64,000 nt of DNA from IMG/VR virus record IMGVR_UViG_3300020215_000004; one strand, 5' to 3'. The translations under genes were made by a program, and so were the position numbers. The notes below the pieces were generated by a model that was not told where the DNA came from, ran no database searches, and saw nothing but the letters and a program-made list of their open reading frames with translations. Of this stretch, positions 1 through 64,000 are shown in pieces. Each line of letters begins with the position of its first letter. The first letter of the stretch is position 1. Source of the DNA: a virus.

Positions 1-54
1 GGCGCCAGCGCTCCCGACACGGAAGGCGAGGGCGGCGAAGCCGAGCAGGGCTTC

Positions 55-2337
55 ATGCTGGAAGAACTATTGCAATGGGACGGCAATATCGCCGAACTCT
101 TCCAGGACAGCGAGGAAGGCAAGCGAAAGCTCAATGAGATCGGCGCGCTCGTCGTGCGCGAATACGAATTCGACAAGTCGTCGCGCAAGGACTGGGAAGC
201 GAGCGCCAGAACCGCGCTAGAGACGGCGGGCCAGAAGAAGGGCGAGAAGAAGACCTATCCCTTCGACGGCGCGGCCGATGTGCGCTTTCCGCTGCTGACG
301 ACGGCGTCCATTCAATTCGCAGCCCGAGCCTATCCGAACATCGTCCGCGGCGATGAAGTGGTGGCGGTCAAGATCGCGGGTGAAGACGCCGACAGCGCCA
401 AAGCGGAGCGCGCCGAACGCGTTGCGGCCTTCGCCAACGATCAGATTATCTATCAGTGCCCTGAGTGGGAGATTGGCACAGACCAGCTCCTGCATCAGCT
501 TCCCATTACTGGCGCGGGCTTTCGCAAGGTGTATTGGGACGAGAGCCTGAAGCGCCCGCGCTTTGACTATGCGCCAGCGCTGAAGGTCATCTTGCCGATC
601 GACGCGCCGTCCATCGAGATGAGCCCGCGTGTTTCGCACGAACTCGACGTGTACCCCTACGACTACGAGAAGAAGGTCGGGGCGGGGACTTGGCTCAAGT
701 GCGATTTGCGGCGCGACACCGCCGACAGCCAAAAGCAGGTGCTGTTCATCGAACAGTGCCGCTATCTCGACATGGACGAGGACGGGCTTTCCGAGCCGTA
801 CCTCGTCACAGTGCATAAGGACTCCGGCGCGGTCGTGCGCATCGATCCGGCGTTTGGTCTCGATGATGTGAAGCGCTATCCGCCATCGGACGACGGGACG
901 CCCGGCAAGATCTACTGCATCGAGCGCCTGCTGCCCTGGGTGGACTATTGCTTCCTGCCAGACCCTGAGGGCGGGGCCTATGGCATTGGCTTCGGGAAGC
1001 TCTTGGAGGCCATCTCCGACACGGTCAACACGTTGCTCAATCAGATGATTGACGCGGGTCACCTGGCCAACACCAATACCGGCTTCATCGGCGCCGGCTT
1101 TAAGACCCGCGGCGGCACGCTCACGCTCGAGCCCAACGCGTTCAAGATGCTGGAGGGCGTCGCCAATGTGCGCGAGGCCATTCACCGGCTGGAGTTTCCA
1201 GGGCCGAACGCGGTTGCGTTCAATCTGATCGATATGTTGCTTGGCGCCGCCAAGGACATCACCGCCATCAAGGACGTGCTCACGGGCGAGATGCCCGGCG
1301 GCCAGCACGTAGCCGAAGGCACGGTCATGGCCATGATCGAGCAGGGCCTTCAGGTCTTCACATCGATCTACAAGCGCATCTACCGCTCCATGCGGCGCGA
1401 GTTCGAGCTGCAGTGCCGGCTGAACGCGCGCTACCTCGATCCTGCCGACTATCAGAAGTTTTTGGATGCGCGGCCCAAGCCCGCTCCTCAGGCGCAGAAT
1501 GCGCCGCCCCTCGATCCGCGCTTGCAAATCGGCGCCAATGGCGGCCCGCCGCTTACGCCCCAGGACATGGGCGCGGGCATGCCTATGGATGGCGCAGGCT
1601 TGCTGCCCGATGCGATGGCCGCTCCTGGCATGCCAATGCCGCAGCAAGCCGCGCCGGCAATGGGCGCGCCTCCTATGGCGCAGGGCGGTGCGGTCGTGCC
1701 GTTTCCCGTGCAACAGCAGATGGCCCCGCCGCCAGACCCGCGCGTGGATTTCAACCCCGACGACCTCGACATTCGCCCCGTGGCCGATCCGACCGCCATC
1801 ACCGACATGCAGCGCATGGCCAAGGCGCAGTTCAAGTTGCAGTTCCTGAACGATCCAGCCGTCAACCGCGTGAAGGTGCTACAGAGCGTGTGGAAGGACG
1901 CGCGCATCGCCAACGTCGAAGAATACATCGTCGAACGCAATCCTGCTCTGGAACAACAAGCCCAGATCGACACGGCGCAGAAGATGGCGACGGTCAAACA
2001 AACTGAGGCCGACGCGAATCTCAAAGTCGCGCAAGCGGAAAAGCTGCGCGGCGAGATCGCCAACGCGCCGGAAGACCGTATGCTGCGCCAGCGTGAGCTG
2101 GATCAGCGCGACCGCGAAATGAACCAAAGGGACATCGAGCTTTCCCAGAAGCGCGACCAGGCCGCCGTCGATCAGTTCAAAGCGGATATGGACGACGCCG
2201 ACCGCGAAGTGCGCTTCATCATGGAAGCCAGCCACAGGGACCGCGAACTCTCCATCGAGGACAGGAAGGTGGACGTGATGCGCGCGGCGCGCACGCAGCC
2301 ACGTGACGGCGATGGCGACGGGGAGCGGGTGGAATGA
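55..2337 (+). CDS. portal protein (putative); frame stays open to nt 1 so the true start may lie upstream of the window
   Basis: 760-aa ORF heading the morphogenesis block, where a portal is expected after terminase (terS fragment sits at the other window edge). Met/Pro/Gln-rich low-complexity insert, then charged coiled-coil tail. Call rests on size and position. Confidence 0.6.
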   Translation: MLEELLQWDGNIAELFQDSEEGKRKLNEIGALVVREYEFDKSSRKDWEASARTALETAGQKKGEKKTYPFDGAADVRFPLLTTASIQFAARAYPNIVRGDEVVAVKIAGEDADSAKAERAERVAAFANDQIIYQCPEWEIGTDQLLHQLPITGAGFRKVYWDESLKRPRFDYAPALKVILPIDAPSIEMSPRVSHELDVYPYDYEKKVGAGTWLKCDLRRDTADSQKQVLFIEQCRYLDMDEDGLSEPYLVTVHKDSGAVVRIDPAFGLDDVKRYPPSDDGTPGKIYCIERLLPWVDYCFLPDPEGGAYGIGFGKLLEAISDTVNTLLNQMIDAGHLANTNTGFIGAGFKTRGGTLTLEPNAFKMLEGVANVREAIHRLEFPGPNAVAFNLIDMLLGAAKDITAIKDVLTGEMPGGQHVAEGTVMAMIEQGLQVFTSIYKRIYRSMRREFELQCRLNARYLDPADYQKFLDARPKPAPQAQNAPPLDPRLQIGANGGPPLTPQDMGAGMPMDGAGLLPDAMAAPGMPMPQQAAPAMGAPPMAQGGAVVPFPVQQQMAPPPDPRVDFNPDDLDIRPVADPTAITDMQRMAKAQFKLQFLNDPAVNRVKVLQSVWKDARIANVEEYIVERNPALEQQAQIDTAQKMATVKQTEADANLKVAQAEKLRGEIANAPEDRMLRQRELDQRDREMNQRDIELSQKRDQAAVDQFKADMDDADREVRFIMEASHRDRELSIEDRKVDVMRAARTQPRDGDGDGERVE

Positions 2338-2825
2338 ACGCTCCACTACGCCAAGCGCTCCGCGTTATGCTGGAGGAAGCGGCGGAACGCCCGGTGATCC
2401 GCGGCTGGTCCCCCGAGCTGGCGCGTCACGTTCCGGCTGGCGAACGGTTCGTGCGCTATCTCTCCGAACGCAACAATGGCCCGATGGCGATGGGCATGGC
2501 CGGCCTCGATCCCCGCGCCGGCATGACGCTGCCGTTCGATATGGGGCTTGCTGCGCTTGGAGGAGGGGCGGGGATACTCGCGCTCAATAAGCTGGCGCTG
2601 GAGGATCGTGCGCCGCAAGGCCAGCGCGCGCAGGCGCGTGCGTTGCGCCAGCGCTTAGCCGAACTCCGCCGTCTTGAACGCGATCAAGACGCACGCGAGT
2701 GGGGCTGGATGACGGGCCTCGAGATGGCGAACGAGGACCTCTCGCGCGACGTTTCGCAGATGTATCAAGCGCCATATCAGGATGAGGCCGCGCTGACGGC
2801 ATATCGGCCAGGTGCAGCGCGTTAA
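2334..2825 (+). CDS. hypothetical virion-module protein with N-terminal LRQAL motif; C-terminus probably continues in the -1 frame to 2863
   Basis: ATGA overlap with the portal stop. N-terminus MNAPLRQALRVML. Out-of-frame LTLREALAQRMSA-stop at 2822-2863. Confidence 0.5.
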   Translation: MNAPLRQALRVMLEEAAERPVIRGWSPELARHVPAGERFVRYLSERNNGPMAMGMAGLDPRAGMTLPFDMGLAALGGGAGILALNKLALEDRAPQGQRAQARALRQRLAELRRLERDQDAREWGWMTGLEMANEDLSRDVSQMYQAPYQDEAALTAYRPGAAR

Positions 2826-2867
2826 CGCTTCGCGAAGCCTTGGCGCAAAGAATGAGCGCTTGACCTT

Positions 2868-3338
2868 GTGGATTGTGCAGAGCGCGGCGTGAGTCGGGCG
2901 CGCAAATCAGGTAGAATCAGACGCGTGACAGACCTAACCGAATCCAACCCAGACGACCGCTCCGATATCATTGCGTACGAGAAGCATGTTCGACGCCAAA
3001 TCAAATGGCTCATAAGCCAGCGCACGCCTGAGAGTTTGGCCGAAGCGCTAGTCATGGCGAGCATGCGCGCAAAAGACGAACGCGGACTGTTGATGGGGTT
3101 CTGGATGACCCCAGAGGTAGCCTCGCAAATAGCCGCCACACTGGATTATGGCGGGATCAACAGCATTGATTTTACGCCGCTGGTTAGGTCTCATCGGCGC
3201 GCTAAATCCCTGGGAGTGCCGCAGGAAGAGATTGAGCGCGCTCTTGATACGCTTCTCGCCGATATACGGCGCGGTGTGCTTGCCGAAGACGAGCACGTTT
3301 CGTGGGCCGTCGTGACAGCGGCAGACGCTCCACAATGA
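2868..3338 (+). CDS. hypothetical protein
   Basis: 156-aa ORF (GTG start) with protein-like composition, coupled by ATGA to the next ORF. Start uncertain. Confidence 0.4.
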   Translation: MDCAERGVSRARKSGRIRRVTDLTESNPDDRSDIIAYEKHVRRQIKWLISQRTPESLAEALVMASMRAKDERGLLMGFWMTPEVASQIAATLDYGGINSIDFTPLVRSHRRAKSLGVPQEEIERALDTLLADIRRGVLAEDEHVSWAVVTAADAPQ

Positions 3339-3574
3339 AACTCGATCCCGAAGAATACGAGCAATGGGCCGAAGGCCCAGTCTCCAAGTGGTTCTTCGCG
3401 GCCATGCGCGCATACGCTGAAGACTGCAAAAACGAAGCGGTCGCACAGTTTTGGGATCGGGGAACGTTAAACGCGGAGGAGCTAGCCAAGCTGAGGGGGC
3501 AAGCCTTCAGCGCGCTCTATTTCGCAGGGGCTAAGTTCGAGGAAGTCGAGAAGTATCACGAGGAACGGAAATGA
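3335..3574 (+). CDS. hypothetical protein
   Basis: ATG at 3335 overlaps the upstream stop (ATGA). 79 aa, acidic/aromatic, non-repetitive. Confidence 0.45.
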   Translation: MKLDPEEYEQWAEGPVSKWFFAAMRAYAEDCKNEAVAQFWDRGTLNAEELAKLRGQAFSALYFAGAKFEEVEKYHEERK

Positions 3575-3678
3575 CGACACTGCAACTCCTTGTCGTCGGT
3601 CTTCGCGAAGCGTCGCGCCAATGGTGGCGCATCTACCATCGACCGATGCTCACTGATTTTGGAGTGCTTAGACGATGA
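3571..3678 (+). CDS. small hypothetical protein (35 aa)
   Basis: Below the ORF-track cutoff. ATGA overlaps at both ends link 3335-3574 to 3675-4073. Confidence 0.25.
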   Translation: MTTLQLLVVGLREASRQWWRIYHRPMLTDFGVLRR

Positions 3679-4073
3679 CGACGCTGCGACGCTACAAGCC
3701 ATTTCCGAATGTCGAGGACTTGGATCCTGGCATTGAGCCCGGCTGGGATTTCGACGTGCTTTGTTTGCCGGCCGAACCAGAAGACCGCGTCGGCAACATC
3801 TTCCTCGCAGACGAAACCAAGGACGATGAGCGCGCGGCCGTGACGGAGTGGATGATCGTCGGCATCTCGCCAACAGCTTTCACATCGCAAGAATGGGCGG
3901 CGACGGATTTGCCGTGCCCGTTCAAGCCTGGCGATGTGGTCATCACCAAACGGTATCCTCCGGGGACGGAAGTCACTGGCCACGATGGGCGGACCTATCG
4001 ACTCCTGAAGGACAAGGAAATTCTAGCCAAGCGCATTCCGGGCAAGAGCGCGAGCGTGAAGGTGGCGGCGTGA
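3675..4073 (+). CDS. GroES/Cpn10-like small beta-barrel protein (putative)
   Basis: Pattern GNIFLADE..(loop)..WMIVGISP...KPGDVVITKRYPPGTEV..DGRTYRLLKDKEILAKR resembles the co-chaperonin signature (IxLPD ... VGxG ... VKxGDxVxF.KY.GTE ... Y.ll...DILA). Confidence 0.4.
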   Translation: MTTLRRYKPFPNVEDLDPGIEPGWDFDVLCLPAEPEDRVGNIFLADETKDDERAAVTEWMIVGISPTAFTSQEWAATDLPCPFKPGDVVITKRYPPGTEVTGHDGRTYRLLKDKEILAKRIPGKSASVKVAA

Positions 4074-4444
4074 ATGACCTGCCAATCGAAACTGAAATGG
4101 CGGGTTGGCGACGCCATGGCGCTGCGTGGTGGGCAAGCGGCGCGCGCGCTAAGCATATCATGGTGGTCAACATGACGGATGACTTTTCCAACGCGCCAGA
4201 ATCCATCGCGGAGATACGCGCCGACCGCGCCGTCAACGGCGCGCTTTGGACGCCGCGCGATGCGCTCATCTCTCTACTTCGCGATATCGACCGCGGAGAA
4301 ATCAAACCCGACGCACTTGTCATCTGCATTCGGGAGCAGGGGAGCGAGCCGGGCAAGGTGAGCACGTATTTTCGCGCCGCGTGCCCAGACCCGCATGTGG
4401 CCTATGGCCTGCTGCTGAGCGCGGCGTTCAAGATCAACGAATGA
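4070..4444 (+). CDS. hypothetical protein
   Basis: GTG at 4070 overlaps the upstream stop (alternative ATG at 4097). No motif recognised. Confidence 0.45.
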   Translation: MNDLPIETEMAGWRRHGAAWWASGARAKHIMVVNMTDDFSNAPESIAEIRADRAVNGALWTPRDALISLLRDIDRGEIKPDALVICIREQGSEPGKVSTYFRAACPDPHVAYGLLLSAAFKINE

Positions 4445-4644
4445 CCATCCGCACTCTCGCCTCCGCAGCCAAGGACGTGCGCGCTCTCAATGGGCGCGTG
4501 ACGTATCTGCAGAGCGAGTTGAACGCAGCACGCGCTACGGTTACGACGCTGGAAGGCGAACTGCTTCGTGCGGAAGAGGCGCTCGATCTCGCGCAAGCGA
4601 CGCTGAACAGGATAGCGGCGCACGGGGAGGAAAGTGCGGCGTGA
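4441..4644 (+). CDS. small coiled-coil protein
   Basis: ATGA overlap at 4441. Heptad-like sequence LQSELNAARATVTTLEGELLRAEEALDLAQATL. Confidence 0.4.
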   Translation: MTIRTLASAAKDVRALNGRVTYLQSELNAARATVTTLEGELLRAEEALDLAQATLNRIAAHGEESAA

Positions 4645-4844
4645 TGGACGCGATCCCGCTTTGCAAGGAGCACATCCCGCACGCGCACGAAGTCGGCGGC
4701 GAAGTCTATGTCTCGTGCTGCATAATGCGGGCTGGCGCTGGACGGCAAGACGATGCCCGCGCGGTTTCACGGCAAGAGCGTGGCGGCCCTGATCGAAGAG
4801 CAGAAGCGGCGCTCCAACCCCGCCGAGTAGGCCTGTTCCCGTAA
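4641..4844 (+). CDS. small Cys/His-rich protein; C-terminal half looks frameshifted
   Basis: GTGATG overlap with the upstream stop. After about nt 4726 the annotated frame becomes Arg-rich, while the +1 frame reads LDGKTMPARFHGKSVAALIEEQKRRSNPAE-stop (ends 4830). Confidence 0.25.
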   Translation: MMDAIPLCKEHIPHAHEVGGEVYVSCCIMRAGAGRQDDARAVSRQERGGPDRRAEAALQPRRVGLFP

Positions 4845-4854
4845 CATTCCGGCC

Positions 4855-5850
4855 ATGGCAGGTCTGCGGCAAGCCCTGAGAATCCTCATAGAAGCGTCGG
4901 GTCCGCAGGCGGGCGAACTCCACGCGCTTCGCATGTTTGCAGGGCCGATGGCGAAGACCGCCGATCACGCCGCGCTGTCTCGCGCACAACAGATGGCGAG
5001 TACAGGCGCCTCTCGTGGCGACATCTGGCGCGACACGGGCTGGTTCCAAGGAGTCGATGGCAAATGGCGCTTTGAGATCGATGATAGCGGGGCGCGGCTC
5101 ACTGGCGAGCGCTACGGCAGCTTCAATGATGTGTTGGATCATCCCGAGTTGTTTGAGGCCTACCCGGCGTTGCGTGACGTAGCAGCGGCCAACGAGGGAG
5201 CCTTTCGCTCGAGCGGTTCGTTTCAAGCCGAGCACCAGAGGCCGACGGGTTGGGGCGGTGTCGGCGGAATGCGCACAGAGCGCGCACACATTGACATTCT
5301 TGGCCCAAACGAGGGGAGTCGTCGCAGTACTGCTCTACATGAGGGGCAACATGGCCTTCAGCGTACAGAAGGCTTTGCCTTAGGCGGGATGCCGCGCATG
5401 TCTGACGCGTCGCCTGATTTGCTGGCGCGTATAGCGGAACTAGAAACCACTCTACGGCAGTTGAATGAAGTGCATTGGGCATTGCGGGACCCCAATCGCA
5501 TCCGCGAGGTGTCAAAGGAATTGCGGGCACTGCAACGTTCTGCGCGGGCAGAAGGGCACGCGGTGTACGAGAAGCTTGCGGGCGAAGTTGAGGCGCGGAA
5601 CGTTCAGTCGCGTCGCAACTTCACTCCAACGCAGCGCAGACGCAGGCCTCCATGGACCACTCAAGACACTCCAGACGAGCAGCAGATCGTCCGCTTTGAC
5701 GGGGATCGCGCTGCACTGCGCGAAGCCTTGGCCAACACGCTGCGCGCGACCGCAGGATTAGGTGGGCTTGCGCTGGCCGGCGACATCACTTTGCGCGAGG
5801 CGGTGCGCCAGCGCGCGCGTCAACCCCGCGCACATAGCCTGACCGCTTAG
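4855..5850 (+). CDS. HExxH zincin-like protein carrying the LRxAL terminal motifs
   Basis: ALHEGQHGLQRTEGF contains HExxH. N-terminus MAGLRQALRILIEA. C-terminal AALREALANTLRA and ITLREAVRQRAR. Sits between portal and scaffold-like genes. Confidence 0.5.
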   Translation: MAGLRQALRILIEASGPQAGELHALRMFAGPMAKTADHAALSRAQQMASTGASRGDIWRDTGWFQGVDGKWRFEIDDSGARLTGERYGSFNDVLDHPELFEAYPALRDVAAANEGAFRSSGSFQAEHQRPTGWGGVGGMRTERAHIDILGPNEGSRRSTALHEGQHGLQRTEGFALGGMPRMSDASPDLLARIAELETTLRQLNEVHWALRDPNRIREVSKELRALQRSARAEGHAVYEKLAGEVEARNVQSRRNFTPTQRRRRPPWTTQDTPDEQQIVRFDGDRAALREALANTLRATAGLGGLALAGDITLREAVRQRARQPRAHSLTA

Positions 5851-5901
5851 TATTGCTCTTCGGCGCCACGGACGCTGGCGTTTTTGGAGAAGAGCAATCG
5901 C

Positions 5902-6939
5902 ATGACGTTGCAAGACGCAGCGGCTCAAACACCGGCGGAAGCAGGTGATGACTGGGTGTTGGCAAACGATCCCAACGCCGTCCCGCAAGACGACCCGAAC
6001 GCAGACGCGCTCGATCCCAACCTAGAACCACCCCAGCCGCAAACACCGCCTGAGCCTAGCGAAGTCGAGCGCATCGCGATCGAACTAGGCTGGACGCCTC
6101 AGGACAAGTGGCGCGGCGATCCCTCGAAATGGACGCCCGCGGCGGACTTTCTCCGCGGCACCAAAACCGTGCTGGAACGCACGAAACACGAAGCCAAGCG
6201 CTATCGGAGCGAGTTTCAAACGCTGGCTCAGCGCATGGCCCAGCTCGAGAAAGGTCAGACCTCCATCCAGCAGATGCGGGCCGAGGAGCTGAACGAGCAG
6301 TACGAGCAGGCCAAGTTCAACGCGGCCAAGGAAGGCAATCAGGAACTCTACGCCAAGCTCGTGAAAGAGCAGGCCGAGACCCTTGCCAAGGTGCGGCCGG
6401 CGCCGCAACAGCAGCAGACGCCGCAAGAGGTTGACGTGTACGCTGAAGCAGAGGCGATGCTTCAGGACCCGGCGGTCGTTCGGCTTATCAATGAAAACCC
6501 GATCATCCTGGAAAGTGATGATGCGTGGAATTACGCACAAACGGTTGCGAAAGAGGCGCGTGATCGCGGCGCGACGCACGTTCAGGCGCTTAAAGCCGTG
6601 AGTGACGCGCTCCAATGGGCGTTTCCGCAAGCGTACGCCTCTCCTCAGACCCCGCAAAACGGCAATGGAGCGGGCCAGCACCACGCGCAAAACCAGCGGC
6701 GCGCGCAGAACGGACAATTCGTTCCGCAGAACCAGCAGCCGCAGCGCCGTCCGGCGCCGCCGATCGCCGGCGCGCAACGCACATCGGCCAATGGCGCGCC
6801 AGCGACGGCGGTCGATCGCCTGCCAGCCGACGCCAAGGCGTTTCTCGACGCCAAGATGAAGAGCGGCGAAGTCAAGGACGGCGATCGCTGGGCGCGCGTC
6901 TATCTCGGTGAAAAAGTACCAGTCGTAGGAGCGGCTTAA
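5902..6939 (+). CDS. scaffolding-like protein (putative)
   Basis: GGAG upstream of ATG 5902. Gln/Ala/Glu/Pro-rich, predicted coiled coil, located between portal and capsid genes. Confidence 0.45.
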   Translation: MTLQDAAAQTPAEAGDDWVLANDPNAVPQDDPNADALDPNLEPPQPQTPPEPSEVERIAIELGWTPQDKWRGDPSKWTPAADFLRGTKTVLERTKHEAKRYRSEFQTLAQRMAQLEKGQTSIQQMRAEELNEQYEQAKFNAAKEGNQELYAKLVKEQAETLAKVRPAPQQQQTPQEVDVYAEAEAMLQDPAVVRLINENPIILESDDAWNYAQTVAKEARDRGATHVQALKAVSDALQWAFPQAYASPQTPQNGNGAGQHHAQNQRRAQNGQFVPQNQQPQRRPAPPIAGAQRTSANGAPATAVDRLPADAKAFLDAKMKSGEVKDGDRWARVYLGEKVPVVGAA

Positions 6940-7472
6940 TGTCGGACACAGCAGAACCGCGCGCCCCGAGCCGGTCGCGTCCCTCGCGCGCGCAAGTCGA
7001 TGCGCAGGCGCGTCAGCGCCGCCGTCGCTTCGGCGAGAACGATGAAGGCGTCGATTACAATCTCTGGGTCGATGAAGCCCGACTCGACCGCGAGAACTTC
7101 GCCTATCGCTGGGTGAACGATGCACGCGGCCGGATTAAGAAGCTGGAGGCCCAGGACTGGGACCCGGTTTCGGAAGAAGAAGCGGGCTGCCCGACCGACC
7201 GGCACGGGGACATTGCTCCTGGCAAGGGCGAGGATTTGCGCGTGCGCCTCATGCGCAAGCCGCTCGACTGGTTTCATGAAGATCACGCGCGCAAGCAAAA
7301 GCGCATCGACAACATGATGACGGCCGCCGCCAACGGCACGCCGCTTCAAGCCCATGGCGCTCCGATGACGGACAACCATGGCAACGTGACCCCCGGCGAA
7401 GACGGAGCAGGGGGCCTTGATCCCCGCTACGCCTACAAGCCGAAGGCCGCGAACGAAGGCTTGTCCCGGTAA
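6939..7472 (+). CDS. hypothetical head-module protein
   Basis: TAATG overlap with the scaffold-like ORF. Arg-rich N-terminus, then a globular-looking region (YRWVNDARGRIKKLEAQDWDPV). Confidence 0.45.
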   Translation: MSDTAEPRAPSRSRPSRAQVDAQARQRRRRFGENDEGVDYNLWVDEARLDRENFAYRWVNDARGRIKKLEAQDWDPVSEEEAGCPTDRHGDIAPGKGEDLRVRLMRKPLDWFHEDHARKQKRIDNMMTAAANGTPLQAHGAPMTDNHGNVTPGEDGAGGLDPRYAYKPKAANEGLSR

Positions 7473-7601
7473 CGGAAGTTTAACCGGACGGGTTAATACG
7501 ATGGGCGAGCATCGCAAGATGTAGCCCTTACGTCGGCGGAAGACGACGAAGCTAAACGGAGAGGCGGACAGCCGCTCCGTCAGGGTCAGAGAGAGCAGGC
7601 C

Positions 7602-7674
7602 GCGCGCTTTGCGCGCAACACCGCCGCTCACAGCCCTCCCAATCGAAACCAACGGGAGCGCGCATTGGCGCGCT
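7602..7674 (+). promoter_or_regulatory. two perfect GC hairpins in the untranslated leader of the capsid gene block
   Basis: GCGCGC-TTT-GCGCGC (7602-7616) and AGCGCGC-ATTG-GCGCGCT (7657-7674), inside the 220-nt non-coding gap 7473-7693. Confidence 0.3.
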
Positions 7675-7693
7675 GAGCTTCGGAGTTTTCACC

Positions 7694-8284
7694 ATGGCTA
7701 ATCCCACCACGGGGTTTGGCTTCGTTCCGGTGGACAATCTCGGCGCAGGCGGTGCGTTCACTGGCCGCGTGCGCGAGTATTATGTCGGCACCGGCGACAG
7801 CACGGCCCTTTTCGTCGGCGATCCTGTCATCATCGCCGGCGACTTCCACACTGACGGAACGCCCATCGTCACCCGCGCCACGGTCGGCACGGGCGTCACG
7901 ACCGATTATATCACGGGCGCGGTCGTCGGCTTCCGCTTCATCAACGAAGCGATGCCGGCCAACAAGCACCGCGCGGCATCAACCGCCGCCTACGTGCTTG
8001 TCGCCGACGATCCCAACACGCTGTTCAAGGTGCGCGGCGACGGCGCCTACGCCACGACCGATCACGGCTCCACCTGCCAGATCGTGTCCGGCACGGGCAG
8101 CACGTACACGGGCGAGTCCGGCTTCATGCTCGACTCTTCCGAGATCGCGCAGACGGCTACGGACCAGCTCATCATCGAGGACGTGTACCGCGCGCCCGAC
8201 AACGAACTGTCGGGCTCCAACGTCATCTACCTCGTTCGCTTCAACATGCACACCGGGCGCCTTGGCTCGGCTGGCGTCGATTAA
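7694..8284 (+). CDS. capsid accessory (cement/decoration-like) protein, putative
   Basis: GGAG 9 nt upstream. 196 aa, Gly/Thr/Val-rich beta-type composition, immediately upstream of the major capsid gene. Confidence 0.45.
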   Translation: MANPTTGFGFVPVDNLGAGGAFTGRVREYYVGTGDSTALFVGDPVIIAGDFHTDGTPIVTRATVGTGVTTDYITGAVVGFRFINEAMPANKHRAASTAAYVLVADDPNTLFKVRGDGAYATTDHGSTCQIVSGTGSTYTGESGFMLDSSEIAQTATDQLIIEDVYRAPDNELSGSNVIYLVRFNMHTGRLGSAGVD

Positions 8285-8296
8285 GGGGGCTCGGCA

Positions 8297-9208
8297 ATGG
8301 CTGTCGAAACTCGCAGCTCACACCCGAGCCTTCTGTGGCCCGGCGTTTATGACACTTTCGGTGAAGCCTACAAGGACAAGCCGGAATATTTCCGCCAGAT
8401 CTTCTCGGATCACAAGTCCGACAAGCATCTCGAGATCACGACCGAACACAGCTTCTATGGCCTCGCGCCGGAGAAGTCGGAAGGCTCGTCGATCCAGTAC
8501 GATGAAAGCCGCGAAGGCTTCAAATCGACGTTCCAGCACGTCACCTACGGGCTTGGCTACATCGTCACGCGCGAGGAACTGGAAGACAATCTCTATGAGA
8601 AAGTCTCCAGCGCCCGCGCTTCGGAACTCGCCCGCTCCATGCGCGCGACCAAGGAGACGGTGCACGCGAACATCCTCAACCGCGCCTTCAACTCGTCCTA
8701 TCTGGGCGGTGACGGCGTGGTGATGTGCTCGACCGCGCACCCGACCCGTTCGGGCAACCAGTCGAACCGCCTCGCGACCGACGCCGACCTCTCGGAAGCG
8801 TCGATCGAAGACGCGGTGAAGATTGCCGTCAACATGAAGAACAACCGCGGTATCCGCATTCAAGTGATGCCGCGCAAGCTGGTTGTTCCGGTAAACGAGA
8901 TGTTCAACGCCGCGCGCTACGTGAACTCCACGCTGCGCTCCGGCACTGGCAACAACGACATCAACGCCATCAACTCGCTCGATGTCCTGCCCGAAGGCAT
9001 CATGGTCTATCCGTACCTCACGGACGACGACGCCTGGTTCATCCTCACCGACCTGAAGAACGGCCTGAAGAGCTTCGACCGCCGACCGGTCGATTTCGAC
9101 AAGGACGAAGATTTCGGCACCGAGAACGCGCGCGCGAAGTCCACTATGCGCTTCAAGCCTGGCTGGGACGACTTCCGTTGCATCATCGGCACGCAGGGTG
9201 CCGGGTAA
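8297..9208 (+). CDS. major capsid protein
   Basis: 303 aa with strong SD. Position and sequence character are typical of HK97-fold coat proteins (e.g. GLGYIVTREELEDNLY, DADLSEASIEDAV, FDKDEDFGTENARAKSTMRF). Confidence 0.7.
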   Translation: MAVETRSSHPSLLWPGVYDTFGEAYKDKPEYFRQIFSDHKSDKHLEITTEHSFYGLAPEKSEGSSIQYDESREGFKSTFQHVTYGLGYIVTREELEDNLYEKVSSARASELARSMRATKETVHANILNRAFNSSYLGGDGVVMCSTAHPTRSGNQSNRLATDADLSEASIEDAVKIAVNMKNNRGIRIQVMPRKLVVPVNEMFNAARYVNSTLRSGTGNNDINAINSLDVLPEGIMVYPYLTDDDAWFILTDLKNGLKSFDRRPVDFDKDEDFGTENARAKSTMRFKPGWDDFRCIIGTQGAG

Positions 9209-9269
9209 GCAAAGCGGGTGAGCGGGGAGGGCGCAGGTCTTCCCCGCAAGCCTCTTGGAGACAAGAGCA

Positions 9270-9962
9270 ATGGCAGAGATCACTCGCTTTCCCGGCGGTG
9301 TCGTCGATCAAGAAGCGGCGACATTCGGCGCGGTTTATCCGCAGCTCGATCCGGCGAAGTATGTTCGCTACTTCAATGACTTTCATGTCTACACGGCAGG
9401 GGACTGGACCGTCACCGAGACGCAAGGCGGCGCCACCCAGGCGATCGTCGCCGGCCATGGCGGCATCCTGAAGCTTGGCAACAGTGCCGCCGACAACGAT
9501 CTGAACGCGCTCCAACTCACGCAGGAGACGTTCAAGTTTGCATCTGGCCGCAAGGCCTGGATGCGCGCACGCTTCAAGGTGAGCGATGCGACGCAGTCTG
9601 ACCTGATGATCGGGCTTGCGATCACCGATACGTCGCCTCTGGAAAGCCTCGTCTCCGATGGCGTCTACTTCTACAAGGCGGACGGCGCCGCCACGCTGTC
9701 GCTTGAAGTACGCAAGGATACGGCGGCTTCCTCGGCCAACATCGCTACGATGGTCGATGACACCTACCTGAAAGCCGAAATGTACTATGACGGTGCAAGC
9801 ACATGGCGCGTCTGGCTGAATGGCGCTGAGGTATCGTCCGTCACGTCAGCAACCAATATGCCTGACGACGAGGAATTAGCCGTGACCATCGCCGTGCAGA
9901 ACGGCGCCGGCGCGGCCAAAGATCTTCACGTCGATTTCGTCGAAATTCTTATGGAACGCTAA
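9270..9962 (+). CDS. virion structural protein, jelly-roll/lectin-like (putative)
   Basis: GGAGA 8 nt upstream of ATG 9270. Pattern YFNDFHVYTAGDWTVTETQGG...GGILKLGNSAADND resembles ConA-like capsid or fibre proteins. Confidence 0.45.
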   Translation: MAEITRFPGGVVDQEAATFGAVYPQLDPAKYVRYFNDFHVYTAGDWTVTETQGGATQAIVAGHGGILKLGNSAADNDLNALQLTQETFKFASGRKAWMRARFKVSDATQSDLMIGLAITDTSPLESLVSDGVYFYKADGAATLSLEVRKDTAASSANIATMVDDTYLKAEMYYDGASTWRVWLNGAEVSSVTSATNMPDDEELAVTIAVQNGAGAAKDLHVDFVEILMER

Positions 9963-9973
9963 GGGGGCAGACC

Positions 9974-10207
9974 ATGGCGGGCGCCTGGGCCGCGTGCGAT
10001 CGCTGCGACTTCCGCGTCCGCCATGCAGAGTGCAGAACGGAATGGAGCGGCGCGTTCGTGTGCCCCAAGTGCTACGATCCGCGACCAGCTTGGCTCGACC
10101 CGCCCGTCATTGATCCGCTTGAGGGCGCGCCGCTGCCGAACGCGCGGCTGCAGAGAACGCCGATCTATCTCGACGACGACAACCCCGTAACGGCTGACGA
10201 TCTCTGA
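9974..10207 (+). CDS. small zinc-ribbon protein
   Basis: CDRCDF...CPKC four-Cys arrangement. SD present. Coupled to the adaptor gene. Confidence 0.5.
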   Translation: MAGAWAACDRCDFRVRHAECRTEWSGAFVCPKCYDPRPAWLDPPVIDPLEGAPLPNARLQRTPIYLDDDNPVTADDL

Positions 10208-11349
10208 TGGCTCTTTCGGGCACGATCACCTTTGCCAGAACGGCGCAGCAAATCTGCGACGCTGCGCTGCGCAAGATCGGCGTGCTTGGAGAAGGGGAGA
10301 CTTCCTCCGGCAATCAGTACACCGATGCCGAAGAAGCCCTGAACCTCATGCTCCGCACCTGGAGCATGGAAGGGCCGAACCTTTGGACCGACGCGGAGCA
10401 GACCGTGCCGCTGGTGTCAGGGCTTGCCACCTACACGCTCAGCCCCAGACCGCGGCAAGTCTACACCGTGCGCTGGTGCAACGCCGTAGTGACGAACCGT
10501 GCGCTCTATGCGCGCGACTGGACGCAGAGCGCGTGGACAAAGTCCAATATGACGACGGCGCTTAGTCAAACCGGGGTCGATAACGTCGCATCAAGCGCTA
10601 CGCTACTGACGGCTTCGGCCGGAAACGCAACCGCACTGCAAAGCGTGACGCGGGCCGAAGCGGACTGGGACTTCGGCGTCTATATGAAACGCGTCACCGG
10701 CACGGGCGCGATCTCTGTTACGCTGAACGGCGGCACGGCCTGGACGGCGGTCACGGACGACATCAATTCCGACACTTGGACGCAAGTCGGCCTCTCTCTC
10801 GACGATGTGACCAACCCGCAGTTCGGCGTGCGCATTACCACGTCAGGCGATGCGGTGGCGGTCGATTATGCGCTGGCTTCGCTCGACGGCATTTCGCCCA
10901 CAGCGTTCGAGCCGATCCTCACCACAACCGCCAATGTGTCGCGCTACGATGAAGGCCGTCCACTCGGCGAGTGGGGCAGGCAGGACTACGAGAATGCGCC
11001 GATCAAGGACTCGACGGGCGATCCCACCATCTACGTGATCGATCGTCTGCGCTCGTCCACGACGATTACGCTCTGGCCCATCCCACAGTTTTCCTCCGGC
11101 GTGCAGGCGCTGCGCATCGGTTATGAGCGCGTTTGGGAAGATGTGACCGCGCCGGGGCAAGACATCGACGTGCCCCAGGAATGGTACGAGACGGTGATCT
11201 TCGGCTTGGCTGCCCGCTTAGCCGACGACTACCAGTTGAACGGGCCGCATGTTGAACGCGTCAGGCAGCGCGCGGTGCAGCTCTATCAGCTCGCGATGAC
11301 AAACGACCGGCGCGGCGACGTGCGCGTGCGCATCGGGCGGGCGCGGTGA
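10207..11349 (+). CDS. head-to-tail adaptor, P22 gp4-like N-terminal domain with an inserted domain
   Basis: N-terminus ICDAALRKIGVLGEGETSS..DAEEALNLMLRTWSMEG matches the gp4 tail-accessory-factor pattern (AALRKLGV...D..DDLEAMMAEW). Confidence 0.55.
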   Translation: MALSGTITFARTAQQICDAALRKIGVLGEGETSSGNQYTDAEEALNLMLRTWSMEGPNLWTDAEQTVPLVSGLATYTLSPRPRQVYTVRWCNAVVTNRALYARDWTQSAWTKSNMTTALSQTGVDNVASSATLLTASAGNATALQSVTRAEADWDFGVYMKRVTGTGAISVTLNGGTAWTAVTDDINSDTWTQVGLSLDDVTNPQFGVRITTSGDAVAVDYALASLDGISPTAFEPILTTTANVSRYDEGRPLGEWGRQDYENAPIKDSTGDPTIYVIDRLRSSTTITLWPIPQFSSGVQALRIGYERVWEDVTAPGQDIDVPQEWYETVIFGLAARLADDYQLNGPHVERVRQRAVQLYQLAMTNDRRGDVRVRIGRAR

Positions 11350-11404
11350 TGCCCGCATGGGCGCCGTTGCCCGCGATAATAGCGCGAAGATTTAAGGAGC
11401 TGGC

Positions 11405-12025
11405 ATGCCCGCAATTCCCATGAGCGCGCTGAGACGGGCGCTGGCGGAAATGGCCGCTGGCGCGGGGCGCGGCGTGAGTGACGCTTGGGGCGGCGGTCAC
11501 ATTGGCCGCGGCTATGCGGGTGGCACTTTGCTAGGCAGTGTTGGTGGTGGCGTCGCTGGCGGAGTAGCAGACGCTCCGGATGGGCAAACCTATGTCGGGC
11601 CTGGCGTGATCGGCGGCATGCTAGGAGGCATGGCGCTTGGCGCCGCTGGCGGCGGGGTGGTGAAGCTGGCGCGCATGGCCCAGCGCGGCGTAGGCGAGGG
11701 CGCGCACGGCTTCCGCTATGGGCTTCGTCAGGCGCTAGCCGAGCGCATGGCCTCGCGCGGCATCGGCCTGGCTGACGACGCAGCGCGCTTTGAGGAAGGC
11801 TTTGCTGGGCGTCGCGATGTGCCGTTGATTGAAGAGATGCGCGAAGCGGGCGCGCGGCCGTTCTCACGCGCGCCAAGCGCATACGATGAAATGGCCGAGC
11901 TCGCGGCTGCAAACAAAATCCTGCGCCGCTTGCAAAACGAGCGCCGTAACGCCACCGATCCTGAAGAGATTGCCGATCTCGACGAGCAGATCGCCGAACT
12001 CACGCGCTTGCTGGGGGGCCAATGA
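11405..12025 (+). CDS. Gly-rich virion protein carrying LRxAL motifs
   Basis: AAGGAG SD. SALRRALAEMAAG at the N-terminus, YGLRQALAERMAS internal, long Gly-rich segment, C-terminal coiled coil. Confidence 0.5.
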   Translation: MPAIPMSALRRALAEMAAGAGRGVSDAWGGGHIGRGYAGGTLLGSVGGGVAGGVADAPDGQTYVGPGVIGGMLGGMALGAAGGGVVKLARMAQRGVGEGAHGFRYGLRQALAERMASRGIGLADDAARFEEGFAGRRDVPLIEEMREAGARPFSRAPSAYDEMAELAAANKILRRLQNERRNATDPEEIADLDEQIAELTRLLGGQ

Positions 12026-12438
12026 CCGCCGCGCGCAAACTCGACACCGATCTCGCAGAACTGGGCCGCCGCTTTCACGCGATGAGCCCGTGGCGTCACA
12101 CGCCATACGACGCTGACGCTGTGTCGGCGTTTCTCGTGGAACTCGCTAACAATCCTGACGGCTATCTCGTCTGCACCGAGCACGGCTTGATCGGCGGCGT
12201 GCTTAGCCCGCTCTGGTTTGCTCCCTCCGTCACTGTCGCGGTCGAACTCTTCTGGTACTCCGAGAGCAAAGGCGAGGGGCAGAAGCTGCGCGATGGCTTC
12301 GAGGCGTGGGCCAAGGAGCGTGGCGCGGGCTACACGCAATTCTCCATTCTCTCCGACAAGCACGAAGAGGACATGCGTCGTGCGATGATGCGGCAGGGCT
12401 ACGATGCCATCGAAGTTGGCTTGAGGAAGGCGCTCTAA
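12022..12438 (+). CDS. GNAT-family acetyltransferase-like protein
   Basis: 138 aa with ATGA coupling. Beta-strand, then SKGEGQKLRDGFEAWAKERG helix, resembling GNAT motif A. Embedded among ejection-type genes. Confidence 0.45.
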   Translation: MTAARKLDTDLAELGRRFHAMSPWRHTPYDADAVSAFLVELANNPDGYLVCTEHGLIGGVLSPLWFAPSVTVAVELFWYSESKGEGQKLRDGFEAWAKERGAGYTQFSILSDKHEEDMRRAMMRQGYDAIEVGLRKAL

Positions 12439-13262
12439 TGGCGATCGGAACGGGGCTTGCCATTCTGGGGGCGGCTGGCATTGGCGCAGCGGCGTCCATG
12501 TCGGCGGCTAAGTCGCAATCGAAGGCCGCGCGCGAGGCGTCGGCTGCGGCGCGCGATGCGGCCAATCAGGAAATTCAGCTCCAGCGGGAAGCGCGCGACG
12601 AAGCGCGCAAGATTTTCACGCCATACAGCCAGGAAGGCTCGGCGGCGCGGCGCATGTACAATGCGGCTATGGGAATTGCGCCGGCGGCTGGCACGAGCGC
12701 GGGCGCTGGCGTCGCCGGCGCCGATACGCTGGGGGCTGCGCGCGCGGCATACGATGCAGGATTTGACGCTTCCCCATACTGGCGCGATGCCCAGTACGGG
12801 GCGGGCGAAGCCATGAACGCGCTCATGTCCACAAACGCTGCGCTGGGAAGGGGCGGCAGCGTCAATTCCGGCAAGGCGCTTCGGGCCACGCAAGACATTC
12901 AGACCGGCTATCGCGGCCAGGCCACGCAGAACTATCTGGCGTCGCTCGCTGGCATCTCGGACACGGGGCTGGTCGCGGATTCCGGCATCGCATCAGGCGG
13001 GCAGAACTACGCCAATATGAGCGGCAACGCGCTTCGCCAAGCGGCGGCCTTGCAGGGTCAGTATGGCCTCGCGGGCGCTGCGGCGATGGGCCAAGGCTAC
13101 GCCAACGCGGCGGGATTCTTGGGCTACGGGCTCGGCAATTATCGCCCTGGCGGCCAGAGCTATTTCTCCTACACGCCGCCGGCCCTAAGTCCGAACCTGC
13201 CTACAGGCGGCGCGCCGCTCTCGCCACTCGTCACCATTCCGCGCTTTACGCTGGGGGGCTGA
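12438..13262 (+). CDS. internal virion / ejection-type protein (putative)
   Basis: N-terminal TM-like segment (GLAILGAAGIGAAASM), then Ala/Gly/Gln-rich sequence. Coupled start. Confidence 0.45.
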   Translation: MAIGTGLAILGAAGIGAAASMSAAKSQSKAAREASAAARDAANQEIQLQREARDEARKIFTPYSQEGSAARRMYNAAMGIAPAAGTSAGAGVAGADTLGAARAAYDAGFDASPYWRDAQYGAGEAMNALMSTNAALGRGGSVNSGKALRATQDIQTGYRGQATQNYLASLAGISDTGLVADSGIASGGQNYANMSGNALRQAAALQGQYGLAGAAAMGQGYANAAGFLGYGLGNYRPGGQSYFSYTPPALSPNLPTGGAPLSPLVTIPRFTLGG

Positions 13263-14794
13263 TGGCGGAGATTTTTCGCTCCTTCGCGGAAGGGTTGTCT
13301 ACCGGCGCCGCTCAGCGCGATGATCGCGATCGCCGAAGCGCGCTCGATGAAGCGCGCCGCCTCTACGGCGCCGACAATTACGAGGGCGCCGAACAGGCGG
13401 CGCTTGCCTATAGCCCCGAACTTGCCGGCACGTTCAGCGCGCTGTCGGAGGCGCGCCGCAACCGCAACACGCGGGGCGCCGTCTCGGAGGCGATGCAGGG
13501 GCTTGATCCCAACGCCGCGCCGGACGCGCGTTTGCAAGCAGGCGCCACGGCAGCGCTTGAGGCGGGCGACACAGATCAATGGCTAGCGTTCCAGCAGGCG
13601 GCCACGCAGATGAGCGCCCAAGAGCGACAAGTCGCGGGAGAGCGCGCGCAGTTTATCGGCTCGGCTGCGGCCAGCCTGTTGAGCGTTCCCGTCGAGCAGC
13701 GCGCCGAGCAGGCTCGCGCGCTTCTGGCCGCTTCGCCTTATGCGAACGATGCGCAGATACTGCAAATGATCGACGACGCGCCTGAGCTCACCGACGAGGC
13801 GCTGAACGCGGCTGCGCGCAGCACTATGACCGCGGCGGAGATTTTGGGCTTCGATCGCCAGCAAGAGCAATTCGACCAACAGATTGCCCTTCAGCGCGCC
13901 AATGCCTTCGGTCCTCGCTTGAATGCGCCGCAAGTTCGCGCCTTCGGCAACGATTATGAGCGCGGCCTGCGACAAATCACCGACACGCTCGGCCCCCAAA
14001 TTATGAACGCCATGCCGTGGGCCACGCGCGTGGCGCAAGGCGGGCTCGTGCCTGAGGGCGTGTCGCGGGATTCTGCTCTCATCAACGACCAGGGCATGCT
14101 CCGCGCGGTGGCCCGCTTGCAAACCGGCGTCGGCGTGCTGACCGAAGGCGAAGTCCGCGACACGATCGGCAACGATGTCTTCAGCCAGATGCAGCGTCTG
14201 GGCGCCGACTTCCGGCTGACCACACCGCTCACGGAATCGAAGCGACAGGCGTTGGCCGCGCTCGTACAAACGGGCGTGACGAGGGCGTCAAATCAGGCCT
14301 GGAATTATCGCCAGAGTGCGCTTGATGAGTACCGCTCGCTCAGCGGCGGCCAAGACCCTGTCGGCTGGCAATTGCCGTCCATCGCGCATCCGGAGGACTT
14401 CGCCGCGCTCAACGCCGCAGAAGGCATGGCAGGCACGAATGGCGCGCCGGCTCTGACGCCGAACGCTATCCGCATTGCACCATCCGGCCGGCGCTATCAG
14501 TACATGGGGCCAGGCAACTGGTTGCCTGTCGCAGAGGGTGATGTGGAAGGCTATCAGGCTGGGCGTGAACAGCGCATTGCGCGCGGCGGATCGCCCACCG
14601 CGCCGAGCGCCTCGCAATCTGGCGGCTGGCGTCCTGGCCAGCCTGTGCCGCAAGCGGCGATCGAACGCGTGCGCTCCAATCCGGCGCTGCTGAATGAGTT
14701 CAAGCGCACGTTCAATCTATCTGATGAAGAGGCACGCCGTCTCACGGGCTTGGGTCAGAACGCGCGGCCGGATGGCCCGATGAGAAGGGGCTGA
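13262..14794 (+). CDS. internal virion / ejection-type protein (putative)
   Basis: 510 aa with ATGA coupling. Ala/Gln/Arg-rich helical composition. Lies downstream of the adaptor. Confidence 0.45.
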   Translation: MAEIFRSFAEGLSTGAAQRDDRDRRSALDEARRLYGADNYEGAEQAALAYSPELAGTFSALSEARRNRNTRGAVSEAMQGLDPNAAPDARLQAGATAALEAGDTDQWLAFQQAATQMSAQERQVAGERAQFIGSAAASLLSVPVEQRAEQARALLAASPYANDAQILQMIDDAPELTDEALNAAARSTMTAAEILGFDRQQEQFDQQIALQRANAFGPRLNAPQVRAFGNDYERGLRQITDTLGPQIMNAMPWATRVAQGGLVPEGVSRDSALINDQGMLRAVARLQTGVGVLTEGEVRDTIGNDVFSQMQRLGADFRLTTPLTESKRQALAALVQTGVTRASNQAWNYRQSALDEYRSLSGGQDPVGWQLPSIAHPEDFAALNAAEGMAGTNGAPALTPNAIRIAPSGRRYQYMGPGNWLPVAEGDVEGYQAGREQRIARGGSPTAPSASQSGGWRPGQPVPQAAIERVRSNPALLNEFKRTFNLSDEEARRLTGLGQNARPDGPMRRG

Positions 14795-14795
14795 T

Positions 14796-17099
14796 GTGGG
14801 CGCGTTCGACGACCTCATTGCCCCGGCGCCCCAGCGCGGCGGAGCGTTTGACGACCTGATTGCAGGCGGGACGCCGCAGTCGTTCAGCTCAAGCGAACCA
14901 TCGCGCTTGCAAGCCTTCGGCTATAGCGCTGCGGATGCCGCAAGTCTCGGTTTCGGCGATGAAGGCGCTGGCGTACTCGCTGGCGTGGGCGCCGTGCTCG
15001 GCGGGCGCGATTTTGCGTTGGCGTACCGCACAAGAGTCGATGCGGCGCGCCAGCGGCTCGAGGAGGCGCGTGCGCGGCATCCGATTAGTTCGGCTGCGGG
15101 AGCGCTCACGGGGGCAGGCGCAACCTTCCTGGTGCCTGGCGGGGCGGCGGCAACTGGCGCACGGCTTGGCCTCGGCGGCGTGGCCGCTGCGGGGCGCGCA
15201 GCGCAAGGCTTGGTGACAGGCGAGCGTCTACTGCCATATGGAAGCGCGCTCTTACGAGAGGCGGCGGGCCGAGGCGGGCGCGCGCTAGGTGCGCAGTCGC
15301 TGCTTGGCGCGGGTACTGGCGCAGCTTTCGGCGCTGCTTACGGCGCTGGTTCGGCGAATGAGAATGACAGGCTCCAGGGCGCCCTCTCTGGCGGTGCGTA
15401 CGGCGCTGCGCTTGGCGCGGTGGGGCCAGCCGCGTTCCAATTACTTGGAAACGCGGGTCGTATCGCGTATCAAAATCCTGTGCTGCGCACAGCCACAGGT
15501 GCGGCGGCGGGCGGCGGCGTTGGTTATTTCACTGGAGAGCCAGGAGATCGCGAACAGAACGCGCTCCGTGGCGCAGCATTTGGCGCAGGCGTGGGCGCGT
15601 TTTCCCGTCCGGCGCTCACCGCCGCGCGTCAAGCCTTCGCCAATCCGCTCGGCTACGCCAACCAAACCAGCATGGCGGGCGTCGTGCCACCCCCCCTTGG
15701 CGGCAGCGGCGGATCTGCTAAGCCCAATGTGCCGAAAGGCGTCGTGAGCGCGGTGGACCGCTTGCTTGGGCGTCAGCGCTCCGATGTTGAAAGCCTCGCA
15801 AGAAGCATTGAGACAGCGCGCGCCGAGCCGATGGGGCGCACGCTTGCCGACCTCGGCGGCGAACAATTCCTGAGCAAGGTTGACGCGCTCGCGCAACTGC
15901 CGGGACAAACCGGTCCGCGCGCCGCCGCGCTTGCTGAAGCACGCGTGCGCGACCTGCCTGGCCAGATTACCGGCGAACTGCAGTCCAGGCTTGGCGTCAG
16001 CCAGTCTCCGACACAAGCGCTCAACTCCTTGGCGGACGAGTATCGCCTCGTCTCGCGCGAACTCTATGAGCCGCTTCTACGCCAACCTGTGGCGCCACAA
16101 GCATTGGCGCGCGTTGAACCGATCCTCCAACGCTTGCCGGAAAGCGTTTTGAACCGCGCCAACCGCGTCATGGACGATCTTGCCCGCATCGATGGGATCG
16201 AGGTATCCGCCATGAGCGGCGCGCAACGTCTGCACTATCTCAAGATGGCGCTCGACGATGCGATCCAGGGCATGGAGCGCGTCGAGGGCCTTGGCGCGGC
16301 TCAGCGCGCAGGTTTGCGCCGTCTTAAGGGCGAGTTCCTGGAAGCCGTCGAGGGCGATCCGGCGCGCGGCATAGAGCCGATCATTCCCGGCTATCGCGAA
16401 GCACGCATGCGCTGGGGCGGCTTGAAGGACGCCGAGGAAGCGATCGATCTGGGCCGCAAGGCGCTGAGCCAGCGCCCGGAAGAAGTGCGCGAGATCATGG
16501 CGCGCATGACGCCATTTGAGCGCCAGCATTTCCAGATCGCCGCGGCCGACGAAATGATCCGCAAGGTGATGCGTGCTTCAGGCGAGGTGGGCCATCGTAA
16601 TGCCGCCAACCCGCTCAACAGCACCGAACTACAGAACGTCGTGCGCGAAATCTTCGATGATGCCGGCGAGGCGGAAGCCTTCCTGCGTATGCTAAACGAG
16701 CGCAACCAGCTCGCCCGCAACGCTACGTCCTGGATCGGCAACTCCGCCACAGCGCGCCGCGCAGCGCAGGCGGGCGATCAATTTCTAGCTGCGATGGCTG
16801 ATGCAGGCTTGACGGGAGCGTCGGGCAACCCTGGGGCGGCCGTAAGTCAAGCTGGCCGCAGCGCGCTCAACGCTCTCCGGGGCCGCTTCTTCGAGCAACA
16901 GAACGACGAACTAGGCAACGCACTGTTGCGCGTCGTGGACGAGGGCACCACGGAAGACCGCGCGTTTATTCGCGAACTCATGCGCGAGCTGCGCAAACGC
17001 GAGCGGGCGCGGGCGTCACGTGCGGAATCTGCGGGGCGTGATGCAGCTCTGAATGTCGTCGGCGTCGATACTGCGCGGGACGCCTATCAGCCATATTAG
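14796..17099 (+). CDS. large internal virion / ejection-type protein (putative)
   Basis: 767 aa. Tandem GAFDDLIA peptide at the N-terminus, long Gly/Ala-rich TM-like stretches, then a helical C-terminal half. Confidence 0.45.
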   Translation: MGAFDDLIAPAPQRGGAFDDLIAGGTPQSFSSSEPSRLQAFGYSAADAASLGFGDEGAGVLAGVGAVLGGRDFALAYRTRVDAARQRLEEARARHPISSAAGALTGAGATFLVPGGAAATGARLGLGGVAAAGRAAQGLVTGERLLPYGSALLREAAGRGGRALGAQSLLGAGTGAAFGAAYGAGSANENDRLQGALSGGAYGAALGAVGPAAFQLLGNAGRIAYQNPVLRTATGAAAGGGVGYFTGEPGDREQNALRGAAFGAGVGAFSRPALTAARQAFANPLGYANQTSMAGVVPPPLGGSGGSAKPNVPKGVVSAVDRLLGRQRSDVESLARSIETARAEPMGRTLADLGGEQFLSKVDALAQLPGQTGPRAAALAEARVRDLPGQITGELQSRLGVSQSPTQALNSLADEYRLVSRELYEPLLRQPVAPQALARVEPILQRLPESVLNRANRVMDDLARIDGIEVSAMSGAQRLHYLKMALDDAIQGMERVEGLGAAQRAGLRRLKGEFLEAVEGDPARGIEPIIPGYREARMRWGGLKDAEEAIDLGRKALSQRPEEVREIMARMTPFERQHFQIAAADEMIRKVMRASGEVGHRNAANPLNSTELQNVVREIFDDAGEAEAFLRMLNERNQLARNATSWIGNSATARRAAQAGDQFLAAMADAGLTGASGNPGAAVSQAGRSALNALRGRFFEQQNDELGNALLRVVDEGTTEDRAFIRELMRELRKRERARASRAESAGRDAALNVVGVDTARDAYQPY

Positions 17100-17182
17100 G
17101 CCAAGTGCCTTCCTTTGAGCCGCTTGTCTTAAAACGCCTCACGGACTATTCAGAAAGCACGGCTTCCTAAAGGAGCGGTGAC

Positions 17183-17671
17183 ATGCTTAGGCGCGGCCCC
17201 CTGTCTATCATCGCAGCATCGCTGATTTGCATCGCGAGTTTGATGCTGTTCGCCGTTAGTGTGTTCGCTCAGACTCCTGAGGACCATTGGCGCGTCGGAG
17301 AAGCGGATAGGTATGTCTCTTATATCGACACGCAAAGGATCGAGACATCTGGTTTGCATAGACGCGCCTGGCTCTGGATCTTCAATGCGCCTTCGCCTCA
17401 ATCTCCGCACATCTACATGAATTCCAGGGTGCTCGTCGAGTTTGATTGTCCTGATCGCCGTCGACGATTCCTCCAGGGAACGCGGTATTCAGGCACAGAT
17501 GTAGTCGATGAGATTTGGCGCGCCAGCGAATGGCAATACGCTGTGCCAGACAGTGTTGGCGAGCGGGAGATGCGCTTTGTTTGCTCAAATGCAGCGGAAC
17601 GTGGCGGTCTGGGGGCAAGAGTCTTTAGCCCGCTATCGGATGCCATGCTGATCTTCTCGTCTAGCCCTTAA
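17183..17671 (+). CDS. secreted protein, surface-adhesin protein E-like (moron)
   Basis: Own SD (AAAGGAG). Signal peptide ending VFAQ. Pattern YVSYIDTQRI...RRAWLWIF...VEFDCPDRRRR...W..VPDS...FVC. Visibly more AT-rich than its flanks. Confidence 0.5.
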   Translation: MLRRGPLSIIAASLICIASLMLFAVSVFAQTPEDHWRVGEADRYVSYIDTQRIETSGLHRRAWLWIFNAPSPQSPHIYMNSRVLVEFDCPDRRRRFLQGTRYSGTDVVDEIWRASEWQYAVPDSVGEREMRFVCSNAAERGGLGARVFSPLSDAMLIFSSSP

Positions 17672-17691
17672 GGCTTGATCGCAAATCCCAG

Positions 17692-17717
17692 CCTCGCCCG
17701 GTATGTGCCGGCCGAGG
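17692..17717. terminator. hairpin between convergent genes (possible bidirectional terminator)
   Basis: CCTCGCCCGG-TATGTG-CCGGCCGAGG, a 10-bp stem with one mismatch. No clear U-tract. Confidence 0.3.
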
Positions 17718-17745
17718 CGCGTAGTCTTGGCGCTCTCGAAAGCCA

Positions 17746-18117
17746 TCACGGCGGCGTGCCATGCGTAACGTCAATCTGAAAGCCAGTAACCTCAACAGAT
17801 TTTGTTGCTGCGTCAGTGATCGTGCACTTGAACGTTGCTTGGCGAACAACGTCAGTGCCATCGGACTGCCAGCCTGTCGTCTGGCTCGTGTTGTTGAGCG
17901 CCGTAATCTGAGTGGCGCCGGCTGTGCGCGCCCACGCGTAAGTGTAGGGCGCCACGCCGCCAAGCACTGTCACACTGCTTGTGCCTGATAGCGTCTGCGT
18001 GCCGTTGGCGACGCTCTCCCCAACAGCGCCGCCGCTTCCGACAGAAGCAGTTAGTGGTCGTCTCAATGCCGCCGCCGCTCCGGCCGCGCTCACGTGTATA
18101 CCCCCGAAATCCCCCAT
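17746..18117 (-). CDS. Ig-like/SprB-repeat-like domain protein, possibly the -1 frame extension of the tail fibre
   Basis: GGVAPYTYAW motif. ATG 18117 has no SD and overlaps the fibre ORF end by 28 nt, across two G5 runs. Confidence 0.4.
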   Translation of the reverse strand: MGDFGGIHVSAAGAAAALRRPLTASVGSGGAVGESVANGTQTLSGTSSVTVLGGVAPYTYAWARTAGATQITALNNTSQTTGWQSDGTDVVRQATFKCTITDAATKSVEVTGFQIDVTHGTPP

Positions 18118-19082
18118 GTCGTGCTGGCGACTTTTTCGACCAAGACCGAGGACGACGCGCCCACTGTACGGGATCCGGTGCCAGCCGTGCCATCAAGTCG
18201 TTGCAGCGTGTCGGTCGTTATGGCGACTGTGACGTTAGCAGCGCCCGCGCCATTGATGATCCGGAACCAAAAACCCACCGGCAGAGCGAGGTTTGCGTTG
18301 GAATTGATCGTCAGCGTGCGTGCGTTGGCGTCTGTGTGATAGAACGTCTTGCCCCAATCCGCTTGCACGATGGTGTGGTTGCCGCTGTCGAGTTCGGTCT
18401 TCTGGGGAAAGCCGCGGAAGCCAAACGCGCGGGCGTTAGCCGGCGTTGTCACATCGGCGCCCACGACGCCGCCAGCTCCTGTGGCCTCCGCAACAGCGGT
18501 CGAGTTCGCATAGAGCGTCGGAGTGTTGGCGGATGGCAGCCGCCAGCCGTTGGTGACGGCAATGTCGAAGAGCTGTGCCAGCGTCTGGCGTTTCCAGCGC
18601 TTGCTGTCGGCCGACAGAATGATCGTCGTGCCGTTGTCCGCCGAAGAGGTGTCCGTGGAATCGTAGCGGAACAAACCCCCGCCATCGCCGGCGCTAGTGT
18701 TGGAGATGACGGCTATAAGGGCTGGCGGCGTGGCGCCGAACGTTGTCGCTTGGAGCGTCGCGATCGAAGTCACGATGCCGACCGTATCGGAGGCCACGGA
18801 CGCGGTTTGCACTGGATTGTCGGTGCGCCAGGTCGATCCGTCCGAAAGTTTGATGATCCGTTTGTAGGAGAGCGATGGATCCAGGAAGTGCTTGGGAAAG
18901 ATACCCTTGGCGTCGGTGGCGTTCCCGCCGTTGAGCACCGCCCCTAGCGACGTTGTGAGGGCAGCGTCCGAATAGACGTTCTGCGCCACATCGGAGAGGT
19001 TGTAGTACTCGCATGTGGCGCCCACGCGGACGCCGGACGAGTCGATGACCTGGAGAAACTGTGGGCCGGCCGGTGTCGCCAT
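18090..19082 (-). CDS. tail fibre protein
   Basis: 330 aa. SAGDGGGLFRYDSTDTSSADNGT motif, as in the N-terminal regions of phage tailspikes and fibres. Thr/Ser/Ala/Gly-rich. Confidence 0.55.
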   Translation of the reverse strand: MATPAGPQFLQVIDSSGVRVGATCEYYNLSDVAQNVYSDAALTTSLGAVLNGGNATDAKGIFPKHFLDPSLSYKRIIKLSDGSTWRTDNPVQTASVASDTVGIVTSIATLQATTFGATPPALIAVISNTSAGDGGGLFRYDSTDTSSADNGTTIILSADSKRWKRQTLAQLFDIAVTNGWRLPSANTPTLYANSTAVAEATGAGGVVGADVTTPANARAFGFRGFPQKTELDSGNHTIVQADWGKTFYHTDANARTLTINSNANLALPVGFWFRIINGAGAANVTVAITTDTLQRLDGTAGTGSRTVGASSSVLVEKVASTTWGISGVYT

Positions 19083-19117
19083 GCCCGGATTTTAGGCGAG
19101 CGGGCCCGTTGGCGGGG

Positions 19118-19417
19118 TTAGGAGATGATGACCCGATCCTGAACGCGCCGCCAGTTTGCCGACCCATCCCAGAAAACCAACGTCGCTCCTCCGGTCTCGT
19201 TCGAGCAGAGCGCGATGGCTGGGCCGTCCGGGGTGATGGCGTTGAGTTCGGCAACGGTCTTGGACTTGATCGGCAGGTAATCGGCCGTCTCGCCGCCGGT
19301 ACGATCGATCAAGTCGTTGAGCCGCTCGAGCGCGTCGCGCGCCAAACTCAGCAACCTGCTGACGAATGGCTTTGACGGATCGAAATAAACAACCGCGCGC
19401 GTGGTGATGATGCTCAT
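19118..19417 (-). CDS. small tail-associated protein
   Basis: 99 aa, ATGA-coupled to the ParB-GNAT ORF, directly upstream of the fibre. N-terminus MSIITTR resembles the tailspike N-terminus MSIITRR. Confidence 0.45.
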   Translation of the reverse strand: MSIITTRAVVYFDPSKPFVSRLLSLARDALERLNDLIDRTGGETADYLPIKSKTVAELNAITPDGPAIALCSNETGGATLVFWDGSANWRRVQDRVIIS

Positions 19418-20751
19418 GCGGACATGCGCTGCGCGAGCGCCTCCCTCAGCGAGAGGGCGCCGGCAGGGAGCCCTATTGCGAGCGCCGCAAGGCCACCGCT
19501 GCCGTTAAGACCGTTGGGAGCGGGCGGATTTTTGTCGAAGTAAAGCGATGCGTCGTAGGCGTCGATGCTCTCGGCGCCGCGCGCTTGGGCGGCGGCGAGC
19601 CGGTGATGCCCATCAATGATGTCATAGCCGCCGCGCTTGTTCCGGCGCACGATGATCGGGTCGTGATCTGGGTTCGCGACATACTCGTCCACCCAGAGCT
19701 GTTCGGGCGCCGTGTGATCCGTTCGCCGGATTTGGCCGAGCGGGACTGAACGCCTCGGCATCGGTTGCGTCGCAAGGCCAGTTTCGTCGAGGCGGCTGAG
19801 ATTGACTCGCGCCCGGCGCAGGGCGCCGATGACAAGACTGGCCGGCCCGCCGCCCGGCCCAAACCCGCCCTCATCCGCCAAGTCTTGCAGGCTCGGTCCG
19901 AACTGTCCCCCGCCTCCCGCTCCTCCGTCAGGCAATGCGGGAGGGCGTGGTTCAGTGGCGACGCGGAAGCGTCCAAACGGCAACGGCTCGACAGTGTAGC
20001 CGCGCCGCTCCAGGGCCGCGTAAATGTTGCGCGCGTCCCCTGAGAGTCCCGTTCCGCTTTCCACCCAGGGCACGCCGTTCGCACGAGCGTCGGCAAGCAT
20101 TTGCTCGTAAGCGCGGATGCCCAAGCCCTTACCACGCATCTCCTCTGGCAAGTATGATCCCATGACGTGCCAGCTATTCGGGTCCACCGGCTCCGGCCCA
20201 GGCCGTCTCTGGTAAGAAAGCGGCGCTACGCCATCCACACGCGAATGAACGGTATCGCCGCGCTCGAAAAGCCCGGTCCCGAACTGTCCCCCGCCCGCAT
20301 CTCCCGCGTCGAGCCGTTCTGGACGCCCTGTGAACTGATCCAGGTCCACCGTTTCTATGTCGCGTTGTCCGCGAAGGCGCGCAGCTTCCACACGATGGCG
20401 TCCGTCCACGAGCGCGCCGGCGCGCGTAAGAACGGGCGGGATCGGCGTCTCCCGCGCGGCGAACTCAGCGGCCAGTTCAGGCTGCTCCAAAAACTGCGGA
20501 TTGCGTGAGAGGATGTCGTCGATGGCTTGGCGGCCGACTTGCACGGGGCCGTCTTCGTAACCGCGCGGACCCCAGCGGCTGAGGTCGATGCGAACAGGCT
20601 CCGGCAGTTCGTCGAACGAAACGGAGCGCGGGCCAAAATCCGGAAACTCCCCGCTGACGCGCTCCGCAAGCGCCTGGCGCAATGACGGCGCGCGCTCGGG
20701 GCCGCGCGTAGCCCCGCCCATCAGCGCTAGGAGAGCGCGCCTGAGGCTCAT
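19414..20751 (-). CDS. ParB/Srx-like - GNAT - ParB/Srx-like three-domain protein with LRxAL termini
   Basis: ALVDGRHRVEAARLRG and YDIIDGHHRLAAAQARG (ParB-type DGxHR). Central MRGKGLGIRAYEQML (GNAT motif A). Termini MSLRRALLAL / SLRQALAERV and LSLREALAQRMSA. Confidence 0.6.
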   Translation of the reverse strand: MSLRRALLALMGGATRGPERAPSLRQALAERVSGEFPDFGPRSVSFDELPEPVRIDLSRWGPRGYEDGPVQVGRQAIDDILSRNPQFLEQPELAAEFAARETPIPPVLTRAGALVDGRHRVEAARLRGQRDIETVDLDQFTGRPERLDAGDAGGGQFGTGLFERGDTVHSRVDGVAPLSYQRRPGPEPVDPNSWHVMGSYLPEEMRGKGLGIRAYEQMLADARANGVPWVESGTGLSGDARNIYAALERRGYTVEPLPFGRFRVATEPRPPALPDGGAGGGGQFGPSLQDLADEGGFGPGGGPASLVIGALRRARVNLSRLDETGLATQPMPRRSVPLGQIRRTDHTAPEQLWVDEYVANPDHDPIIVRRNKRGGYDIIDGHHRLAAAQARGAESIDAYDASLYFDKNPPAPNGLNGSGGLAALAIGLPAGALSLREALAQRMSA

Positions 20752-22178
20752 TTCACAATCTCGTTCGCCCAGACGCCTGAGAAGGCAAAGCCAACCGGAT
20801 CTGGGATGCGGATTTTCACCAGCAAACCGTCAGCGGCGTTGGCGAGGCCAAGCCGATGCACCGTTGGGCGTACATTGTAGTGGCCCGCCGCGCCCAAGCT
20901 CACTTGCCGCTCGACACCAAGCTGCACGAGACTGTCTATGGTCCCGCCATCACGGTAGAAGGTGATGTAGGCTTTCGGAGCCGATCCCGTTCCAGAGAGC
21001 GGTTGGCCGAATGTTTTGATATCCAGCGTAATGCTCGAGATGGGCATGGGCTCGGAAACGGCGATGTGCGCCATGATGATGCGCTCGATCGGCGAGCCGT
21101 CATCGGTGTATTTGTCGTTGTCCCAAGTGTAGATCGTGTCGTCGTCGCTCGCGGCAACGACGTGCCGGCCGAAGAAGCGAGCGTAGTGTGCGATGTCGAA
21201 ACGTTCTTCGCCCATGGCCGTGCGCCGATGCCAGCGGCGCGTGAGAGCGTCGAACACATAGGCTTGGCCGTCCGGCAGCCGGCACACGAAATACTGATGG
21301 CTGCCGTCTCCATAAGCGAAGCACTGCACAGCCGAACTCTCCGGCTCGCCGAACTCCTGCAACGCAGCTTCCAGGTCGCGGTTAACGACGCGCTGAGGCA
21401 CATAGCCGTTGAGTTCGTAAACCGCGCGATCATCGCCGACGAACATGGCGTAGCTGTCGAGCTTGGCCCAGGCGTCGCGGCCGACAATGCCGCGGTTGAT
21501 GATGATCGATGGCAGCGTGTCGAAAGCATCGGCGTCCGATCCGCCCACGGCGCGCCATGGCTGTGTTGAGTCCGCGCCGAAGTGAAAGATGTCGCCGCCG
21601 ATCTCGGCTTGCGCGCGAATCTCGTCCGGATAGCGGGCCGAGGCGGCAAAGCCGGTCGCCGGCCAGTTCGTTGCATCTCCCACTGCGCTCCAGTCGAACG
21701 TGTCCGATCCCTGTTCGCTGGTCAGGATGCGGTCGGCGAGCGAGGCCAGCGTGTAGGCGTCCGAAGGAAAGTCCGCATCGACGTTAGTCGTGAGCGAAGA
21801 GCCGTCCCAAACGTAAAGCGTGCCCGATGAGAGGATGACGAGATTGGCGCCCAGCCGGTCCATAAGCACGCGGCCGGTGCCGGCGATCGTCCCGCGCGAT
21901 GTTGCGGTCCAGGTTTCATTGATGGAATAGAGCGTGTTGCCGGCGACGACGAACAGAAGGCCGCTTTGCACGCCGGGACGTGAGAACACGCCTCGTATGA
22001 GGCTGCCCGCGGCCGGCGTGACGCGCGCCGTCATGCCTTGCGTCGGCACGATCACGAATGGGCTTTGCTTGCCAGCGCCTTCGGCTTGTGGCTCGAGCGT
22101 GACGTTCTTCAGCACCATGGGCACAAGGCCCTTGGCGGAGCGGTCGTCCGAGGTCATGGCCAGTGGGAAGTAGGTCAT
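20748..22178 (-). CDS. tail hub protein, P22 gp10-like (tail accessory factor)
   Basis: 476 aa, the same size class as gp10. Repeated beta-propeller-like blades. Partner of the gp4-like adaptor. Translationally coupled on both sides. Confidence 0.5.
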   Translation of the reverse strand: MTYFPLAMTSDDRSAKGLVPMVLKNVTLEPQAEGAGKQSPFVIVPTQGMTARVTPAAGSLIRGVFSRPGVQSGLLFVVAGNTLYSINETWTATSRGTIAGTGRVLMDRLGANLVILSSGTLYVWDGSSLTTNVDADFPSDAYTLASLADRILTSEQGSDTFDWSAVGDATNWPATGFAASARYPDEIRAQAEIGGDIFHFGADSTQPWRAVGGSDADAFDTLPSIIINRGIVGRDAWAKLDSYAMFVGDDRAVYELNGYVPQRVVNRDLEAALQEFGEPESSAVQCFAYGDGSHQYFVCRLPDGQAYVFDALTRRWHRRTAMGEERFDIAHYARFFGRHVVAASDDDTIYTWDNDKYTDDGSPIERIIMAHIAVSEPMPISSITLDIKTFGQPLSGTGSAPKAYITFYRDGGTIDSLVQLGVERQVSLGAAGHYNVRPTVHRLGLANAADGLLVKIRIPDPVGFAFSGVWANEIVK

Positions 22179-22747
22179 CAGGCCGCCCTCGCTCGATTTG
22201 CAAGAGCCTCGCGAAGCGTCATGCCAGCCGCGCCGCCGCCTCCAAGCATTAGAAGCAACTGCCTGATCTCGACTGGGTCGTTGATTACAAACGTGCCGTC
22301 CTTGCGCCGCATGAAGTTCTGCGGCCCCATGTCATAGAAGTAATTAGGCGAACCTGGCGGCAGAGTTTCCTTAAGGTGCTCGTCGAGACTGCGCATAGTC
22401 TCCAGCAACGGCGCGCGTTGTGGATCATCGTCAGCGAGCCCCGTTAGGAAGAACTCTCCATTTTCCCGCCCTATCCGTGCGCGTGTATCGTTCGGCTCTA
22501 ATTTGTCCGCGCTAAACCGAAGGAGCGCGCCGGCGCGCTCCATCTCGCTCGGATTTGGCAAGTGACGCGCAGCAGGCAAACCTTGCGCATGCTGCGTGCG
22601 AGCCCAGCGCAAAAATGCTTCCGTAACCGGGTTAGGCGCCATCTCCACAACCACGCGTTCGGGGTCGATGGCGTCTGCAAACACCGTCTTGGAGCGCCCG
22701 CGCCCTATCTCAATGAGCGCGCGACGAAGGGCGGCGGACGCGCTCAT
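22178..22747 (-). CDS. minimal protein-kinase-like fold protein with LRxAL termini
   Basis: IGRGRSKTVF (Gly-loop-like). YDMGPQN-x12-ND reproduces the D-x4-N-x12-D catalytic/Mg-binding spacing of kinases. Termini AALRRALIEIG and MTLREALANRARAA. Confidence 0.4.
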   Translation of the reverse strand: MSASAALRRALIEIGRGRSKTVFADAIDPERVVVEMAPNPVTEAFLRWARTQHAQGLPAARHLPNPSEMERAGALLRFSADKLEPNDTRARIGRENGEFFLTGLADDDPQRAPLLETMRSLDEHLKETLPPGSPNYFYDMGPQNFMRRKDGTFVINDPVEIRQLLLMLGGGGAAGMTLREALANRARAA

Positions 22748-23253
22748 GCGCCCATCCGTTCAGCAAGGATTTCCCTGAGCGTGATCGCGCCAACGGGCGC
22801 GGCCACACCAAGGCCAGCCAACAGATCGGCGCTCTCTAGCCGCGCCGGATCGAACGCTGCGAAGATTGAACGGATGTCGGCGGGATTTTCCACCCGCACG
22901 TCGCTGTCGCGAAAGCCTGTAGGAATGGCTTTGTCGCGCCGCACGAACACCGGAATGACGTTCGCGCCCTCAGCGCCGCGGACACCGTTCTCCATTTCGG
23001 CAATATCCGACGCCCTTCTGGCGTCCCGCGTGAGATAGACGCCTGGCCCCCAGCCGGCGTGACGCGCAGGCTCGAACGCGTCGAACTCGCTCCTTGTGCC
23101 ATGGTAGAAAACGTCGTCGGTGTCGAAACCTTGCTCGCGAGCACGGGAGAGCCGTGCGCCGTTTTCATCCAGAGCGCCAAAGAGCGAACGCGGCCAGCGG
23201 CCCGCCGTGGCCATCAGCCTTTCAGCCAAAGCTCTACGCAGGGCCGCACTCAT
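22744..23253 (-). CDS. H-Y-E type ADP-ribosyltransferase-like protein with LRxAL termini
   Basis: FYHGT ... GVYLTRD ... VRVENP fits the H / Y / E triad context of PARP and polyvalent-protein ARTs. Termini AALRRALAERLMA and ITLREILAERMGA. Confidence 0.4.
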   Translation of the reverse strand: MSAALRRALAERLMATAGRWPRSLFGALDENGARLSRAREQGFDTDDVFYHGTRSEFDAFEPARHAGWGPGVYLTRDARRASDIAEMENGVRGAEGANVIPVFVRRDKAIPTGFRDSDVRVENPADIRSIFAAFDPARLESADLLAGLGVAAPVGAITLREILAERMGA

Positions 23254-23453
23254 GCCATCTGCTCAGCGAGCGGAGGCTTGCCGGCTCGCAGCAAACCGCC
23301 CGACGCCGGCGCCGCACGGCCCAGCATCCGCGCCAATGCTTCGATCACGGCCGCTCGCGACATGCAGAAAAGTATAAGCGTCAGTGACTTGCTGGCGGGC
23401 TTGCGCTGCCGCCCAACCCCGCCGCTCGCTCCGGATCGCGATAATCGCGGACC

Positions 23454-26015
23454 ATGAGCATCATCACTCGCCGCGGCATCTTGCAGGACGGCATCGGCAG
23501 AGAGTACGTCCGCTCCAGCTACGGCGGTCGGCGCAAAATTCTCTCGGACTGGATTGGCGATCTCGCCGACAGCACGACGCAGACCGTCGCCACCAAGGCG
23601 GCGCTCAAAGCGCTCGACACGAGCCTTGGCTATGCTTCCGTATTTGTTCAGGGCCGCACGTCAGCCGGTGACGGCGGCGGCGGTCTCTTCCGCTGGTCTT
23701 CCTCAAACAACAGCGCCAATGTAACGGCCGACACGCTCGAAGGCATCTACATTGCCCCAGATAGCGACACGGATGGGTCATCCGGCGCGTGGGTTCGCGC
23801 GGATGTGAACTTCATCCTGCCAGAATGGTTCGGCGGAAAGGCCGATAACTCGACTGACAACGCGACGGTCTTCACAGCGACCGAGACGATGGCGGATCGG
23901 CTGGACAAACGGCTTGTCTGGTGGCTGGGCGAGAACTATCGCTTCAACTCAACAGTCACAGCCACGAAAGACAGTATTCATCACGAGGGCGCTGGCGCGC
24001 GCCAGACCGCTTGGACGTTCAACCATACGAACGACGGGGTGCAGATCGGAACCAGCGCGCTTCACGTGCGCGACAATCGCTTTGACGGCATCCGCTATCT
24101 GCAAGCTAGCGGCTCCGGCTATGCGTTCAACTACTACAATGGCCGCAATCTTCAGATCATCGATGCGGCGGGCTCCTCCGTTCGCAACTGGATGAAGGTC
24201 GGTAGTCAGTTTATCGCAGTTTCTGGGGCGGTGAACAATGGCTCAGGGCTCATCCGCCTCACGCTTGCAAGCGATGCATTTGCCACGGGTGACATCGTTT
24301 ATGTGAACGCGGTTGGTGGCGTTAGCGCGGCTACTGGACAATGGACGCTGACCCGCATCTCTTCTGGTGTTTACGATCTACAGGGCTCGACCTTTGCTGG
24401 TGCATATACTTCAGGCGGGCGCGTCGCGCCACACGTGACGCAGCTCACGCATGAATGGGATGGCAATAGCATCACGACGAACGCCACCTATGCGTTTGAC
24501 ATCTACAGCATCAGCGGCACGGTGCGCTTTGGGGGTAAGCCTCTCTGGGAAAACGGCAACACATCGAGCGCCATCCCAGTTGACGGCACCATCTGGATGA
24601 ACATTCGCCGCGCCACGACCGTCTATGATCGGCTAGACTGGATCGAGGGCGCGACTGGAGGCCGACTTTACGACATATCTATCAAGATTGACAACACGCG
24701 AGTCGTTGCGATCGAAATCACGCGCGGTCATTTTGATGGACCGAAGACAGCTTTTCTGCACGTTGATCTTTCGAACGCGGATGCCACGGGCGGCGGCTTT
24801 GGCGATTGGCGCTTCCCTGGATATACACGTGTTGGTGCGGATGGCACGCACTGCAAGCAACTTGTGAAAATAACAATGGGCGCCGGAACAGGCGATCTCC
24901 TGTTCTTTGATAGATTGAACGCCAGCGGCGTTTTCCCATCTGATGCTGGGTCGAACACTCCTGCGATCGACATTGATGGCGGCTCCGGCGGCATTAAGCG
25001 CGTGAGCTTTCATGGCCTTTGCTGCAATTTGCGGCCATCTGCCGGCACGCACGATATTGGACGCATCAAGGGCAAGGTAAACATCATCGTCGATGATACG
25101 CAGGCGCTGAAGCAGGATGGTGCTGGCGCGGCGCGTGACGTTTGGCGGCTGGACAGCGATTATGTCGGGTCAGCCGTTATTAATTCAGTGCAATCGGACG
25201 GTCTCTCGGGTCACTGCCTCACTGCCGTAACTGGCATCACTGCGTCGACCGCAAGGATCATCGGCCGTGACCTGCAAAATCTCACGACCGAAGCAAACCG
25301 GGTCAGCGACGCCGATGGAATTGTTCTGGTTGACGTGGCGCCATCGCTTGGCGGCGTGAAAGCTGCAGACCTTGCATCAGTGGCGGGCACGACAGATCTT
25401 TCGGCCGTGCGCGGGGATTTTGTCGATATCACCGGCACGAATGGGATTACGGGGCTTGGCACAGAACGCAAAGGCCGCCGCGTCTGCTGCCGGTTCACCG
25501 GCGCTCTCACAATGACACACAACGCCACGTCGCTCATTCTGCCGGGCGGTGTAAATCGCACGACTACAGCAGGCACGATTGCCGAGTTTTTGTCGCTCGG
25601 TTCTGGGAACTGGGTCTGCACCTCGTGGATGAACGGTGATGATGCGCTTCTAGCGGGTGGCGAAGGCGCATCGGGTCATCGGGCGGCGCTCATTCGCGGC
25701 ATCCGACCTGTCTTGTCGATGACGGACGACAGCGCCATTTCGAGCGACGCTATTGCGTCGGGCACGTCGGGCCTGCTGATCCTAACATTGACGAGTGGCG
25801 AATATCTGCTTGCGCAGTTCGAAACGTCCGGCACCGCAACGCTGACATCGATCTCCGCTCACGCCAATATCAACGTCACGACGGGCGCGCTTACGGGTAC
25901 GACAGGCACTGACGCCAAGTTCAATGTGGCTATCCACACTGATCGCAAGATATATTTCGAAAACCGGCTTGGCGCCACCACGGTGCTGACAGCGTTTCTC
26001 ATGTCATCTCTCTAA
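23454..26015 (+). CDS. tailspike / depolymerase with right-handed beta-helix
   Basis: 853 aa. TSAGDGGGGLFRWSSSN ... PEWFGGKADNSTDN (pectate-lyase-3-type N-terminal signature). Long repetitive beta-rich body. Confidence 0.65.
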   Translation: MSIITRRGILQDGIGREYVRSSYGGRRKILSDWIGDLADSTTQTVATKAALKALDTSLGYASVFVQGRTSAGDGGGGLFRWSSSNNSANVTADTLEGIYIAPDSDTDGSSGAWVRADVNFILPEWFGGKADNSTDNATVFTATETMADRLDKRLVWWLGENYRFNSTVTATKDSIHHEGAGARQTAWTFNHTNDGVQIGTSALHVRDNRFDGIRYLQASGSGYAFNYYNGRNLQIIDAAGSSVRNWMKVGSQFIAVSGAVNNGSGLIRLTLASDAFATGDIVYVNAVGGVSAATGQWTLTRISSGVYDLQGSTFAGAYTSGGRVAPHVTQLTHEWDGNSITTNATYAFDIYSISGTVRFGGKPLWENGNTSSAIPVDGTIWMNIRRATTVYDRLDWIEGATGGRLYDISIKIDNTRVVAIEITRGHFDGPKTAFLHVDLSNADATGGGFGDWRFPGYTRVGADGTHCKQLVKITMGAGTGDLLFFDRLNASGVFPSDAGSNTPAIDIDGGSGGIKRVSFHGLCCNLRPSAGTHDIGRIKGKVNIIVDDTQALKQDGAGAARDVWRLDSDYVGSAVINSVQSDGLSGHCLTAVTGITASTARIIGRDLQNLTTEANRVSDADGIVLVDVAPSLGGVKAADLASVAGTTDLSAVRGDFVDITGTNGITGLGTERKGRRVCCRFTGALTMTHNATSLILPGGVNRTTTAGTIAEFLSLGSGNWVCTSWMNGDDALLAGGEGASGHRAALIRGIRPVLSMTDDSAISSDAIASGTSGLLILTLTSGEYLLAQFETSGTATLTSISAHANINVTTGALTGTTGTDAKFNVAIHTDRKIYFENRLGATTVLTAFLMSSL

Positions 26016-27958
26016 CGAGCAGCTGAGACCAAACGATCCGCTAAACCGAGATTGCCAGCGACAACTGCGGCGCCATCGTAGGAAAGATGGGCTGCATCCC
26101 GAAATAGCAGCGTATTGCCGCGTCTCGTGACGCATACGGCCTCAGCGCACATTGCCGTTGTCGGCCAAACTACTGGGATGGCCGCCTCTGCAGCAGCGCG
26201 ATCTAGGTATGCGAGCACGTGGCGCCGCCTGCGACGCCACTCGGTCTCTGGAAAGCGGCAATCGGCTTCCTCATCTGACACGAGGCCGCGAATGAGGCGC
26301 TCTTGGCACTGGGCGTAGTCGTCTCCAGTGAACGGAATAGGCCCCAGCATGACTACACGTTTGCCCGCCGCGCGAAGTTCTCGCGCTAAGACAACGTAAG
26401 ATGCTTGGAGCTGCGCAGGTTGCGCATAAGAAGAACTGAGCACCACTATCTCTATCGAGGGCGTGCGCTCAACGTACGCCAACACATCTGCATTGAATGC
26501 GCGGCACAATTCCAGAGATCGGGCGCGCGCCGCATCGGCGTGCGGATTGACAAACTCGCCGTACATCGGAGCACAACTTGGTCGCGTTGCCTGAAGCATT
26601 CCGCGCGGACCAAGCTGTCGCCCAAGCGCCTCGCCCCACATCATGGCGTTGGAGTCGCCCCAGAGGATTACGCGCGGTCGCGCAGTCGTTCGGCAAAGCT
26701 CTACAATGTCGGCGAACGTGACGGGGCCGTTGGCGCTGCACTGTTCGCCGAGTCCGTAATTCGGGCGGAAGATGTGCCGGAAATCAGCATCGGCGAGCGG
26801 ATCGCCAGTGGACGGCGTGAATGTCGAGGCGAAAGCGCTCAAGCCATTGCTTGGTGCGGTGACATAGAGGCTTCCTGCTACGAGCACGGCCGCCGCCGTG
26901 GCAAGGCCAGAGGTTAGACTTATGCGCGCTTTCGTGAAGCTGCGCCGGAACGGCTCTTCGATCCAGGTGTAGAGCGCAAGGCTTAAAGCAATAGACGCCG
27001 CAAGAGCCGCTAACGTCCCCCACTCCGGAAGATCTGGCCAGCGAGCTCGCATCAGCACGAGCACCGGCCAATGCACGAGGTAGAGAGAGTAGGAGAAATT
27101 TCCCACCCACGCGACGGCGCGGACGGGAGGGCTCCGTTCCGCTTCTCCGCCCGTTGCGCCGAGAATGAGGACCAGGGTTGCAAGGCATACAATCGCGGAG
27201 TCCACGCCGGGGTGCGGCCCTCCGATTGGAAACGCCGGGGTTGCCAGCAAGACGATCAGTGCGGGAACGCGGAGCCAGGAAAGCAAGGGCGCGCCCATGA
27301 ACCGCGAGGCGACAAGCGCGGCAAAAGACCCGAGCGCCAACTGCCAAGCACGCGATGGGAGAAGATAGAACGCCGCGGAAGGATCGATCGTCAACAGGTA
27401 GACAGTCAGCGCCGCGCTTCCTGCGAGGATCACAGCAATGATCGCCAGCCATGCTTTGCGCGGCGCGAACGCCAGCAGCGCGGGCATCACCAGATAATAC
27501 TGCTCCTCCAGCGAAAGCGACCAAAAATGTAGGAGCGGTTTCGTCGCGGCCTCGCTGTCGAAATATCCAGCCTGCTGCCAGAAAATGAAGTTGGATGAAA
27601 ACGTGATGGCGCCGATGGCTTGGCCCCTCAGCTCATCCAGCGCCGAGTCCGACACACAGAAAGGTGCCGCAATCAGCGTCAAGCCGAGAACAAGGAAAGC
27701 CGCCGGCAAGAGCCGTTTAGCGCGGCGATAGTAGAACGATGCGAATGAGAACGAGTGCGCGTCGATGCTCTTCGCGATTAGCCCCGTAATCAGAAAACCA
27801 GAGATGACAAAGAAAACATCGACGCCAAGATACCCAGCCGGAAGTGGCAGTCCTGCGTGATATAGCACGACTGCCAGCACGGCGAAGCCGCGTAACGCCT
27901 GAATGTCCGTCCGCAGCTCGTTCTTTGGCGCGCCAGCCGGAGCGACATATGGGGTCAT
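26012..27958 (-). CDS. acyltransferase family 3 (OafA/YrhL-like) with C-terminal SGNH domain; O-antigen modification moron
   Basis: ALRGFAVLAVVLYHAG...GVDVFFVISGFLIT, about 10 TM segments, C-terminal VILWGDSNAMMWGEAL (SGNH block I). Confidence 0.8.
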   Translation of the reverse strand: MTPYVAPAGAPKNELRTDIQALRGFAVLAVVLYHAGLPLPAGYLGVDVFFVISGFLITGLIAKSIDAHSFSFASFYYRRAKRLLPAAFLVLGLTLIAAPFCVSDSALDELRGQAIGAITFSSNFIFWQQAGYFDSEAATKPLLHFWSLSLEEQYYLVMPALLAFAPRKAWLAIIAVILAGSAALTVYLLTIDPSAAFYLLPSRAWQLALGSFAALVASRFMGAPLLSWLRVPALIVLLATPAFPIGGPHPGVDSAIVCLATLVLILGATGGEAERSPPVRAVAWVGNFSYSLYLVHWPVLVLMRARWPDLPEWGTLAALAASIALSLALYTWIEEPFRRSFTKARISLTSGLATAAAVLVAGSLYVTAPSNGLSAFASTFTPSTGDPLADADFRHIFRPNYGLGEQCSANGPVTFADIVELCRTTARPRVILWGDSNAMMWGEALGRQLGPRGMLQATRPSCAPMYGEFVNPHADAARARSLELCRAFNADVLAYVERTPSIEIVVLSSSYAQPAQLQASYVVLARELRAAGKRVVMLGPIPFTGDDYAQCQERLIRGLVSDEEADCRFPETEWRRRRRHVLAYLDRAAAEAAIPVVWPTTAMCAEAVCVTRRGNTLLFRDAAHLSYDGAAVVAGNLGLADRLVSAAR

Positions 27959-28026
27959 ATCGCCGCTAGCCTAGCCCTCCCTCATTTCCGCGCCAACCCC
28001 GCGCCCGAAGTCAGGGCCCCGATAAT

Positions 28027-28647
28027 TCAGCTCAATGGCACATCTGGATCATGCTTCCGCTTCTTCTTGGCTATACGAGTTTTGCCGCTATCTTTGGGCT
28101 GAGCGCCGGTTTCAGGTTGGGCTTGTGCTCGGCTTCCTCGGCGGCTGCTTGTGGGTGCTTTCTGCGGTTTACCTGACGCTTCAGGTTCTCGCGGCTTAGC
28201 GGTCGAGAGCGCCCCTTTTTCCTCCTGATCGCTCAGCATAATCACGACTGCTGCGACAGAGGCCAGGCTGCCAGCGGCGCCGATCGTCCGGCCTAGCCAT
28301 TCACCGGCAACCCTGAAAGCGTTTCGTGTTACTGGGTCTTTCTTCGTTTCGAGCTCTGCGCGATCTTCCTTGATTTGGCCGGCGACAATGCGACGCGCGA
28401 CATCCAGAACGTCGAGCTTTTGCTTTTTGCTCAGAACCGCCGGGAAGGCTTCGTGATAAGCGGCGAAGAATCCGCCGAAGTCGCCCGCCGCAACCAGCGC
28501 TTCCTTTCCGCACCGCGTGCAAAAAGCGGGCGCACTGTCGGCTAGTGACGGCGCGAATAATCCCATCGGCCGGAACGAGAAGGCAAAGTGGCAGCTCCGA
28601 CAGATCGCAAGTTTTTCCATGCCGCCATGATAGGACGCGCGAGCCAT
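28027..28647 (-). CDS. zinc-ribbon / single-TM protein, unknown function
   Basis: CRSCHF...CTRCGKE, TM segment GAAGSLASVAAVVIML, basic low-complexity tail. Start ambiguous (28683/28647/28620). Confidence 0.4.
   Translation of the reverse strand: MARASYHGGMEKLAICRSCHFAFSFRPMGLFAPSLADSAPAFCTRCGKEALVAAGDFGGFFAAYHEAFPAVLSKKQKLDVLDVARRIVAGQIKEDRAELETKKDPVTRNAFRVAGEWLGRTIGAAGSLASVAAVVIMLSDQEEKGALSTAKPREPEASGKPQKAPTSSRRGSRAQAQPETGAQPKDSGKTRIAKKKRKHDPDVPLS
28035..28199 (+). CDS. possible 54-aa TM protein antisense to the 3' end of 28027-28647
   Basis: ATG lies 8 nt after the third copy of the CAACCCC-N19/20-GATAAT element. Hydrophobic core VGLVLGFLGGCLWVLSAVYLTL. Below the ORF-track cutoff. Confidence 0.2.
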   Translation: MAHLDHASASSWLYEFCRYLWAERRFQVGLVLGFLGGCLWVLSAVYLTLQVLAA

Positions 28648-28691
28648 AAGCCAACCCCGCGTTTCCCGTGGAGCGGCGCACAATCTGAGGC

Positions 28692-29006
28692 ATGGATTTA
28701 CTGCAGATCACGGCCTATGTGCGCGGTCTTTTAGCGAAGCTTGCGCAGTCGGGCTGGCGTCCAATCTTCGGCTGGGGCGGCGGGCTCATGCTCTTGGGCG
28801 CGTTGAAGTTCGCGTACATGGACGCGCCGATGGCGGGCGTAGCGCTCTCTGACGGGTACTACACGGGGCTGAATACGGCTCTGGGCTTGTTCCTGGGCGC
28901 GTTCGTTGCCCGTGGCGTCGAGAAGCACATGCAGAACCGGTCCGAGGCCGCACCGTATGTCGCCCCAACTGGCGGCGCGGTGAACAACGCGGCGATCTCG
29001 GGATGA
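28692..29006 (+). CDS. holin (putative)
   Basis: 104 aa with 2-3 TM segments, first gene of a cassette followed by spanin-like genes. Confidence 0.45.
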   Translation: MDLLQITAYVRGLLAKLAQSGWRPIFGWGGGLMLLGALKFAYMDAPMAGVALSDGYYTGLNTALGLFLGAFVARGVEKHMQNRSEAAPYVAPTGGAVNNAAISG

Positions 29007-29095
29007 GGCGCTTCGGCGCAATCGTGGGCTTTGTTCTTGGCGCTTCCGTTACGTGGTTTGCGGCCATGGCTCTTTACACGATCGGGGTGCCGTGA
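29003..29095 (+). CDS. 30-aa single-TM protein (lysis cassette)
   Basis: ATGA overlap with the holin stop. Sequence MRRFGAIVGFVLGASVTWFAAMALYTIGVP. Below the ORF-track cutoff. Confidence 0.3.
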   Translation: MRRFGAIVGFVLGASVTWFAAMALYTIGVP

Positions 29096-29097
29096 AG

Positions 29098-29646
29098 ATG
29101 CCCTGGTGGATTTGGCCTCTCGTCGCTGTCTTTGTGCTCGTTCTGATCTTGAACGAGGTTCGCCAGCGCAGCCCTTGGTTTGCTGGAAAGCTCGGCTCGT
29201 TTCTCTCCCCTCTTGGGGCGCTGGTGAAGGGATGGCCGTGGACGAACATCATTCGTCTCGCGGCCATCCCGGTCATCATTGGCGCGGTTGTTCTCTACGC
29301 GGAGAACCACGGCGCCACGAATGAGCGTCTCGAGCAGGCTGAGGATACGCGCAAGGTCATCGAACACGAAACGGGCGTAGCGAACCAGGCCGTCGAACTG
29401 TCGGAACGCACGCACCACAACACCAACGCCGCGCGCGCCGCGGCAGAAGCAGGACAAGAGGATATCGCCAATGCCGTCGCTTCGCTTCCCCCGGTCGTTA
29501 CGGCTGAGCATTTTGCTGAGCTGGATCGGCGCTACCGCAGTTCTTACCAGCGGGTGCTTGGGCTCGATGCGGGAAGTACGGGTCAGCCAGATCCCGGTGC
29601 GGCCGGACTTGCGCCAGTGCGTCGCTCTCCAACCAACCCCGCCTGA
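29098..29646 (+). CDS. i-spanin (Rz-like), putative
   Basis: N-terminal TM (WWIWPLVAVFVLVLIL), second hydrophobic segment, helical periplasmic part. The o-spanin-like ORF starts inside it. Confidence 0.45.
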   Translation: MPWWIWPLVAVFVLVLILNEVRQRSPWFAGKLGSFLSPLGALVKGWPWTNIIRLAAIPVIIGAVVLYAENHGATNERLEQAEDTRKVIEHETGVANQAVELSERTHHNTNAARAAAEAGQEDIANAVASLPPVVTAEHFAELDRRYRSSYQRVLGLDAGSTGQPDPGAAGLAPVRRSPTNPA

Positions 29647-29893
29647 AGCGCGCCCGCCAATCGCGTCAGACCCGGATATGAGCGCGTTGTTTGAAGCGGC
29701 GGGCCTCACGCCCTCGCCAGCAACGCAAGCCATCCAGGAAGCCGCAGGAAACCACGCGCGGGCCGTCCAATTCGAGGAGCGCGCCGCCGGCGATAGCCGC
29801 GATCTCGCGCAAGCTTCCGTGCTACGGGAAATGTGCGAGAAGCTTGGCGAAGTCGTTTCACTTGTTGACGCCAATAACGCGGGGCCGGAATGA
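29471..29893 (+). CDS. o-spanin (Rz1-like) lipoprotein, putative
   Basis: Signal peptide with lipobox LTSGC, Pro-rich region after the Cys. Starts in the +1 frame within the i-spanin gene and extends beyond it. Confidence 0.5.
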   Translation: MPSLRFPRSLRLSILLSWIGATAVLTSGCLGSMREVRVSQIPVRPDLRQCVALQPTPPEARPPIASDPDMSALFEAAGLTPSPATQAIQEAAGNHARAVQFEERAAGDSRDLAQASVLREMCEKLGEVVSLVDANNAGPE

Positions 29894-29897
29894 GGGC

Positions 29898-30038
29898 CTA
29901 TTTCTTCTTCTTGGACGGGCGCTGCGTGAGTGCGGACGCCGCGGCCGACTTTTCCGCCTTCGAGGACGATGGATCGCGAAGCACCTTCGACGCAGCTTTC
30001 CCGGCCTTCGATCCCGTCACTTCGTTACGCTTTGCCAT
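29898..30038 (-). CDS. 46-aa basic Ser/Ala/Lys-rich protein
   Basis: MAKRNEVTGSKAGKAASKVLRDPSSSKAEKSAAASALTQRPSKKKK. Below the ORF-track cutoff. Far more protein-like than the overlapping + strand ORF 29890-30084. Confidence 0.4.
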   Translation of the reverse strand: MAKRNEVTGSKAGKAASKVLRDPSSSKAEKSAAASALTQRPSKKKK

Positions 30039-30088
30039 GAGCAATCTCCAATCGCCGCCACTCGGCGGCCGAGGCGGATACTAGCACG

Positions 30089-30412
30089 ATGTCCGAGAAA
30101 ATCATTCCTCTGCGTTCGTTGACTTCGTGGAAGGAAGCTGAAGGCGGCTTGGCCGAACGCCTCCGGATCGAGCTCGGCTCGCTCGCCAACGTCTACGCCA
30201 GCGATCTCGCCGGCTACGTGGTGGTTTGCGTGAATGGCCTCGGCGAATGGTCTCTGTCGTGGAAGGTGGACGAGGACTCTCCCATTGGCCGGACCATGCT
30301 GGCGGGCCTAGCTCTGGCAGCCGTGCAGCACGATATGATCGCGGACAGCGCGGCGATGGAAGCGATCGTCCGCAATGGGCTTCGGGAGCAACCACCGGAG
30401 TCGGAAAGCTGA
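30089..30412 (+). CDS. hypothetical protein
   Basis: 107-aa ORF with normal composition. No motif recognised. Confidence 0.4.
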   Translation: MSEKIIPLRSLTSWKEAEGGLAERLRIELGSLANVYASDLAGYVVVCVNGLGEWSLSWKVDEDSPIGRTMLAGLALAAVQHDMIADSAAMEAIVRNGLREQPPESES

Positions 30413-30436
30413 GGCCCGCGCGGTCACGCGTCGAAG

Positions 30437-30763
30437 CTAGGCGGCTGCGGAGGCGGCTTTCACCCACTTGGAGAGCGAGGACGCTGAAACGTTCATTTCG
30501 CGCGCGATCTCAGCGTAGCTTCGTTTTGGGTTTTCCAGCTTCATCTTGATCGCGTCGGACTTGCGCTGTTTGCGCGTCATGCGATCCTGGAAGCGCTGCG
30601 TCGCAGCGGCGTGCCGTGCGGCCTGTTCTGGCGTTGGCAGCGTCACGCGCGCTGTGCGCTCACTCAGGCGCACTTCTAGAACCGATCCATCGTCCAAGGT
30701 GGAGACGGTCACGCTTTCGGATCGTTGCGCAATCGGGACAGGCGGAATATCGGCGGGGCTCAT
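30437..30763 (-). CDS. small DNA-binding protein, C-terminal HTH
   Basis: ATGA coupling to the upstream gene. C-terminus RSYAEIAREMNVSASSLSKWVK is HTH-like. Confidence 0.5.
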   Translation of the reverse strand: MSPADIPPVPIAQRSESVTVSTLDDGSVLEVRLSERTARVTLPTPEQAARHAAATQRFQDRMTRKQRKSDAIKMKLENPKRSYAEIAREMNVSASSLSKWVKAASAAA

Positions 30764-31554
30764 GCAGCGTCGCGCGCCCAACGCTTCAACGTCGATAGCG
30801 GAACGCCCGTGAGCCGGTGGACTTGGGCCGGTCCTTGGCCCTGACGCAACATGAGCCGGGCCGTGGCCCGGTTCGGATCATCCAGATTGCGAACCTGAGC
30901 CCGGCTCATTTTCTGGCTCATGGGCTTTGGCTCACGGCTCGGCTCAGTCGGAAATGAGCCGGGCTCGTGAGCCTGTGAGCCTGGGGCCATCGCAAGGGCC
31001 ACTGAGCCAGCGAGCCCGCCGGAAATGGCCCGCAAGTGAGCCCGTGAGCCTTTCGGCTTGGGGGTGTGAGCCTCGTCCTGTGAGCCTTGGTCCGGCTGCT
31101 TTATTTCGGGTGCGAGTTCGGTTTCTTCGACAGCCCACATGAGCCAAGGATCGATCCACGCCGAGCCTAAGAAGAAGATCAGCAGGAAGGCAGACTGAGC
31201 CCACTCCACGCTTAGGACGGATTCGATCTGGACCGGCCCGCCTTGGGTCATCTCGAACGCGTGGTGAGCCGAGTAGCCCGACCATGAGCCGAATAGGCCA
31301 AGGGCCATGAGCCATACCAGTGTGGCCCTGTGAGCTTTCTTAGACCCGGCTCGGCGCATCTGGACCGATGCGTTCAAAAGCATGACGCAGGCGATGAGCG
31401 AAACAGCGGCCGAAATGAACCCTTCGCCGGTGTAGCCGTTCTGCGCAATCCAACCCCAAGCGCCGAACCCGCCCATAAACAAAGCCCAGCCGATCACGAC
31501 AGGGCGAACCCAATCGTTCGGCGGCGGCGGCTCGTAGGCTTCCACGGCGGACAT
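30760..31554 (-). CDS. membrane protein (4 TM) with C-terminal HTH; contains the TGAGCC array
   Basis: N-terminal TM segments, low-complexity linker, C-terminus QVHRLTGVPLSTLKRWARD (HTH-like). Confidence 0.5.
   Translation of the reverse strand: MSAVEAYEPPPPNDWVRPVVIGWALFMGGFGAWGWIAQNGYTGEGFISAAVSLIACVMLLNASVQMRRAGSKKAHRATLVWLMALGLFGSWSGYSAHHAFEMTQGGPVQIESVLSVEWAQSAFLLIFFLGSAWIDPWLMWAVEETELAPEIKQPDQGSQDEAHTPKPKGSRAHLRAISGGLAGSVALAMAPGSQAHEPGSFPTEPSREPKPMSQKMSRAQVRNLDDPNRATARLMLRQGQGPAQVHRLTGVPLSTLKRWARDAA
30810..31313 (+). repeat. array of 16 co-oriented TGAGCC hexamers plus 4 inverted copies (GGCTCA at 30903-30946)
   Basis: Direct copies start at 30810, 30852, 30896, 30955, 30968, 30976, 31003, 31037, 31045, 31067, 31081, 31140, 31196, 31265, 31285 and 31308. 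They occupy all three codon phases of the host ORF (6/4/6). Confidence 0.9.
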
Positions 31555-31580
31555 TCCGCCTCAGATTTGCGCGCCGCCTC

Positions 31581-31799
31581 TTAAGAGGTCCTTAAGCTTG
31601 ATCGCGCTTTCCTGAGTCTTCCCCCGTCGATCGACTGCGGGGAGCATGGGCGCTTAACGGCAGGCGGACGGTCTCGATAGGGGCCGTCCGTTCGCGCGAC
31701 CCGTGCGGCTGGCGCGTTCTCCCGCTTCTCCCTAGCGAACTTGTCGAACTCGTAAGCTACGATCTCAGGAGGCGTTTTGCCTTCCCACTCGGGTTTCAT
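31581..31799 (-). CDS. hypothetical protein (doubtful)
   Basis: First half is protein-like (MKPEWEGKTPPEIVAYEFDKFAREKRE). Second half is Arg/Pro-rich. Confidence 0.25.
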   Translation of the reverse strand: MKPEWEGKTPPEIVAYEFDKFAREKRENAPAARVARTDGPYRDRPPAVKRPCSPQSIDGGRLRKARSSLRTS

Positions 31800-31800
31800 T

Positions 31801-31844
31801 TCTAAGTCTCCAGTCTAGAGACCCCATGCGGGGAGGGATGTAGG
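31801..31844 (+). repeat. direct repeat copy A (44 bp) with internal stem-loop
   Basis: TCTAAGTCTCCAGTCTAGAGACCCCATGCGGGGAGGGATGTAGG. 42/44 identical to 32602-32645. ATCAAATCAG follows both copies. Confidence 0.9.
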
Positions 31845-31874
31845 CGCGCGAATCAAATCAGGGTAGGGTGCGGT

Positions 31875-32366
31875 ATGAGTGAGACTCTGCTCCACCGGAT
31901 AATTCGGATGAAAGAGGGCGACAAGATCGGCGATTACACGGTGATGCTGGTGGGGCGAGAGACCGTAAAGGGATTGTTCGGGAAGAAGCCATCGCAGGAG
32001 AGCCACGGCGTGCGTGAAGAAGACATCCCAGACGGCGCCGAGTTAGTCATTCAACCATGCGGCGTCGATATGAAGATCGGCGACGATCTTATTCCGGCGG
32101 GGCAGGGAGGCATCTGCGACCGCATCGGCGGGCGCTGGGTGCTCCGCAAGCCAGTAGTATCCGACGATGGCGAGCACAGTCTCCCTCGCATGCTCGCTAC
32201 CGCCTTCGTGGAGGCGCTGCGCAAGCAACCGGAGGAGCCATACCTCGACAAGCTCAACGACCTGAACTGCTTCGTGATCGATGGGAGATGCGATCTCATC
32301 CGCGCGTTCGAGGATGTCTTGGATGCAGCGGCCGATGCGGGCTATGTGCTCGTCCGCGACGAGTAG
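31875..32366 (+). CDS. hypothetical protein
   Basis: 163-aa ORF between the two direct repeats. Acidic, ordinary composition. Confidence 0.5.
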   Translation: MSETLLHRIIRMKEGDKIGDYTVMLVGRETVKGLFGKKPSQESHGVREEDIPDGAELVIQPCGVDMKIGDDLIPAGQGGICDRIGGRWVLRKPVVSDDGEHSLPRMLATAFVEALRKQPEEPYLDKLNDLNCFVIDGRCDLIRAFEDVLDAAADAGYVLVRDE

Positions 32367-32369
32367 AGG

Positions 32370-32408
32370 AATGGGCCAACAAAGGGCCAAAGGAGCCATC
32401 ATGAGCCG
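32370..32408. repeat. inverted repeat, left arm (39 bp)
   Basis: AATGGGCCAACAAAGGGCCAAAGGAGCCATCATGAGCCG. 37/39 complementary to 32562-32600. Confidence 0.9.
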
Positions 32409-32571
32409 CTGGAATCCGAAGCCGGAAGAATACAAACCAGCGCCGCCGCCTTGGTGCCAGTACTGTGGCGCTAAGTTTGCGCAAGGCGCCGCCGTCAAAT
32501 GGGTAGGCGGCTTTAGCTACCATCCAGACTGCGCCGACGAGGACCAGGAACGGCTCACCATCGGCTCATGA
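32401..32571 (+). CDS. 56-aa CxxC...HxxC zinc-binding-like protein
   Basis: Start and stop codons lie in the two arms of the 39-bp inverted repeat. Sequence MSRWNPKPEEYKPAPPPWCQYCGAKF...YHPDCADED. Confidence 0.4.
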   Translation: MSRWNPKPEEYKPAPPPWCQYCGAKFAQGAAVKWVGGFSYHPDCADEDQERLTIGS

Positions 32572-32600
32572 TGGCCCCTTTGGCGCTTTGTTGGCCCATT
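32562..32600. repeat. inverted repeat, right arm (39 bp)
   Basis: CGGCTCATGATGGCCCCTTTGGCGCTTTGTTGGCCCATT. Abuts direct repeat copy B. Confidence 0.9.
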
Positions 32601-32601
32601 T

Positions 32602-32645
32602 TCTAAGTCTCCATTCTGGAGACCCCATGCGGGGAGGGATGTAGG
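32602..32645 (+). repeat. direct repeat copy B (44 bp)
   Basis: TCTAAGTCTCCATTCTGGAGACCCCATGCGGGGAGGGATGTAGG. Its stem GTCTCCA/TGGAGAC is perfect. Confidence 0.9.
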
Positions 32646-32752
32646 GCGCTTCCCCGCGCACATCAAATCAGCTATATGCTCGCATCATGATTTGGCGACC
32701 GCACCCCCGACATTCGACACGAATGTGACGCGCTTCGATTGAGCGCGTCCAT

Positions 32753-32829
32753 TGGGGCGTAGCTCAATCTGGAAGAGCGACGGCTTTGGGTGCCGTTGGT
32801 TGCGAGTTCAAATCCCGCCGCCCCAACCA
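32753..32829 (+). tRNA. tRNA-Pro (anticodon TGG), CCA encoded
   Basis: Hand-folded cloverleaf. Acceptor TGGGGCG/CGCCCCA, D arm GCTC..GAGC, anticodon arm ACGGC-TTTGGGT-GCCGT, T arm GCGAG-TTCAAAT-CCCGC (one A.C mismatch). Confidence 0.75.
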
Positions 32830-32833
32830 CTTC

Positions 32834-32907
32834 TCCGGCTTAGCTCAATGGTAGAGCGGCGGGTTGTGTCCCCGAGGACGGCGGTTCGATTCCGCCAGCC
32901 GGTACCA
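32834..32907 (+). tRNA. tRNA-His-like (anticodon GTG), CCA encoded, atypical
   Basis: T arm GGCGG-TTCGATT-CCGCC is good. Anticodon loop TTGTGTC. Deviations are a U1.U72 mismatch, a G27.A43 mismatch and U37. Carries A73 and U72. Confidence 0.55.
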
Positions 32908-32928
32908 TTCCTTTTTGGTGCTGCGGTC

Positions 32929-33348
32929 ATGTCTAAACACAAACAGAGGCGCAGCCTTCGCAAGAAGGCCCGCTTGAAACGTGCGGCGGTCATCGCGCTC
33001 TACGGGCGCCGATGCTTCTATTGTTCGGTGGAATTGGTCGAAGGCGAGCCCAACGGTTCGCCTGTGCAGTTCACGCTCGATCACGTTCGCGCGCTCTCGC
33101 GTGGCGGCACGAATGACATTGAGAACCTGCGTCCCGCTTGTCCCGGCTGCAATCAGGCGCGCGGCAACGGCGATCCTTTGCCGGGTCCAGTGAAGATCAA
33201 AGCGCCAAATCCGCCGCGACCACCGAGCGCGTTTGATCTATCGTACGGATGCGAAGATGAGCAGGGCAGGCGAGAGCTTCGCCTTGCTCGCGCAGCGCGT
33301 CTTGGCGTGACGGATGCGCGCTTTTTGCCAAACAGCAAATCATGTTAG
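32929..33348 (+). CDS. HNH endonuclease
   Basis: CFYCSV...LDHVRALSRGGTNDIENLRPACPGCNQARG. True start is ATG 32929; the longer track ORF runs through the tRNAs. Confidence 0.75.
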   Translation: MSKHKQRRSLRKKARLKRAAVIALYGRRCFYCSVELVEGEPNGSPVQFTLDHVRALSRGGTNDIENLRPACPGCNQARGNGDPLPGPVKIKAPNPPRPPSAFDLSYGCEDEQGRRELRLARAARLGVTDARFLPNSKSC

Positions 33349-33384
33349 GATACGGCACGCTCGGTGCAATACGGGAGTAGTTAA

Positions 33385-33507
33385 GTGTCCGACATTTTGG
33401 AGCGGCTCACCGAACTGCCCGCGCGGACACGCGCGCTCATCAGCATTTTGGGCGCGGTCGTTTTGACCGTGCTCATTTTAGCGCTTTTCTCCGCCCTGAA
33501 TCTGTGA
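33385..33507 (+). CDS. possible 40-aa TM peptide
   Basis: GTG start. Sequence LISILGAVVLTVLILALFSALNL. Below the cutoff and weakly supported. Confidence 0.15.
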   Translation: MSDILERLTELPARTRALISILGAVVLTVLILALFSALNL

Positions 33508-33548
33508 GCCAGGGATTCCGCGCCGCCAAATCACCTTAGAATGATCGC

Positions 33549-33758
33549 ATGCCAAAGCCACGTATCCTGCTGCACTTCTCGCGCGAACACGGCTTCTCAT
33601 GGTGCGCGGAGGAGGGCGTCGAAGTCGTTTGCATCGACAGCAACGCTCGCGAAGATGACCGCATCTACGTCACGCAGGGAGAAGCCACGCCAGAGCAATT
33701 TGATGAAGGCGTGGACCGTGCAATCCGTAATGAACCACACGATTACAAGCTCTCGTAG
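33549..33758 (+). CDS. hypothetical protein
   Basis: 69-aa ORF in a more AT-rich stretch. No motif recognised. Confidence 0.35.
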   Translation: MPKPRILLHFSREHGFSWCAEEGVEVVCIDSNAREDDRIYVTQGEATPEQFDEGVDRAIRNEPHDYKLS

Positions 33759-33766
33759 AGGAGCCA

Positions 33767-34051
33767 ATGAAAACCTTTCCGCTCTTGGAAGCCGCCGCGG
33801 ACCTGCCTAGTGTTCGAAAGCTCGGTCGCGCGAAGGGCATAACGTCGATGGAGGCGGCCCGGCGCGTCTTTAAGCGTCTCGGATGGACAGCAAGGCACCG
33901 CGCCGCTGGCACGAAGCGGCTAACACATGATCGCGATGAGCAGCTTTCTCCGCGTGTCTGGTCGCTGATGAGCGAGATAACAATGGCGGCTGGCGCAATG
34001 CTCGATGCGTCTCAGTCCCCGAATGTAACTACCTATTCCCAACGGGACTAA
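33767..34051 (+). CDS. hypothetical protein
   Basis: 94-aa ORF, 8 nt after the previous one. Possible HTH (ITSMEAARRVFKRLGW). Confidence 0.35.
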   Translation: MKTFPLLEAAADLPSVRKLGRAKGITSMEAARRVFKRLGWTARHRAAGTKRLTHDRDEQLSPRVWSLMSEITMAAGAMLDASQSPNVTTYSQRD

Positions 34052-34077
34052 TGGCGCGCGCCGAGAGAATCGAACCG

Positions 34078-34803
34078 CTAGGCGCTCTCTGGCTCGCGTT
34101 TCCACGCCCATGAGCCCCAGCCGCCATAGCGCACGCGACTGTTCAGCACTGAGCCGACAAGCACGCCGACGCCTTCGGCAATTGAGCGGCACGGCCCCGT
34201 GGTGATGCCGTACGTGGCGTCATCTCCGCAATCCCATGAGTTTTCGCCTTTGCCGGGGAAGGGGATGCCCTTCTCGACGTTGATCTGAACGCGCTTGATC
34301 GTCTTGCGAAACCAGCGCGGCCGGCGCCACGTCCACTCTTGCAGTTCGGCCTTGGCTGGATACGCGCCCTCTGGCATCGGGATCATCACGTCGCGAGCCT
34401 CAAGCGTGCGATGATCGCACTTACTGCGCCCAAGCAGCAGATCAACAAAATTGATGTGGCCGTCTCGCCATTTTGGCGTCGTGCTCGACCACGACATGGG
34501 ATCGCACCAGAAACGCCAGCGAAGCGTCCCGTCGCTGAAGCTGATGTCTATTTCACGATCCTCGCCATAGTTGCGGTAGCGGCCTGGCACGGACACCCAG
34601 AGGCCGATAAGGCCGAGCCGCAGGCTAGTCTTCCATTTACCGTGACAGATGCCTGTGCCGACGCCAATCAAGCCATGTCGCCACGACAGTTCAATCGAAA
34701 GGAAGTCGCGACCGCGAATGTAGGACCACCAACGGAAGTTTCCACGCTCCACGCAATGATGTGTCCACCAAAGCCGCGCGCGCTCTGCTTCAACTCTGCT
34801 CAT
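34078..34803 (-). CDS. Trp-rich hypothetical protein
   Basis: AGGAG SD before ATG 34803. 241 aa with a conserved-looking GKGENSWDCGDDATYG. Last gene of a 3-gene minus-strand operon. Confidence 0.5.
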   Translation of the reverse strand: MSRVEAERARLWWTHHCVERGNFRWWSYIRGRDFLSIELSWRHGLIGVGTGICHGKWKTSLRLGLIGLWVSVPGRYRNYGEDREIDISFSDGTLRWRFWCDPMSWSSTTPKWRDGHINFVDLLLGRSKCDHRTLEARDVMIPMPEGAYPAKAELQEWTWRRPRWFRKTIKRVQINVEKGIPFPGKGENSWDCGDDATYGITTGPCRSIAEGVGVLVGSVLNSRVRYGGWGSWAWKREPESA

Positions 34804-34811
34804 GCTTGCTC

Positions 34812-35906
34812 CTAAAGGCGGTAGTGTTTGTCGATAAAGCCAAGATCGGGGTCGCCGCGCAGATGCCACTTGATCCAAGTCTTGTGCGTTTCGTAGTGGC
34901 GCCAGTGGCCGCGAACGAAGTGCAGGCGAGGGGATCGATGCTTGGTAGGTTCGTGCTCATCGGGCAGCGCCACAGCGCGCCCTCGGCGGTTCAAGCGAAC
35001 CACATGGTAGTCGGCTAACGGCGGCTTGCCCCGCTGTGCGCGCGCCTTGTTGAGCTTCTGCGGCGCTCGCACGGTCTCAGTCGTGATCACGTCCGCATCT
35101 AAAGCGATACACACCGCACGCACCTGACGGAGTAGAAGTTCAATCAGGTTTGTTGTCGGGATGTCCGCGCTGAAACCGGCTGTGGTTTGCGCGCTAATCT
35201 GCTCATTGCTTGCGGCGAGGATCAGCCAATTGAGCTTGGCCTCAAGCATGATCGCCGTGCCGGCGGCCCCGGCGTAAAGGGCGACGATGTGATTGTTGAT
35301 GCGAAACTCGAATAGAACCTCGTCGTAGGGGAGTGGGTATTCGCCCTCGCTCATCTCGATGGCATTAGCGAACGCCGCCGCCCAGTCGTGTTCGATGACA
35401 AACGGGATCGGTGCGATCTGGCCAATTTGCGCCAATACCTGCGATTGTTCAGCACTGAGGCAACGGACGCGGTTGGCGCGCCGCGCCTCCACAAAGCGAT
35501 GAGCCGCACTCCCGCCCGGCTTTTGAAGCCGAAACCCATCAGCCTTCCAGGCGCTGACCGCGGATCGAAACTCTGCCTTCGCCTCTTGCCAACTCTTCTT
35601 CTCGGCGGCGGCGCGATCCTCCTCTACCTCCTCCTTCAGGCGAGATAGGAAGAATTTGCGCGCGACACGCTTGAAGTCGGCGCCCGGCAAAATCGCATTG
35701 AGCTTATTGAGCAAATCGCCAGCCTGTTCCCGATCATGTTCGGTGATAGTGACGCCATCGCGATCAACGAACCGATGCGTCTCGCCCGTAATTTCCACAT
35801 CGACAATCTCAGCGACGCGCTGCGGGAGCACATGAAACTTCGGCTCGCCTTGTGTCAGGTCGATCACGTCGTCCATTTCAATCTTCTCGTACTTGACGCG
35901 GGTCAT
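34812..35906 (-). CDS. hypothetical protein (364 aa)
   Basis: Long ORF of normal composition. C-terminal basic motif LHFVRGHWRHYETHKTWIKWHLRGDPDLG. Overlaps the upstream gene by 4 nt. Confidence 0.55.
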   Translation of the reverse strand: MTRVKYEKIEMDDVIDLTQGEPKFHVLPQRVAEIVDVEITGETHRFVDRDGVTITEHDREQAGDLLNKLNAILPGADFKRVARKFFLSRLKEEVEEDRAAAEKKSWQEAKAEFRSAVSAWKADGFRLQKPGGSAAHRFVEARRANRVRCLSAEQSQVLAQIGQIAPIPFVIEHDWAAAFANAIEMSEGEYPLPYDEVLFEFRINNHIVALYAGAAGTAIMLEAKLNWLILAASNEQISAQTTAGFSADIPTTNLIELLLRQVRAVCIALDADVITTETVRAPQKLNKARAQRGKPPLADYHVVRLNRRGRAVALPDEHEPTKHRSPRLHFVRGHWRHYETHKTWIKWHLRGDPDLGFIDKHYRL

Positions 35907-36226
35907 GACTGCCCCGCGATCGGCTTGAGGTGTTTCACCGGCGCGCCAGGCGCTACATCCATCTTGGCTTCAAGGGTGTCGGCGCACTCACGCAGGGCAA
36001 CGATCATGTCGGCGCGCGCGGCGTTGGAGACGTAGCCGCTGTAGCCGTTACCTCCCGCCGTGAAGATGTGGAGCGCGAAACACATGCCGGGTGGCAGTGC
36101 GGCTTCGATGGTGTTGGCAAGGTCCTTGAGGCTAGCTTCGCCTTGGCGATACACGCCCTCCAGAGCGTCATCGGCTAGCGTCGATCTCTGAGCGCGCCCT
36201 ACGGGCAGTCCAGGTAATGTCGTCAC
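35903..36226 (-). CDS. hypothetical protein (107 aa)
   Basis: First gene of the operon next to attP. No motif recognised. Confidence 0.45.
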   Translation of the reverse strand: MTTLPGLPVGRAQRSTLADDALEGVYRQGEASLKDLANTIEAALPPGMCFALHIFTAGGNGYSGYVSNAARADMIVALRECADTLEAKMDVAPGAPVKHLKPIAGQS

Positions 36227-36314
36227 GCTCTCTCTCCATTCCGGTCATGAGTAGAAAAAGGGGGTGCGCCCCGGCTTGGAGCGCTCGTTACGCATCGCTC
36301 GCGCAACAATCGCG

Positions 36315-36335
36315 CCCGGCACAAAACCCGGCACA
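36315..36335 (+). repeat. two tandem arm-type repeats CCCGGCACA (P arm)
   Basis: Copies at 36315-36323 and 36327-36335. The extended match AAAACCCGGCACAG recurs at 36544-36557. Confidence 0.6.
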
Positions 36336-36397
36336 GGGGCAGAGGTTTAGCGGTGCAAGCGCTTTGATTTGACGCGCGAAAGTCGCTTACGCCATTG

Positions 36398-36459
36398 CGG
36401 TCTTGAAAACCGGCGTGGGTGCAAGCCCACCGTGGGTTCGAATCCCACTCCCTCCGCCA
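36398..36459 (+). other. attP core: 3' fragment of tRNA-Ser (TGA)
   Basis: Anticodon arm (loop CTTGAAA), long variable arm, T arm GTGGG-TTCGAAT-CCCAC, acceptor 3' strand TCCCTCC-G-CCA. No D arm or 5' acceptor upstream. Integrase adjacent. Confidence 0.7.
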
Positions 36460-36547
36460 GATCAACGGCTTAGCCGGATAGGCCTGGAACAAGACCGGAA
36501 CGGAAAACGCAGGTGGCGCACCGAACGCACGACGCACCGTCGCAAAA

Positions 36548-36556
36548 CCCGGCACA
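36548..36556 (+). repeat. third arm-type repeat CCCGGCACA (P' arm)
   Basis: Same 9-mer and orientation as 36315/36327, on the other side of the core, next to the int stop. Confidence 0.55.
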
Positions 36557-36574
36557 GCGATTTTGGATGACGTT

Positions 36575-37663
36575 CTAGCCATGTTCGCCCCTGATCGCCG
36601 CCACCTCGGCAGGGGAGGCGAGTTCTTTGGCAAGGGCCACTTCCTCGTCCGTCAGGAAGTCGAGGTAGCCTTCGGTGGTTTTCACCGACGTATGGCCGAG
36701 CAGGCTTTGCAGGCGATAGATCGAGCCGCCCGCCTTCAGGAAGCGGATCGCGTACTCATGGCGCAGATCGTGAAGGCGGAAGCTCTTGAACGTCCAGCCC
36801 TCGCGCTCGGCGCGGCGTAGCGCCTTGGCGCGCACATCCTCAAACGCGCGCGAGAGATTGGTGAGCTTGTCGCCGTTCGGCTTGGCGAACACGTAAGGGC
36901 TTCCCATGACGGCCGGCGCCGAGCGCAGATGGCGCATCGCTTCTTCCGTGAGCTGGCGCGTGCGGATGCGTCCGCCCTTCGTGCGGAACGTCACGATGCC
37001 CGTTGTCCAGTTGACTTGCGCGCGCTGAAGCGAGGCCGCGTCAACGTTCAAACGGAAGCCTGACGCCAACAGGAATTGCAGCAGCGCCGCCCACATCGGC
37101 GAGGCTTCCTTCACGCACGCATCAAAGCTCTTCATGCACGGCCGCTGAATGGGCTCGCGCGTGTCGCGGATAGTTGAGCGATCCCATTCTCGAGCTGGGT
37201 TGTCGTCTCGATAACCATGCGCGACGCAATGCGAGAGGAGGCGTGAGAGCGCGGTGATGTCGCGCTTGATCGTGGCGTTGGACACCTTGTCTTCGGTGCG
37301 CCGCTTCAACACGTACTCGCCGATCTTGCGGCGCGTGATCTCGTGCTGCTTGAGCGAGCCGAAGGTGTCCTTAAGCTTAAGGATGGAAACGCCGTACCGA
37401 TCGCGCGTCGATTGGCTGCGCACGCCCATTCCCGCTTCGGTCCATTCCAGCGCCGCGCGGTTGAACGTAACGTCGGACACATCGCCCGCTCGCTCTTTCT
37501 CAGCGAGCGCCTGCATCTCCTTTACCTTGCGACGCGCCTCGACCGGATCGCTTGTATTAAGGCTTCTTCTTCGGTCTTCGCCGTTGACTTGAATGCGGAC
37601 ATAGGCGCGGCCGTTGCGCCAGAGGATGTTCTTGTCCGGCGAGGAGCGGGCTCTTTTCGACAT
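36575..37663 (-). CDS. int: tyrosine integrase
   Basis: C-terminal HDLRHEYAIRFL ... LLGHTSVKTTEGYLDF (R..HxxR..Y catalytic signature). N-terminal arm-binding-like WRNGRAYVRIQVNG. Confidence 0.85.
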   Translation of the reverse strand: MSKRARSSPDKNILWRNGRAYVRIQVNGEDRRRSLNTSDPVEARRKVKEMQALAEKERAGDVSDVTFNRAALEWTEAGMGVRSQSTRDRYGVSILKLKDTFGSLKQHEITRRKIGEYVLKRRTEDKVSNATIKRDITALSRLLSHCVAHGYRDDNPAREWDRSTIRDTREPIQRPCMKSFDACVKEASPMWAALLQFLLASGFRLNVDAASLQRAQVNWTTGIVTFRTKGGRIRTRQLTEEAMRHLRSAPAVMGSPYVFAKPNGDKLTNLSRAFEDVRAKALRRAEREGWTFKSFRLHDLRHEYAIRFLKAGGSIYRLQSLLGHTSVKTTEGYLDFLTDEEVALAKELASPAEVAAIRGEHG

Positions 37664-37851
37664 GCCTTCTCGTAGCGTTGTCGTTTCCATTTCGCCAAGC
37701 CCTCCAAGTCGAAAGTCCAGATCCGGCCCACCTGGTCTGCGTAAGGGTGAAGATCGCCGCGCTTTGCCATCGCCTGCACCTCGCGCACCGACACGCCCAG
37801 GATCGCGGCTGCGTCCTTGGCTCTGCCTGGAGGGGAGGGGTGCGCGGACAT
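37522..37851 (-). CDS. xis: excisionase-type HTH protein
   Basis: AAILGVSVREVQAMAKRGDL...WTFDLEGLAKW (HTH_17/MerR-like excisionase pattern). 3' part overlaps the int start in another frame. Confidence 0.5.
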   Translation of the reverse strand: MSAHPSPPGRAKDAAAILGVSVREVQAMAKRGDLHPYADQVGRIWTFDLEGLAKWKRQRYEKACRKEPAPRRTRTSSGATAAPMSAFKSTAKTEEEALIQAIRSRRVAR

Positions 37852-37854
37852 TGC

Positions 37855-38070
37855 CTAACTGATGCTTTGTCCGCGCGTCATCGCACGATCAACGACGCGG
37901 AAAGCGCGCGGCACGGCAAACCAGAAAACACTCACGACGCCCATGCCTACCCATACGCCTTGGTTGTACGGCCCTGCGGACGCAGTGAGCGAATGCAACG
38001 CAGCCGCGACGGCTAATGCCGCCACGACAATACCAGCGAAGCTGCCCAGGTAGAAAAGCGCGCGCTTCAT
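37855..38070 (-). CDS. small 2-TM membrane protein
   Basis: MKRALFYLGSFAGIVVAALAVAAAL...GVWVGMGVVSVFWFAV. ATGA coupling upstream. Confidence 0.4.
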   Translation of the reverse strand: MKRALFYLGSFAGIVVAALAVAAALHSLTASAGPYNQGVWVGMGVVSVFWFAVPRAFRVVDRAMTRGQSIS

Positions 38071-38261
38071 TTTGCCCTCGCGTAGTAGGAACCAGTGCCG
38101 AACTTTTCGAGCGAGCGGCGCAGCAGTTGAAGAAAGCCGCCCGCGAAGTACGCCGCACGCTGGCAGGAATGGCAGAGCGCAATGCCCGGCCAATCCGCGC
38201 CAGCGATGCGAGGCACTATCGGGTCAGTCAGCATGGCCCGCGTAGTTTGCCGGCAACGCAT
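38067..38261 (-). CDS. hypothetical protein (64 aa)
   Basis: Start and stop overlap the neighbouring ORFs in the coupled early-left chain. Confidence 0.3.
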   Translation of the reverse strand: MRCRQTTRAMLTDPIVPRIAGADWPGIALCHSCQRAAYFAGGFLQLLRRSLEKFGTGSYYARAK

Positions 38262-38533
38262 TAGGCTGCCGTCGCATTCCCGTTTGCAGAGACAGCAATC
38301 CCCAAGGGCATGTCCCCAAGGGCCAACGCGCGCCCTTTCTCGGCGTAGCGAAGGACCGACTCTTGGAAGTCCACTTCTAGGCGTGTCATCGCAATGATCT
38401 GCGCCGCAAGCTTCGCCACTGCTTGCGCCTTCTGAGGGTTTCCTTCGCCGGAGCGCAACTCCTCAATTTCTGCGAACAGGGCGTCACGCAGACCTTGCGC
38501 GCTGCGCGTCACGTTGCTCTTTGCCTTTGCCAT
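38261..38533 (-). CDS. hypothetical early protein
   Basis: 90 aa, helical, part of the minus-strand early chain. Confidence 0.45.
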   Translation of the reverse strand: MAKAKSNVTRSAQGLRDALFAEIEELRSGEGNPQKAQAVAKLAAQIIAMTRLEVDFQESVLRYAEKGRALALGDMPLGIAVSANGNATAA

Positions 38534-38545
38534 TTCTCTTCCTCC

Positions 38546-38755
38546 TCAAAACAACATGCCAACCGCGAGGCCCGAGTCGAAATCATCACGTCGCTGAAGG
38601 ACGTACCCCGCCGCGTTCAGCGCCGCATGCAGCGACTCCGCTTCGCGCTCCCAGCGAGCCACGAAAACACCGGGCGCCTTTTCCCAACCATCATCGGGAT
38701 TCAGACCAAGATCGGCGCAAAGTGCGCGGGCTACAGCTTCGATTGGGTCGCTCAC
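38546..38755 (-). CDS. hypothetical early protein
   Basis: 69 aa, acidic, part of the early chain. Confidence 0.4.
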   Translation of the reverse strand: MSDPIEAVARALCADLGLNPDDGWEKAPGVFVARWEREAESLHAALNAAGYVLQRRDDFDSGLAVGMLF

Positions 38756-38780
38756 TTTACTTACTCCTAAATCGCCTCAC

Positions 38781-39077
38781 TCAAGCCATGCGACTAAGCG
38801 CATCGAACTCTGCCTGCGTCTTCACGATGGCGTCAGCATCGGCGGCTGAGTGGCCAAACATGCGCGCACGCATCAACGCCTCGGGCTTGTCAGTCTCGGT
38901 CGGAACGACGATGAAGCACGCCGGCTTCAACGCGCACCGCTTAGCTTCATGGTAAGCGCGCTCCGTCCTGCCGTAGGCCACCTCCATGCACCGCCCACAG
39001 CGCGCGCCAAGCCGCATGCACAGCGAGCCGTCCGAATAGCGAAGCTCGCGAACCCCTTTGTCTTCCAGGTCCAACAT
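38781..39077 (-). CDS. hypothetical early protein, Cys-rich
   Basis: Internal ATG 39077 follows the upstream stop. CMRLGARCGRCMEV...C..KPAC suggests metal binding. Confidence 0.4.
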   Translation of the reverse strand: MLDLEDKGVRELRYSDGSLCMRLGARCGRCMEVAYGRTERAYHEAKRCALKPACFIVVPTETDKPEALMRARMFGHSAADADAIVKTQAEFDALSRMA

Positions 39078-39079
39078 GC

Positions 39080-39328
39080 TCACGGCGCATCCTCCTTGCT
39101 CGGGCGCGTGCCTTGCGGGTAGGCGCCGACATATTCCAGCACGCCAGGAAAAGTCAGCCGCGCGAGCTGCGCGCGATCGAGGCCATAGGTCTCTGCCGTT
39201 TCCTTGGAGGGCCACTCGCGCGGGTCATCAAAAACGATGCCGTCCTCGAGACTGCGAAACCAGTTGATCCACACGCGCGCCAAGCCGTGCAGCATCATCT
39301 CGCGAGTTTGCAGATCGGCGTCCATCAT
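39080..39328 (-). CDS. hypothetical early protein
   Basis: 82 aa, ATGA-coupled. Confidence 0.4.
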   Translation of the reverse strand: MMDADLQTREMMLHGLARVWINWFRSLEDGIVFDDPREWPSKETAETYGLDRAQLARLTFPGVLEYVGAYPQGTRPSKEDAP

Positions 39329-39624
39329 TTGTCCTCTTCGGCTAAGGCCGTGCTTGAGACATTCAACACACGATGCGCCTCGTTGAACTCGTCGTAGAGG
39401 AGGGGACGCAGATCGGCTTGCCGCGCTATGAAGCGCTCCAGCGCGCCGCGCAGATCGCGGACGTGCGCCAGCAGTGAGGGCGCCGCATCAGCCATCGCGC
39501 GTCGCGCATCTTGCCACTTACCACGCGCTACCGCGCCGACAGGGAAGTCGTTGTCCAGATCGGCGCGCGCCTCCACAGCTAGCGCGCACATCGCTTCCAA
39601 AGCTGCGAGTTCTGCCTCGGTCAT
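39325..39624 (-). CDS. hypothetical early protein, paralogue of 48884-49222 (N-terminal domain)
   Basis: Shares ARADLDNDFPVGAVARGKWQDARRAMADAAP with the other ORF. Confidence 0.5.
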   Translation of the reverse strand: MTEAELAALEAMCALAVEARADLDNDFPVGAVARGKWQDARRAMADAAPSLLAHVRDLRGALERFIARQADLRPLLYDEFNEAHRVLNVSSTALAEEDK

Positions 39625-39977
39625 TGGTCATGCCCCGGGCCGTCATCGCCGAGCGACGCTATCTTCGTGTTGATCGCACTTTCACAGCCTTCGCATGCGA
39701 TGTGGAAACCCTTGGCGTATTCGCTTGCCTCCTCCCACGAGAACGTGTTGTCGAGCCGATCCTCGTTGTGCTTGAGGTAATAGCGGCAGGCCTGCGCGCC
39801 ATCCTCCAAGCCATCTCGGTAGGCATTGATGGCTGCGTTTGCGAGTTCCGCCATTAGCTTGCTGAAGTCGTCGTCGAAGTCGTCGGGCTCCATGCCCTCA
39901 TCGAGGTTCAGCCCCAATAGCTTCTGCGCGCGCCTGTAGAGGCGGAAGAGGGCTTCGTGTGTGTCTTTGCGATCCAT
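39621..39977 (-). CDS. hypothetical early protein
   Basis: 118 aa, acidic, ATGA-coupled. Confidence 0.45.
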   Translation of the reverse strand: MDRKDTHEALFRLYRRAQKLLGLNLDEGMEPDDFDDDFSKLMAELANAAINAYRDGLEDGAQACRYYLKHNEDRLDNTFSWEEASEYAKGFHIACEGCESAINTKIASLGDDGPGHDQ

Positions 39978-40001
39978 AATTCCTCCGGGGAATATCCCGA
40001 A

Positions 40002-40376
40002 TTATTCCTGTTCGGACTGCGCACTCGATATTCCCGACGACCTCAGGGCAATTGCGCACCCCAGCACCTTGTGAGCCACCGTGGAGCGCTGCTCGCGCTC
40101 TTCCGGCGTCATCGAGCGCCCAGTGGTTTTGTGAACCGGATCGTACTCGCCAATCCAAAACGACGTGTCGCCGTCTGAGCGGTAGTTGTCCGGGATCAGC
40201 GCAAACATCGCCCTGAATCCCTCCATCTCCTTTGTGAGGGAGGCGAGGGCGTCGGCGGCTTCCTGACAGAGCAGGTAGGCAGAGTACGGCTCTAAGCTGC
40301 AATGCTCCTCGTCGGTGTCGCGAAGCCGCGCAATGAGCGTGTCGCGCAAGTGCTGGCACATCTCGTCGTGGTTCAT
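40002..40376 (-). CDS. hypothetical early protein
   Basis: 124 aa of normal composition. Confidence 0.45.
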   Translation of the reverse strand: MNHDEMCQHLRDTLIARLRDTDEEHCSLEPYSAYLLCQEAADALASLTKEMEGFRAMFALIPDNYRSDGDTSFWIGEYDPVHKTTGRSMTPEEREQRSTVAHKVLGCAIALRSSGISSAQSEQE

Positions 40377-40621
40377 GGACGTGTCTCTCCCTGGGCCATT
40401 GCTTTGAGTTCGACCAAAGCGGCATAGGCCATGGCGCGGCAGGCGCTCGGATCAACGCGGTAGAAGTCCTCGTCATTCATGCGGCGCGCTAATTCTTCCA
40501 CCAGCGCCTCATCCTCGGGATCGAGCGCGGCGAGGAGGGCGTGTCTGGCGCTCGCCTCCCACGTTGCGGCGATACCGAGATTGCGGAGCGCGTCGCTGGC
40601 GCGCGCGAGCATGTCGCTCAT
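40373..40621 (-). CDS. hypothetical early protein
   Basis: 82 aa, ATGA-coupled. Confidence 0.45.
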   Translation of the reverse strand: MSDMLARASDALRNLGIAATWEASARHALLAALDPEDEALVEELARRMNDEDFYRVDPSACRAMAYAALVELKAMAQGETRP

Positions 40622-40893
40622 TGGTCATTGTCTCCAGGTTCAACTGACTTGAGAGGGCCATCTTTGATTACGCGCTCGATGGCGTCTCGCACGCGCTTCG
40701 GCTTCAGCATGTTCATGCGCCGCGCGTGATCCTCCAGAATGGACGCAGCGAACAGGCGGCACGCCCGCACTGCGTCCTCTGTCCAGCCGCCCGGATTGCG
40801 CAGCACATGGATGACGGTGAGATTGTCGAGCTGATGCCAGCTTCCGTCGTTGTGCTGGATTTGCTCGACATAGACCTTCGGCGCTTCAGCCAT
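40618..40893 (-). CDS. hypothetical early protein
   Basis: Start moved to ATG 40893 (MAEAPKVYVEQ), which overlaps the upstream stop by 8 nt. Confidence 0.45.
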   Translation of the reverse strand: MAEAPKVYVEQIQHNDGSWHQLDNLTVIHVLRNPGGWTEDAVRACRLFAASILEDHARRMNMLKPKRVRDAIERVIKDGPLKSVEPGDNDQ

Positions 40894-41041
40894 CACTGTC
40901 TCCCTTAGACGTTGGATCGATAGAGCGATTGCGCACCCCGCAAGCGAAGTCATCAAGCCTGTCTGAGACCGCCTTCAGCGCAAGGACGAAGGCAATCGCC
41001 CCCACGCAGAAGAGCAGGGTGTAGGTTTCCGGCTCAGTCAT
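40886..41041 (-). CDS. 51-aa single-TM protein
   Basis: MTEPETYTLLFCVGAIAFVLALKAV. Only the 3' third of the 127-aa track ORF looks coding. Confidence 0.3.
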   Translation of the reverse strand: MTEPETYTLLFCVGAIAFVLALKAVSDRLDDFACGVRNRSIDPTSKGDSDG

Positions 41042-41276
41042 CGGACGGGGCCTCTGGAGTGCGCAACGCCACAGCGGCAGCAATGGCACGCGACAATGCG
41101 CTTGCTGGCGACGGGCCAAAGCCTTTTGCATCCGCGCCGCTCCATCCCGAAGAGAAGGGACTGTGGACCGACGCGAAGAAATCCTCGTCGCTCTCCGAGC
41201 CGAGGCGCGTTCCCGCCACCCACCAGTAGTCCGGCAGTAGCCGATCCAGGTCTGCAAGCACTTCATCAAACGTCAT
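41034..41276 (-). CDS. hypothetical early protein
   Basis: Internal ATG 41276 (MTFDEVLADLDRLLPDYWW). The upstream part of the track ORF is Arg-rich. Confidence 0.4.
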   Translation of the reverse strand: MTFDEVLADLDRLLPDYWWVAGTRLGSESDEDFFASVHSPFSSGWSGADAKGFGPSPASALSRAIAAAVALRTPEAPSDD

Positions 41277-41496
41277 TGTCACGCTCCCGTTGGGAATTAT
41301 CCGAGACACACGGTTCAAAGCGAACCGCTGCAATGTTGGCGAACCGAAGGAAGGTGCGGTTCCCGTCGCCGGATGTCGATAGCCACATATCTTCGCCCTC
41401 GCGAAGCTTCGCCTCAATCAGAGCAACAGCCTCGTCCTCGAATACCGAGCTGATTTGCGTGTTGCCGCCGCAGTAGAAGCTGACGCGCGCGCTCAC
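41266..41496 (-). CDS. hypothetical early protein
   Basis: 76 aa, ATGA-coupled. Confidence 0.4.
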   Translation of the reverse strand: MSARVSFYCGGNTQISSVFEDEAVALIEAKLREGEDMWLSTSGDGNRTFLRFANIAAVRFEPCVSDNSQRERDNDV

Positions 41497-41744
41497 TCTG
41501 TTCGCTCCTGAATGTCTGCCTTGAAGCCATTCAACTGCTTGCCCATGAGCGCGCGGACCTCATTCCCTAGCGGCGTGCGCCGCACTGTAACGCGATCATC
41601 CCAATCGCTGCGCTCATCATAGATCAGGTCGTAGTAGCGAAGCAGGGTGTCCGTGCGCGGCGTCCACGACGAGTATTCACAGCTCGCCAAACGGCTGCGC
41701 TCGCGCTCATTGAGCTTGTCCAGAATGGCTTGCGGCTTGCTCAT
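41493..41744 (-). CDS. hypothetical early protein
   Basis: 83 aa, ATGA-coupled. Confidence 0.45.
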   Translation of the reverse strand: MSKPQAILDKLNERERSRLASCEYSSWTPRTDTLLRYYDLIYDERSDWDDRVTVRRTPLGNEVRALMGKQLNGFKADIQERTE

Positions 41745-41995
41745 CCCGCATCTACCTCGTCGGACGTTGCAGGCGTGGTGACCGACGACTGCTCGCGGAA
41801 CATCTCGCGCGCTAGCCGTTCGCCTTCCTCAGTGAACGCCCAATCATCATAGGGGGCCGGGATATAGGCCAGCTCCGCTTCAAACAGCGTGGCGACCTCC
41901 TCATCAGTGAGGCGCACGCGGCTGATGTGCAGGTGATAACGCCACGCATGCATGAGCGCGTTGCGCTCGTCGCGATCCAGATCGGCAAGCTCCAT
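41741..41995 (-). CDS. hypothetical early protein
   Basis: Start placed at ATG 41995 (MELADLDRDERNALMHAW), overlapping the methylase stop by 1 nt. Confidence 0.4.
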   Translation of the reverse strand: MELADLDRDERNALMHAWRYHLHISRVRLTDEEVATLFEAELAYIPAPYDDWAFTEEGERLAREMFREQSSVTTPATSDEVDAG

Positions 41996-42576
41996 CACTT
42001 CACTCCATCGGATGGGACGGCGTGACCGCGCCACACGACAACCACGCTCGAGAAGAAGCCCGACGCGCGGTAGGGTCCGCCAGTCAGGAAGCGCACGCGC
42101 CCGCGTATCCAGCGCAAATCCTCGGCGTGGCCGACAACGTCGTCATGCCACCACGCGAGGTCAGTAGACGCGGGCAGGAGCCCCACGACAACGAGGGCGC
42201 CGCTGGCCGCCTCTAAGCGGGCCTTGCGCGTCCAGGCGTAAACCTCGCGTCCATAAGGCGGGTTCATAAACACACGCTCGCCCGCCCAGCTTCGCTCGAG
42301 CCCGTTGTCAGCTTCGGTGTAGAACTTTCGGCACTTTGTCGTTTCGGGCGTCGCGCACGGATCCAGCGTGAACCGAAACTCAAGGTCCAACGGGTCAAAC
42401 ACTTCCGGCGGCGTAGCCCAATGACGCCCGTTGCCGTTGTAGCGTCCGTTGTTCTTCGCCTTCGTGCCTTTCAGCACGGCGACGTTGTCGGACGCGGCGA
42501 TAGTGCGGCGGTCGCTCAAGTCGGATCTACCCGTGCGGACGTGTCTGATGCGGTGACCGACGACTTCGGCAGGCAT
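41995..42576 (-). CDS. DNA N6-adenine methyltransferase (phage Dam type)
   Basis: HWATPPEVFDPL...FTLDPCA...ERVFMNPPYGREV (NPPY catalytic motif). Start uncertain. Confidence 0.75.
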   Translation of the reverse strand: MPAEVVGHRIRHVRTGRSDLSDRRTIAASDNVAVLKGTKAKNNGRYNGNGRHWATPPEVFDPLDLEFRFTLDPCATPETTKCRKFYTEADNGLERSWAGERVFMNPPYGREVYAWTRKARLEAASGALVVVGLLPASTDLAWWHDDVVGHAEDLRWIRGRVRFLTGGPYRASGFFSSVVVVWRGHAVPSDGVK

Positions 42577-42788
42577 CGGCGCGGAATGGCGCGCGCATGC
42601 GCAATGATCATCAAGCAGTGCGGGCAGTCGATTCTGCCGCGCGCCGAGACCATCGGCTCGCAACTACCTTCCTCTTGAAGCAACGAGTCGCCACACAGCG
42701 TACGGTCGTCGCCACCGTAGCCGTCAGCGTGGATGCGATCCTCGTCATCCTTCCAGAGCTGGTGCGGATCAGTCGGCCGCCACATCAC
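42516..42788 (-). CDS. hypothetical early protein, CxxC-containing
   Basis: 90 aa containing RIDCPHC. Its 3' end overlaps the methylase start region. Confidence 0.35.
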   Translation of the reverse strand: MMWRPTDPHQLWKDDEDRIHADGYGGDDRTLCGDSLLQEEGSCEPMVSARGRIDCPHCLMIIAHARAIPRRCLPKSSVTASDTSARVDPT

Positions 42789-43033
42789 TTACCTCCAGTC
42801 GTATCTGCGCGTTCGGATGCGGCAGTCGCAGAGCGTTGTCCGCGCGCGACAATGCTCATATTGCGGCGTGTGTTGGCGATCATCCTGCGGCAAACCGCGC
42901 TCAGTGGGCCGCGCCACCAGCGATGATTGCACATGACTTCCTCCAGCACGCGCAACTGTAGTTCCACAGCGGCTGCGTAGGCTTTGCGCTCAGGGTCGCC
43001 CTGCAACGCTTCGGCGATTTCAGCGTCCGTCAC
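42785..43033 (-). CDS. hypothetical early protein
   Basis: GTG 43033 overlaps the upstream stop (GTGA). Confidence 0.4.
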   Translation of the reverse strand: MTDAEIAEALQGDPERKAYAAAVELQLRVLEEVMCNHRWWRGPLSAVCRRMIANTRRNMSIVARGQRSATAASERADTTGGK

Positions 43034-43254
43034 GGCTTCTCCTGAATGGCTTGTGACGAGCAATTCAACCGGCCCAACCGGCGCTTGGCTTCTACCTGCA
43101 TCGCGTGCAGCTTCCGCCCATCGGCGCTATACCTTCCGGCTCCTGTCACATTGACTTGAAGCAGGAGAGCGCGCGCTTGATCCGCCAGTTCGGCATCGGA
43201 CAACTTCTCTAGCTGCTCTTGCAACCGTATCGCCTCGTATTGTGCCGCTCGCAT
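43030..43254 (-). CDS. hypothetical early protein, coiled coil
   Basis: ATG 43254 (MRAAQYEAIRLQEQLEKL) lies just after the upstream stop. Confidence 0.4.
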   Translation of the reverse strand: MRAAQYEAIRLQEQLEKLSDAELADQARALLLQVNVTGAGRYSADGRKLHAMQVEAKRRLGRLNCSSQAIQEKP

Positions 43255-43264
43255 TTGCGTGACC

Positions 43265-43540
43265 TCAAACTGACTTCTGGAGGAGATTATGGACCGCATT
43301 ACCTAGCGGGGTGAGGGCGATGAATGTTCCGATTTCTCTTGAGTGTTCGTAGCACTCGAACAAAGGATCATCCGCGATGCGAAGGCGTCCTTTGATTTTC
43401 TCGGCGCTCGCCCGCGTCCGCATCGCGGACTCGAAGTCGTAAAAATCCATACCCCGATTTTGGAGGTAGTGCGGCTGAAGCACCTGGACGGCCAGTCGCC
43501 GCAAGGGGCTTAGGTCGGCGGCGATTTGCTCAGCGGTCAC
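43265..43540 (-). CDS. hypothetical early protein
   Basis: GTG 43540. Only the C-terminal 91 codons of the 176-aa track ORF look coding. Confidence 0.35.
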   Translation of the reverse strand: MTAEQIAADLSPLRRLAVQVLQPHYLQNRGMDFYDFESAMRTRASAEKIKGRLRIADDPLFECYEHSREIGTFIALTPLGNAVHNLLQKSV

Positions 43541-43568
43541 TTGTTCGTTCCTGAATTGGATTTGCAAG

Positions 43569-43820
43569 TCAGTTCGACATCTCGGCGCGAATGCGCTGAG
43601 CGATAGAGTTACGTGTGGCCCGCACCACTGCGCCGACCGCATCCTTGAGCGGCAGCAGACGCAAGGGAGAGGGCGGCTCGCCTTCAGGCTCCGGCTCGCT
43701 CTCCGCGATACGCGCCGCTTGTGTGAGTGCTTCCGCACGGCCGGCGTTGTAGGCATCTTCCTGACTGGCAAACATGTTTCCGGACATCTGTTCACTCCTC
43801 AATGTGTTGTGCTGAGACAC
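43569..43820 (-). CDS. hypothetical early protein
   Basis: 83 aa. Overlaps the upstream ORF end. Confidence 0.4.
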   Translation of the reverse strand: MSQHNTLRSEQMSGNMFASQEDAYNAGRAEALTQAARIAESEPEPEGEPPSPLRLLPLKDAVGAVVRATRNSIAQRIRAEMSN

Positions 43821-44169
43821 GTCCGACGCCCGGCGTCGGGTGCCATGTCCCGTTGATTTGGTGAATTAGGTCGGCGTGCTTGAGCCGATGGAGCGCTGTC
43901 CTTACGGTTCGTTCCTTCAGGTGAGTGCGCGCGACGATCTCATTCCCGCGCAAGCCGTGCTCGCGCGAGATAAGCGCGAGCACCACTTCCTTCGCGCCCA
44001 CTGTTTCAGTGGCGGCACCGCTCAAGCGAAGGGCGAGGTACTTCATCACGCGGTCTTGTACGTCGCGGTCAAGCGGCTCTAGCGCGTTGAAGCACGTCTC
44101 CATCGCCTCAAGCTCTGGATCGCGATCTGAGACCGCGAGAAGTAAGTCCATGGCATGGCCGTCCATCAT
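43792..44169 (-). CDS. winged-helix DNA-binding protein (putative)
   Basis: ATGA-coupled start 44169. LRGNEIVARTHLKERTVRTALHRLKHADLI is wHTH-like. Confidence 0.45.
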   Translation of the reverse strand: MMDGHAMDLLLAVSDRDPELEAMETCFNALEPLDRDVQDRVMKYLALRLSGAATETVGAKEVVLALISREHGLRGNEIVARTHLKERTVRTALHRLKHADLIHQINGTWHPTPGVGRVSAQHIEE

Positions 44170-44468
44170 CGCATCACCCTGTATTCCCGCCATGGATTGA
44201 TCGGCGCCCAGCCCTTGCTGACGGCTGGCCGCGCCTTTGTCTTGACCTTGCGGCGTGGCGATCTTGCCTTTGCAATCAAGCTCTGATTGCGGGATTTGTG
44301 CTCGTGCTCGAACCAACCCTTTGTCTCGCCGCGCCGCTGCATCAGCATCAAGCGCTCGTAAACCGAGCCGGGGTTGGCACCGACTTCTTCGGCGGCCCAG
44401 CGCGGCATCCACCCCTGACGAACGAGGGCGATAGCCGCGTCAACTTTGGCGCAGCGGCGCTTAGCCAT
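44166..44468 (-). CDS. HTH protein (putative)
   Basis: Start ATG 44468. AIALVRQGWMPRWAAEEVGANPGSVYERL is HTH-like. Basic tail. Confidence 0.4.
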   Translation of the reverse strand: MAKRRCAKVDAAIALVRQGWMPRWAAEEVGANPGSVYERLMLMQRRGETKGWFEHEHKSRNQSLIAKARSPRRKVKTKARPAVSKGWAPINPWREYRVMR

Positions 44469-44838
44469 TCGTATTGTCTCCAGCGGACGTGGCTTGCGGC
44501 GAGCCGTTCGCCACCTTGGCGAGAGCGGCGCGGGCGAACTCCAGACGCGCCTTAAGCTCATCGCCAACGGCGTTGTTCGGAATGTAAAAGGAGGTCGTGA
44601 ACGCCTCGCTTGAAGCGAGTCTAGACAGCGCTTCGTACAGATCGGGCGCGGCTGCGATCAGCTCCATGTTAGCGCGCACAATCGCGTGGTGCTTCGCGCT
44701 TTTTTCGCGCTCATGCTCCTTGTGCGCGATGAGGCGCCCAATCCCGTCGCAAACGCCCAAGCCTTCGCTTGCCGGGTCGAAGCCGTCGCCGAGCACTTCA
44801 ACGCGCCACGGTCCCGGAGTAAATCTCGCCTCTCTCAT
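44461..44838 (-). CDS. hypothetical early protein
   Basis: 125 aa. N-terminal FTPGPWRVE motif, common in small phage proteins. Confidence 0.45.
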   Translation of the reverse strand: MREARFTPGPWRVEVLGDGFDPASEGLGVCDGIGRLIAHKEHEREKSAKHHAIVRANMELIAAAPDLYEALSRLASSEAFTTSFYIPNNAVGDELKARLEFARAALAKVANGSPQATSAGDNTNG

Positions 44839-44864
44839 TCTCTTCTCTCAGGGTTGGGGGAGGG

Positions 44865-44978
44865 CTATTTGAACAACTTCGAGCCGAGCCAGATGCCGAG
44901 CGCGATAGCGAGTGCTCCAGCCACAAAGCCAACGAGCATTCCGCCGAGCATTGGATTGAGAGCCGCTTCGGGCATCAT
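44865..44978 (-). CDS. 37-aa TM peptide
   Basis: MMPEAALNPMLGGMLVGFVAGALAIALGIWLGSKLFK. ATGA-coupled. Below the cutoff. Confidence 0.3.
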   Translation of the reverse strand: MMPEAALNPMLGGMLVGFVAGALAIALGIWLGSKLFK

Positions 44979-45166
44979 TCCGCATCCTTCAAAGCAGGGA
45001 GAGAAAGCGCATCCAGCGCGGCAGCGTCAGAACATGCACCGCAGTAGTTGGAGACGTTCGCCACCAAATGGCGACCCACGGTTTCGGCGATACGGTGATC
45101 AGTCTCAAATCGTCCTCCAAAGGCGGGTAACCGTGCGGACATCGCCTGGATCAAGAGCGACGACAT
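44975..45166 (-). CDS. hypothetical early protein
   Basis: 63 aa, coupled at both ends. Confidence 0.35.
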   Translation of the reverse strand: MSSLLIQAMSARLPAFGGRFETDHRIAETVGRHLVANVSNYCGACSDAAALDALSLPALKDAE

Positions 45167-45411
45167 CAGCCCGCACCGATGTAATCGACGACCTCTTCAG
45201 GAAGATCGTTGGCGATGGCGTCGAGGCCGCAAGCGACGTAACGCTCCTTGGTTGTCGTGAGCACGCCGGCGCGGTGACACGTTCCAGCGAACTTCTCCCA
45301 CGCGGCAACCAGGTCAGCGTGATCGCGCAGAATATCCCCGCCGTATTGGTTGAACGTCGCGGCCCACTGAGCGCGCGTTGCTTCGGCGAACTTGCAAGGC
45401 ATCGACATCAT
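45166..45411 (-). CDS. hypothetical early protein
   Basis: Start ATG 45411 (MMSMPCKFAE), ATGA-coupled. Confidence 0.4.
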   Translation of the reverse strand: MMSMPCKFAEATRAQWAATFNQYGGDILRDHADLVAAWEKFAGTCHRAGVLTTTKERYVACGLDAIANDLPEEVVDYIGAG

Positions 45412-45662
45412 GCTTCCTCCGGACGAGCGGGGAGGCGCTTGCGCGGAAGCCCGTTCACGAGGCTGGACTTCACGCCATAGCCGCACTCGCGCAGCGCCTT
45501 GTGATAGGGGAGGAGCACGGGGTAGGCGCCGGCCACGTAGCCGCGCTCTTCCCAATACTCGTTGATCTTATCCGCGAGCTTCTGCGCGCCGTCCCGCGAC
45601 GATCCGTCGTTATCGGGAATGCCAAACAGGTCTTCGGAGAATGGTTCTTCAGCGAGAGCCAC
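45408..45662 (-). CDS. hypothetical early protein
   Basis: 84 aa of normal composition. Confidence 0.4.
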   Translation of the reverse strand: MALAEEPFSEDLFGIPDNDGSSRDGAQKLADKINEYWEERGYVAGAYPVLLPYHKALRECGYGVKSSLVNGLPRKRLPARPEEA

Positions 45663-46044
45663 GGGCGCCTCCCGCTTTGCGCTTGGGCTGACGGATGCGC
45701 TTTAGCGCGTCGGCGAGCGTCTTCTCTACGCCGGCTTCGCCGCTTTCAAAGCGCTTCACCAATTCGCCGGCGAGCGTCTCGCTCGTGGCCTCGGGCACTG
45801 TGCATCGGGACATGCTGCGCATCTCCAGGTTTTCGCGGTAGGCGGGCGCTAGCCCGTTCAGGTTCTTGATGGCCGACTGGAAAAGCTCCCAGTCTTCGTC
45901 GCGCCAGCACTCCGCCGCGAGCTTCATCTGCGCGTCGATCTGCTCGCGCTGCTTGGCGATCGTCTCGCCCAGTATGTCACGCTCCTTCTTGTGCGAAACG
46001 TGAAGCGCCTGGCGTGTCGTCATCGGTGCGCCTGAAAGGCTCAT
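45649..46044 (-). CDS. hypothetical early protein
   Basis: 131 aa, helical. Confidence 0.4.
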   Translation of the reverse strand: MSLSGAPMTTRQALHVSHKKERDILGETIAKQREQIDAQMKLAAECWRDEDWELFQSAIKNLNGLAPAYRENLEMRSMSRCTVPEATSETLAGELVKRFESGEAGVEKTLADALKRIRQPKRKAGGARGSR

Positions 46045-46517
46045 GTCCGCTCCGTAGAATTACCGCGCGCAGCGGAGGCCCCGTTAGCCCCCGACGACTC
46101 CGCTGCGCGCTCCCCTCCCGGCGAGGAGGAGTCTATTGGTTGGTCTGTGAAGGTGACGCCGTTCTGGACGCCCCATGTCTCGATGAGCTGGAGAAGGTCG
46201 CCCATTTCCTCTGGCGACATCTCAGATGTGCGCGCGCCGAACGCGACGAAGCCTGTGCCGTCTAGGTTCGGCGTAATTTCTTGGCCGCGCAGCGAGGCGG
46301 TAAAGAGCGCCTTCCAATCTTCGCTGGAGCGCTTCTTGCCGTGCCATTCCTTCTGCTCGGCGATGTCATCAAGGAACGCCCACATGCGCGCGTTCTGAGG
46401 ATTGGAACGGGTAGGGGGCTTGAACAGCAGCGTGTAGCCGAGCGGGCACTTGTCGAGCCACTTGGCCGCTTGCGCTCTGTCGCGCCCGCTGTGGAGGGTG
46501 ATCTTCGCGGGCTTCAC
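46041..46517 (-). CDS. ninB: NinB/Orf-family recombination mediator
   Basis: PTRSNPQNARMWAFLDDIAEQKEWHGKK...WKALF matches the lambda Orf/NinB signature. Adjacent to the annealing protein. Confidence 0.65.
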   Translation of the reverse strand: MKPAKITLHSGRDRAQAAKWLDKCPLGYTLLFKPPTRSNPQNARMWAFLDDIAEQKEWHGKKRSSEDWKALFTASLRGQEITPNLDGTGFVAFGARTSEMSPEEMGDLLQLIETWGVQNGVTFTDQPIDSSSPGGERAAESSGANGASAARGNSTERT

Positions 46518-47611
46518 GACGCGCGCCGCTCCGCTGCAAGCTGTTCGGCCACGGCGTCAGCGAAACGCTCCTGGGCGGCTTCGTAGAGTGATTGCGCCTC
46601 GGTTTGCTGCGCTTCGCTCAGTTTGCCCCAGCGCGCCTCCGTGTGCGCGTCGGCGCGCCATGCTTCCAGCGCGTTCAAGTCGGTGGCGGCCTCGATGCCT
46701 GCCTTAATCTTCCCCAGGGCCGCGTCGCCATCTTCCAACCGGAGCTTGGCGCGCTCGTACAATTCCTCGATGCCGTCATGGCTGTTCTGCGAAATGCAGC
46801 GCCGCTTACCGACCCAGTACTTGCGTTCGAAAGACTTCCAAAGCTGCTCCAGCTTGTCGGCGTCCGCGCAGTTGTCGAAGTTCGCTGTATAGTGCGCGAG
46901 CACTAAGCCCCACGCCTCACCATGAATAAAATTGTTGCTTTCTTCGATCTCATCTTGCGGGCGCTGATCGATGTCGTCCAGCGTCTCCGAACCCGTGACG
47001 GTCGCGCGCTCGACGCCTTCCATCTCATCGACGGTGTAAACGCCCATGATGATTTCGGGGCAGTACTTCCGCGCCCAAGCGCGGATCGAATAGTAGCCTA
47101 GTTGCTGGTCCTCATCCGTTTTCCAGAGAGGGGAGTTCTTCGTGGTGATCTTCTTGACTTCTGGCGAGACATAGACGCTGGGCTTGCTGTCGCCTTTAAG
47201 CGTCGCGCTGATGATGCACTGACGCGTTGTGCCGGGCTCGCCGCGGTATTCGTACTGCGGGCGCTCCTGAACTGGCGCGTGCGCGTTGATGACGGCCGTA
47301 ACAAGCTGCGCCTCGTAGGCGATGCTGTCATTGGTGACGTAAGCCTTCTGGCTCACCGCGAACGGGGACATGCCCCACTGCATCGCCTGCATGGTGATAG
47401 CGACGCACGCGCCGGGGTTCTGACGGAACGCCTTGCCGACCATCGGCCCAGCCTTCGCCATGAGCTGGCCGAACTCCATCACCTCGGCCAAGTTCTTCGG
47501 GACCATCGCGCCGCCATGGATTTGCACGGCGCCGGCGCGCGCGCGCAGCTCGGCGTTATCGACAGGGGCCGGGAGATGTGCGTCGTCAGCCACGGATTTT
47601 GACCTCACCAT
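46514..47611 (-). CDS. single-strand annealing protein (RecT/Red-beta-like)
   Basis: PGACVAITMQAMQWGMSPFAVSQKAYVTNDSIAYEAQL resembles the RecT-family core. Lies next to ninB in the early-left operon. Confidence 0.55.
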   Translation of the reverse strand: MVRSKSVADDAHLPAPVDNAELRARAGAVQIHGGAMVPKNLAEVMEFGQLMAKAGPMVGKAFRQNPGACVAITMQAMQWGMSPFAVSQKAYVTNDSIAYEAQLVTAVINAHAPVQERPQYEYRGEPGTTRQCIISATLKGDSKPSVYVSPEVKKITTKNSPLWKTDEDQQLGYYSIRAWARKYCPEIIMGVYTVDEMEGVERATVTGSETLDDIDQRPQDEIEESNNFIHGEAWGLVLAHYTANFDNCADADKLEQLWKSFERKYWVGKRRCISQNSHDGIEELYERAKLRLEDGDAALGKIKAGIEAATDLNALEAWRADAHTEARWGKLSEAQQTEAQSLYEAAQERFADAVAEQLAAERRAS

Positions 47612-48029
47612 TCATCTTGCGCGAGCGCGTCTTGTCGAAGCCACGGCTCTCGATCTTGGTTTTCCCTTGGAGGAGGGGCGGCTTGCCTTCAGCTTTGCGC
47701 TTTGCGCGGCGCGCTTGCTGGCCCGTCTTGAGCTGCCTGCGTTTCGTCTTCGCGGCGACGGGCGTGTCCACTTCGTTGTTCTGCCGCGCGTTGCACTCCC
47801 AACGCTGCGTTTCGCAGTTCTCGCGCGTGTGATCGCCGCCGCAGGAGAGCGCGATCTTGTGGCCGATGGTCGGCGCGCAAGGATGCGGCGCAACCTTCGT
47901 GCGATCGCACGGCTTTTCGCATCCGCACATGCATTGCCAGTCGTCTCGCTCGAAAATCTCGCGATCCGGGAAACGCTCGAAGGCGCGGCCATGGCGCTTG
48001 GCGCGAGCGATATGCGCGGCGCTGCTCAC
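47586..48029 (-). CDS. HNH endonuclease
   Basis: CMCGC...GHKIALSCGGDHTRENCETQRWECNARQNN. Confidence 0.65.
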   Translation of the reverse strand: MSSAAHIARAKRHGRAFERFPDREIFERDDWQCMCGCEKPCDRTKVAPHPCAPTIGHKIALSCGGDHTRENCETQRWECNARQNNEVDTPVAAKTKRRQLKTGQQARRAKRKAEGKPPLLQGKTKIESRGFDKTRSRKMNGEVKIRG

Positions 48030-48247
48030 GACGCCACTCCGAACGGCGGCTTTATCTTCAGCACCACAGCAGCGAACGCGTCTCCTGCTGGAATGAAAGG
48101 GGGCGCGGCGGCCGGAAGGGGAGGTTGATAAGCTTCCGATCCAGCCGCCGCGCTTTCGCGCGAGCCAAGGGGTTCGAGGCCTAGCTCTGCGCTAGCCGCT
48201 TGCGTTTTGGTGGGGAACACGCGCGCGGTGTTGGATTGGGCTTTCAT
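48026..48247 (-). CDS. hypothetical early protein
   Basis: ATG 48247 is ATGA-coupled. Pro/Ala-rich, weak. Confidence 0.3.
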   Translation of the reverse strand: MKAQSNTARVFPTKTQAASAELGLEPLGSRESAAAGSEAYQPPLPAAAPPFIPAGDAFAAVVLKIKPPFGVAS

Positions 48248-48468
48248 GCGGGCTCTCCCGTTTTGAGGGGAGGGCAGTCCCACGTTCCGCAGCGCCGACA
48301 AACGCGCGCGGGATCATTCGCCTTCGGTCCTGATCGGACCTCACGCGGCGGGTGACACTTAGGGATGCGCAAGATGATGTCGAAATAATCGCCTGCGCAC
48401 ATCTCTCGCGCGCTGAGCCAGTCATGGTCGCGCGCGAATACGCCGAGCAAAGGCTTGCACTCGCTCAT
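48244..48468 (-). CDS. hypothetical early protein, Cys-containing
   Basis: 74 aa, coupled. Confidence 0.4.
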   Translation of the reverse strand: MSECKPLLGVFARDHDWLSAREMCAGDYFDIILRIPKCHPPREVRSGPKANDPARVCRRCGTWDCPPLKTGEPA

Positions 48469-48887
48469 GCCGCGCCCTCCGGGCTCGCCTCGGCCGCCAG
48501 CGTTTCCAGAAGATGCTGATGCTCGCGCAGCGTGAGCGCGGTTTTCAGTTCACCGCAGAGCTTGGCTGTCTCAGCCGCCGTCGCGCACAGCTTGGCAATG
48601 ACATTGATCTCGGCTGCGAGGTCAGCGCGCAGGGTAGGGCAGACGTGCGAGCGTCCATCAGCCTTTGCCGCTTCGCGCGCGGCGCGACGAACGCGAGACT
48701 CCTCGCGATACTGAGCCTGCGAGAAGGCGTCTTCTTCCCGCGCAGCTTCCATTCCGGCCCGCACGTCAGGATCACGGAAGAAGTCATGGGGAGGGCGAAG
48801 CCCGAACTGACGGCGGGGGAGGGGCGCGCCTTCGATCACATGCGGTCGGAACGCGACCGGCAAAGGGATGACGTTGGTGTCGGTCAT
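48465..48887 (-). CDS. hypothetical early protein
   Basis: 140 aa, coupled. Confidence 0.45.
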   Translation of the reverse strand: MTDTNVIPLPVAFRPHVIEGAPLPRRQFGLRPPHDFFRDPDVRAGMEAAREEDAFSQAQYREESRVRRAAREAAKADGRSHVCPTLRADLAAEINVIAKLCATAAETAKLCGELKTALTLREHQHLLETLAAEASPEGAA

Positions 48888-49222
48888 GCCGACGCTCCGT
48901 CATCCTTGTTCGAGACGATGCCTAGTGCAGCACGCGCGTGCGTCAGCGCCTTCAGTCTGGCGTTCCAGTTCTTCTCCATCACGCTGACAAGGTTGTCGTT
49001 GACGGTTTCAAGCATGGTCACGCAAAGGCGGAGCGCATCATCGAGTTCTTCTACGCGGGCGATCAACGCAGGAGCCGCATCCGCCATTGCGCGCCGCGCG
49101 TCCTGCCACTTGCCGCGCGCAACTGCTCCGACAGGGAAGTCGTTATCAAGGTCCGCGCGCGCAGCTTCCGCATCTGCGTGCAGCGCCTTCAGCGCCTCAA
49201 GGTCCACGCTCACGGCGCTCAT
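48884..49222 (-). CDS. hypothetical early protein, paralogue of 39325-39624
   Basis: Shares the ARADLDNDFPVGAVARGKWQDARRAMADAAP block. Confidence 0.5.
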   Translation of the reverse strand: MSAVSVDLEALKALHADAEAARADLDNDFPVGAVARGKWQDARRAMADAAPALIARVEELDDALRLCVTMLETVNDNLVSVMEKNWNARLKALTHARAALGIVSNKDDGASA

Positions 49223-49638
49223 TGGGCGGCCTCCGGGTTGAGGGCGAGGCGCGCGAGCGCGCCCATTCTTCCGCTATGCGCCTGCCAAAACGCTGCGTAG
49301 GCCTGCCACGAGTGCGCTCCAGGATCGGGCGCAGGCGTCACGGGGCCGCGCGCGACGTTCGCTAGCGTTGTCCGCAGGGTGTCGCGCTCCGAGGTGATTG
49401 CATCCCCGATGGCCTCAGCGCTGGCGTCCGCATCAACCACGCCGACGATACGGCCAAGCGCGCGAAGCTCATCCTCCCACGATGGACCAGACGTATCCGT
49501 CGCTATGGCGAAGAGTGAGGTCGCCCCCTCGCGGCGCAGTTCGTCCGCGAGCGCTTCGTTCGCGGCTTCAAGGGTGGCGTGATAGCGCCCGACAAACACA
49601 AGGTCGCCGCGCGTGTAGACGTTGCGAAAGCCGCTCAT
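49219..49638 (-). CDS. hypothetical early protein
   Basis: 139 aa, coupled. Confidence 0.45.
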   Translation of the reverse strand: MSGFRNVYTRGDLVFVGRYHATLEAANEALADELRREGATSLFAIATDTSGPSWEDELRALGRIVGVVDADASAEAIGDAITSERDTLRTTLANVARGPVTPAPDPGAHSWQAYAAFWQAHSGRMGALARLALNPEAAQ

Positions 49639-49808
49639 CGCGCGACCTCCACCACGTCTACAAAGGCACCCTTTGAGCGGACGGCCTGTTGAAGACGGCC
49701 CGCGATCTCTGCCGCTTCGTATTTATCAGGGGTGCGCGCGAAAACGGCCCAGCCGCCGTCCTTCATGCTGCGCCGCACCTCATAAGTTTTCGCCTCGCCT
49801 TCCGGCAT
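49635..49808 (-). CDS. 57-aa first gene of the early-left operon
   Basis: GGAGGG SD. MPEGEAKTYEVRRSMKDGGWAVFARTPDKYEAAEIAGRL. ATGA-coupled downstream. Below the cutoff. Confidence 0.4.
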   Translation of the reverse strand: MPEGEAKTYEVRRSMKDGGWAVFARTPDKYEAAEIAGRLQQAVRSKGAFVDVVEVAR

Positions 49809-49869
49809 CGCTTTCCCTCCGAAGCAGTAGAGGGAGTGTGCAGTATGCCAACCTGTGCGTCAATGAAAA

Positions 49870-49888
49870 AGTGGGCACATTGCCCACT
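49870..49888. promoter_or_regulatory. operator O1 (left operator)
   Basis: Perfect inverted repeat AGTGGGCA-CAT-TGCCCACT between the repressor gene end and the first early-left gene. Confidence 0.6.
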
Positions 49889-49942
49889 GTAGCAAAAGCT
49901 TCGCTTTAACGGATTGTTAAGCGCTTGGTTTTTCGCCTAGCG

Positions 49943-50293
49943 CTACGTTTTGTCTGCGTCGTCGGCCGCCAACGTGCGCAGCAGCCGCAAGTCAATCGGG
50001 CGCCCGCGCTTTACGATCGCGCCGACAATCCGTTTAATTTCATCCGCTTCCTGGGGCGTGTACTGTACGATATCCCCAGGCTCTGCTTTCAACGCAATGG
50101 CAAAAGCCTCAAGTTGATCGCTGTTATACCGGCGAACGCCGCGTTCTAGTTTCGAAACATCCGACTTGCTGAGCTTCATAGCGCGATCCCCCCACGATTC
50201 GGTGATGTCGTTGACCGCGTGGGCGAGCTCTTCGAGCGTAAGCCCACGCGCTTCGCGCCACTGCTTGAGAAACCATAGGTTACGCTTGGCCAT
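49943..50293 (-). CDS. XRE-family HTH repressor (CI-like)
   Basis: LKQWREARGLTLEELAHAV...SKSDVSKLERG (HTH_3 pattern). Divergent from the cro-like gene. No S24 peptidase domain. Confidence 0.65.
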   Translation of the reverse strand: MAKRNLWFLKQWREARGLTLEELAHAVNDITESWGDRAMKLSKSDVSKLERGVRRYNSDQLEAFAIALKAEPGDIVQYTPQEADEIKRIVGAIVKRGRPIDLRLLRTLAADDADKT

Positions 50294-50325
50294 GGCCCAT
50301 CTACCCGCGCTTTAGATCGCATGTC

Positions 50326-50343
50326 GTGGGCGCTAGCGCCCAC
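50326..50343. promoter_or_regulatory. operator O2
   Basis: Perfect 18-bp palindrome GTGGGCGCTAGCGCCCAC in the divergent intergenic region. Confidence 0.6.
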
Positions 50344-50371
50344 TAAGCCGTAGAGGGGGTTGACCACATAG

Positions 50372-50388
50372 GTGGGCATAGTGCACAC
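50372..50388. promoter_or_regulatory. operator O3
   Basis: GTGGGCA-TAG-TGCACAC, same half-sites as O1 with one mismatch. TTGACC (50360-50365) just upstream. Confidence 0.5.
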
Positions 50389-50396
50389 TCCATAGC

Positions 50397-50663
50397 ATGA
50401 GTCTGTCCCTACTCAAGTATTGCGAAGTCGCAAAGGTCACTGTCGCCGATGTGGCGCGCGAGGCGGGCCTCAATGACAAGTGGCTTTATAAGGTCGCTAA
50501 AGGGGAGAGGGGGTTCTCTCCCGAGACCGCAGCGGCGGTTGAGCTAGCAACAGGCGGCGCCGTTACGCCGTCCGACCTCAACAAGGTCCGTATGGCTTGG
50601 CTCGCGACCAAAAAAGGCAAGTCTCAAAAAAAAAGCGCCGCCCTCGCTGAGGGGGTCGCTTAA
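50397..50663 (+). CDS. Cro/YdaS-like HTH regulator
   Basis: VADVAREAGLNDKWLYKVAKGERGFSPETAAAVELATGGAVTPSDL. First gene of the rightward operon. Confidence 0.6.
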   Translation: MSLSLLKYCEVAKVTVADVAREAGLNDKWLYKVAKGERGFSPETAAAVELATGGAVTPSDLNKVRMAWLATKKGKSQKKSAALAEGVA

Positions 50664-50826
50664 TGCGCTCTGGATTTGGTCATTCGCCGCCTCCCACTAT
50701 TCCACCCGAAGAAACGTTCGGCCGCTGTTCGTTCAACGTCAAGTTACGTTCCGACAGCGTTCCGACTTATCCCCACCAGGGTCGCAATAGCACAAACGTC
50801 CTAGCCGAACGGGCAGGGGGACGCGC

Positions 50827-51147
50827 ATGAGCGACCTCCTTACCCGAGACGAGCTTCTGGAAAAGAAAGCGACTGCTCCAGCAAAAGCTTGGCGCAACTG
50901 GTGGCGCGCTCACTACGGCGGGTTGAAAGTCATTCGCGTGGATGGCGCGGTCGTGCCTGACGGCGGCGAGTTCTGCGATCCGAACAGCTATCCGTCAAAG
51001 GAAGTGGCGGAGCAGTGCGCGCTAGATTGTCTCGCTGAGATCAAGCGCGAAATGTCGCGCTGGAGTTTCGTTGCGTGGCTCTTCTGGCGCCGCGCGAAAC
51101 CACATTTCACCTACATCGGCGCGCTTCCAGAAGGGGAGCGCCCATGA
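50827..51147 (+). CDS. hypothetical protein
   Basis: 106-aa ORF preceded by a possible coupled 55-aa ORF (50663-50830). Confidence 0.4.
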   Translation: MSDLLTRDELLEKKATAPAKAWRNWWRAHYGGLKVIRVDGAVVPDGGEFCDPNSYPSKEVAEQCALDCLAEIKREMSRWSFVAWLFWRRAKPHFTYIGALPEGERP

Positions 51148-51347
51148 CGCACACCCTCACGCCGGCCGCCGAGTTTCTCATCGCCTTCCTCTTCATTCTC
51201 GGAGGAGGGCTGCTCCTTCTCGACGTTCACTTGCATGACGCTCGCGAGAAGAGAGCGAAAGAAGATCGCGAAATCGAAGAAGCCGCGCACAGAGCGGCGA
51301 TGGAGCAACCTAACAGAGGACGGCTGCACGCCGATCTGCGCGTATGA
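51144..51347 (+). CDS. small TM protein
   Basis: ATGA-coupled. AAEFLIAFLFILGGGLLLLDV. Confidence 0.4.
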   Translation: MTHTLTPAAEFLIAFLFILGGGLLLLDVHLHDAREKRAKEDREIEEAAHRAAMEQPNRGRLHADLRV

Positions 51348-51718
51348 GCGGGGAGCGCAACCGCGCCATCGTGGCCGCCTACGAGGGTGGCAGAACGATG
51401 CAGCACATTGCTGACGAGCACGGCATCACCCGGGAACGCGTGCGCCAAATCCTGTTTCGTGCCCGCGTGAAAATCCGGCCGAGTTCGCCGGAGTTCTGGC
51501 CTGCGGAATCTCGCGAGCGGTGGCGCAAAAAACTACGTGAGAACGGCAAGAAGCGCGCTGGCAAGATTGGACCGCAACAAGCGCGCGCGGTGGAGATGGT
51601 GCGCCGAGGCTCGACTTTCAGCGAGGCCGCCAAGGCGTGCGGACTCACGCGAAATGCCGTGGCTGGCGCGTGTCATCGGCAGCGCGTGAAGGCGGGCGTC
51701 GAAACAAAATCTGCATGA
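51344..51718 (+). CDS. two-HTH regulator (sigma-70 region-4-like plus GcrA-N-like)
   Basis: MQHIADEHGITRERVRQILFRA, and FSEAAKACGLTRNAVAGACHRQRV (compare GcrA SRNAVIGKVSRLGL). Confidence 0.5.
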   Translation: MSGERNRAIVAAYEGGRTMQHIADEHGITRERVRQILFRARVKIRPSSPEFWPAESRERWRKKLRENGKKRAGKIGPQQARAVEMVRRGSTFSEAAKACGLTRNAVAGACHRQRVKAGVETKSA

Positions 51719-51773
51719 GGTGGCGGGCGCGCGCGGGAATGATGGGGCGGACTCCGCAAAGGAGCTGGGAGCT

Positions 51774-51965
51774 ATGAGTGCAACACTAGGCTACGTGCTG
51801 GCGGCGCTTGCCGCTGGCCTAGCGATCGGATTCTACCGCGAGTTCACGCAAGCGCGTGAGCAGGTGGCGTGGCTGCGCCGCCAACTTGCGCACGCGACGA
51901 ACTCTCCCGCTCCAGCCGAGCCGGCCACGAAGCCGCGCGCGCTGTTTCCAGCGGGGCAGTTCTGA
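51774..51965 (+). CDS. small TM protein
   Basis: GGAG SD. LGYVLAALAAGLAIGFY. Confidence 0.35.
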   Translation: MSATLGYVLAALAAGLAIGFYREFTQAREQVAWLRRQLAHATNSPAPAEPATKPRALFPAGQF

Positions 51966-52273
51966 TGGCGGACCTCCTGAACGTAGCGCTTCGCAGCATC
52001 ACTGCGCTGCCAGCCTATACGACAACACGCGGCCTGGCCTTGCTGTTGGTTCTGGAACGCAGCCAAGCGCCGATGCAAACCCGCGACCTCGCCAAAGCTC
52101 TAGGCGTATCCAAGCCCTGCATCACGCGCGCTACCAATTCGCTGAAGCGCGCAGGGCTCGTCATCAAGTGCCGCCGCGACAGTGATCTGCGCGATCACCT
52201 CGTCCTCCTCACTGAAAAGGGCAGGACCGCAATGCGCGCTGTTCTCGCGCCGGAACTGGCGGTGGCCGCATGA
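51965..52273 (+). CDS. MarR-like winged-helix regulator
   Basis: MQTRDLAKALGVSKPCITRATNSLKRAGLVIKCRRDSDLRDHLVLLTEKG. Confidence 0.5.
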   Translation: MADLLNVALRSITALPAYTTTRGLALLLVLERSQAPMQTRDLAKALGVSKPCITRATNSLKRAGLVIKCRRDSDLRDHLVLLTEKGRTAMRAVLAPELAVAA

Positions 52274-52596
52274 GCATCTTCGAACTCTTCAACGCTCCGA
52301 TCTTTGGAGAGCGAACGCAGGAAGCGCCTCCGGCGCCAGTGCGCGACGTTCGCCCAGCGGGCGAGCAGAGCCCTGTCGTGTACGCGCTCGAGGCTCAGCG
52401 TTCGCTTCTGCGCGCTGGCTTCACAGAGGGCCAAGCCTTCGCCGGCGCGCTTCAGGTGCTCGCTGACGAGCGACCGTTGATCCGAAACATCGGTGAAGAC
52501 GGAAAGCCAACGGGCAGGGCGCGCAAGCTCTCGCAGAAACGCTCGCGCTGCCTTCGCGCGCTCGCCGCTCAAATCGCCTTGGAGGACTACGCTTGA
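52270..52596 (+). CDS. hypothetical protein
   Basis: 108 aa, ATGA-coupled on both sides, directly upstream of the AAA+ gene. Confidence 0.4.
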   Translation: MSIFELFNAPIFGERTQEAPPAPVRDVRPAGEQSPVVYALEAQRSLLRAGFTEGQAFAGALQVLADERPLIRNIGEDGKPTGRARKLSQKRSRCLRALAAQIALEDYA

Positions 52597-53576
52597 TGTT
52601 TGGAGGGAGCAACAGCCTCGCGGAATGCGCGCCAGCGCCAACGCAAACAGAAGGTTCGGGCGGCGCTACATTCGTGCCAAAGCGCTACGCACACAGCGAT
52701 GGCGTCTATTGGGGTTCGCCTGAAACATGCGACGCGCTTGAGCCCGGATTCTATGAGCCCGGCGTGGTGCCCAATCTGGGTCCGTTTCTGCGCCGCCTCC
52801 AGATGAAGACCGACAACCTGCTGCGGTTGCCGGACCCCATCTGCGACATGCTGCTCAGCGAGTTCGTGCTGTTCTGGACGCGCGCGCCGGAGATGGCAAA
52901 GCGGGGCCTTAGCGTGAAGCGCGGCCTCATGCTCTACGGCCCGCCTGGCTCCGGCAAGACAAGCGCGGTTCAACTCATGTCGCACCACATGATCCGCGAG
53001 ATGCGTGGCGTCGTGGTGCTTGTGAACCATCCGCACTCAACGGCGGCGGCGCTTCAACTAGTGCGCCGACTTGAGCCGGATCGCCCGATCATCCTCCTCT
53101 ATGAAGACATCGACGCGATGGTGGACATGCACGGGGAGGCGGGCTTACTCGCGCTGCTCGACGGCGAACTGCAAGTAGGCAACGTCGTCAATGTCGCCAC
53201 CACGAATTACCCGGAGCGCCTTGATCCCCGCTTTACGGATCGGCCCGGACGCTTCGACCGCATCACGCTCGTTGGCATGCCGGAAGCGCCAGCCCGTGCA
53301 GCGTACTTTGCCGCCAAGGCGCCGGACGTTCCTGAGCCTCGTCGCGAGCGATGGGTGATTGCAAGCGATGGCTGGTCTATCGCGCACCTACGCGAACTGA
53401 TCGTCGCCCACCTCGTGCTGGGCGAAGAGGACGAGTCCGTCATTGAACGCCTCACGGGCATGCGCGAGCAGCTTCCCAAGAGCGCCGACGCAAACTCGGG
53501 CAGCTTCGGGTTTCACAATGAAGCGCGTCAGCTTCGCGCGGCGCGCGGCGTTTCCGCAGGACGTGGGAGGTACTGA
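52593..53576 (+). CDS. AAA+ ATPase (classic AAA clade)
   Basis: Walker A GPPGSGKT, Walker B IILLYEDID, second region of homology ATTNYPERLDPRFTDRPGRFDR. Confidence 0.8.
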   Translation: MMFGGSNSLAECAPAPTQTEGSGGATFVPKRYAHSDGVYWGSPETCDALEPGFYEPGVVPNLGPFLRRLQMKTDNLLRLPDPICDMLLSEFVLFWTRAPEMAKRGLSVKRGLMLYGPPGSGKTSAVQLMSHHMIREMRGVVVLVNHPHSTAAALQLVRRLEPDRPIILLYEDIDAMVDMHGEAGLLALLDGELQVGNVVNVATTNYPERLDPRFTDRPGRFDRITLVGMPEAPARAAYFAAKAPDVPEPRRERWVIASDGWSIAHLRELIVAHLVLGEEDESVIERLTGMREQLPKSADANSGSFGFHNEARQLRAARGVSAGRGRY

Positions 53577-53809
53577 TGACCGTTCTCGACCACTCGCTTG
53601 ACGACGACGCCAAGGCGATTTTGGCTCACCGCGAAACGGACGCGCACGTCAAGCGCCTGCGCATCACCAACGGTTGGACGCGCCAGCAGGTGTTTGAGCA
53701 CATGGCGTCCTACATGGAGAACGACGAGGAAGCGCCTCTAACGCCCGTCGCTCCCATCAAGTTCAAGAAACCACGCAAGCGCTCCCGCGCTCTGGAGGCT
53801 CATGCATGA
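53576..53809 (+). CDS. hypothetical protein
   Basis: 77 aa, coupled. Confidence 0.4.
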   Translation: MTVLDHSLDDDAKAILAHRETDAHVKRLRITNGWTRQQVFEHMASYMENDEEAPLTPVAPIKFKKPRKRSRALEAHA

Positions 53810-54186
53810 GCGATCCCGTCAATCACCCCGCGCATTACCAGCGGCCGGACGGCATGGAGTGCATCGAGCTCGCCGAACTCCTCCCGTTCTGCGAGGGCAA
53901 CGCCATAAAATATCTATGGAGGGCAGGGCAGAAGGGCTCGCTCCTCGAGGATCTGCAAAAGGCCCTCTGGTACGCCAAGCGCGCCTCCGATCGCGCTTGG
54001 TGGTGGCCGCGGCGCACAGGCCACGTCTACGTCGTCGAGCGCGCCTGCATGGGCTTTGACTCCCAGCTCGTCAGAGACGCTATCCGCGCGCTCGCCAACG
54101 GCAACGCTGAAGCCTCAATCGCTTCCATTCAAACGCTGATCGATGTCGCCGCGATGAAAGCGGCGAACAGGGAGGAAGCCGCATAG
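53806..54186 (+). CDS. DUF3310-like phage protein
   Basis: NHPAHYQ...MECIE...GNAIKYLWRAGQKG signature. Confidence 0.6.
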   Translation: MSDPVNHPAHYQRPDGMECIELAELLPFCEGNAIKYLWRAGQKGSLLEDLQKALWYAKRASDRAWWWPRRTGHVYVVERACMGFDSQLVRDAIRALANGNAEASIASIQTLIDVAAMKAANREEAA

Positions 54187-54286
54187 CCCGCAAAAGCAAG
54201 AGCGCGCCGGCTGTCCTGACCGGCGCGCTCGAACTGCTTCCGCAATCGAAAAGACGACCCCATGCCACTGAGGAAAGCCACTTCCG

Positions 54287-55297
54287 ATGAGCCCTTATAT
54301 AGCTGCTTCGCGCGACCTTGACAACAACGTATGGTGTACAGGGCAAGAACGCCCCGACGTTGCACATGAAACCGCGCTGAACACGCCGTTTTCTGAAGCC
54401 CGCACACACGAAAACGCGGGCGATGCTGAGGCAATGTCCTCACCAGAAAACGAGCCGCACGCCGCGTTCCAAACAAGCGCGGAGTGTGGGCGAATGCTCT
54501 GCATCCCTGTCCAGTATTGCCGTGGCAAGTCCGGCCTTTCGCGCGTCGAACTCGCGCTGCTCGCTTACATCATGGAGCACCCGGTAGAGCAGGCGCCGCG
54601 CTCCGTCATCGCTGATGAGTGCGGCTGCGCCGCGAACTCCATCCCGCGCGCCGCCAAGAAGCTCGAGGCTATCGGCCTTATCAAGCGCGCAAAGGGCGGC
54701 GGGACCCGTAACACGACCTACGAGTTGACCCGTAACCTGCATGTTGCGCGCAACATGGAAGTTACGACGGCCGACACCTCTACGTTACGGGCCGCCAATA
54801 GCGATGCGCAGACCGAAACGACCACAAGGGATATGGTCGTAACTCAGGTTACGGGGGGCCGTAACATCGCCCCCCCAGACCCCCCTATAAGAACTACCTC
54901 TACCTCAGAGACTCTTCCTGAAACAGAAGAGGATGTTTCTACAGGGGGTGTGGGGGAGTTCGCGCTTGAGTCGGACGAGCCGAAGCGCAAGCAGCGTCGC
55001 AAGGCAACCGAGCGGTCCATGCCGAAGAAGCCAACCCCGGCGATGCTTAAGCACGCCGCCGAAAAGGGGTTCGTCAACGGCACCGCCCAGCAAATGTTCG
55101 ATGAGTGGCGCGACTGGCACATCGCTAGGGCCACGGAGATCGCATGTCACGAAGCGAGCTGGCGCACTTGGGTTGGCAAGCGCGTGAAGTGGCGCGGCGA
55201 AGCAGCAGCGAAGAAGTCAGGCTACATCAAACGCACGCGGTCTGATGGCAGCGTCTACTACGACCGCGACCATCGCCAAAACCACTATCGGGCGTGA
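54287..55297 (+). CDS. replication initiator-like protein (wHTH N-domain; iterons in the linker)
   Basis: LSRVELALLAYIMEH...IPRAAKKLEAIGLIKR (wHTH). Contains the CCGTAAC iteron cluster and an AT-richer stretch. Precedes the primase-helicase. Start uncertain. Confidence 0.5.
   Translation: MSPYIAASRDLDNNVWCTGQERPDVAHETALNTPFSEARTHENAGDAEAMSSPENEPHAAFQTSAECGRMLCIPVQYCRGKSGLSRVELALLAYIMEHPVEQAPRSVIADECGCAANSIPRAAKKLEAIGLIKRAKGGGTRNTTYELTRNLHVARNMEVTTADTSTLRAANSDAQTETTTRDMVVTQVTGGRNIAPPDPPIRTTSTSETLPETEEDVSTGGVGEFALESDEPKRKQRRKATERSMPKKPTPAMLKHAAEKGFVNGTAQQMFDEWRDWHIARATEIACHEASWRTWVGKRVKWRGEAAAKKSGYIKRTRSDGSVYYDRDHRQNHYRA
54704..54865. repeat. putative origin iterons CCGTAAC / GTTACGG
   Basis: CCGTAAC at 54706, 54730 and 54859. 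GTTACGG at 54784 and 54848. Partial copies at 54761 and 54838. A visibly AT-richer segment follows at about 54880-54950. Confidence 0.55.
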
Positions 55298-55312
55298 GGG
55301 GAGACATGCGTC

Positions 55313-55654
55313 ATGCAAACCCTCTCGCAGGCTGGAATCCGCCTTCGCGGACACGGACAGTCGTGGAAGCAAACCTGTCCGCAGTGCAGCGCGAACCGCA
55401 AGAACAAGCGCGAGCCGTGCTTGAGTGTGACGGCTGGACCGAACACCACGTCGCGCGGACACATCCCGTACAACGTCGCAGTCTGGCATTGCCACAACTG
55501 CGGCTGGTCGGGGATCGCCGATGAGCGCTCTTCCGAAGAACAGCAACGCCAGCCTGTCGGCGAACGCTTGCGCTTTCCTCCAAGCGCGTGGGCTCGATCC
55601 GGAGCTGTGCGAAAGGCTCGGCCTCGCAAGCGGCCGGCGTCGCGATGGCAATGA
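55313..55654 (+). CDS. primase zinc-binding domain ORF (out of frame with the primase-helicase)
   Basis: CPQC-x31-CHNCGWSG zinc ribbon, good SD. The frame then decays to Arg-rich sequence while overlapping 55521-57134. Confidence 0.5.
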   Translation: MQTLSQAGIRLRGHGQSWKQTCPQCSANRKNKREPCLSVTAGPNTTSRGHIPYNVAVWHCHNCGWSGIADERSSEEQQRQPVGERLRFPPSAWARSGAVRKARPRKRPASRWQ

Positions 55655-57134
55655 GTGGCTGCTGATCCCGTATGAGCGGGACGGCGTTCACCTCGTGCAC
55701 AAACTGCGCCGCATCGACGAGAAGCGCTTCGACCAACATCCGAGCGGCGCCGAGCAAATCTTCTGGCGGCGCGATTGCATCGCCGACGCTGGCCTTGCCT
55801 CGCAGCCGCTCATCATCACCGAAGGCGAGTTCGATACGATCGCCGCTATCCAGGCTGGCTATTGGCGTTCAACCAGCGTGCCCGGAGGCGCCCCGCCAGC
55901 GGCGTCTGAGAACCCAGAGGACGCACGCAACAGTCCGCGCTTCTACTGCCTGCGCGAAGCGTGGCAGGCGCTTGAGTGTGTGCGTGAGATCGTCCTAGCG
56001 GTGGATGCCGACGCCAAGGGCATCGCGCTCCGCACTGACCTAACAGCGCTGCTTGGCCCGTCGCGCTGCAAGTTCGTCACGTACCCCGATGGCTGCAAGG
56101 ATCTGAACGATGTCCTACGCGAACACGGCGAGGACAAGGTTCGCGAGGTCATCGACGGCGCGCGCTGGGTGAATGTCGCCGGCGTCTACAACATCGATGA
56201 ACTGCCGCCCGTGCCAGCGCTGACGGTGTGGCGTCCGCAAATCTTTGAGCCGGTCGATCGGCTACTGGCGATCTGTCCCGGCCATGTAAGCGTTTGGACC
56301 GGCCTTGCCGGCGACGGCAAGTCAACGGCCGTGAACGCAGCCATGTGGACGCTTGCCGAGCGCTACAATCTGCGCATCTGCGCAGCGCCGTTCGAGTCCA
56401 CGCCGCAGCGGGAGTACATGGAAGACCTCGCGGCGTTTCAGCCCTGGGTGAAAGAGGGGAGACCGCGTAACCCGGTTACGTTCGAGGACATGACGCGGGC
56501 CACGCAATGGGCGCGCGACCATGTGACGTTCCTCTATGCTGATGGCTTTGCCGAACCCGGCAAGGGCGAACTGATCGACGCGACGGTGGATTGGTTCATT
56601 CAGGCGGCGCAGACCGCCATCGTGCGCTTCGGCTGCCGTCTGATCGTGCTCGACCCCTGGAGCCAGATCGACCACGACATGGACCGCAGCGAGCGTGAGG
56701 ATCAGTACGTTCGCCGCACGCTGAAGCGCTTCAAGATTCTCGCGCGCACCTTCGACGTGCATGTGGCGATCGTCGCGCACCCAGCCAAGCCAAAGCGCAA
56801 CAATGACGGCACGTATCCAATCCCCGAGGGCTACGACATCTCCGGCGCCTCGCACTGGAAGAACGCGCCTGACCTTGGCGTCACTGTCTATCGCGACCCG
56901 CCGCTCATCGAAGACCCCGAGAACGAGGGTGAGATGATCCCGGACCCCAACTCGCCGCGCGTCTTAGTGAAGGTCTGGAAGGTCAAGTTTCACCGCACCA
57001 TGAACCGCACCGGCGAAGCCTACGCGGCGCTCGATTTCCGCACCGGGCGCTACCACTCGCCCGAGCATTGGGAAGCGCGCACCCGCACACGCAAGGCGGC
57101 CGACCCGCAGCAAGGTCTCTACCATGACGACTGA
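55521..57134 (+). CDS. TOPRIM primase - DnaB/RecA-type helicase (T7 gp4-like)
   Basis: LIITEGEFDTIAA and LAVDADAKG (TOPRIM). GLAGDGKST (Walker A). LIVLDPWSQI (Walker B). Confidence 0.75.
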   Translation: MSALPKNSNASLSANACAFLQARGLDPELCERLGLASGRRRDGNEWLLIPYERDGVHLVHKLRRIDEKRFDQHPSGAEQIFWRRDCIADAGLASQPLIITEGEFDTIAAIQAGYWRSTSVPGGAPPAASENPEDARNSPRFYCLREAWQALECVREIVLAVDADAKGIALRTDLTALLGPSRCKFVTYPDGCKDLNDVLREHGEDKVREVIDGARWVNVAGVYNIDELPPVPALTVWRPQIFEPVDRLLAICPGHVSVWTGLAGDGKSTAVNAAMWTLAERYNLRICAAPFESTPQREYMEDLAAFQPWVKEGRPRNPVTFEDMTRATQWARDHVTFLYADGFAEPGKGELIDATVDWFIQAAQTAIVRFGCRLIVLDPWSQIDHDMDRSEREDQYVRRTLKRFKILARTFDVHVAIVAHPAKPKRNNDGTYPIPEGYDISGASHWKNAPDLGVTVYRDPPLIEDPENEGEMIPDPNSPRVLVKVWKVKFHRTMNRTGEAYAALDFRTGRYHSPEHWEARTRTRKAADPQQGLYHDD

Positions 57135-57672
57135 AGACTATCGTATCCGCGATATCCTGCGCCGCCAGACACGCGCGCACCTGGTGGAGATCGTGCGCCG
57201 GCGCGAGAGCGCCTATTATGAACTGGCGGAGAAGTGCGAGAGCCCGCAAGAACGGCTGCTGCTCGCGCCGCTTATGTTCATCCGCCCGCGCTGTCTGGCG
57301 CCCAGGTACGAAGGCCCCCTGGATTTGCCGCAAGAGGCGCGGCTCTACGTGCAGCATCCTATCGCCAAGTACCGCGCCGACTTCGCCTACATTTTCAAGC
57401 CGCACCGCCAGACGTTCCAGATCAAGCTGGCGATCGAAGTCGATGGCCACGAGTTTCATTCCTCCAAGGAAGACCGCGCCGATGATGCAGCGCGGGATCG
57501 CGAACTGGCAGGCGAGGGATTCCAGGTCATTCGCTTCACTGGCTCGCAAGTCCACCAGAACCCCGAGGGGTGCGCCGAGCAAGTGGAAGATACCGTTGAC
57601 CGCATGTTCCAGAAGCGCGTGTTCGACGCCGTTCACGCCAACCACAACAGCGACGATGAGGACGCAGCATGA
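57124..57672 (+). CDS. DUF559/Vsr-like endonuclease-fold protein
   Basis: YRADFAY...LAIEVDGHEFHSSKEDRADDAARDRELAGEGFQVIRFTGSQV. Confidence 0.6.
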   Translation: MTTEDYRIRDILRRQTRAHLVEIVRRRESAYYELAEKCESPQERLLLAPLMFIRPRCLAPRYEGPLDLPQEARLYVQHPIAKYRADFAYIFKPHRQTFQIKLAIEVDGHEFHSSKEDRADDAARDRELAGEGFQVIRFTGSQVHQNPEGCAEQVEDTVDRMFQKRVFDAVHANHNSDDEDAA

Positions 57673-58130
57673 GCGCACAGGACTGGACTGAGGAGCGCGT
57701 CAACCTGCTCAAGGTGCTTTGGGCGCAGGGCGTGAGTTGCTCGCACATTGCGAAGCGGATCGGCGCCGGCTTTAGCCGTAACGCCGTCATCGGCAAGGTG
57801 TCGCGCCTGGGTCTGACGCCGCGGGCGAAGTCCACGCGCGCCGTCCGCACCGGAAAGGCTCACGCTGTCTGGCTCGGCAAGAAATCCACCAAGCCCAAGC
57901 CCCGCCTTTCCTACGACGGAGCAAAGCCAAAGGGAGCTTTGCGCGGACCTCAGAACGTGAAGTTCATCGCGAGAGATTCAAACCAATGCCCCATGTTCTG
58001 TGAAGGGGAAGAGGGGCCGGATGGGTTGGTGTGCGGGCTGCCTGTCCAAGATGGAAACTGGTGCGAGTTTTGTTCGCGCATTGTCTACCAGCCTGCGGCG
58101 CAGCAGCTACGCGCGAGGAAGGCGGCGTGA
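57669..58130 (+). CDS. gcrA: GcrA-like cell-cycle regulator homologue
   Basis: WTEERVNLLKVLWAQGVSCSHIAKRIGAGFSRNAVIGKVSRLGL, and C-terminal Cys-rich CPMFCEG...CGLPV..GNWCEFCSRIVYQP. Confidence 0.7.
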   Translation: MSAQDWTEERVNLLKVLWAQGVSCSHIAKRIGAGFSRNAVIGKVSRLGLTPRAKSTRAVRTGKAHAVWLGKKSTKPKPRLSYDGAKPKGALRGPQNVKFIARDSNQCPMFCEGEEGPDGLVCGLPVQDGNWCEFCSRIVYQPAAQQLRARKAA

Positions 58131-58708
58131 GCGTAGCGCTGCCATCTGGACCGTTCGGCTGCATCCTTGCCGATCCGCCGTGGGCGTTCCGCACGTACAG
58201 CGGCAAGGACTCAACGCCACATCGCGGCGCGCACGACCACTACGTTACCACGAAAACCGAAGACCTCGCCACCATTCCTGTCGCGAGTGCTGCCGCCGAC
58301 GATGCGGCGCTGTTCATGTGGGTTGTCGACTCGCATCTTGAGGAAGCACTCGCGCTTGGCAAAGCGTGGGGCTTTGAGTTCAAGACATGCGCGTTCGTTT
58401 GGGTGAAGTCGAAGGCGGGCGGCTGGCCGCATGTCGGCATGGGCTACTGGACACGAAAGCAAACGGAACAGTGCTGGCTGTTCACCAGAGGCGCGCCCAA
58501 GCGCGTCAGCAAGGGCGTGGAGCAAATCATCCATTGCCCACGCGGCGCGCATAGCGCCAAGCCGGAGCAGCAATACGGGCTGATTGAGCGGCTAGTCGGC
58601 GGGCCATACCTTGAGATGTTTGCGCGCACCACCAAGCGCGGCTGGACGGCATGGGGCAATCAGGTTGGCGTGCGCGACGATTCCCTCTTTGCAGAGGACG
58701 CCGCCTAA
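58127..58708 (+). CDS. MT-A70 family DNA N6-adenine methyltransferase
   Basis: ILADPPWAF (DPPW motif). GTGA overlap with the gcrA-like stop. Confidence 0.75.
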   Translation: MSVALPSGPFGCILADPPWAFRTYSGKDSTPHRGAHDHYVTTKTEDLATIPVASAAADDAALFMWVVDSHLEEALALGKAWGFEFKTCAFVWVKSKAGGWPHVGMGYWTRKQTEQCWLFTRGAPKRVSKGVEQIIHCPRGAHSAKPEQQYGLIERLVGGPYLEMFARTTKRGWTAWGNQVGVRDDSLFAEDAA

Positions 58709-58959
58709 TGGGCGATCTCACCCACCTCAAGCTTCCTCCAGACGCAAAGCCGAGAGAGCACTTCGACGTGACGCTGGCGCAGTTGTCTGCATGGCTAGCT
58801 GAGGCAGAGACCATCGGAGGCTGGCGCGCGCTTCAGGCAATCGACGATAACGACCCGGCTTGCGTGAAGTATCTTTGCGACCGCGTTCTCGATCGGGACA
58901 CGCGAGCTCGCTATTGGGAAGCGCGCATTCGCGGCGAGCTTATGGAGCGCAAGGGATGA
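58708..58959 (+). CDS. hypothetical protein
   Basis: 83 aa, TAATG-coupled. Confidence 0.4.
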   Translation: MGDLTHLKLPPDAKPREHFDVTLAQLSAWLAEAETIGGWRALQAIDDNDPACVKYLCDRVLDRDTRARYWEARIRGELMERKG

Positions 58960-59222
58960 GCGAGATGACCTTCCGCGCTCCGGTTCATATTGGATGCCCA
59001 CGCGGACAGGAATGCTGGATAGAGCGACGGCGCAAGGTCATGCGGGAGATGGCGCTGAAGAACATCGCCAGCGGAGTTGCGCGCACCTACAGCACCACGG
59101 ACTCTGCGATGATGTGCCAGCGTGAAGAAGGCGGCTGCGGCGTCACCATGCGTTGGACGCGCGACGCTGACGGCAACGACTCCTCGCTCGAGCCGAACAC
59201 GCCACGAGATGCAGCAGCGTAA
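58956..59222 (+). CDS. hypothetical protein, Cys-containing
   Basis: 88 aa, ATGA-coupled. Confidence 0.4.
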   Translation: MSEMTFRAPVHIGCPRGQECWIERRRKVMREMALKNIASGVARTYSTTDSAMMCQREEGGCGVTMRWTRDADGNDSSLEPNTPRDAAA

Positions 59223-59257
59223 CTCCTGCTTAGTGATTTGAGCGCTTCCGTGATGTC

Positions 59258-60013
59258 GTGAGCGTACAACTTCAAGAAAACCCGCGCGCGGTCATTGGCG
59301 GAAACAATCCTCCAAGTGATGATCTCGACTTCATCGACTCGCGCATCGTTCTATGGGGCGCTGAGTTCCTGCAATTCTCGTTCGGCCGGCTTGATGACTT
59401 GTTCGTCTCGGGCAAGGCGCGCTCGGCCAAGCGCCGCATGTGGTTTCGCCGCGTGCTCTCCTACTGCCTCTCAGAACTGGTAGGGCAGGAGGCGCAAGCG
59501 AGGGTGATGGATCGCCACCGCGACACGATAGGAGATGACCAGGCCGCCGTGCGCGAGTGGTGCGAGAAGGACGATGACTTCGCCGATCGCGTCGAGCGGA
59601 TACGCCTTGGCGTCCACGCCTACGTCCACATCAAGACGGACCAGGAATGGTTCGAGGGAAGGCTAGCCCACTGGGGCAGCGCGCATCCCAGGCTTAAGCG
59701 CAAGGCCGAAGCGCGCGATCTCATCACCCTCGCGGCCAAGAAGCTCTCCCGCGAAGCCAGAGGCGTGCTGGGGCGCGTCATCGCAGCTGAGGCTACCAAG
59801 AAGCGCCTGCCGCAGTTCGCGTTCAGAGAGCTAGACCCCGGCCTTGCCGAGTGCTTCGCGCTCCAGCTCATCCAAGACGCAGAGCCGCACATGTCAAAGC
59901 GCGAGCCTCCCGAACGCCTCGTCGCTCCAACAAAAACCGGAACCCTTGTCTATGCGGAATCCATAGCGCTGGGATTGGTGCCGGCGGCGAAGCGAGGTAA
60001 GATAGGCGGATGA
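59258..60013 (+). CDS. hypothetical protein
   Basis: 251 aa, GTG start. N-terminal IGGNNPP motif. Confidence 0.45.
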   Translation: MSVQLQENPRAVIGGNNPPSDDLDFIDSRIVLWGAEFLQFSFGRLDDLFVSGKARSAKRRMWFRRVLSYCLSELVGQEAQARVMDRHRDTIGDDQAAVREWCEKDDDFADRVERIRLGVHAYVHIKTDQEWFEGRLAHWGSAHPRLKRKAEARDLITLAAKKLSREARGVLGRVIAAEATKKRLPQFAFRELDPGLAECFALQLIQDAEPHMSKREPPERLVAPTKTGTLVYAESIALGLVPAAKRGKIGG

Positions 60014-60486
60014 AACTAGACATCGATGCGCGAATTGAAGGGCGACGCGAGCGCTACTTCACCACGCAATATGAGTTGGACGGCGCGGAATACATCTCGG
60101 AAGTCCAAGCTTTCGACCGCAACGATGCGGAGCGCTTGGTCGAGATGCGCGGCATCGGCGAGCGCGTTTGGAATGAGGGCCGCGCGCCGGTTGAGGGCGT
60201 GTCAATCCGCGAGATTCTATCTCGCCCTGACCTGACCGTCTCTGATTACAACGCTGCACTTCATGCCGCGAGTTTCCTTGGCTGGCTGGCAATCAGTTCT
60301 CGCGCTGCGCGGCCATGCGACATCCTCGGCGACAAGGGCCTTGTGCATCAACTCGCGCACTTAGCTTGCGGCGATCCCGGTCTTATCGCTGGCGACGCGC
60401 ACGGCCCGCTGATCGAATACCTCATCACTCTTTCGGTTTCGATTGAGCGCCGCATACCTGGCTGGCCTAACCCCGCCCCCTTGTAA
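60010..60486 (+). CDS. hypothetical protein
   Basis: 158 aa, ATGA-coupled. Confidence 0.45.
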   Translation: MKLDIDARIEGRRERYFTTQYELDGAEYISEVQAFDRNDAERLVEMRGIGERVWNEGRAPVEGVSIREILSRPDLTVSDYNAALHAASFLGWLAISSRAARPCDILGDKGLVHQLAHLACGDPGLIAGDAHGPLIEYLITLSVSIERRIPGWPNPAPL

Positions 60487-60611
60487 TCTCAGGTACTATT
60501 TCTCCATCGGCAACGCGACGCCAGATCACAACGCGCTCGCACGCAAGTCTGAGGATGGAGCGAACCAGATGATCTCGCTAAGCGCGGCTGACCCTGGAAG
60601 GGGCCTGTGAG

Positions 60612-60959
60612 GTGGGCCTGGAAGAGATGCTCTCCAACCCGTTCGTGCTGTTGGCGATCGGGTTTTTCATCTCAGAATGGCGCAGCTCGCGCGGCGAGCA
60701 CACCAAGTCCGTCCAGGTAGACACAGACCTGAAGGCGCGCCTTGCGGCCGTAGAAGCCTGGCAGCGCGACCACAATAGCATTCACGGCTGCGTTCGCGAA
60801 CTCGCCGCGACCGTCAAAGCCATGGCGGAGAACATGAACCGTCTGACCTTCAGGCTCGATAGGTTCATGGCATACATGCCCCAGCCGCCGGGACGCTCGC
60901 GCTCCCCGTTTGAGTTTGCCGGCGCGCGCGACTTCCTCGATCCAGAGGCCGACGCATGA
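60612..60959 (+). CDS. single-TM protein
   Basis: GTG start. PFVLLAIGFFISEW, then coiled coil. Confidence 0.4.
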   Translation: MGLEEMLSNPFVLLAIGFFISEWRSSRGEHTKSVQVDTDLKARLAAVEAWQRDHNSIHGCVRELAATVKAMAENMNRLTFRLDRFMAYMPQPPGRSRSPFEFAGARDFLDPEADA

Positions 60960-61162
60960 GCCGCTATTACCCCAAGTTCCACAAGGGCGGATGCCCTGAC
61001 CTCTATGTCGTGGTGGACTCGCGCTTTGGAGAGATTGTCTCGGACGCGAAGGAATATCACTTGGCTAACGACGAGGCTGGCGCGCGCAACGCGGGCACGT
61101 TTGAGTCCCAAGCCTCCGAAGACATGGTCGTCGCGGCGCTGCTAGCGGGACCTTTCTGTTGA
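60956..61162 (+). CDS. hypothetical protein
   Basis: 68 aa, ATGA-coupled. Confidence 0.35.
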   Translation: MSRYYPKFHKGGCPDLYVVVDSRFGEIVSDAKEYHLANDEAGARNAGTFESQASEDMVVAALLAGPFC

Positions 61163-61295
61163 GGCTCTTCCGCTGGCTCCGCCTCGTATTTTCTCCCCGC
61201 GTTCACCCCATTGCCAGGCGCGCCAAGAGGCAGCTTGCGAGGATAGCGGCTAGGCAACCCCGCGCGTCTGTCCGGAACCCGATAATGCGCGGTGC

Positions 61296-61601
61296 ATGAC
61301 CGTAAGCATCGTCGAATTTGCGGATATTGAAGAGCGCAGCGGCGCGCCGCTGTTCCCTGAGCTGCATCGTCAGATGGGCAAGGGGCTCAGCCAATTCCAC
61401 CAGATCAGCGACAAGAACGCGCGGGTCTTCCGCGTTCACAACGACGACGGCACGACCGCCGTGCATGTGCGCGTCGTGCTGGACAATTCGGCAGGCAACG
61501 AGGCGGCGCAAACCGACATCCACATCGCCGCCAATTCCTACGAGACCTTCCACATTCACCGGGGCTCGCGCCCCTTCGTCTACGCTGTAGCAGACACCTA
61601 A
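61296..61601 (+). CDS. hypothetical protein
   Basis: 101 aa. ATG lies 9 nt after a CAACCCC-N19-GATAAT element, with no SD. Confidence 0.45.
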   Translation: MTVSIVEFADIEERSGAPLFPELHRQMGKGLSQFHQISDKNARVFRVHNDDGTTAVHVRVVLDNSAGNEAAQTDIHIAANSYETFHIHRGSRPFVYAVADT

Positions 61602-61618
61602 GAGGGGCCTGACGCCAC

Positions 61619-63031
61619 ATGACTGACTTGATGACCCGCTACGGCGATTTTGCCAATGGCGTAGCGCTCCGGGACATGGCCGTGCTCGCCACGCACTCGG
61701 GCAAGGTGTTCTGGGTAAGCTCTACGGCCGGCGGCGACGGCAACGAAGGCTCGTTCGACCGTCCGCTTGCAACCATCGACGCTGCCATCGGCAAATGCTC
61801 GGCCAGCCGCGGCGACATCATCATGGTCAAGGCGGGCCACGCTGAAACCCTGACGGCCGCTTCGGCCATCACCTGCGACATCGCCGGCGTTTCGATCATC
61901 GGCTGCGGCAACGGCGCCGATCGCCCTGAACTGACGTTCGGCACATCGACCGGCGCCAGCGTCGTCATCTCGGCGGCCAACGTCACCATCCAGAACATTA
62001 TCGGCGTGGCCGGCGTCAACGCGCTCACCAATCCCTTCCATGTGCAGGCGGCCGATTGCACGCTGGACATCGAATGGCGCGACGACGCCTCCAACGTGGA
62101 AGCCGCGCGCGTTGTGCTGACCACGGCTGCTGCCGACCGCTTCCGTTGCCGCCTGCGCTATTACGGGCAGACCGGCGGCTCGGCTTGCGTCAACGCCGTG
62201 CGTCTCGTCGGCTGCAACGAGGGCTGGCTCAATATTGATTTCTACGGCAAGGCCTCGACCGCTATCGTCGAGTTCCTGACCACGGCCTGCACTGGCATTC
62301 GCGTCGTCGGCAATTTCTACAATTCCGGCACTACTGACGGCTCCAAGAACGTCGTGGACACTGTCACAGGATCCACCTGGTGGGCCAACATCTTCGATGG
62401 CGCCGCCGGCGCGCCCTATACGGGCGGCTCGGGCTCTTCGCTGGCGCAGGACGATGTGTCGGCGATTTCGGCCGCGCTCTATGGTGCGGCGGGCATCGGC
62501 ACGTATCCAGCCGCTGCGGCGGCGGCCAACAGCGTCTCCATCGCCGAAGTGCTGCGCTACGTGCAGGACCGCGTCGCCGCCGCGATGCTGAACCGCAACT
62601 CGACGAACTATCTCGCAGTCACGGCGGACTTCACCAGCGCCACTTGGAATACTGCGGCGTCGCATGAAATCCTGACCGTGACTGGCGCCTGCCACATCAT
62701 CATCCTGCCGCAGGTGACGGGAACACCCACTTCGGCCGGCAGTGGCGCAACGCTCGTGCTTGGCGATGAAACGACATCCAACTCCATCATCGCCTCGACG
62801 GACGCTGAAAACCTCGCCACGGGCGAATGGTGGTTCGACGCCACAGACACCCGCACGCTGGCGGCGCGCTCGATCTTCGAGAAAACCGACATCGTGGTCG
62901 GGAACGGCAAGGACATCGGCTACACCATCGGCACCGAAGCGCTGACGGGAGGCTCGATTGTCTTCCACGTATGGTGGGAGCCGATTGACGCGACTGGCGC
63001 TGTGGTCGCCGGTGCTGGTGGCGCGCTCTAA
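61619..63031 (+). CDS. right-handed beta-helix (pectate-lyase-like) structural protein / second tailspike
   Basis: VFWVSSTAGGDGNEGSFDRPLATIDAAIGKCSASRGDIIMVKAGHAE, followed by repetitive V/I-x-I/N coils. Confidence 0.6.
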   Translation: MTDLMTRYGDFANGVALRDMAVLATHSGKVFWVSSTAGGDGNEGSFDRPLATIDAAIGKCSASRGDIIMVKAGHAETLTAASAITCDIAGVSIIGCGNGADRPELTFGTSTGASVVISAANVTIQNIIGVAGVNALTNPFHVQAADCTLDIEWRDDASNVEAARVVLTTAAADRFRCRLRYYGQTGGSACVNAVRLVGCNEGWLNIDFYGKASTAIVEFLTTACTGIRVVGNFYNSGTTDGSKNVVDTVTGSTWWANIFDGAAGAPYTGGSGSSLAQDDVSAISAALYGAAGIGTYPAAAAAANSVSIAEVLRYVQDRVAAAMLNRNSTNYLAVTADFTSATWNTAASHEILTVTGACHIIILPQVTGTPTSAGSGATLVLGDETTSNSIIASTDAENLATGEWWFDATDTRTLAARSIFEKTDIVVGNGKDIGYTIGTEALTGGSIVFHVWWEPIDATGAVVAGAGGAL

Positions 63032-63040
63032 TCCTCAACC

Positions 63041-63208
63041 ATGAGCGAAGAACCTACGCTCGACTTCCAGTTTGGACGCAAGCAAGAGAAGCCTGCGGAC
63101 TTCACCCCGGCGGATTGGACCGTCGTCAAGCGCGCGCGGGATATCGTGGCGGCGAGGCACACGTCAGGCGAAGTGCGCAAGATGCCTGCAAGCTGGTTGG
63201 AAGACTAA
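63041..63208 (+). CDS. possible 55-aa protein
   Basis: ATG 63041, 9 nt after the upstream stop. Below the cutoff. Confidence 0.25.
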   Translation: MSEEPTLDFQFGRKQEKPADFTPADWTVVKRARDIVAARHTSGEVRKMPASWLED

Positions 63209-63278
63209 CCCCGCGCACATCCGCGCCCCGCGCATACTAGCTCCCAACATCAACAGATCGCCGGAAGCGTGATCGACC

Positions 63279-63815
63279 ATGAGTGCAGTAGACCGCCTTT
63301 CCCATAAGGCCGAAGCAGAGCATCATTGCTCTATGGGTCACGCACTTAAACTGCACGGCAAGCATGCTCACGGGCGAGTGACGCTTGTGGATGAAGATGT
63401 CTGGCTGTGGGCGCAGCATCTGTATCTGTGCGTCAGCACGAACGGCTATGTGAGCACGCGCTCTGGCGCTCGAACAATCCTCCTGCACAGGATGATTATG
63501 AATCCGCCGGACGGGATGGATGTTGATCACATCAATCTGGACAAACTCGACAATCGCCGGGGATCGCTCCGGATTGTAACAAGAGGACAGAACGCCCAGA
63601 ACAGGCCGAAGCGCGAGGGCGCAACGTCAAGATTTATTGGTGTAGCGAAAAAGAAGACGCGCTGGACGGCGAAGATACGCATCAATTACGTGCAACACGA
63701 ACTAGGCAGCTTCGCAACCGAGGAAGCGGCAGCAGCGGCATATGATGCGCATGCGATCAAGTTCTTCGGGCCCGGCGCCAGACTAAATTTTCCGGGTGGA
63801 ACCCATGGCAGCTAA
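63279..63815 (+). CDS. HNH (HNH_3) - AP2 domain endonuclease
   Basis: LHRMIMNPPDGMDVDHINLDKLDNRRGSLRIVTRGQNAQN, plus SRFIGVAKKKTRWTAKIRINYVQHELGSFATEEAAAAAYDAHA (AP2). More AT-rich than its flanks. Confidence 0.7.
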   Translation: MSAVDRLSHKAEAEHHCSMGHALKLHGKHAHGRVTLVDEDVWLWAQHLYLCVSTNGYVSTRSGARTILLHRMIMNPPDGMDVDHINLDKLDNRRGSLRIVTRGQNAQNRPKREGATSRFIGVAKKKTRWTAKIRINYVQHELGSFATEEAAAAAYDAHAIKFFGPGARLNFPGGTHGS

Positions 63816-64000
63816 GCGGGCAAAGAAGAAACCGCCAGCCACCGCTACTCCTGAAAATACTGGGGAAAGCAGGCGAGCGGACGGCACATTCGCGGCTGGC
63901 GCATCTGGAAACCCCAAGGGTAAGCCAAAGGGGTCAAGAAACAAACTCGGCGAGGCGTTCATCACCGATCTCCAAGCGGATTGGGCGGTGCACGGAGCTA
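63805..64000 (+). CDS. terminase small subunit-like protein, 5' fragment (runs off the window)
   Basis: GTFAAGASGNPKGKPKGSRNK, the SGNPxGxPKG motif typical of DUF5681-type small terminases. Overlaps the HNH-AP2 end by 11 nt. Confidence 0.5.
   Translation, partial: MAAKRAKKKPPATATPENTGESRRADGTFAAGASGNPKGKPKGSRNKLGEAFITDLQADWAVHGA

Follow-up and report, generated by a model that had tools for sequence, protein, structure and literature searches.

A selected hexamer array inside a phage membrane-protein gene is a candidate binding platform for the protein's own helix-turn-helix domain

The minus-strand gene 30760–31554 of an uncultured temperate phage carries a dense array of short DNA words under selection at the DNA level. 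The encoded protein has four transmembrane (TM) helices and a C-terminal helix-turn-helix (HTH) domain, and most likely grips its own gene and ties the phage DNA to the cell membrane. The window, i.e. the whole stretch of DNA analysed, is 64 kb long and falls short of the full genome (~67 kb) by ~3 kb. Judging from the sequence comparisons below, we consider it on balance probable that the array represents about 30 low-complexity sites for the C-terminal HTH of the gene that holds it, and that the two form a sequence-specific DNA-membrane tether. The protein itself is the most likely reader because the word changes when the DNA-reading helix changes.

On the plus strand, TGAGCC starts at positions 30810, 30852, 30896, 30955, 30968, 30976, 31003, 31037, 31045, 31067, 31081, 31140, 31196, 31265, 31285, and 31308, and GGCTCA at 30903, 30915, 30929, and 30941. 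These 16 and 4 copies fall within 504 bp, all inside the minus-strand gene; a fifth GGCTCA at 30757 spans the stop/start overlap with the next gene. On recount, every coordinate of the hexamers in the original prediction was correct. The split of the copies over the codon phases of the ORF (6/4/6) was reproduced, and the near-copies, CGAGCC at 31011 and 31162 and TGAGCT at 31331, were all present. TGGNCC was co-enriched 7–10 fold and CGAGCC 6 fold alongside TGAGCC; the real motif is therefore wider than TGAGCC and comprises TGAGCC plus TGGNCC. By this definition the array (30757–31366) holds 21 TGAGCC/GGCTCA and 11 TGGNCC/GGNCCA, irregularly spaced and in both orientations. These 32 copies in 605 bp are flanked by none in 30400–30756 and none in 31367–31900. 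Periodicity analysis of the copies revealed neither 3-nt nor 10–11-nt phasing; weak 7- and 9-nt signals occurred among loci that are not independent of one another. An 8-bp unit, GTGAGCCT, is present in two tandem copies. A purine had been proposed to precede the core often, which was borne out as a weak tendency and no more (position −1 being A in 35%, G in 35%, C in 21%, and T in 9% of 109 pooled copies). No match to TGAGCC/GGCTCA as a phage motif or binding motif was found in literature searches. When IMG/VR was scanned for three clustered TGAGCC, at least 120 stretches were obtained, and nearly all of the matches listed were peptide repeats in frame, spaced by multiples of 3 or 9. One mixed-orientation array among the matches listed, L069, consists of 10-bp iterons by a primase-helicase gene without an HTH homologue; as an unrelated iteron set it was rejected as a relative of the array.

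To separate DNA-level from peptide-level signal, we compared realised with permissive sites under synonymous resampling. On the sense strand of the window gene, GGCTCA was realised at 16 of the 20 sites that the protein permits, compared to 1.8 expected from phage codon usage (maximum 8 in 5000 resamplings), in agreement with the predicted density above chance. Shuffling the gene's own synonymous codons yielded a mean of 4.2 and a maximum of 10 in 5000. TGAGCC on the sense strand was realised at 4 of 7 permissive sites versus 1.35 expected. Together with the occurrence of copies in three phases, this upholds the earlier view of the repeat as a signal in the DNA rather than a repeated peptide, and proves selection on the array words at the level of DNA. 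Of the 20 realised TGAGCC/GGCTCA copies, 16 could be eliminated by synonymous recoding.

Each of eleven homologous genes found in other metagenomic phages, with identity as low as ~40%, contains 25–42 TGAGCC plus TGGNCC where about 8 are expected; for TGAGCC, the pooled count across homologues was 109 versus 5.0. Many motif positions are lineage-specific while the copy number is held across the 11 lineages. Among amino acid-identical codons with 4-fold or higher degeneracy, 67% were identical inside motifs compared to 45% outside. At every locus with the HTH-A type of recognition helix, the densest motif window of the whole locus falls in the array gene, weak-array loci included, and the motif is near zero in the flanks across loci. 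At L141/L142 and L139 the array continues past the stop codon into non-homologous DNA, indicating that it is not a coding artefact. The ratio of forward to reverse copies (F:R) varies among homologues (16:4, 12:6, 9:8, 5:7, and 7:8); the pooled ratio of 70:39 is near a 3:2 coding limit, since a sense-strand TGAGCC in phase 0 would be a TGA stop. Weak arrays occur despite an HTH-A helix at L008, L011, L144/145, and L138 (9–10 copies) and at L009 (15 copies), and L015, with a divergent HTH and a GC content of 71–73%, has no array at all. We consider it scarcely credible that the array is a functionless by-product of peptide repeats, odd codon usage, or microsatellite-like duplication. The peptides GSRAH, GSQAH, and MSQKMSR do recur and are conserved, and GTGAGCCT stands twice in tandem, as such a by-product might. 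Against this, copies fall in three phases, their number exceeds every shuffle of the gene's own codons, their positions turn over at constant number, and synonymous sites are more conserved inside motifs than outside.

The array gene encodes a protein of 264 aa and holds the whole array. In agreement with the prediction of a 4-TM protein with a C-terminal HTH, the AlphaFold2 model comprises a four-helix membrane domain (residues 16–147, encoded by 31114–31509 on the minus strand, pLDDT about 75–92), a disordered linker (residues 152–213, encoded by 30916–31101, minus strand, pLDDT below 50), and a confident, compact helical domain, the homeodomain-like HTH (residues 218–263, encoded by 30766–30903, minus strand, pLDDT about 90), with PLSTLKRWARDA as its putative recognition helix. 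The Pfam profile HTH_23 matched the window protein at 16.4 bits (E = 0.008), below the gathering cut-off of 24.6, and 15 of 50 family members at E≤1e-3 (best 5.5e-8). The nearest PDB sequence was a psq-type HTH at E = 0.09. The membrane-coding part contains 9 motif copies versus 4.2 expected, and the linker-coding DNA, which encodes GSRAH, GSQAH, and MSQKMSRAQ, is the densest part of the array. The linker also carries an Ala/Gly-rich, moderately hydrophobic segment after basic residues that is kept across the family. It averages ~1.1 on the Kyte-Doolittle scale over 19 residues by hand calculation, and AlphaFold2 models no helix there; if the segment spanned the membrane, the HTH would be periplasmic and unable to bind DNA. 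A Foldseek search of the full model against the PDB returned nothing below E = 0.8, the TM domain had zero matches in Pfam, PHROGs, NCBIfam, and PADLOC, the last three had none for the protein as a whole either, and profile searches of the array protein detected no ATPase, translocase, or Rep/O/DnaA-like domain. The family comprises ~176 representative clusters at 50% identity. No match was obtained among 50,697 GenBank phages by tblastn of the array protein or by megablast of the 28–36 kb region, and scans of viral contigs with the distant family members P0041 and P0045 found nothing.

Two homologues, L137 and L149, carry a different recognition helix, TGLTRYKVGQIA (HTH-B), and contain only 4 and 0 type-A motifs. 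CGGCCA/TGGCCG occurs in them 12 and 15 times, with 2.9 and 4.2 expected and maxima of 7 and 10 in 1000, and TCAGCC/GGCTGA 7 times in each. The HTH-B motif was defined in L137 first and then tested in L149; the type comprises these two loci only, and their C-terminal halves are homologous to each other. In L150, a 17%-identical family member with the A-like helix TGLPNSTCKRY, the top enriched hexamer was GGCTCA (6 versus 0.7). The sequence of the sites thus covaries with the DNA-binding domain, as would be expected of a self-recognising array. As the array and the HTH-coding DNA are linked, part of this covariation could be due to co-inheritance. The TM-coding part alone, in which the pattern persists at a constant TM type, addresses this, but numbers are small: for TM1, HTH-A has 9–16 type-A motifs and HTH-B 3 type-A plus 3 type-B, and for TM4, HTH-A has 5 type-A and 0 type-B and HTH-B 0 type-A and 6 type-B.

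The same comparison bears on whether the array is a platform for another protein, either a conserved host factor (decoy, silencer, or nucleoid protein) or a phage protein such as the 108-aa soluble HTH protein encoded directly downstream (30437–30763, minus strand), whose start overlaps the stop of the array gene. We regard this as unlikely. A conserved host factor could explain why the hexamer is kept among phages only 17–45% identical in the array gene, the HTH of the adjacent protein (HTH_Tnp_1/CENP-B_N-like) is of a similar class, and the weak arrays beside an intact HTH-A helix indicate that the protein can occur where no dense array is present. However, CGGCCA/TCAGCC replaces the motif precisely where the HTH encoded by the gene is of the other type, TM-coding DNA included. 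A decoy for a host DNA-binding factor, as had been suggested, would leave this covariation unexplained, and no known alphaproteobacterial factor with a TGAGCC site was found in literature searches. The gene for the 108-aa protein is absent at L005 and L013, which have equally dense arrays, and at L009 and L011, which have weaker ones; as it is not conserved with the array, it is not a required reader. The idea of an iterated platform for one of the two adjacent HTH proteins is hence supported as far as an HTH platform is concerned, with the HTH of the array gene itself as the likely reader instead of the 30437–30763 product. A PADLOC search with the 108-aa protein gave one marginal match (mad1, E = 0.0047, 15.2 bits).

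Alternatively, the signal might act in RNA, GGCUCA and UGAGCC pairing with each other or with an sRNA or RNA-binding protein and thereby controlling the stability or translation of the mRNA of a potentially toxic membrane protein. The array ends at the ORF ends in most loci, the mRNA folds better than shuffled sequences (z = −4.15, 20 shuffles), and inverted copies form perfect hairpins, e.g. 30896–30908 and 30897–30911/30952–30966. We nevertheless judge this reading improbable. The two orientations are different RNA words and yet reach similar saturation of permissive sites (9/12 and 8/9 in L007; 16/20 and 4/7 in L001), and F:R varies from 4:1 to about 1:1, so that stoichiometric pairing is not conserved. 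An RNA ligand would not explain the covariation with the protein's HTH, and no matching Rfam family was found. An apparent terminator inside the array proved to be merely a palindromic hexamer pair.

Outside the array, the 64-kb window contains 24 TGAGCC on the plus strand and 22–23 on the minus strand, against 44.7 ± 7.0 copies in dinucleotide shuffles of the entire 64 kb; the hexamer is neither enriched nor strand-skewed there. An equal density elsewhere in the phage, named beforehand as grounds for dismissing the array, was thus not observed in the window. The sole other motif cluster (32370–32600) has 10 copies in 250 bp, in the arms of an inverted repeat that encloses a small Zn-ribbon ORF; the next best window has 4. 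The repeat had been described as 39 bp long with the hexamer at 32402, 32552, and 32563. These three positions were confirmed, while the length is 43 nt at 93% complementarity (32370–32412/32558–32600).

These counts argue against a polar Chi-like or translocase-guiding array (AddAB/RecBCD, FtsK-type), a pac site, or a replication origin, which we consider very improbable. The 16 co-oriented copies in the window phage would suit polarity, and P1 pac offers a precedent for a hexamer array within a gene, ori-lambda one for iterons. In L069, an unrelated IMG/VR element, a primase-helicase gene carries an array of TGTGAGCCTT iterons at its 3′ end. However, there is neither enrichment nor skew across the other 63 kb, and orientation is not conserved (9F/8R, 5F/7R, and 7F/8R at other loci), the pooled ratio being about what coding constraint gives. 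The proposed protective Chi-like role is not supported on these grounds, and as a Chi hotspot the array fails both in over-representation with skew and in orientation conservation (F:R 16:4 to 5:7). The motif is also degenerate and changes with HTH type. Helical phasing is absent, and the protein has no ATPase, translocase, or Rep domain. The portal gene (55–2337) and an HNH gene (63279–63815) flank the ~3 kb absent from the window, which places the terminase module ~30 kb from the array and makes the suggested packaging-recognition role unlikely. A 470-aa ORF (61619–63031) was not supported as the large terminase. The replication genes are found at 54–57 kb, together with a separate iteron-like cluster. 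The replication module (52.6–57.1 kb) includes an O-like gene with a cluster of five CCGTAAC (54706–54866), making it plausible that the origin is elsewhere, as predicted. An iteron-type origin in the array was rejected, the array gene having no Rep/O/DnaA-like domain.

The array belongs to the accessory region, with the lysis/tail genes on one side and the integrase on the other, near the junction of the accessory operon with the convergent lysis/tail operon; the lysis operon is at 28.7–29.9 kb on the plus strand. Upstream of the array gene, a 72-aa ORF in the same orientation (31581–31799, minus strand) has no motif copies and is probably the first gene of the operon. attP arm sites were rejected, as the integrase is 5 kb off with nine genes intervening. 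A partition centromere of the parS/parC type was likewise rejected: a cognate ParA/ParM/TubZ NTPase would be expected beside the array gene, but no NTPase was found in the conserved neighbourhood of any locus, and the sole ParB_N-like domain is in the structural module (19414–20751). The array gene and 8 of 9 neighbours had no match to a known anti-phage defence system in PADLOC. No sigma-70-like promoter was found in 30–33 kb, and an Rfam search of 29.5–34 kb returned two tRNAs only. Relatives of the head-closure protein among GenBank phages reach 25–27% identity only, and hints at the host exist at the MAG level only (one Alphaproteobacteria MAG and one Pirellulaceae MAG).

For the favoured self-recognition, we propose that the C-terminal homeodomain-like HTH would recognise the core TGAGCC and tolerate TGGNCC. 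Single small domains of the HTH_23/psq/CENP-B_N-like kind read about 6 bp as a monomer. The domain would hang from the four-helix membrane anchor on a flexible linker of ~60 residues and, owing to this linker, each membrane-bound monomer could grip one 6-bp site at any spacing and in any orientation. Affinity and specificity would arise from the avidity of many monomers; as the degenerate 6-mer turns up ~2.6 times per kb across the genome, avidity must be the sole basis of discrimination. We infer binding of the motif by the HTH, a cytoplasmic topology, and, as outcome, sequence-specific attachment of the array region of the phage DNA to the inner membrane. The sites appear to be written into the gene through the choice of codons and of linker residues. 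Because they sit in the gene itself, protein and cis-site would move as a single mosaic cassette, and the DNA molecule that encodes the protein is probably the first on which it acts. As candidate uses, the tether might anchor prophage DNA or DNA under replication, keep out incoming DNA of related phages, or form a roadblock or topological barrier where the accessory and lysis/tail operons meet.

Sites for a DNA-binding protein inside its own gene are known in principle from ori-lambda and TraB/clt. In ori-lambda (gene O) and SPP1 oriL (gene 38), iterons lie inside the gene of their binding protein, comprising 4–5 sites of about 18 bp beside an AT-rich unwinding region, and are read by soluble initiators of the replication module. 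The likeness lies in sites within the own, largely linker-coding sequence, so that protein and site are co-inherited; here, in contrast, the sites are about 30 hexamers, the protein is a membrane protein with no replication partner, and the location is accessory. The cluster at 54706–54866 in the O-like gene is a likely ori-lambda-type example in the same phage. P1 pac consists of seven TGATCA/G hexamers inside pacA and is similarly an irregular cluster of bare hexamers in a coding gene, read at the DNA level. However, pacA is a terminase gene and pac is regulated by Dam methylation, whereas the present array is far from the packaging module, degenerate, and far richer in copies.

Among membrane-associated DNA-binding proteins, phi29 p16.7 has a homeodomain-like C-terminal domain. 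This phage-encoded protein is integral to the membrane, has a part that binds DNA, and has been proposed to bring viral DNA to the membrane and to organise replication (PMC4974454). Unlike the arrangement proposed here, p16.7 has a single N-terminal TM helix, binds ssDNA, dsDNA, and terminal protein without sequence specificity, and has no cis-site array; no homology to the array protein was detected. In Streptomyces conjugative plasmids, the clt locus is made up of short direct repeats of 8 bp, which TraB, a membrane-associated protein, reads with its C-terminal domain (PMC4447253), resembling what is proposed here. TraB carries an FtsK-like ATPase motor, and no such domain was detected in the array protein. 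The spread protein SpdB2 is described in the same source as binding DNA non-specifically (PMC4447253), whereas sequence-specific sites are proposed here. The array differs from both systems in that its sites are 6 bp long, degenerate, present in either orientation, and placed at synonymous positions over most of the gene. ToxR/CadC-type membrane-bound transcription factors combine a membrane anchor and a sequence-specific DNA-binding domain in one polypeptide (PMC5430869). As described there, they have an N-terminal winged HTH, a single TM helix, a periplasmic sensor, and one or two promoter sites; compared to that description, the array protein has the reverse order, four TM helices, no periplasmic domain, and about 30 intragenic sites.

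New here is the scale, with codon choice over two thirds of a gene shaped by about 30 degenerate hexamers, as are the anchoring in the membrane and the setting in the accessory region of temperate phages. The computational test, realised versus permissive sites under synonymous resampling combined with motif-domain covariation, is reusable. If binding is confirmed, it would define a function for the uncharacterised family, provide a natural, compact, and orthogonal pair of DNA-to-membrane tethering modules, present a clear overlap of protein and DNA codes under simultaneous selection, and offer a tractable system for why phages attach DNA to the membrane. More tentatively, the genes may represent a hitherto unrecognised class of phage cassette, a membrane-anchored, sequence-specific DNA tether with a cis-acting 'centromere' in the synonymous positions of its own gene. 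If so, the specificity types, at least two in number (HTH-A and HTH-B), would behave like compatibility groups. With such a cassette, one defined site on the genome of the phage or prophage could be held at the inner membrane. This might serve to organise replication, to insulate late and accessory transcription by a topological barrier where the two converge, or to capture incoming DNA of phages with the same specificity at the membrane, resulting in kin-specific superinfection exclusion.

All 20 hexamer coordinates of the original prediction were confirmed by a recount, as were the phases relative to the array gene, the minus-strand ORF 30760-31554 (0/1/2 = 6/4/6), and the presence of near-copies. 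On both strands of the whole window TGAGCC occurs 67 times, compared to 44.7 ± 7.0 in dinucleotide shuffles, and this excess is due to the cluster alone. Outside the cluster, 24 copies lie on the plus and 22-23 on the minus strand; thus, the hexamer is neither enriched nor strand-skewed in the rest of the window. This background contradicts the suggested Chi-like polar array, as do the variable orientation among homologues (forward:reverse from 16:4 to 5:7) and the pooled bias of 70:39, which is about what coding permits, given that TGAGCC in phase 0 of the sense strand is a stop codon. Nine homologous genes were pooled and compared with their own flanks. TGAGCC was enriched 22-fold (109 vs 5.0), the TGGNCC variants 7-10-fold each, and CGAGCC 6-fold, and TGCxCC and TGTxCC words were largely missing. 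The TGGNCC count also exceeded synonymous expectation. The true motif is broader than the hexamer first described and comprises TGAGCC plus TGGNCC, with 32 instances at 30757-31366 of the window and none in the flanks 30400-30756 and 31367-31900. The purine proposed to precede the core was reduced to a weak avoidance of T at -1, with no further consensus in the flanking bases, and the spacing displayed neither 3-nt nor helical periodicity.

We then translated the array gene and listed the sites at which any synonymous codon choice yields the word. On the sense strand, GGCTCA is realized at 16 of 20 permissive places and TGAGCC at 4 of 7. Resampling codons from phage usage gave only 1.8 and 1.35 expected copies, respectively (maxima 8 and 6 in 5000), and shuffling the gene's own synonymous codons yielded 4.2 GGCTCA (maximum 10). 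As the realized sites far exceed these expectations, the signal is imposed on codon choice, which bears out the claim that it resides at the DNA level. It is likewise imposed on the choice of linker residues: the linker uses GS eight times and AH five times. The densest section of the array is the linker-coding DNA. Action at the RNA level has some support from mRNA folding (z = -4.15); however, it leaves unexplained both the equal saturation of the two orientations and the covariation with the helix-turn-helix (HTH) domain described below.

A total of 36 homologues were found, all metagenomic, and the DNA was examined for most of the divergence range. Eleven lineages, spanning three membrane-domain types and identities down to 39-45%, carry dense arrays of TGAGCC plus TGGNCC where about 8 copies per gene are expected: 25 in locus L139, 31 each in L001, L006 and L007, 32 in L013, 33 in L143, 36 each in L004, L005 and L142, 39 in L140, and 42 in L147. 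Many motif positions are restricted to single lineages. At degenerate codons for identical amino acids, the codon was identical in 67% of cases if its third base lay within a motif and in 45% otherwise. The stop codon marks the end of the array in most loci, but in L141/L142 it extends 140 nt past the stop into the convergent gene, and in L139 further motifs occur 170-360 nt past the stop. The array is therefore independent of the reading frame of the array gene. The gene in L139 (2288-2950; protein P0016) lacks about 45 linker residues, yet has its 25 motifs and 6 more downstream of the stop; recombination between copies of the hexamer might account for the deletion. Weak arrays (9-15 copies) occur in L008, L011, L144/145, L009, and L138 despite the same HTH, and the densest motif window of each locus still lies inside the array gene.

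An AlphaFold2 model of the 264-aa protein, built on a 22-sequence alignment, predicts with confidence four membrane helices (residues 16-147) and a small helical domain (218-263), joined by a disordered linker (152-213). The helical domain resembles the homeodomain-like HTHs HTH_23, CENP-B_N, and psq. An exhaustive profile search yielded a family of 176 representative clusters, mostly of 230-330 aa and with the same plan. Among 50 representatives the sole Pfam signal was the C-terminal HTH_23-type domain, and the membrane domain had no match in PHROGs, NCBIfam, PADLOC, or Foldseek/PDB; the family is uncharacterized. Family-wide, the linker (residues ~170-195; window 30970-31045; homologues P0041-P0096) contains a basic patch followed by a conserved, moderately hydrophobic, signal-peptide-like segment of 15-20 residues rich in Ala, Gly, and Leu, which in P0042 carries a lipobox-like LAGC. 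This segment could be membrane-associated or a fifth transmembrane segment, and in the latter case the HTH would lie outside the cell, contrary to a membrane tether; its hydrophobicity is low, and the model leaves it unstructured.

Two adjacent HTH proteins had been proposed as readers of the array. The 108-aa HTH gene (30437-30763) occurs only in the closest relatives and is missing beside the full arrays of L005 and L013 and the weaker ones of L009 and L011, which speaks against its product. The HTH of the array gene itself shows another pattern. In L137 and L149, the recognition helix reads TGLTRYKVGQIA in place of TGVPLSTLKRWA (HTH-B and HTH-A, respectively). L137 shares its membrane-domain type with the window gene. 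It contains just 4 type-A motifs (TGAGCC/TGGNCC), but the type-B words CGGCCA/TGGCCG occur 12 times (2.9 expected, maximum 7 in 1000) and TCAGCC/GGCTGA 7 times. L149, chosen afterwards as a test of this pattern, combines the same HTH with a different membrane-domain type and has no type-A motif, 15 CGGCCA/TGGCCG (4.2 expected, maximum 10), and 7 TCAGCC. The DNA coding for the membrane domain was counted separately, being outside the swapped C-terminal module. There, genes with membrane type TM1 and HTH-A have 9-16 type-A (3-4 expected) and 0-2 type-B motifs, compared to 3 and 3 for TM1 with HTH-B (L137), 5 and 0 for TM4 with HTH-A (L138), and 0 and 6 for TM4 with HTH-B (L149), the two HTH-B loci being related to each other. 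In L150 (17% identical, A-like helix), an unbiased scan again returned GGCTCA as the top enriched hexamer (6 vs 0.7). This covariation is our chief reason for regarding the array as the candidate set of sites recognized by the HTH of the same gene. Weak arrays coexisting with an intact HTH-A count against this assignment; a host factor might possibly read the array instead, which is less parsimonious.

The source phage is uncultured, temperate, and podovirus-like. The window covers 64 kb of its ~67-kb genome, the array-gene protein is also encoded on contigs of 66,877 and 67,260 bp, and no similar phage was found in GenBank. The window encodes a portal (55-2337), a head-closure protein (20748-22178), an O-antigen acetylase (26012-27958), tRNA-Pro(TGG) and tRNA-His(GTG) (32753-32907), an integrase (36575-37690), RecT (46514-47611), an O-like initiator (54287-55297), a primase-helicase (55521-57134), and an MT-A70 methylase (58031-58708). 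From ORF translations, without a family match, the region at about 28.7-29.9 kb was read as a putative lysis cassette. The array gene occupies an accessory slot with late genes on one side and the integrase on the other, and in relatives it typically closes its unit, facing a convergent late operon. This position contradicts the proposed role in packaging recognition as well as a replication origin, which the original prediction had plausibly sought elsewhere: CCGTAAC(A/C/G) occurs five times in 160 bp on both strands at 54706-54866, inside the initiator gene, probably an ori-lambda-type iteron set.

Further elements were observed in these genomes. An HNH endonuclease ORF directly follows the tRNA genes (32753-33348), and a second HNH (63279-63815) borders the terminase region missing from the window. 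A ParB_N-like domain protein lies within the structural module (19414-20751 and 22747-23454 region; L001 18302-18811), adjoined in L001 by an ART-PolyVal domain gene. L004 and L005 encode a ~3,240-aa protein with LPD22/LPD23 polyvalent domains that the window phage lacks. An IS1595-family DDE transposase gene directly adjoins the array gene in L013 (6884-7915), and another lies ~2.4 kb upstream of it in L009 (6833-7630), just before the integrase gene. Four independent assemblies (L004, L005, L011, L015) end 0.5-1.9 kb upstream of the array gene; the breaks may reflect hypervariable accessory content or short repeats defeating k=31 assemblies, or a physical genome end. Confined among related loci to the window phage is a 46-nt direct repeat (31799-31844 and 32600-32645, 96% identical) with two small hairpins, GTCTCCAGTCTAGAGAC and CCCCATGCGGGG. 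As it terminates on the minus strand in GGAGACTTAGAAA-ATG, it resembles a leader or promoter cassette present in duplicate, before a 72-aa ORF and before a 14-codon truncated ORF. The inverted repeat reported as 39 bp does contain the hexamers but measures 43 nt (32370-32412/32558-32600, 93% complementary). It brackets a small Zn-ribbon ORF (32371/32401-32571), its right arm being an inverted copy of the initial 14 codons behind the second leader cassette. A minus-strand transcript of 32370-32600 would form a long hairpin (z = -6.9) antisense to this ORF, and the element might serve as a switch, either antisense or invertible. In L069 (IMGVR_UViG_2648501113_000001), a 10-bp iteron, TGTGAGCCTT / AAGGCTCACA, recurs about 11 times in the final 300 nt of a 976-aa primase-helicase gene and just beyond (8640-8930), where the gene tail encodes CEP and GSQ repeats; this element is unrelated to the window phage and shares the TGAGCC core, with no homologue of the array-gene HTH.

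The proposed binding sites within the array gene follow a logic similar to that of iterons inside initiator genes. The closest likenesses are Streptomyces TraB/clt together with SpdB2, a DNA-binding protein with four transmembrane helices (PMC4447253), and phi29 p16.7, a membrane organizer of viral DNA (PMC4974454). In contrast to all of these, the array system has no motor, is putatively sequence-specific, comprises ~30 degenerate hexamers within coding DNA, and belongs to a separate, uncharacterized protein family.

A homeodomain-like HTH monomer reads about 6 bp, which fits a bare degenerate hexamer without fixed spacing or orientation. Suspended from a membrane anchor by a long flexible linker, the HTHs of many protein copies could occupy one stretch of DNA, and specificity would be supplied by avidity, since the degenerate 6-mer is found ~2.6 times per kb elsewhere. 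Should the HTH bind the array, a sequence-specific DNA-membrane tether would follow directly, probably acting in cis because the HTH is made last, beside its own gene. The position in the accessory region is compatible with a tether that anchors replication, that acts as a roadblock or topological barrier where operons converge, or that captures incoming related DNA.
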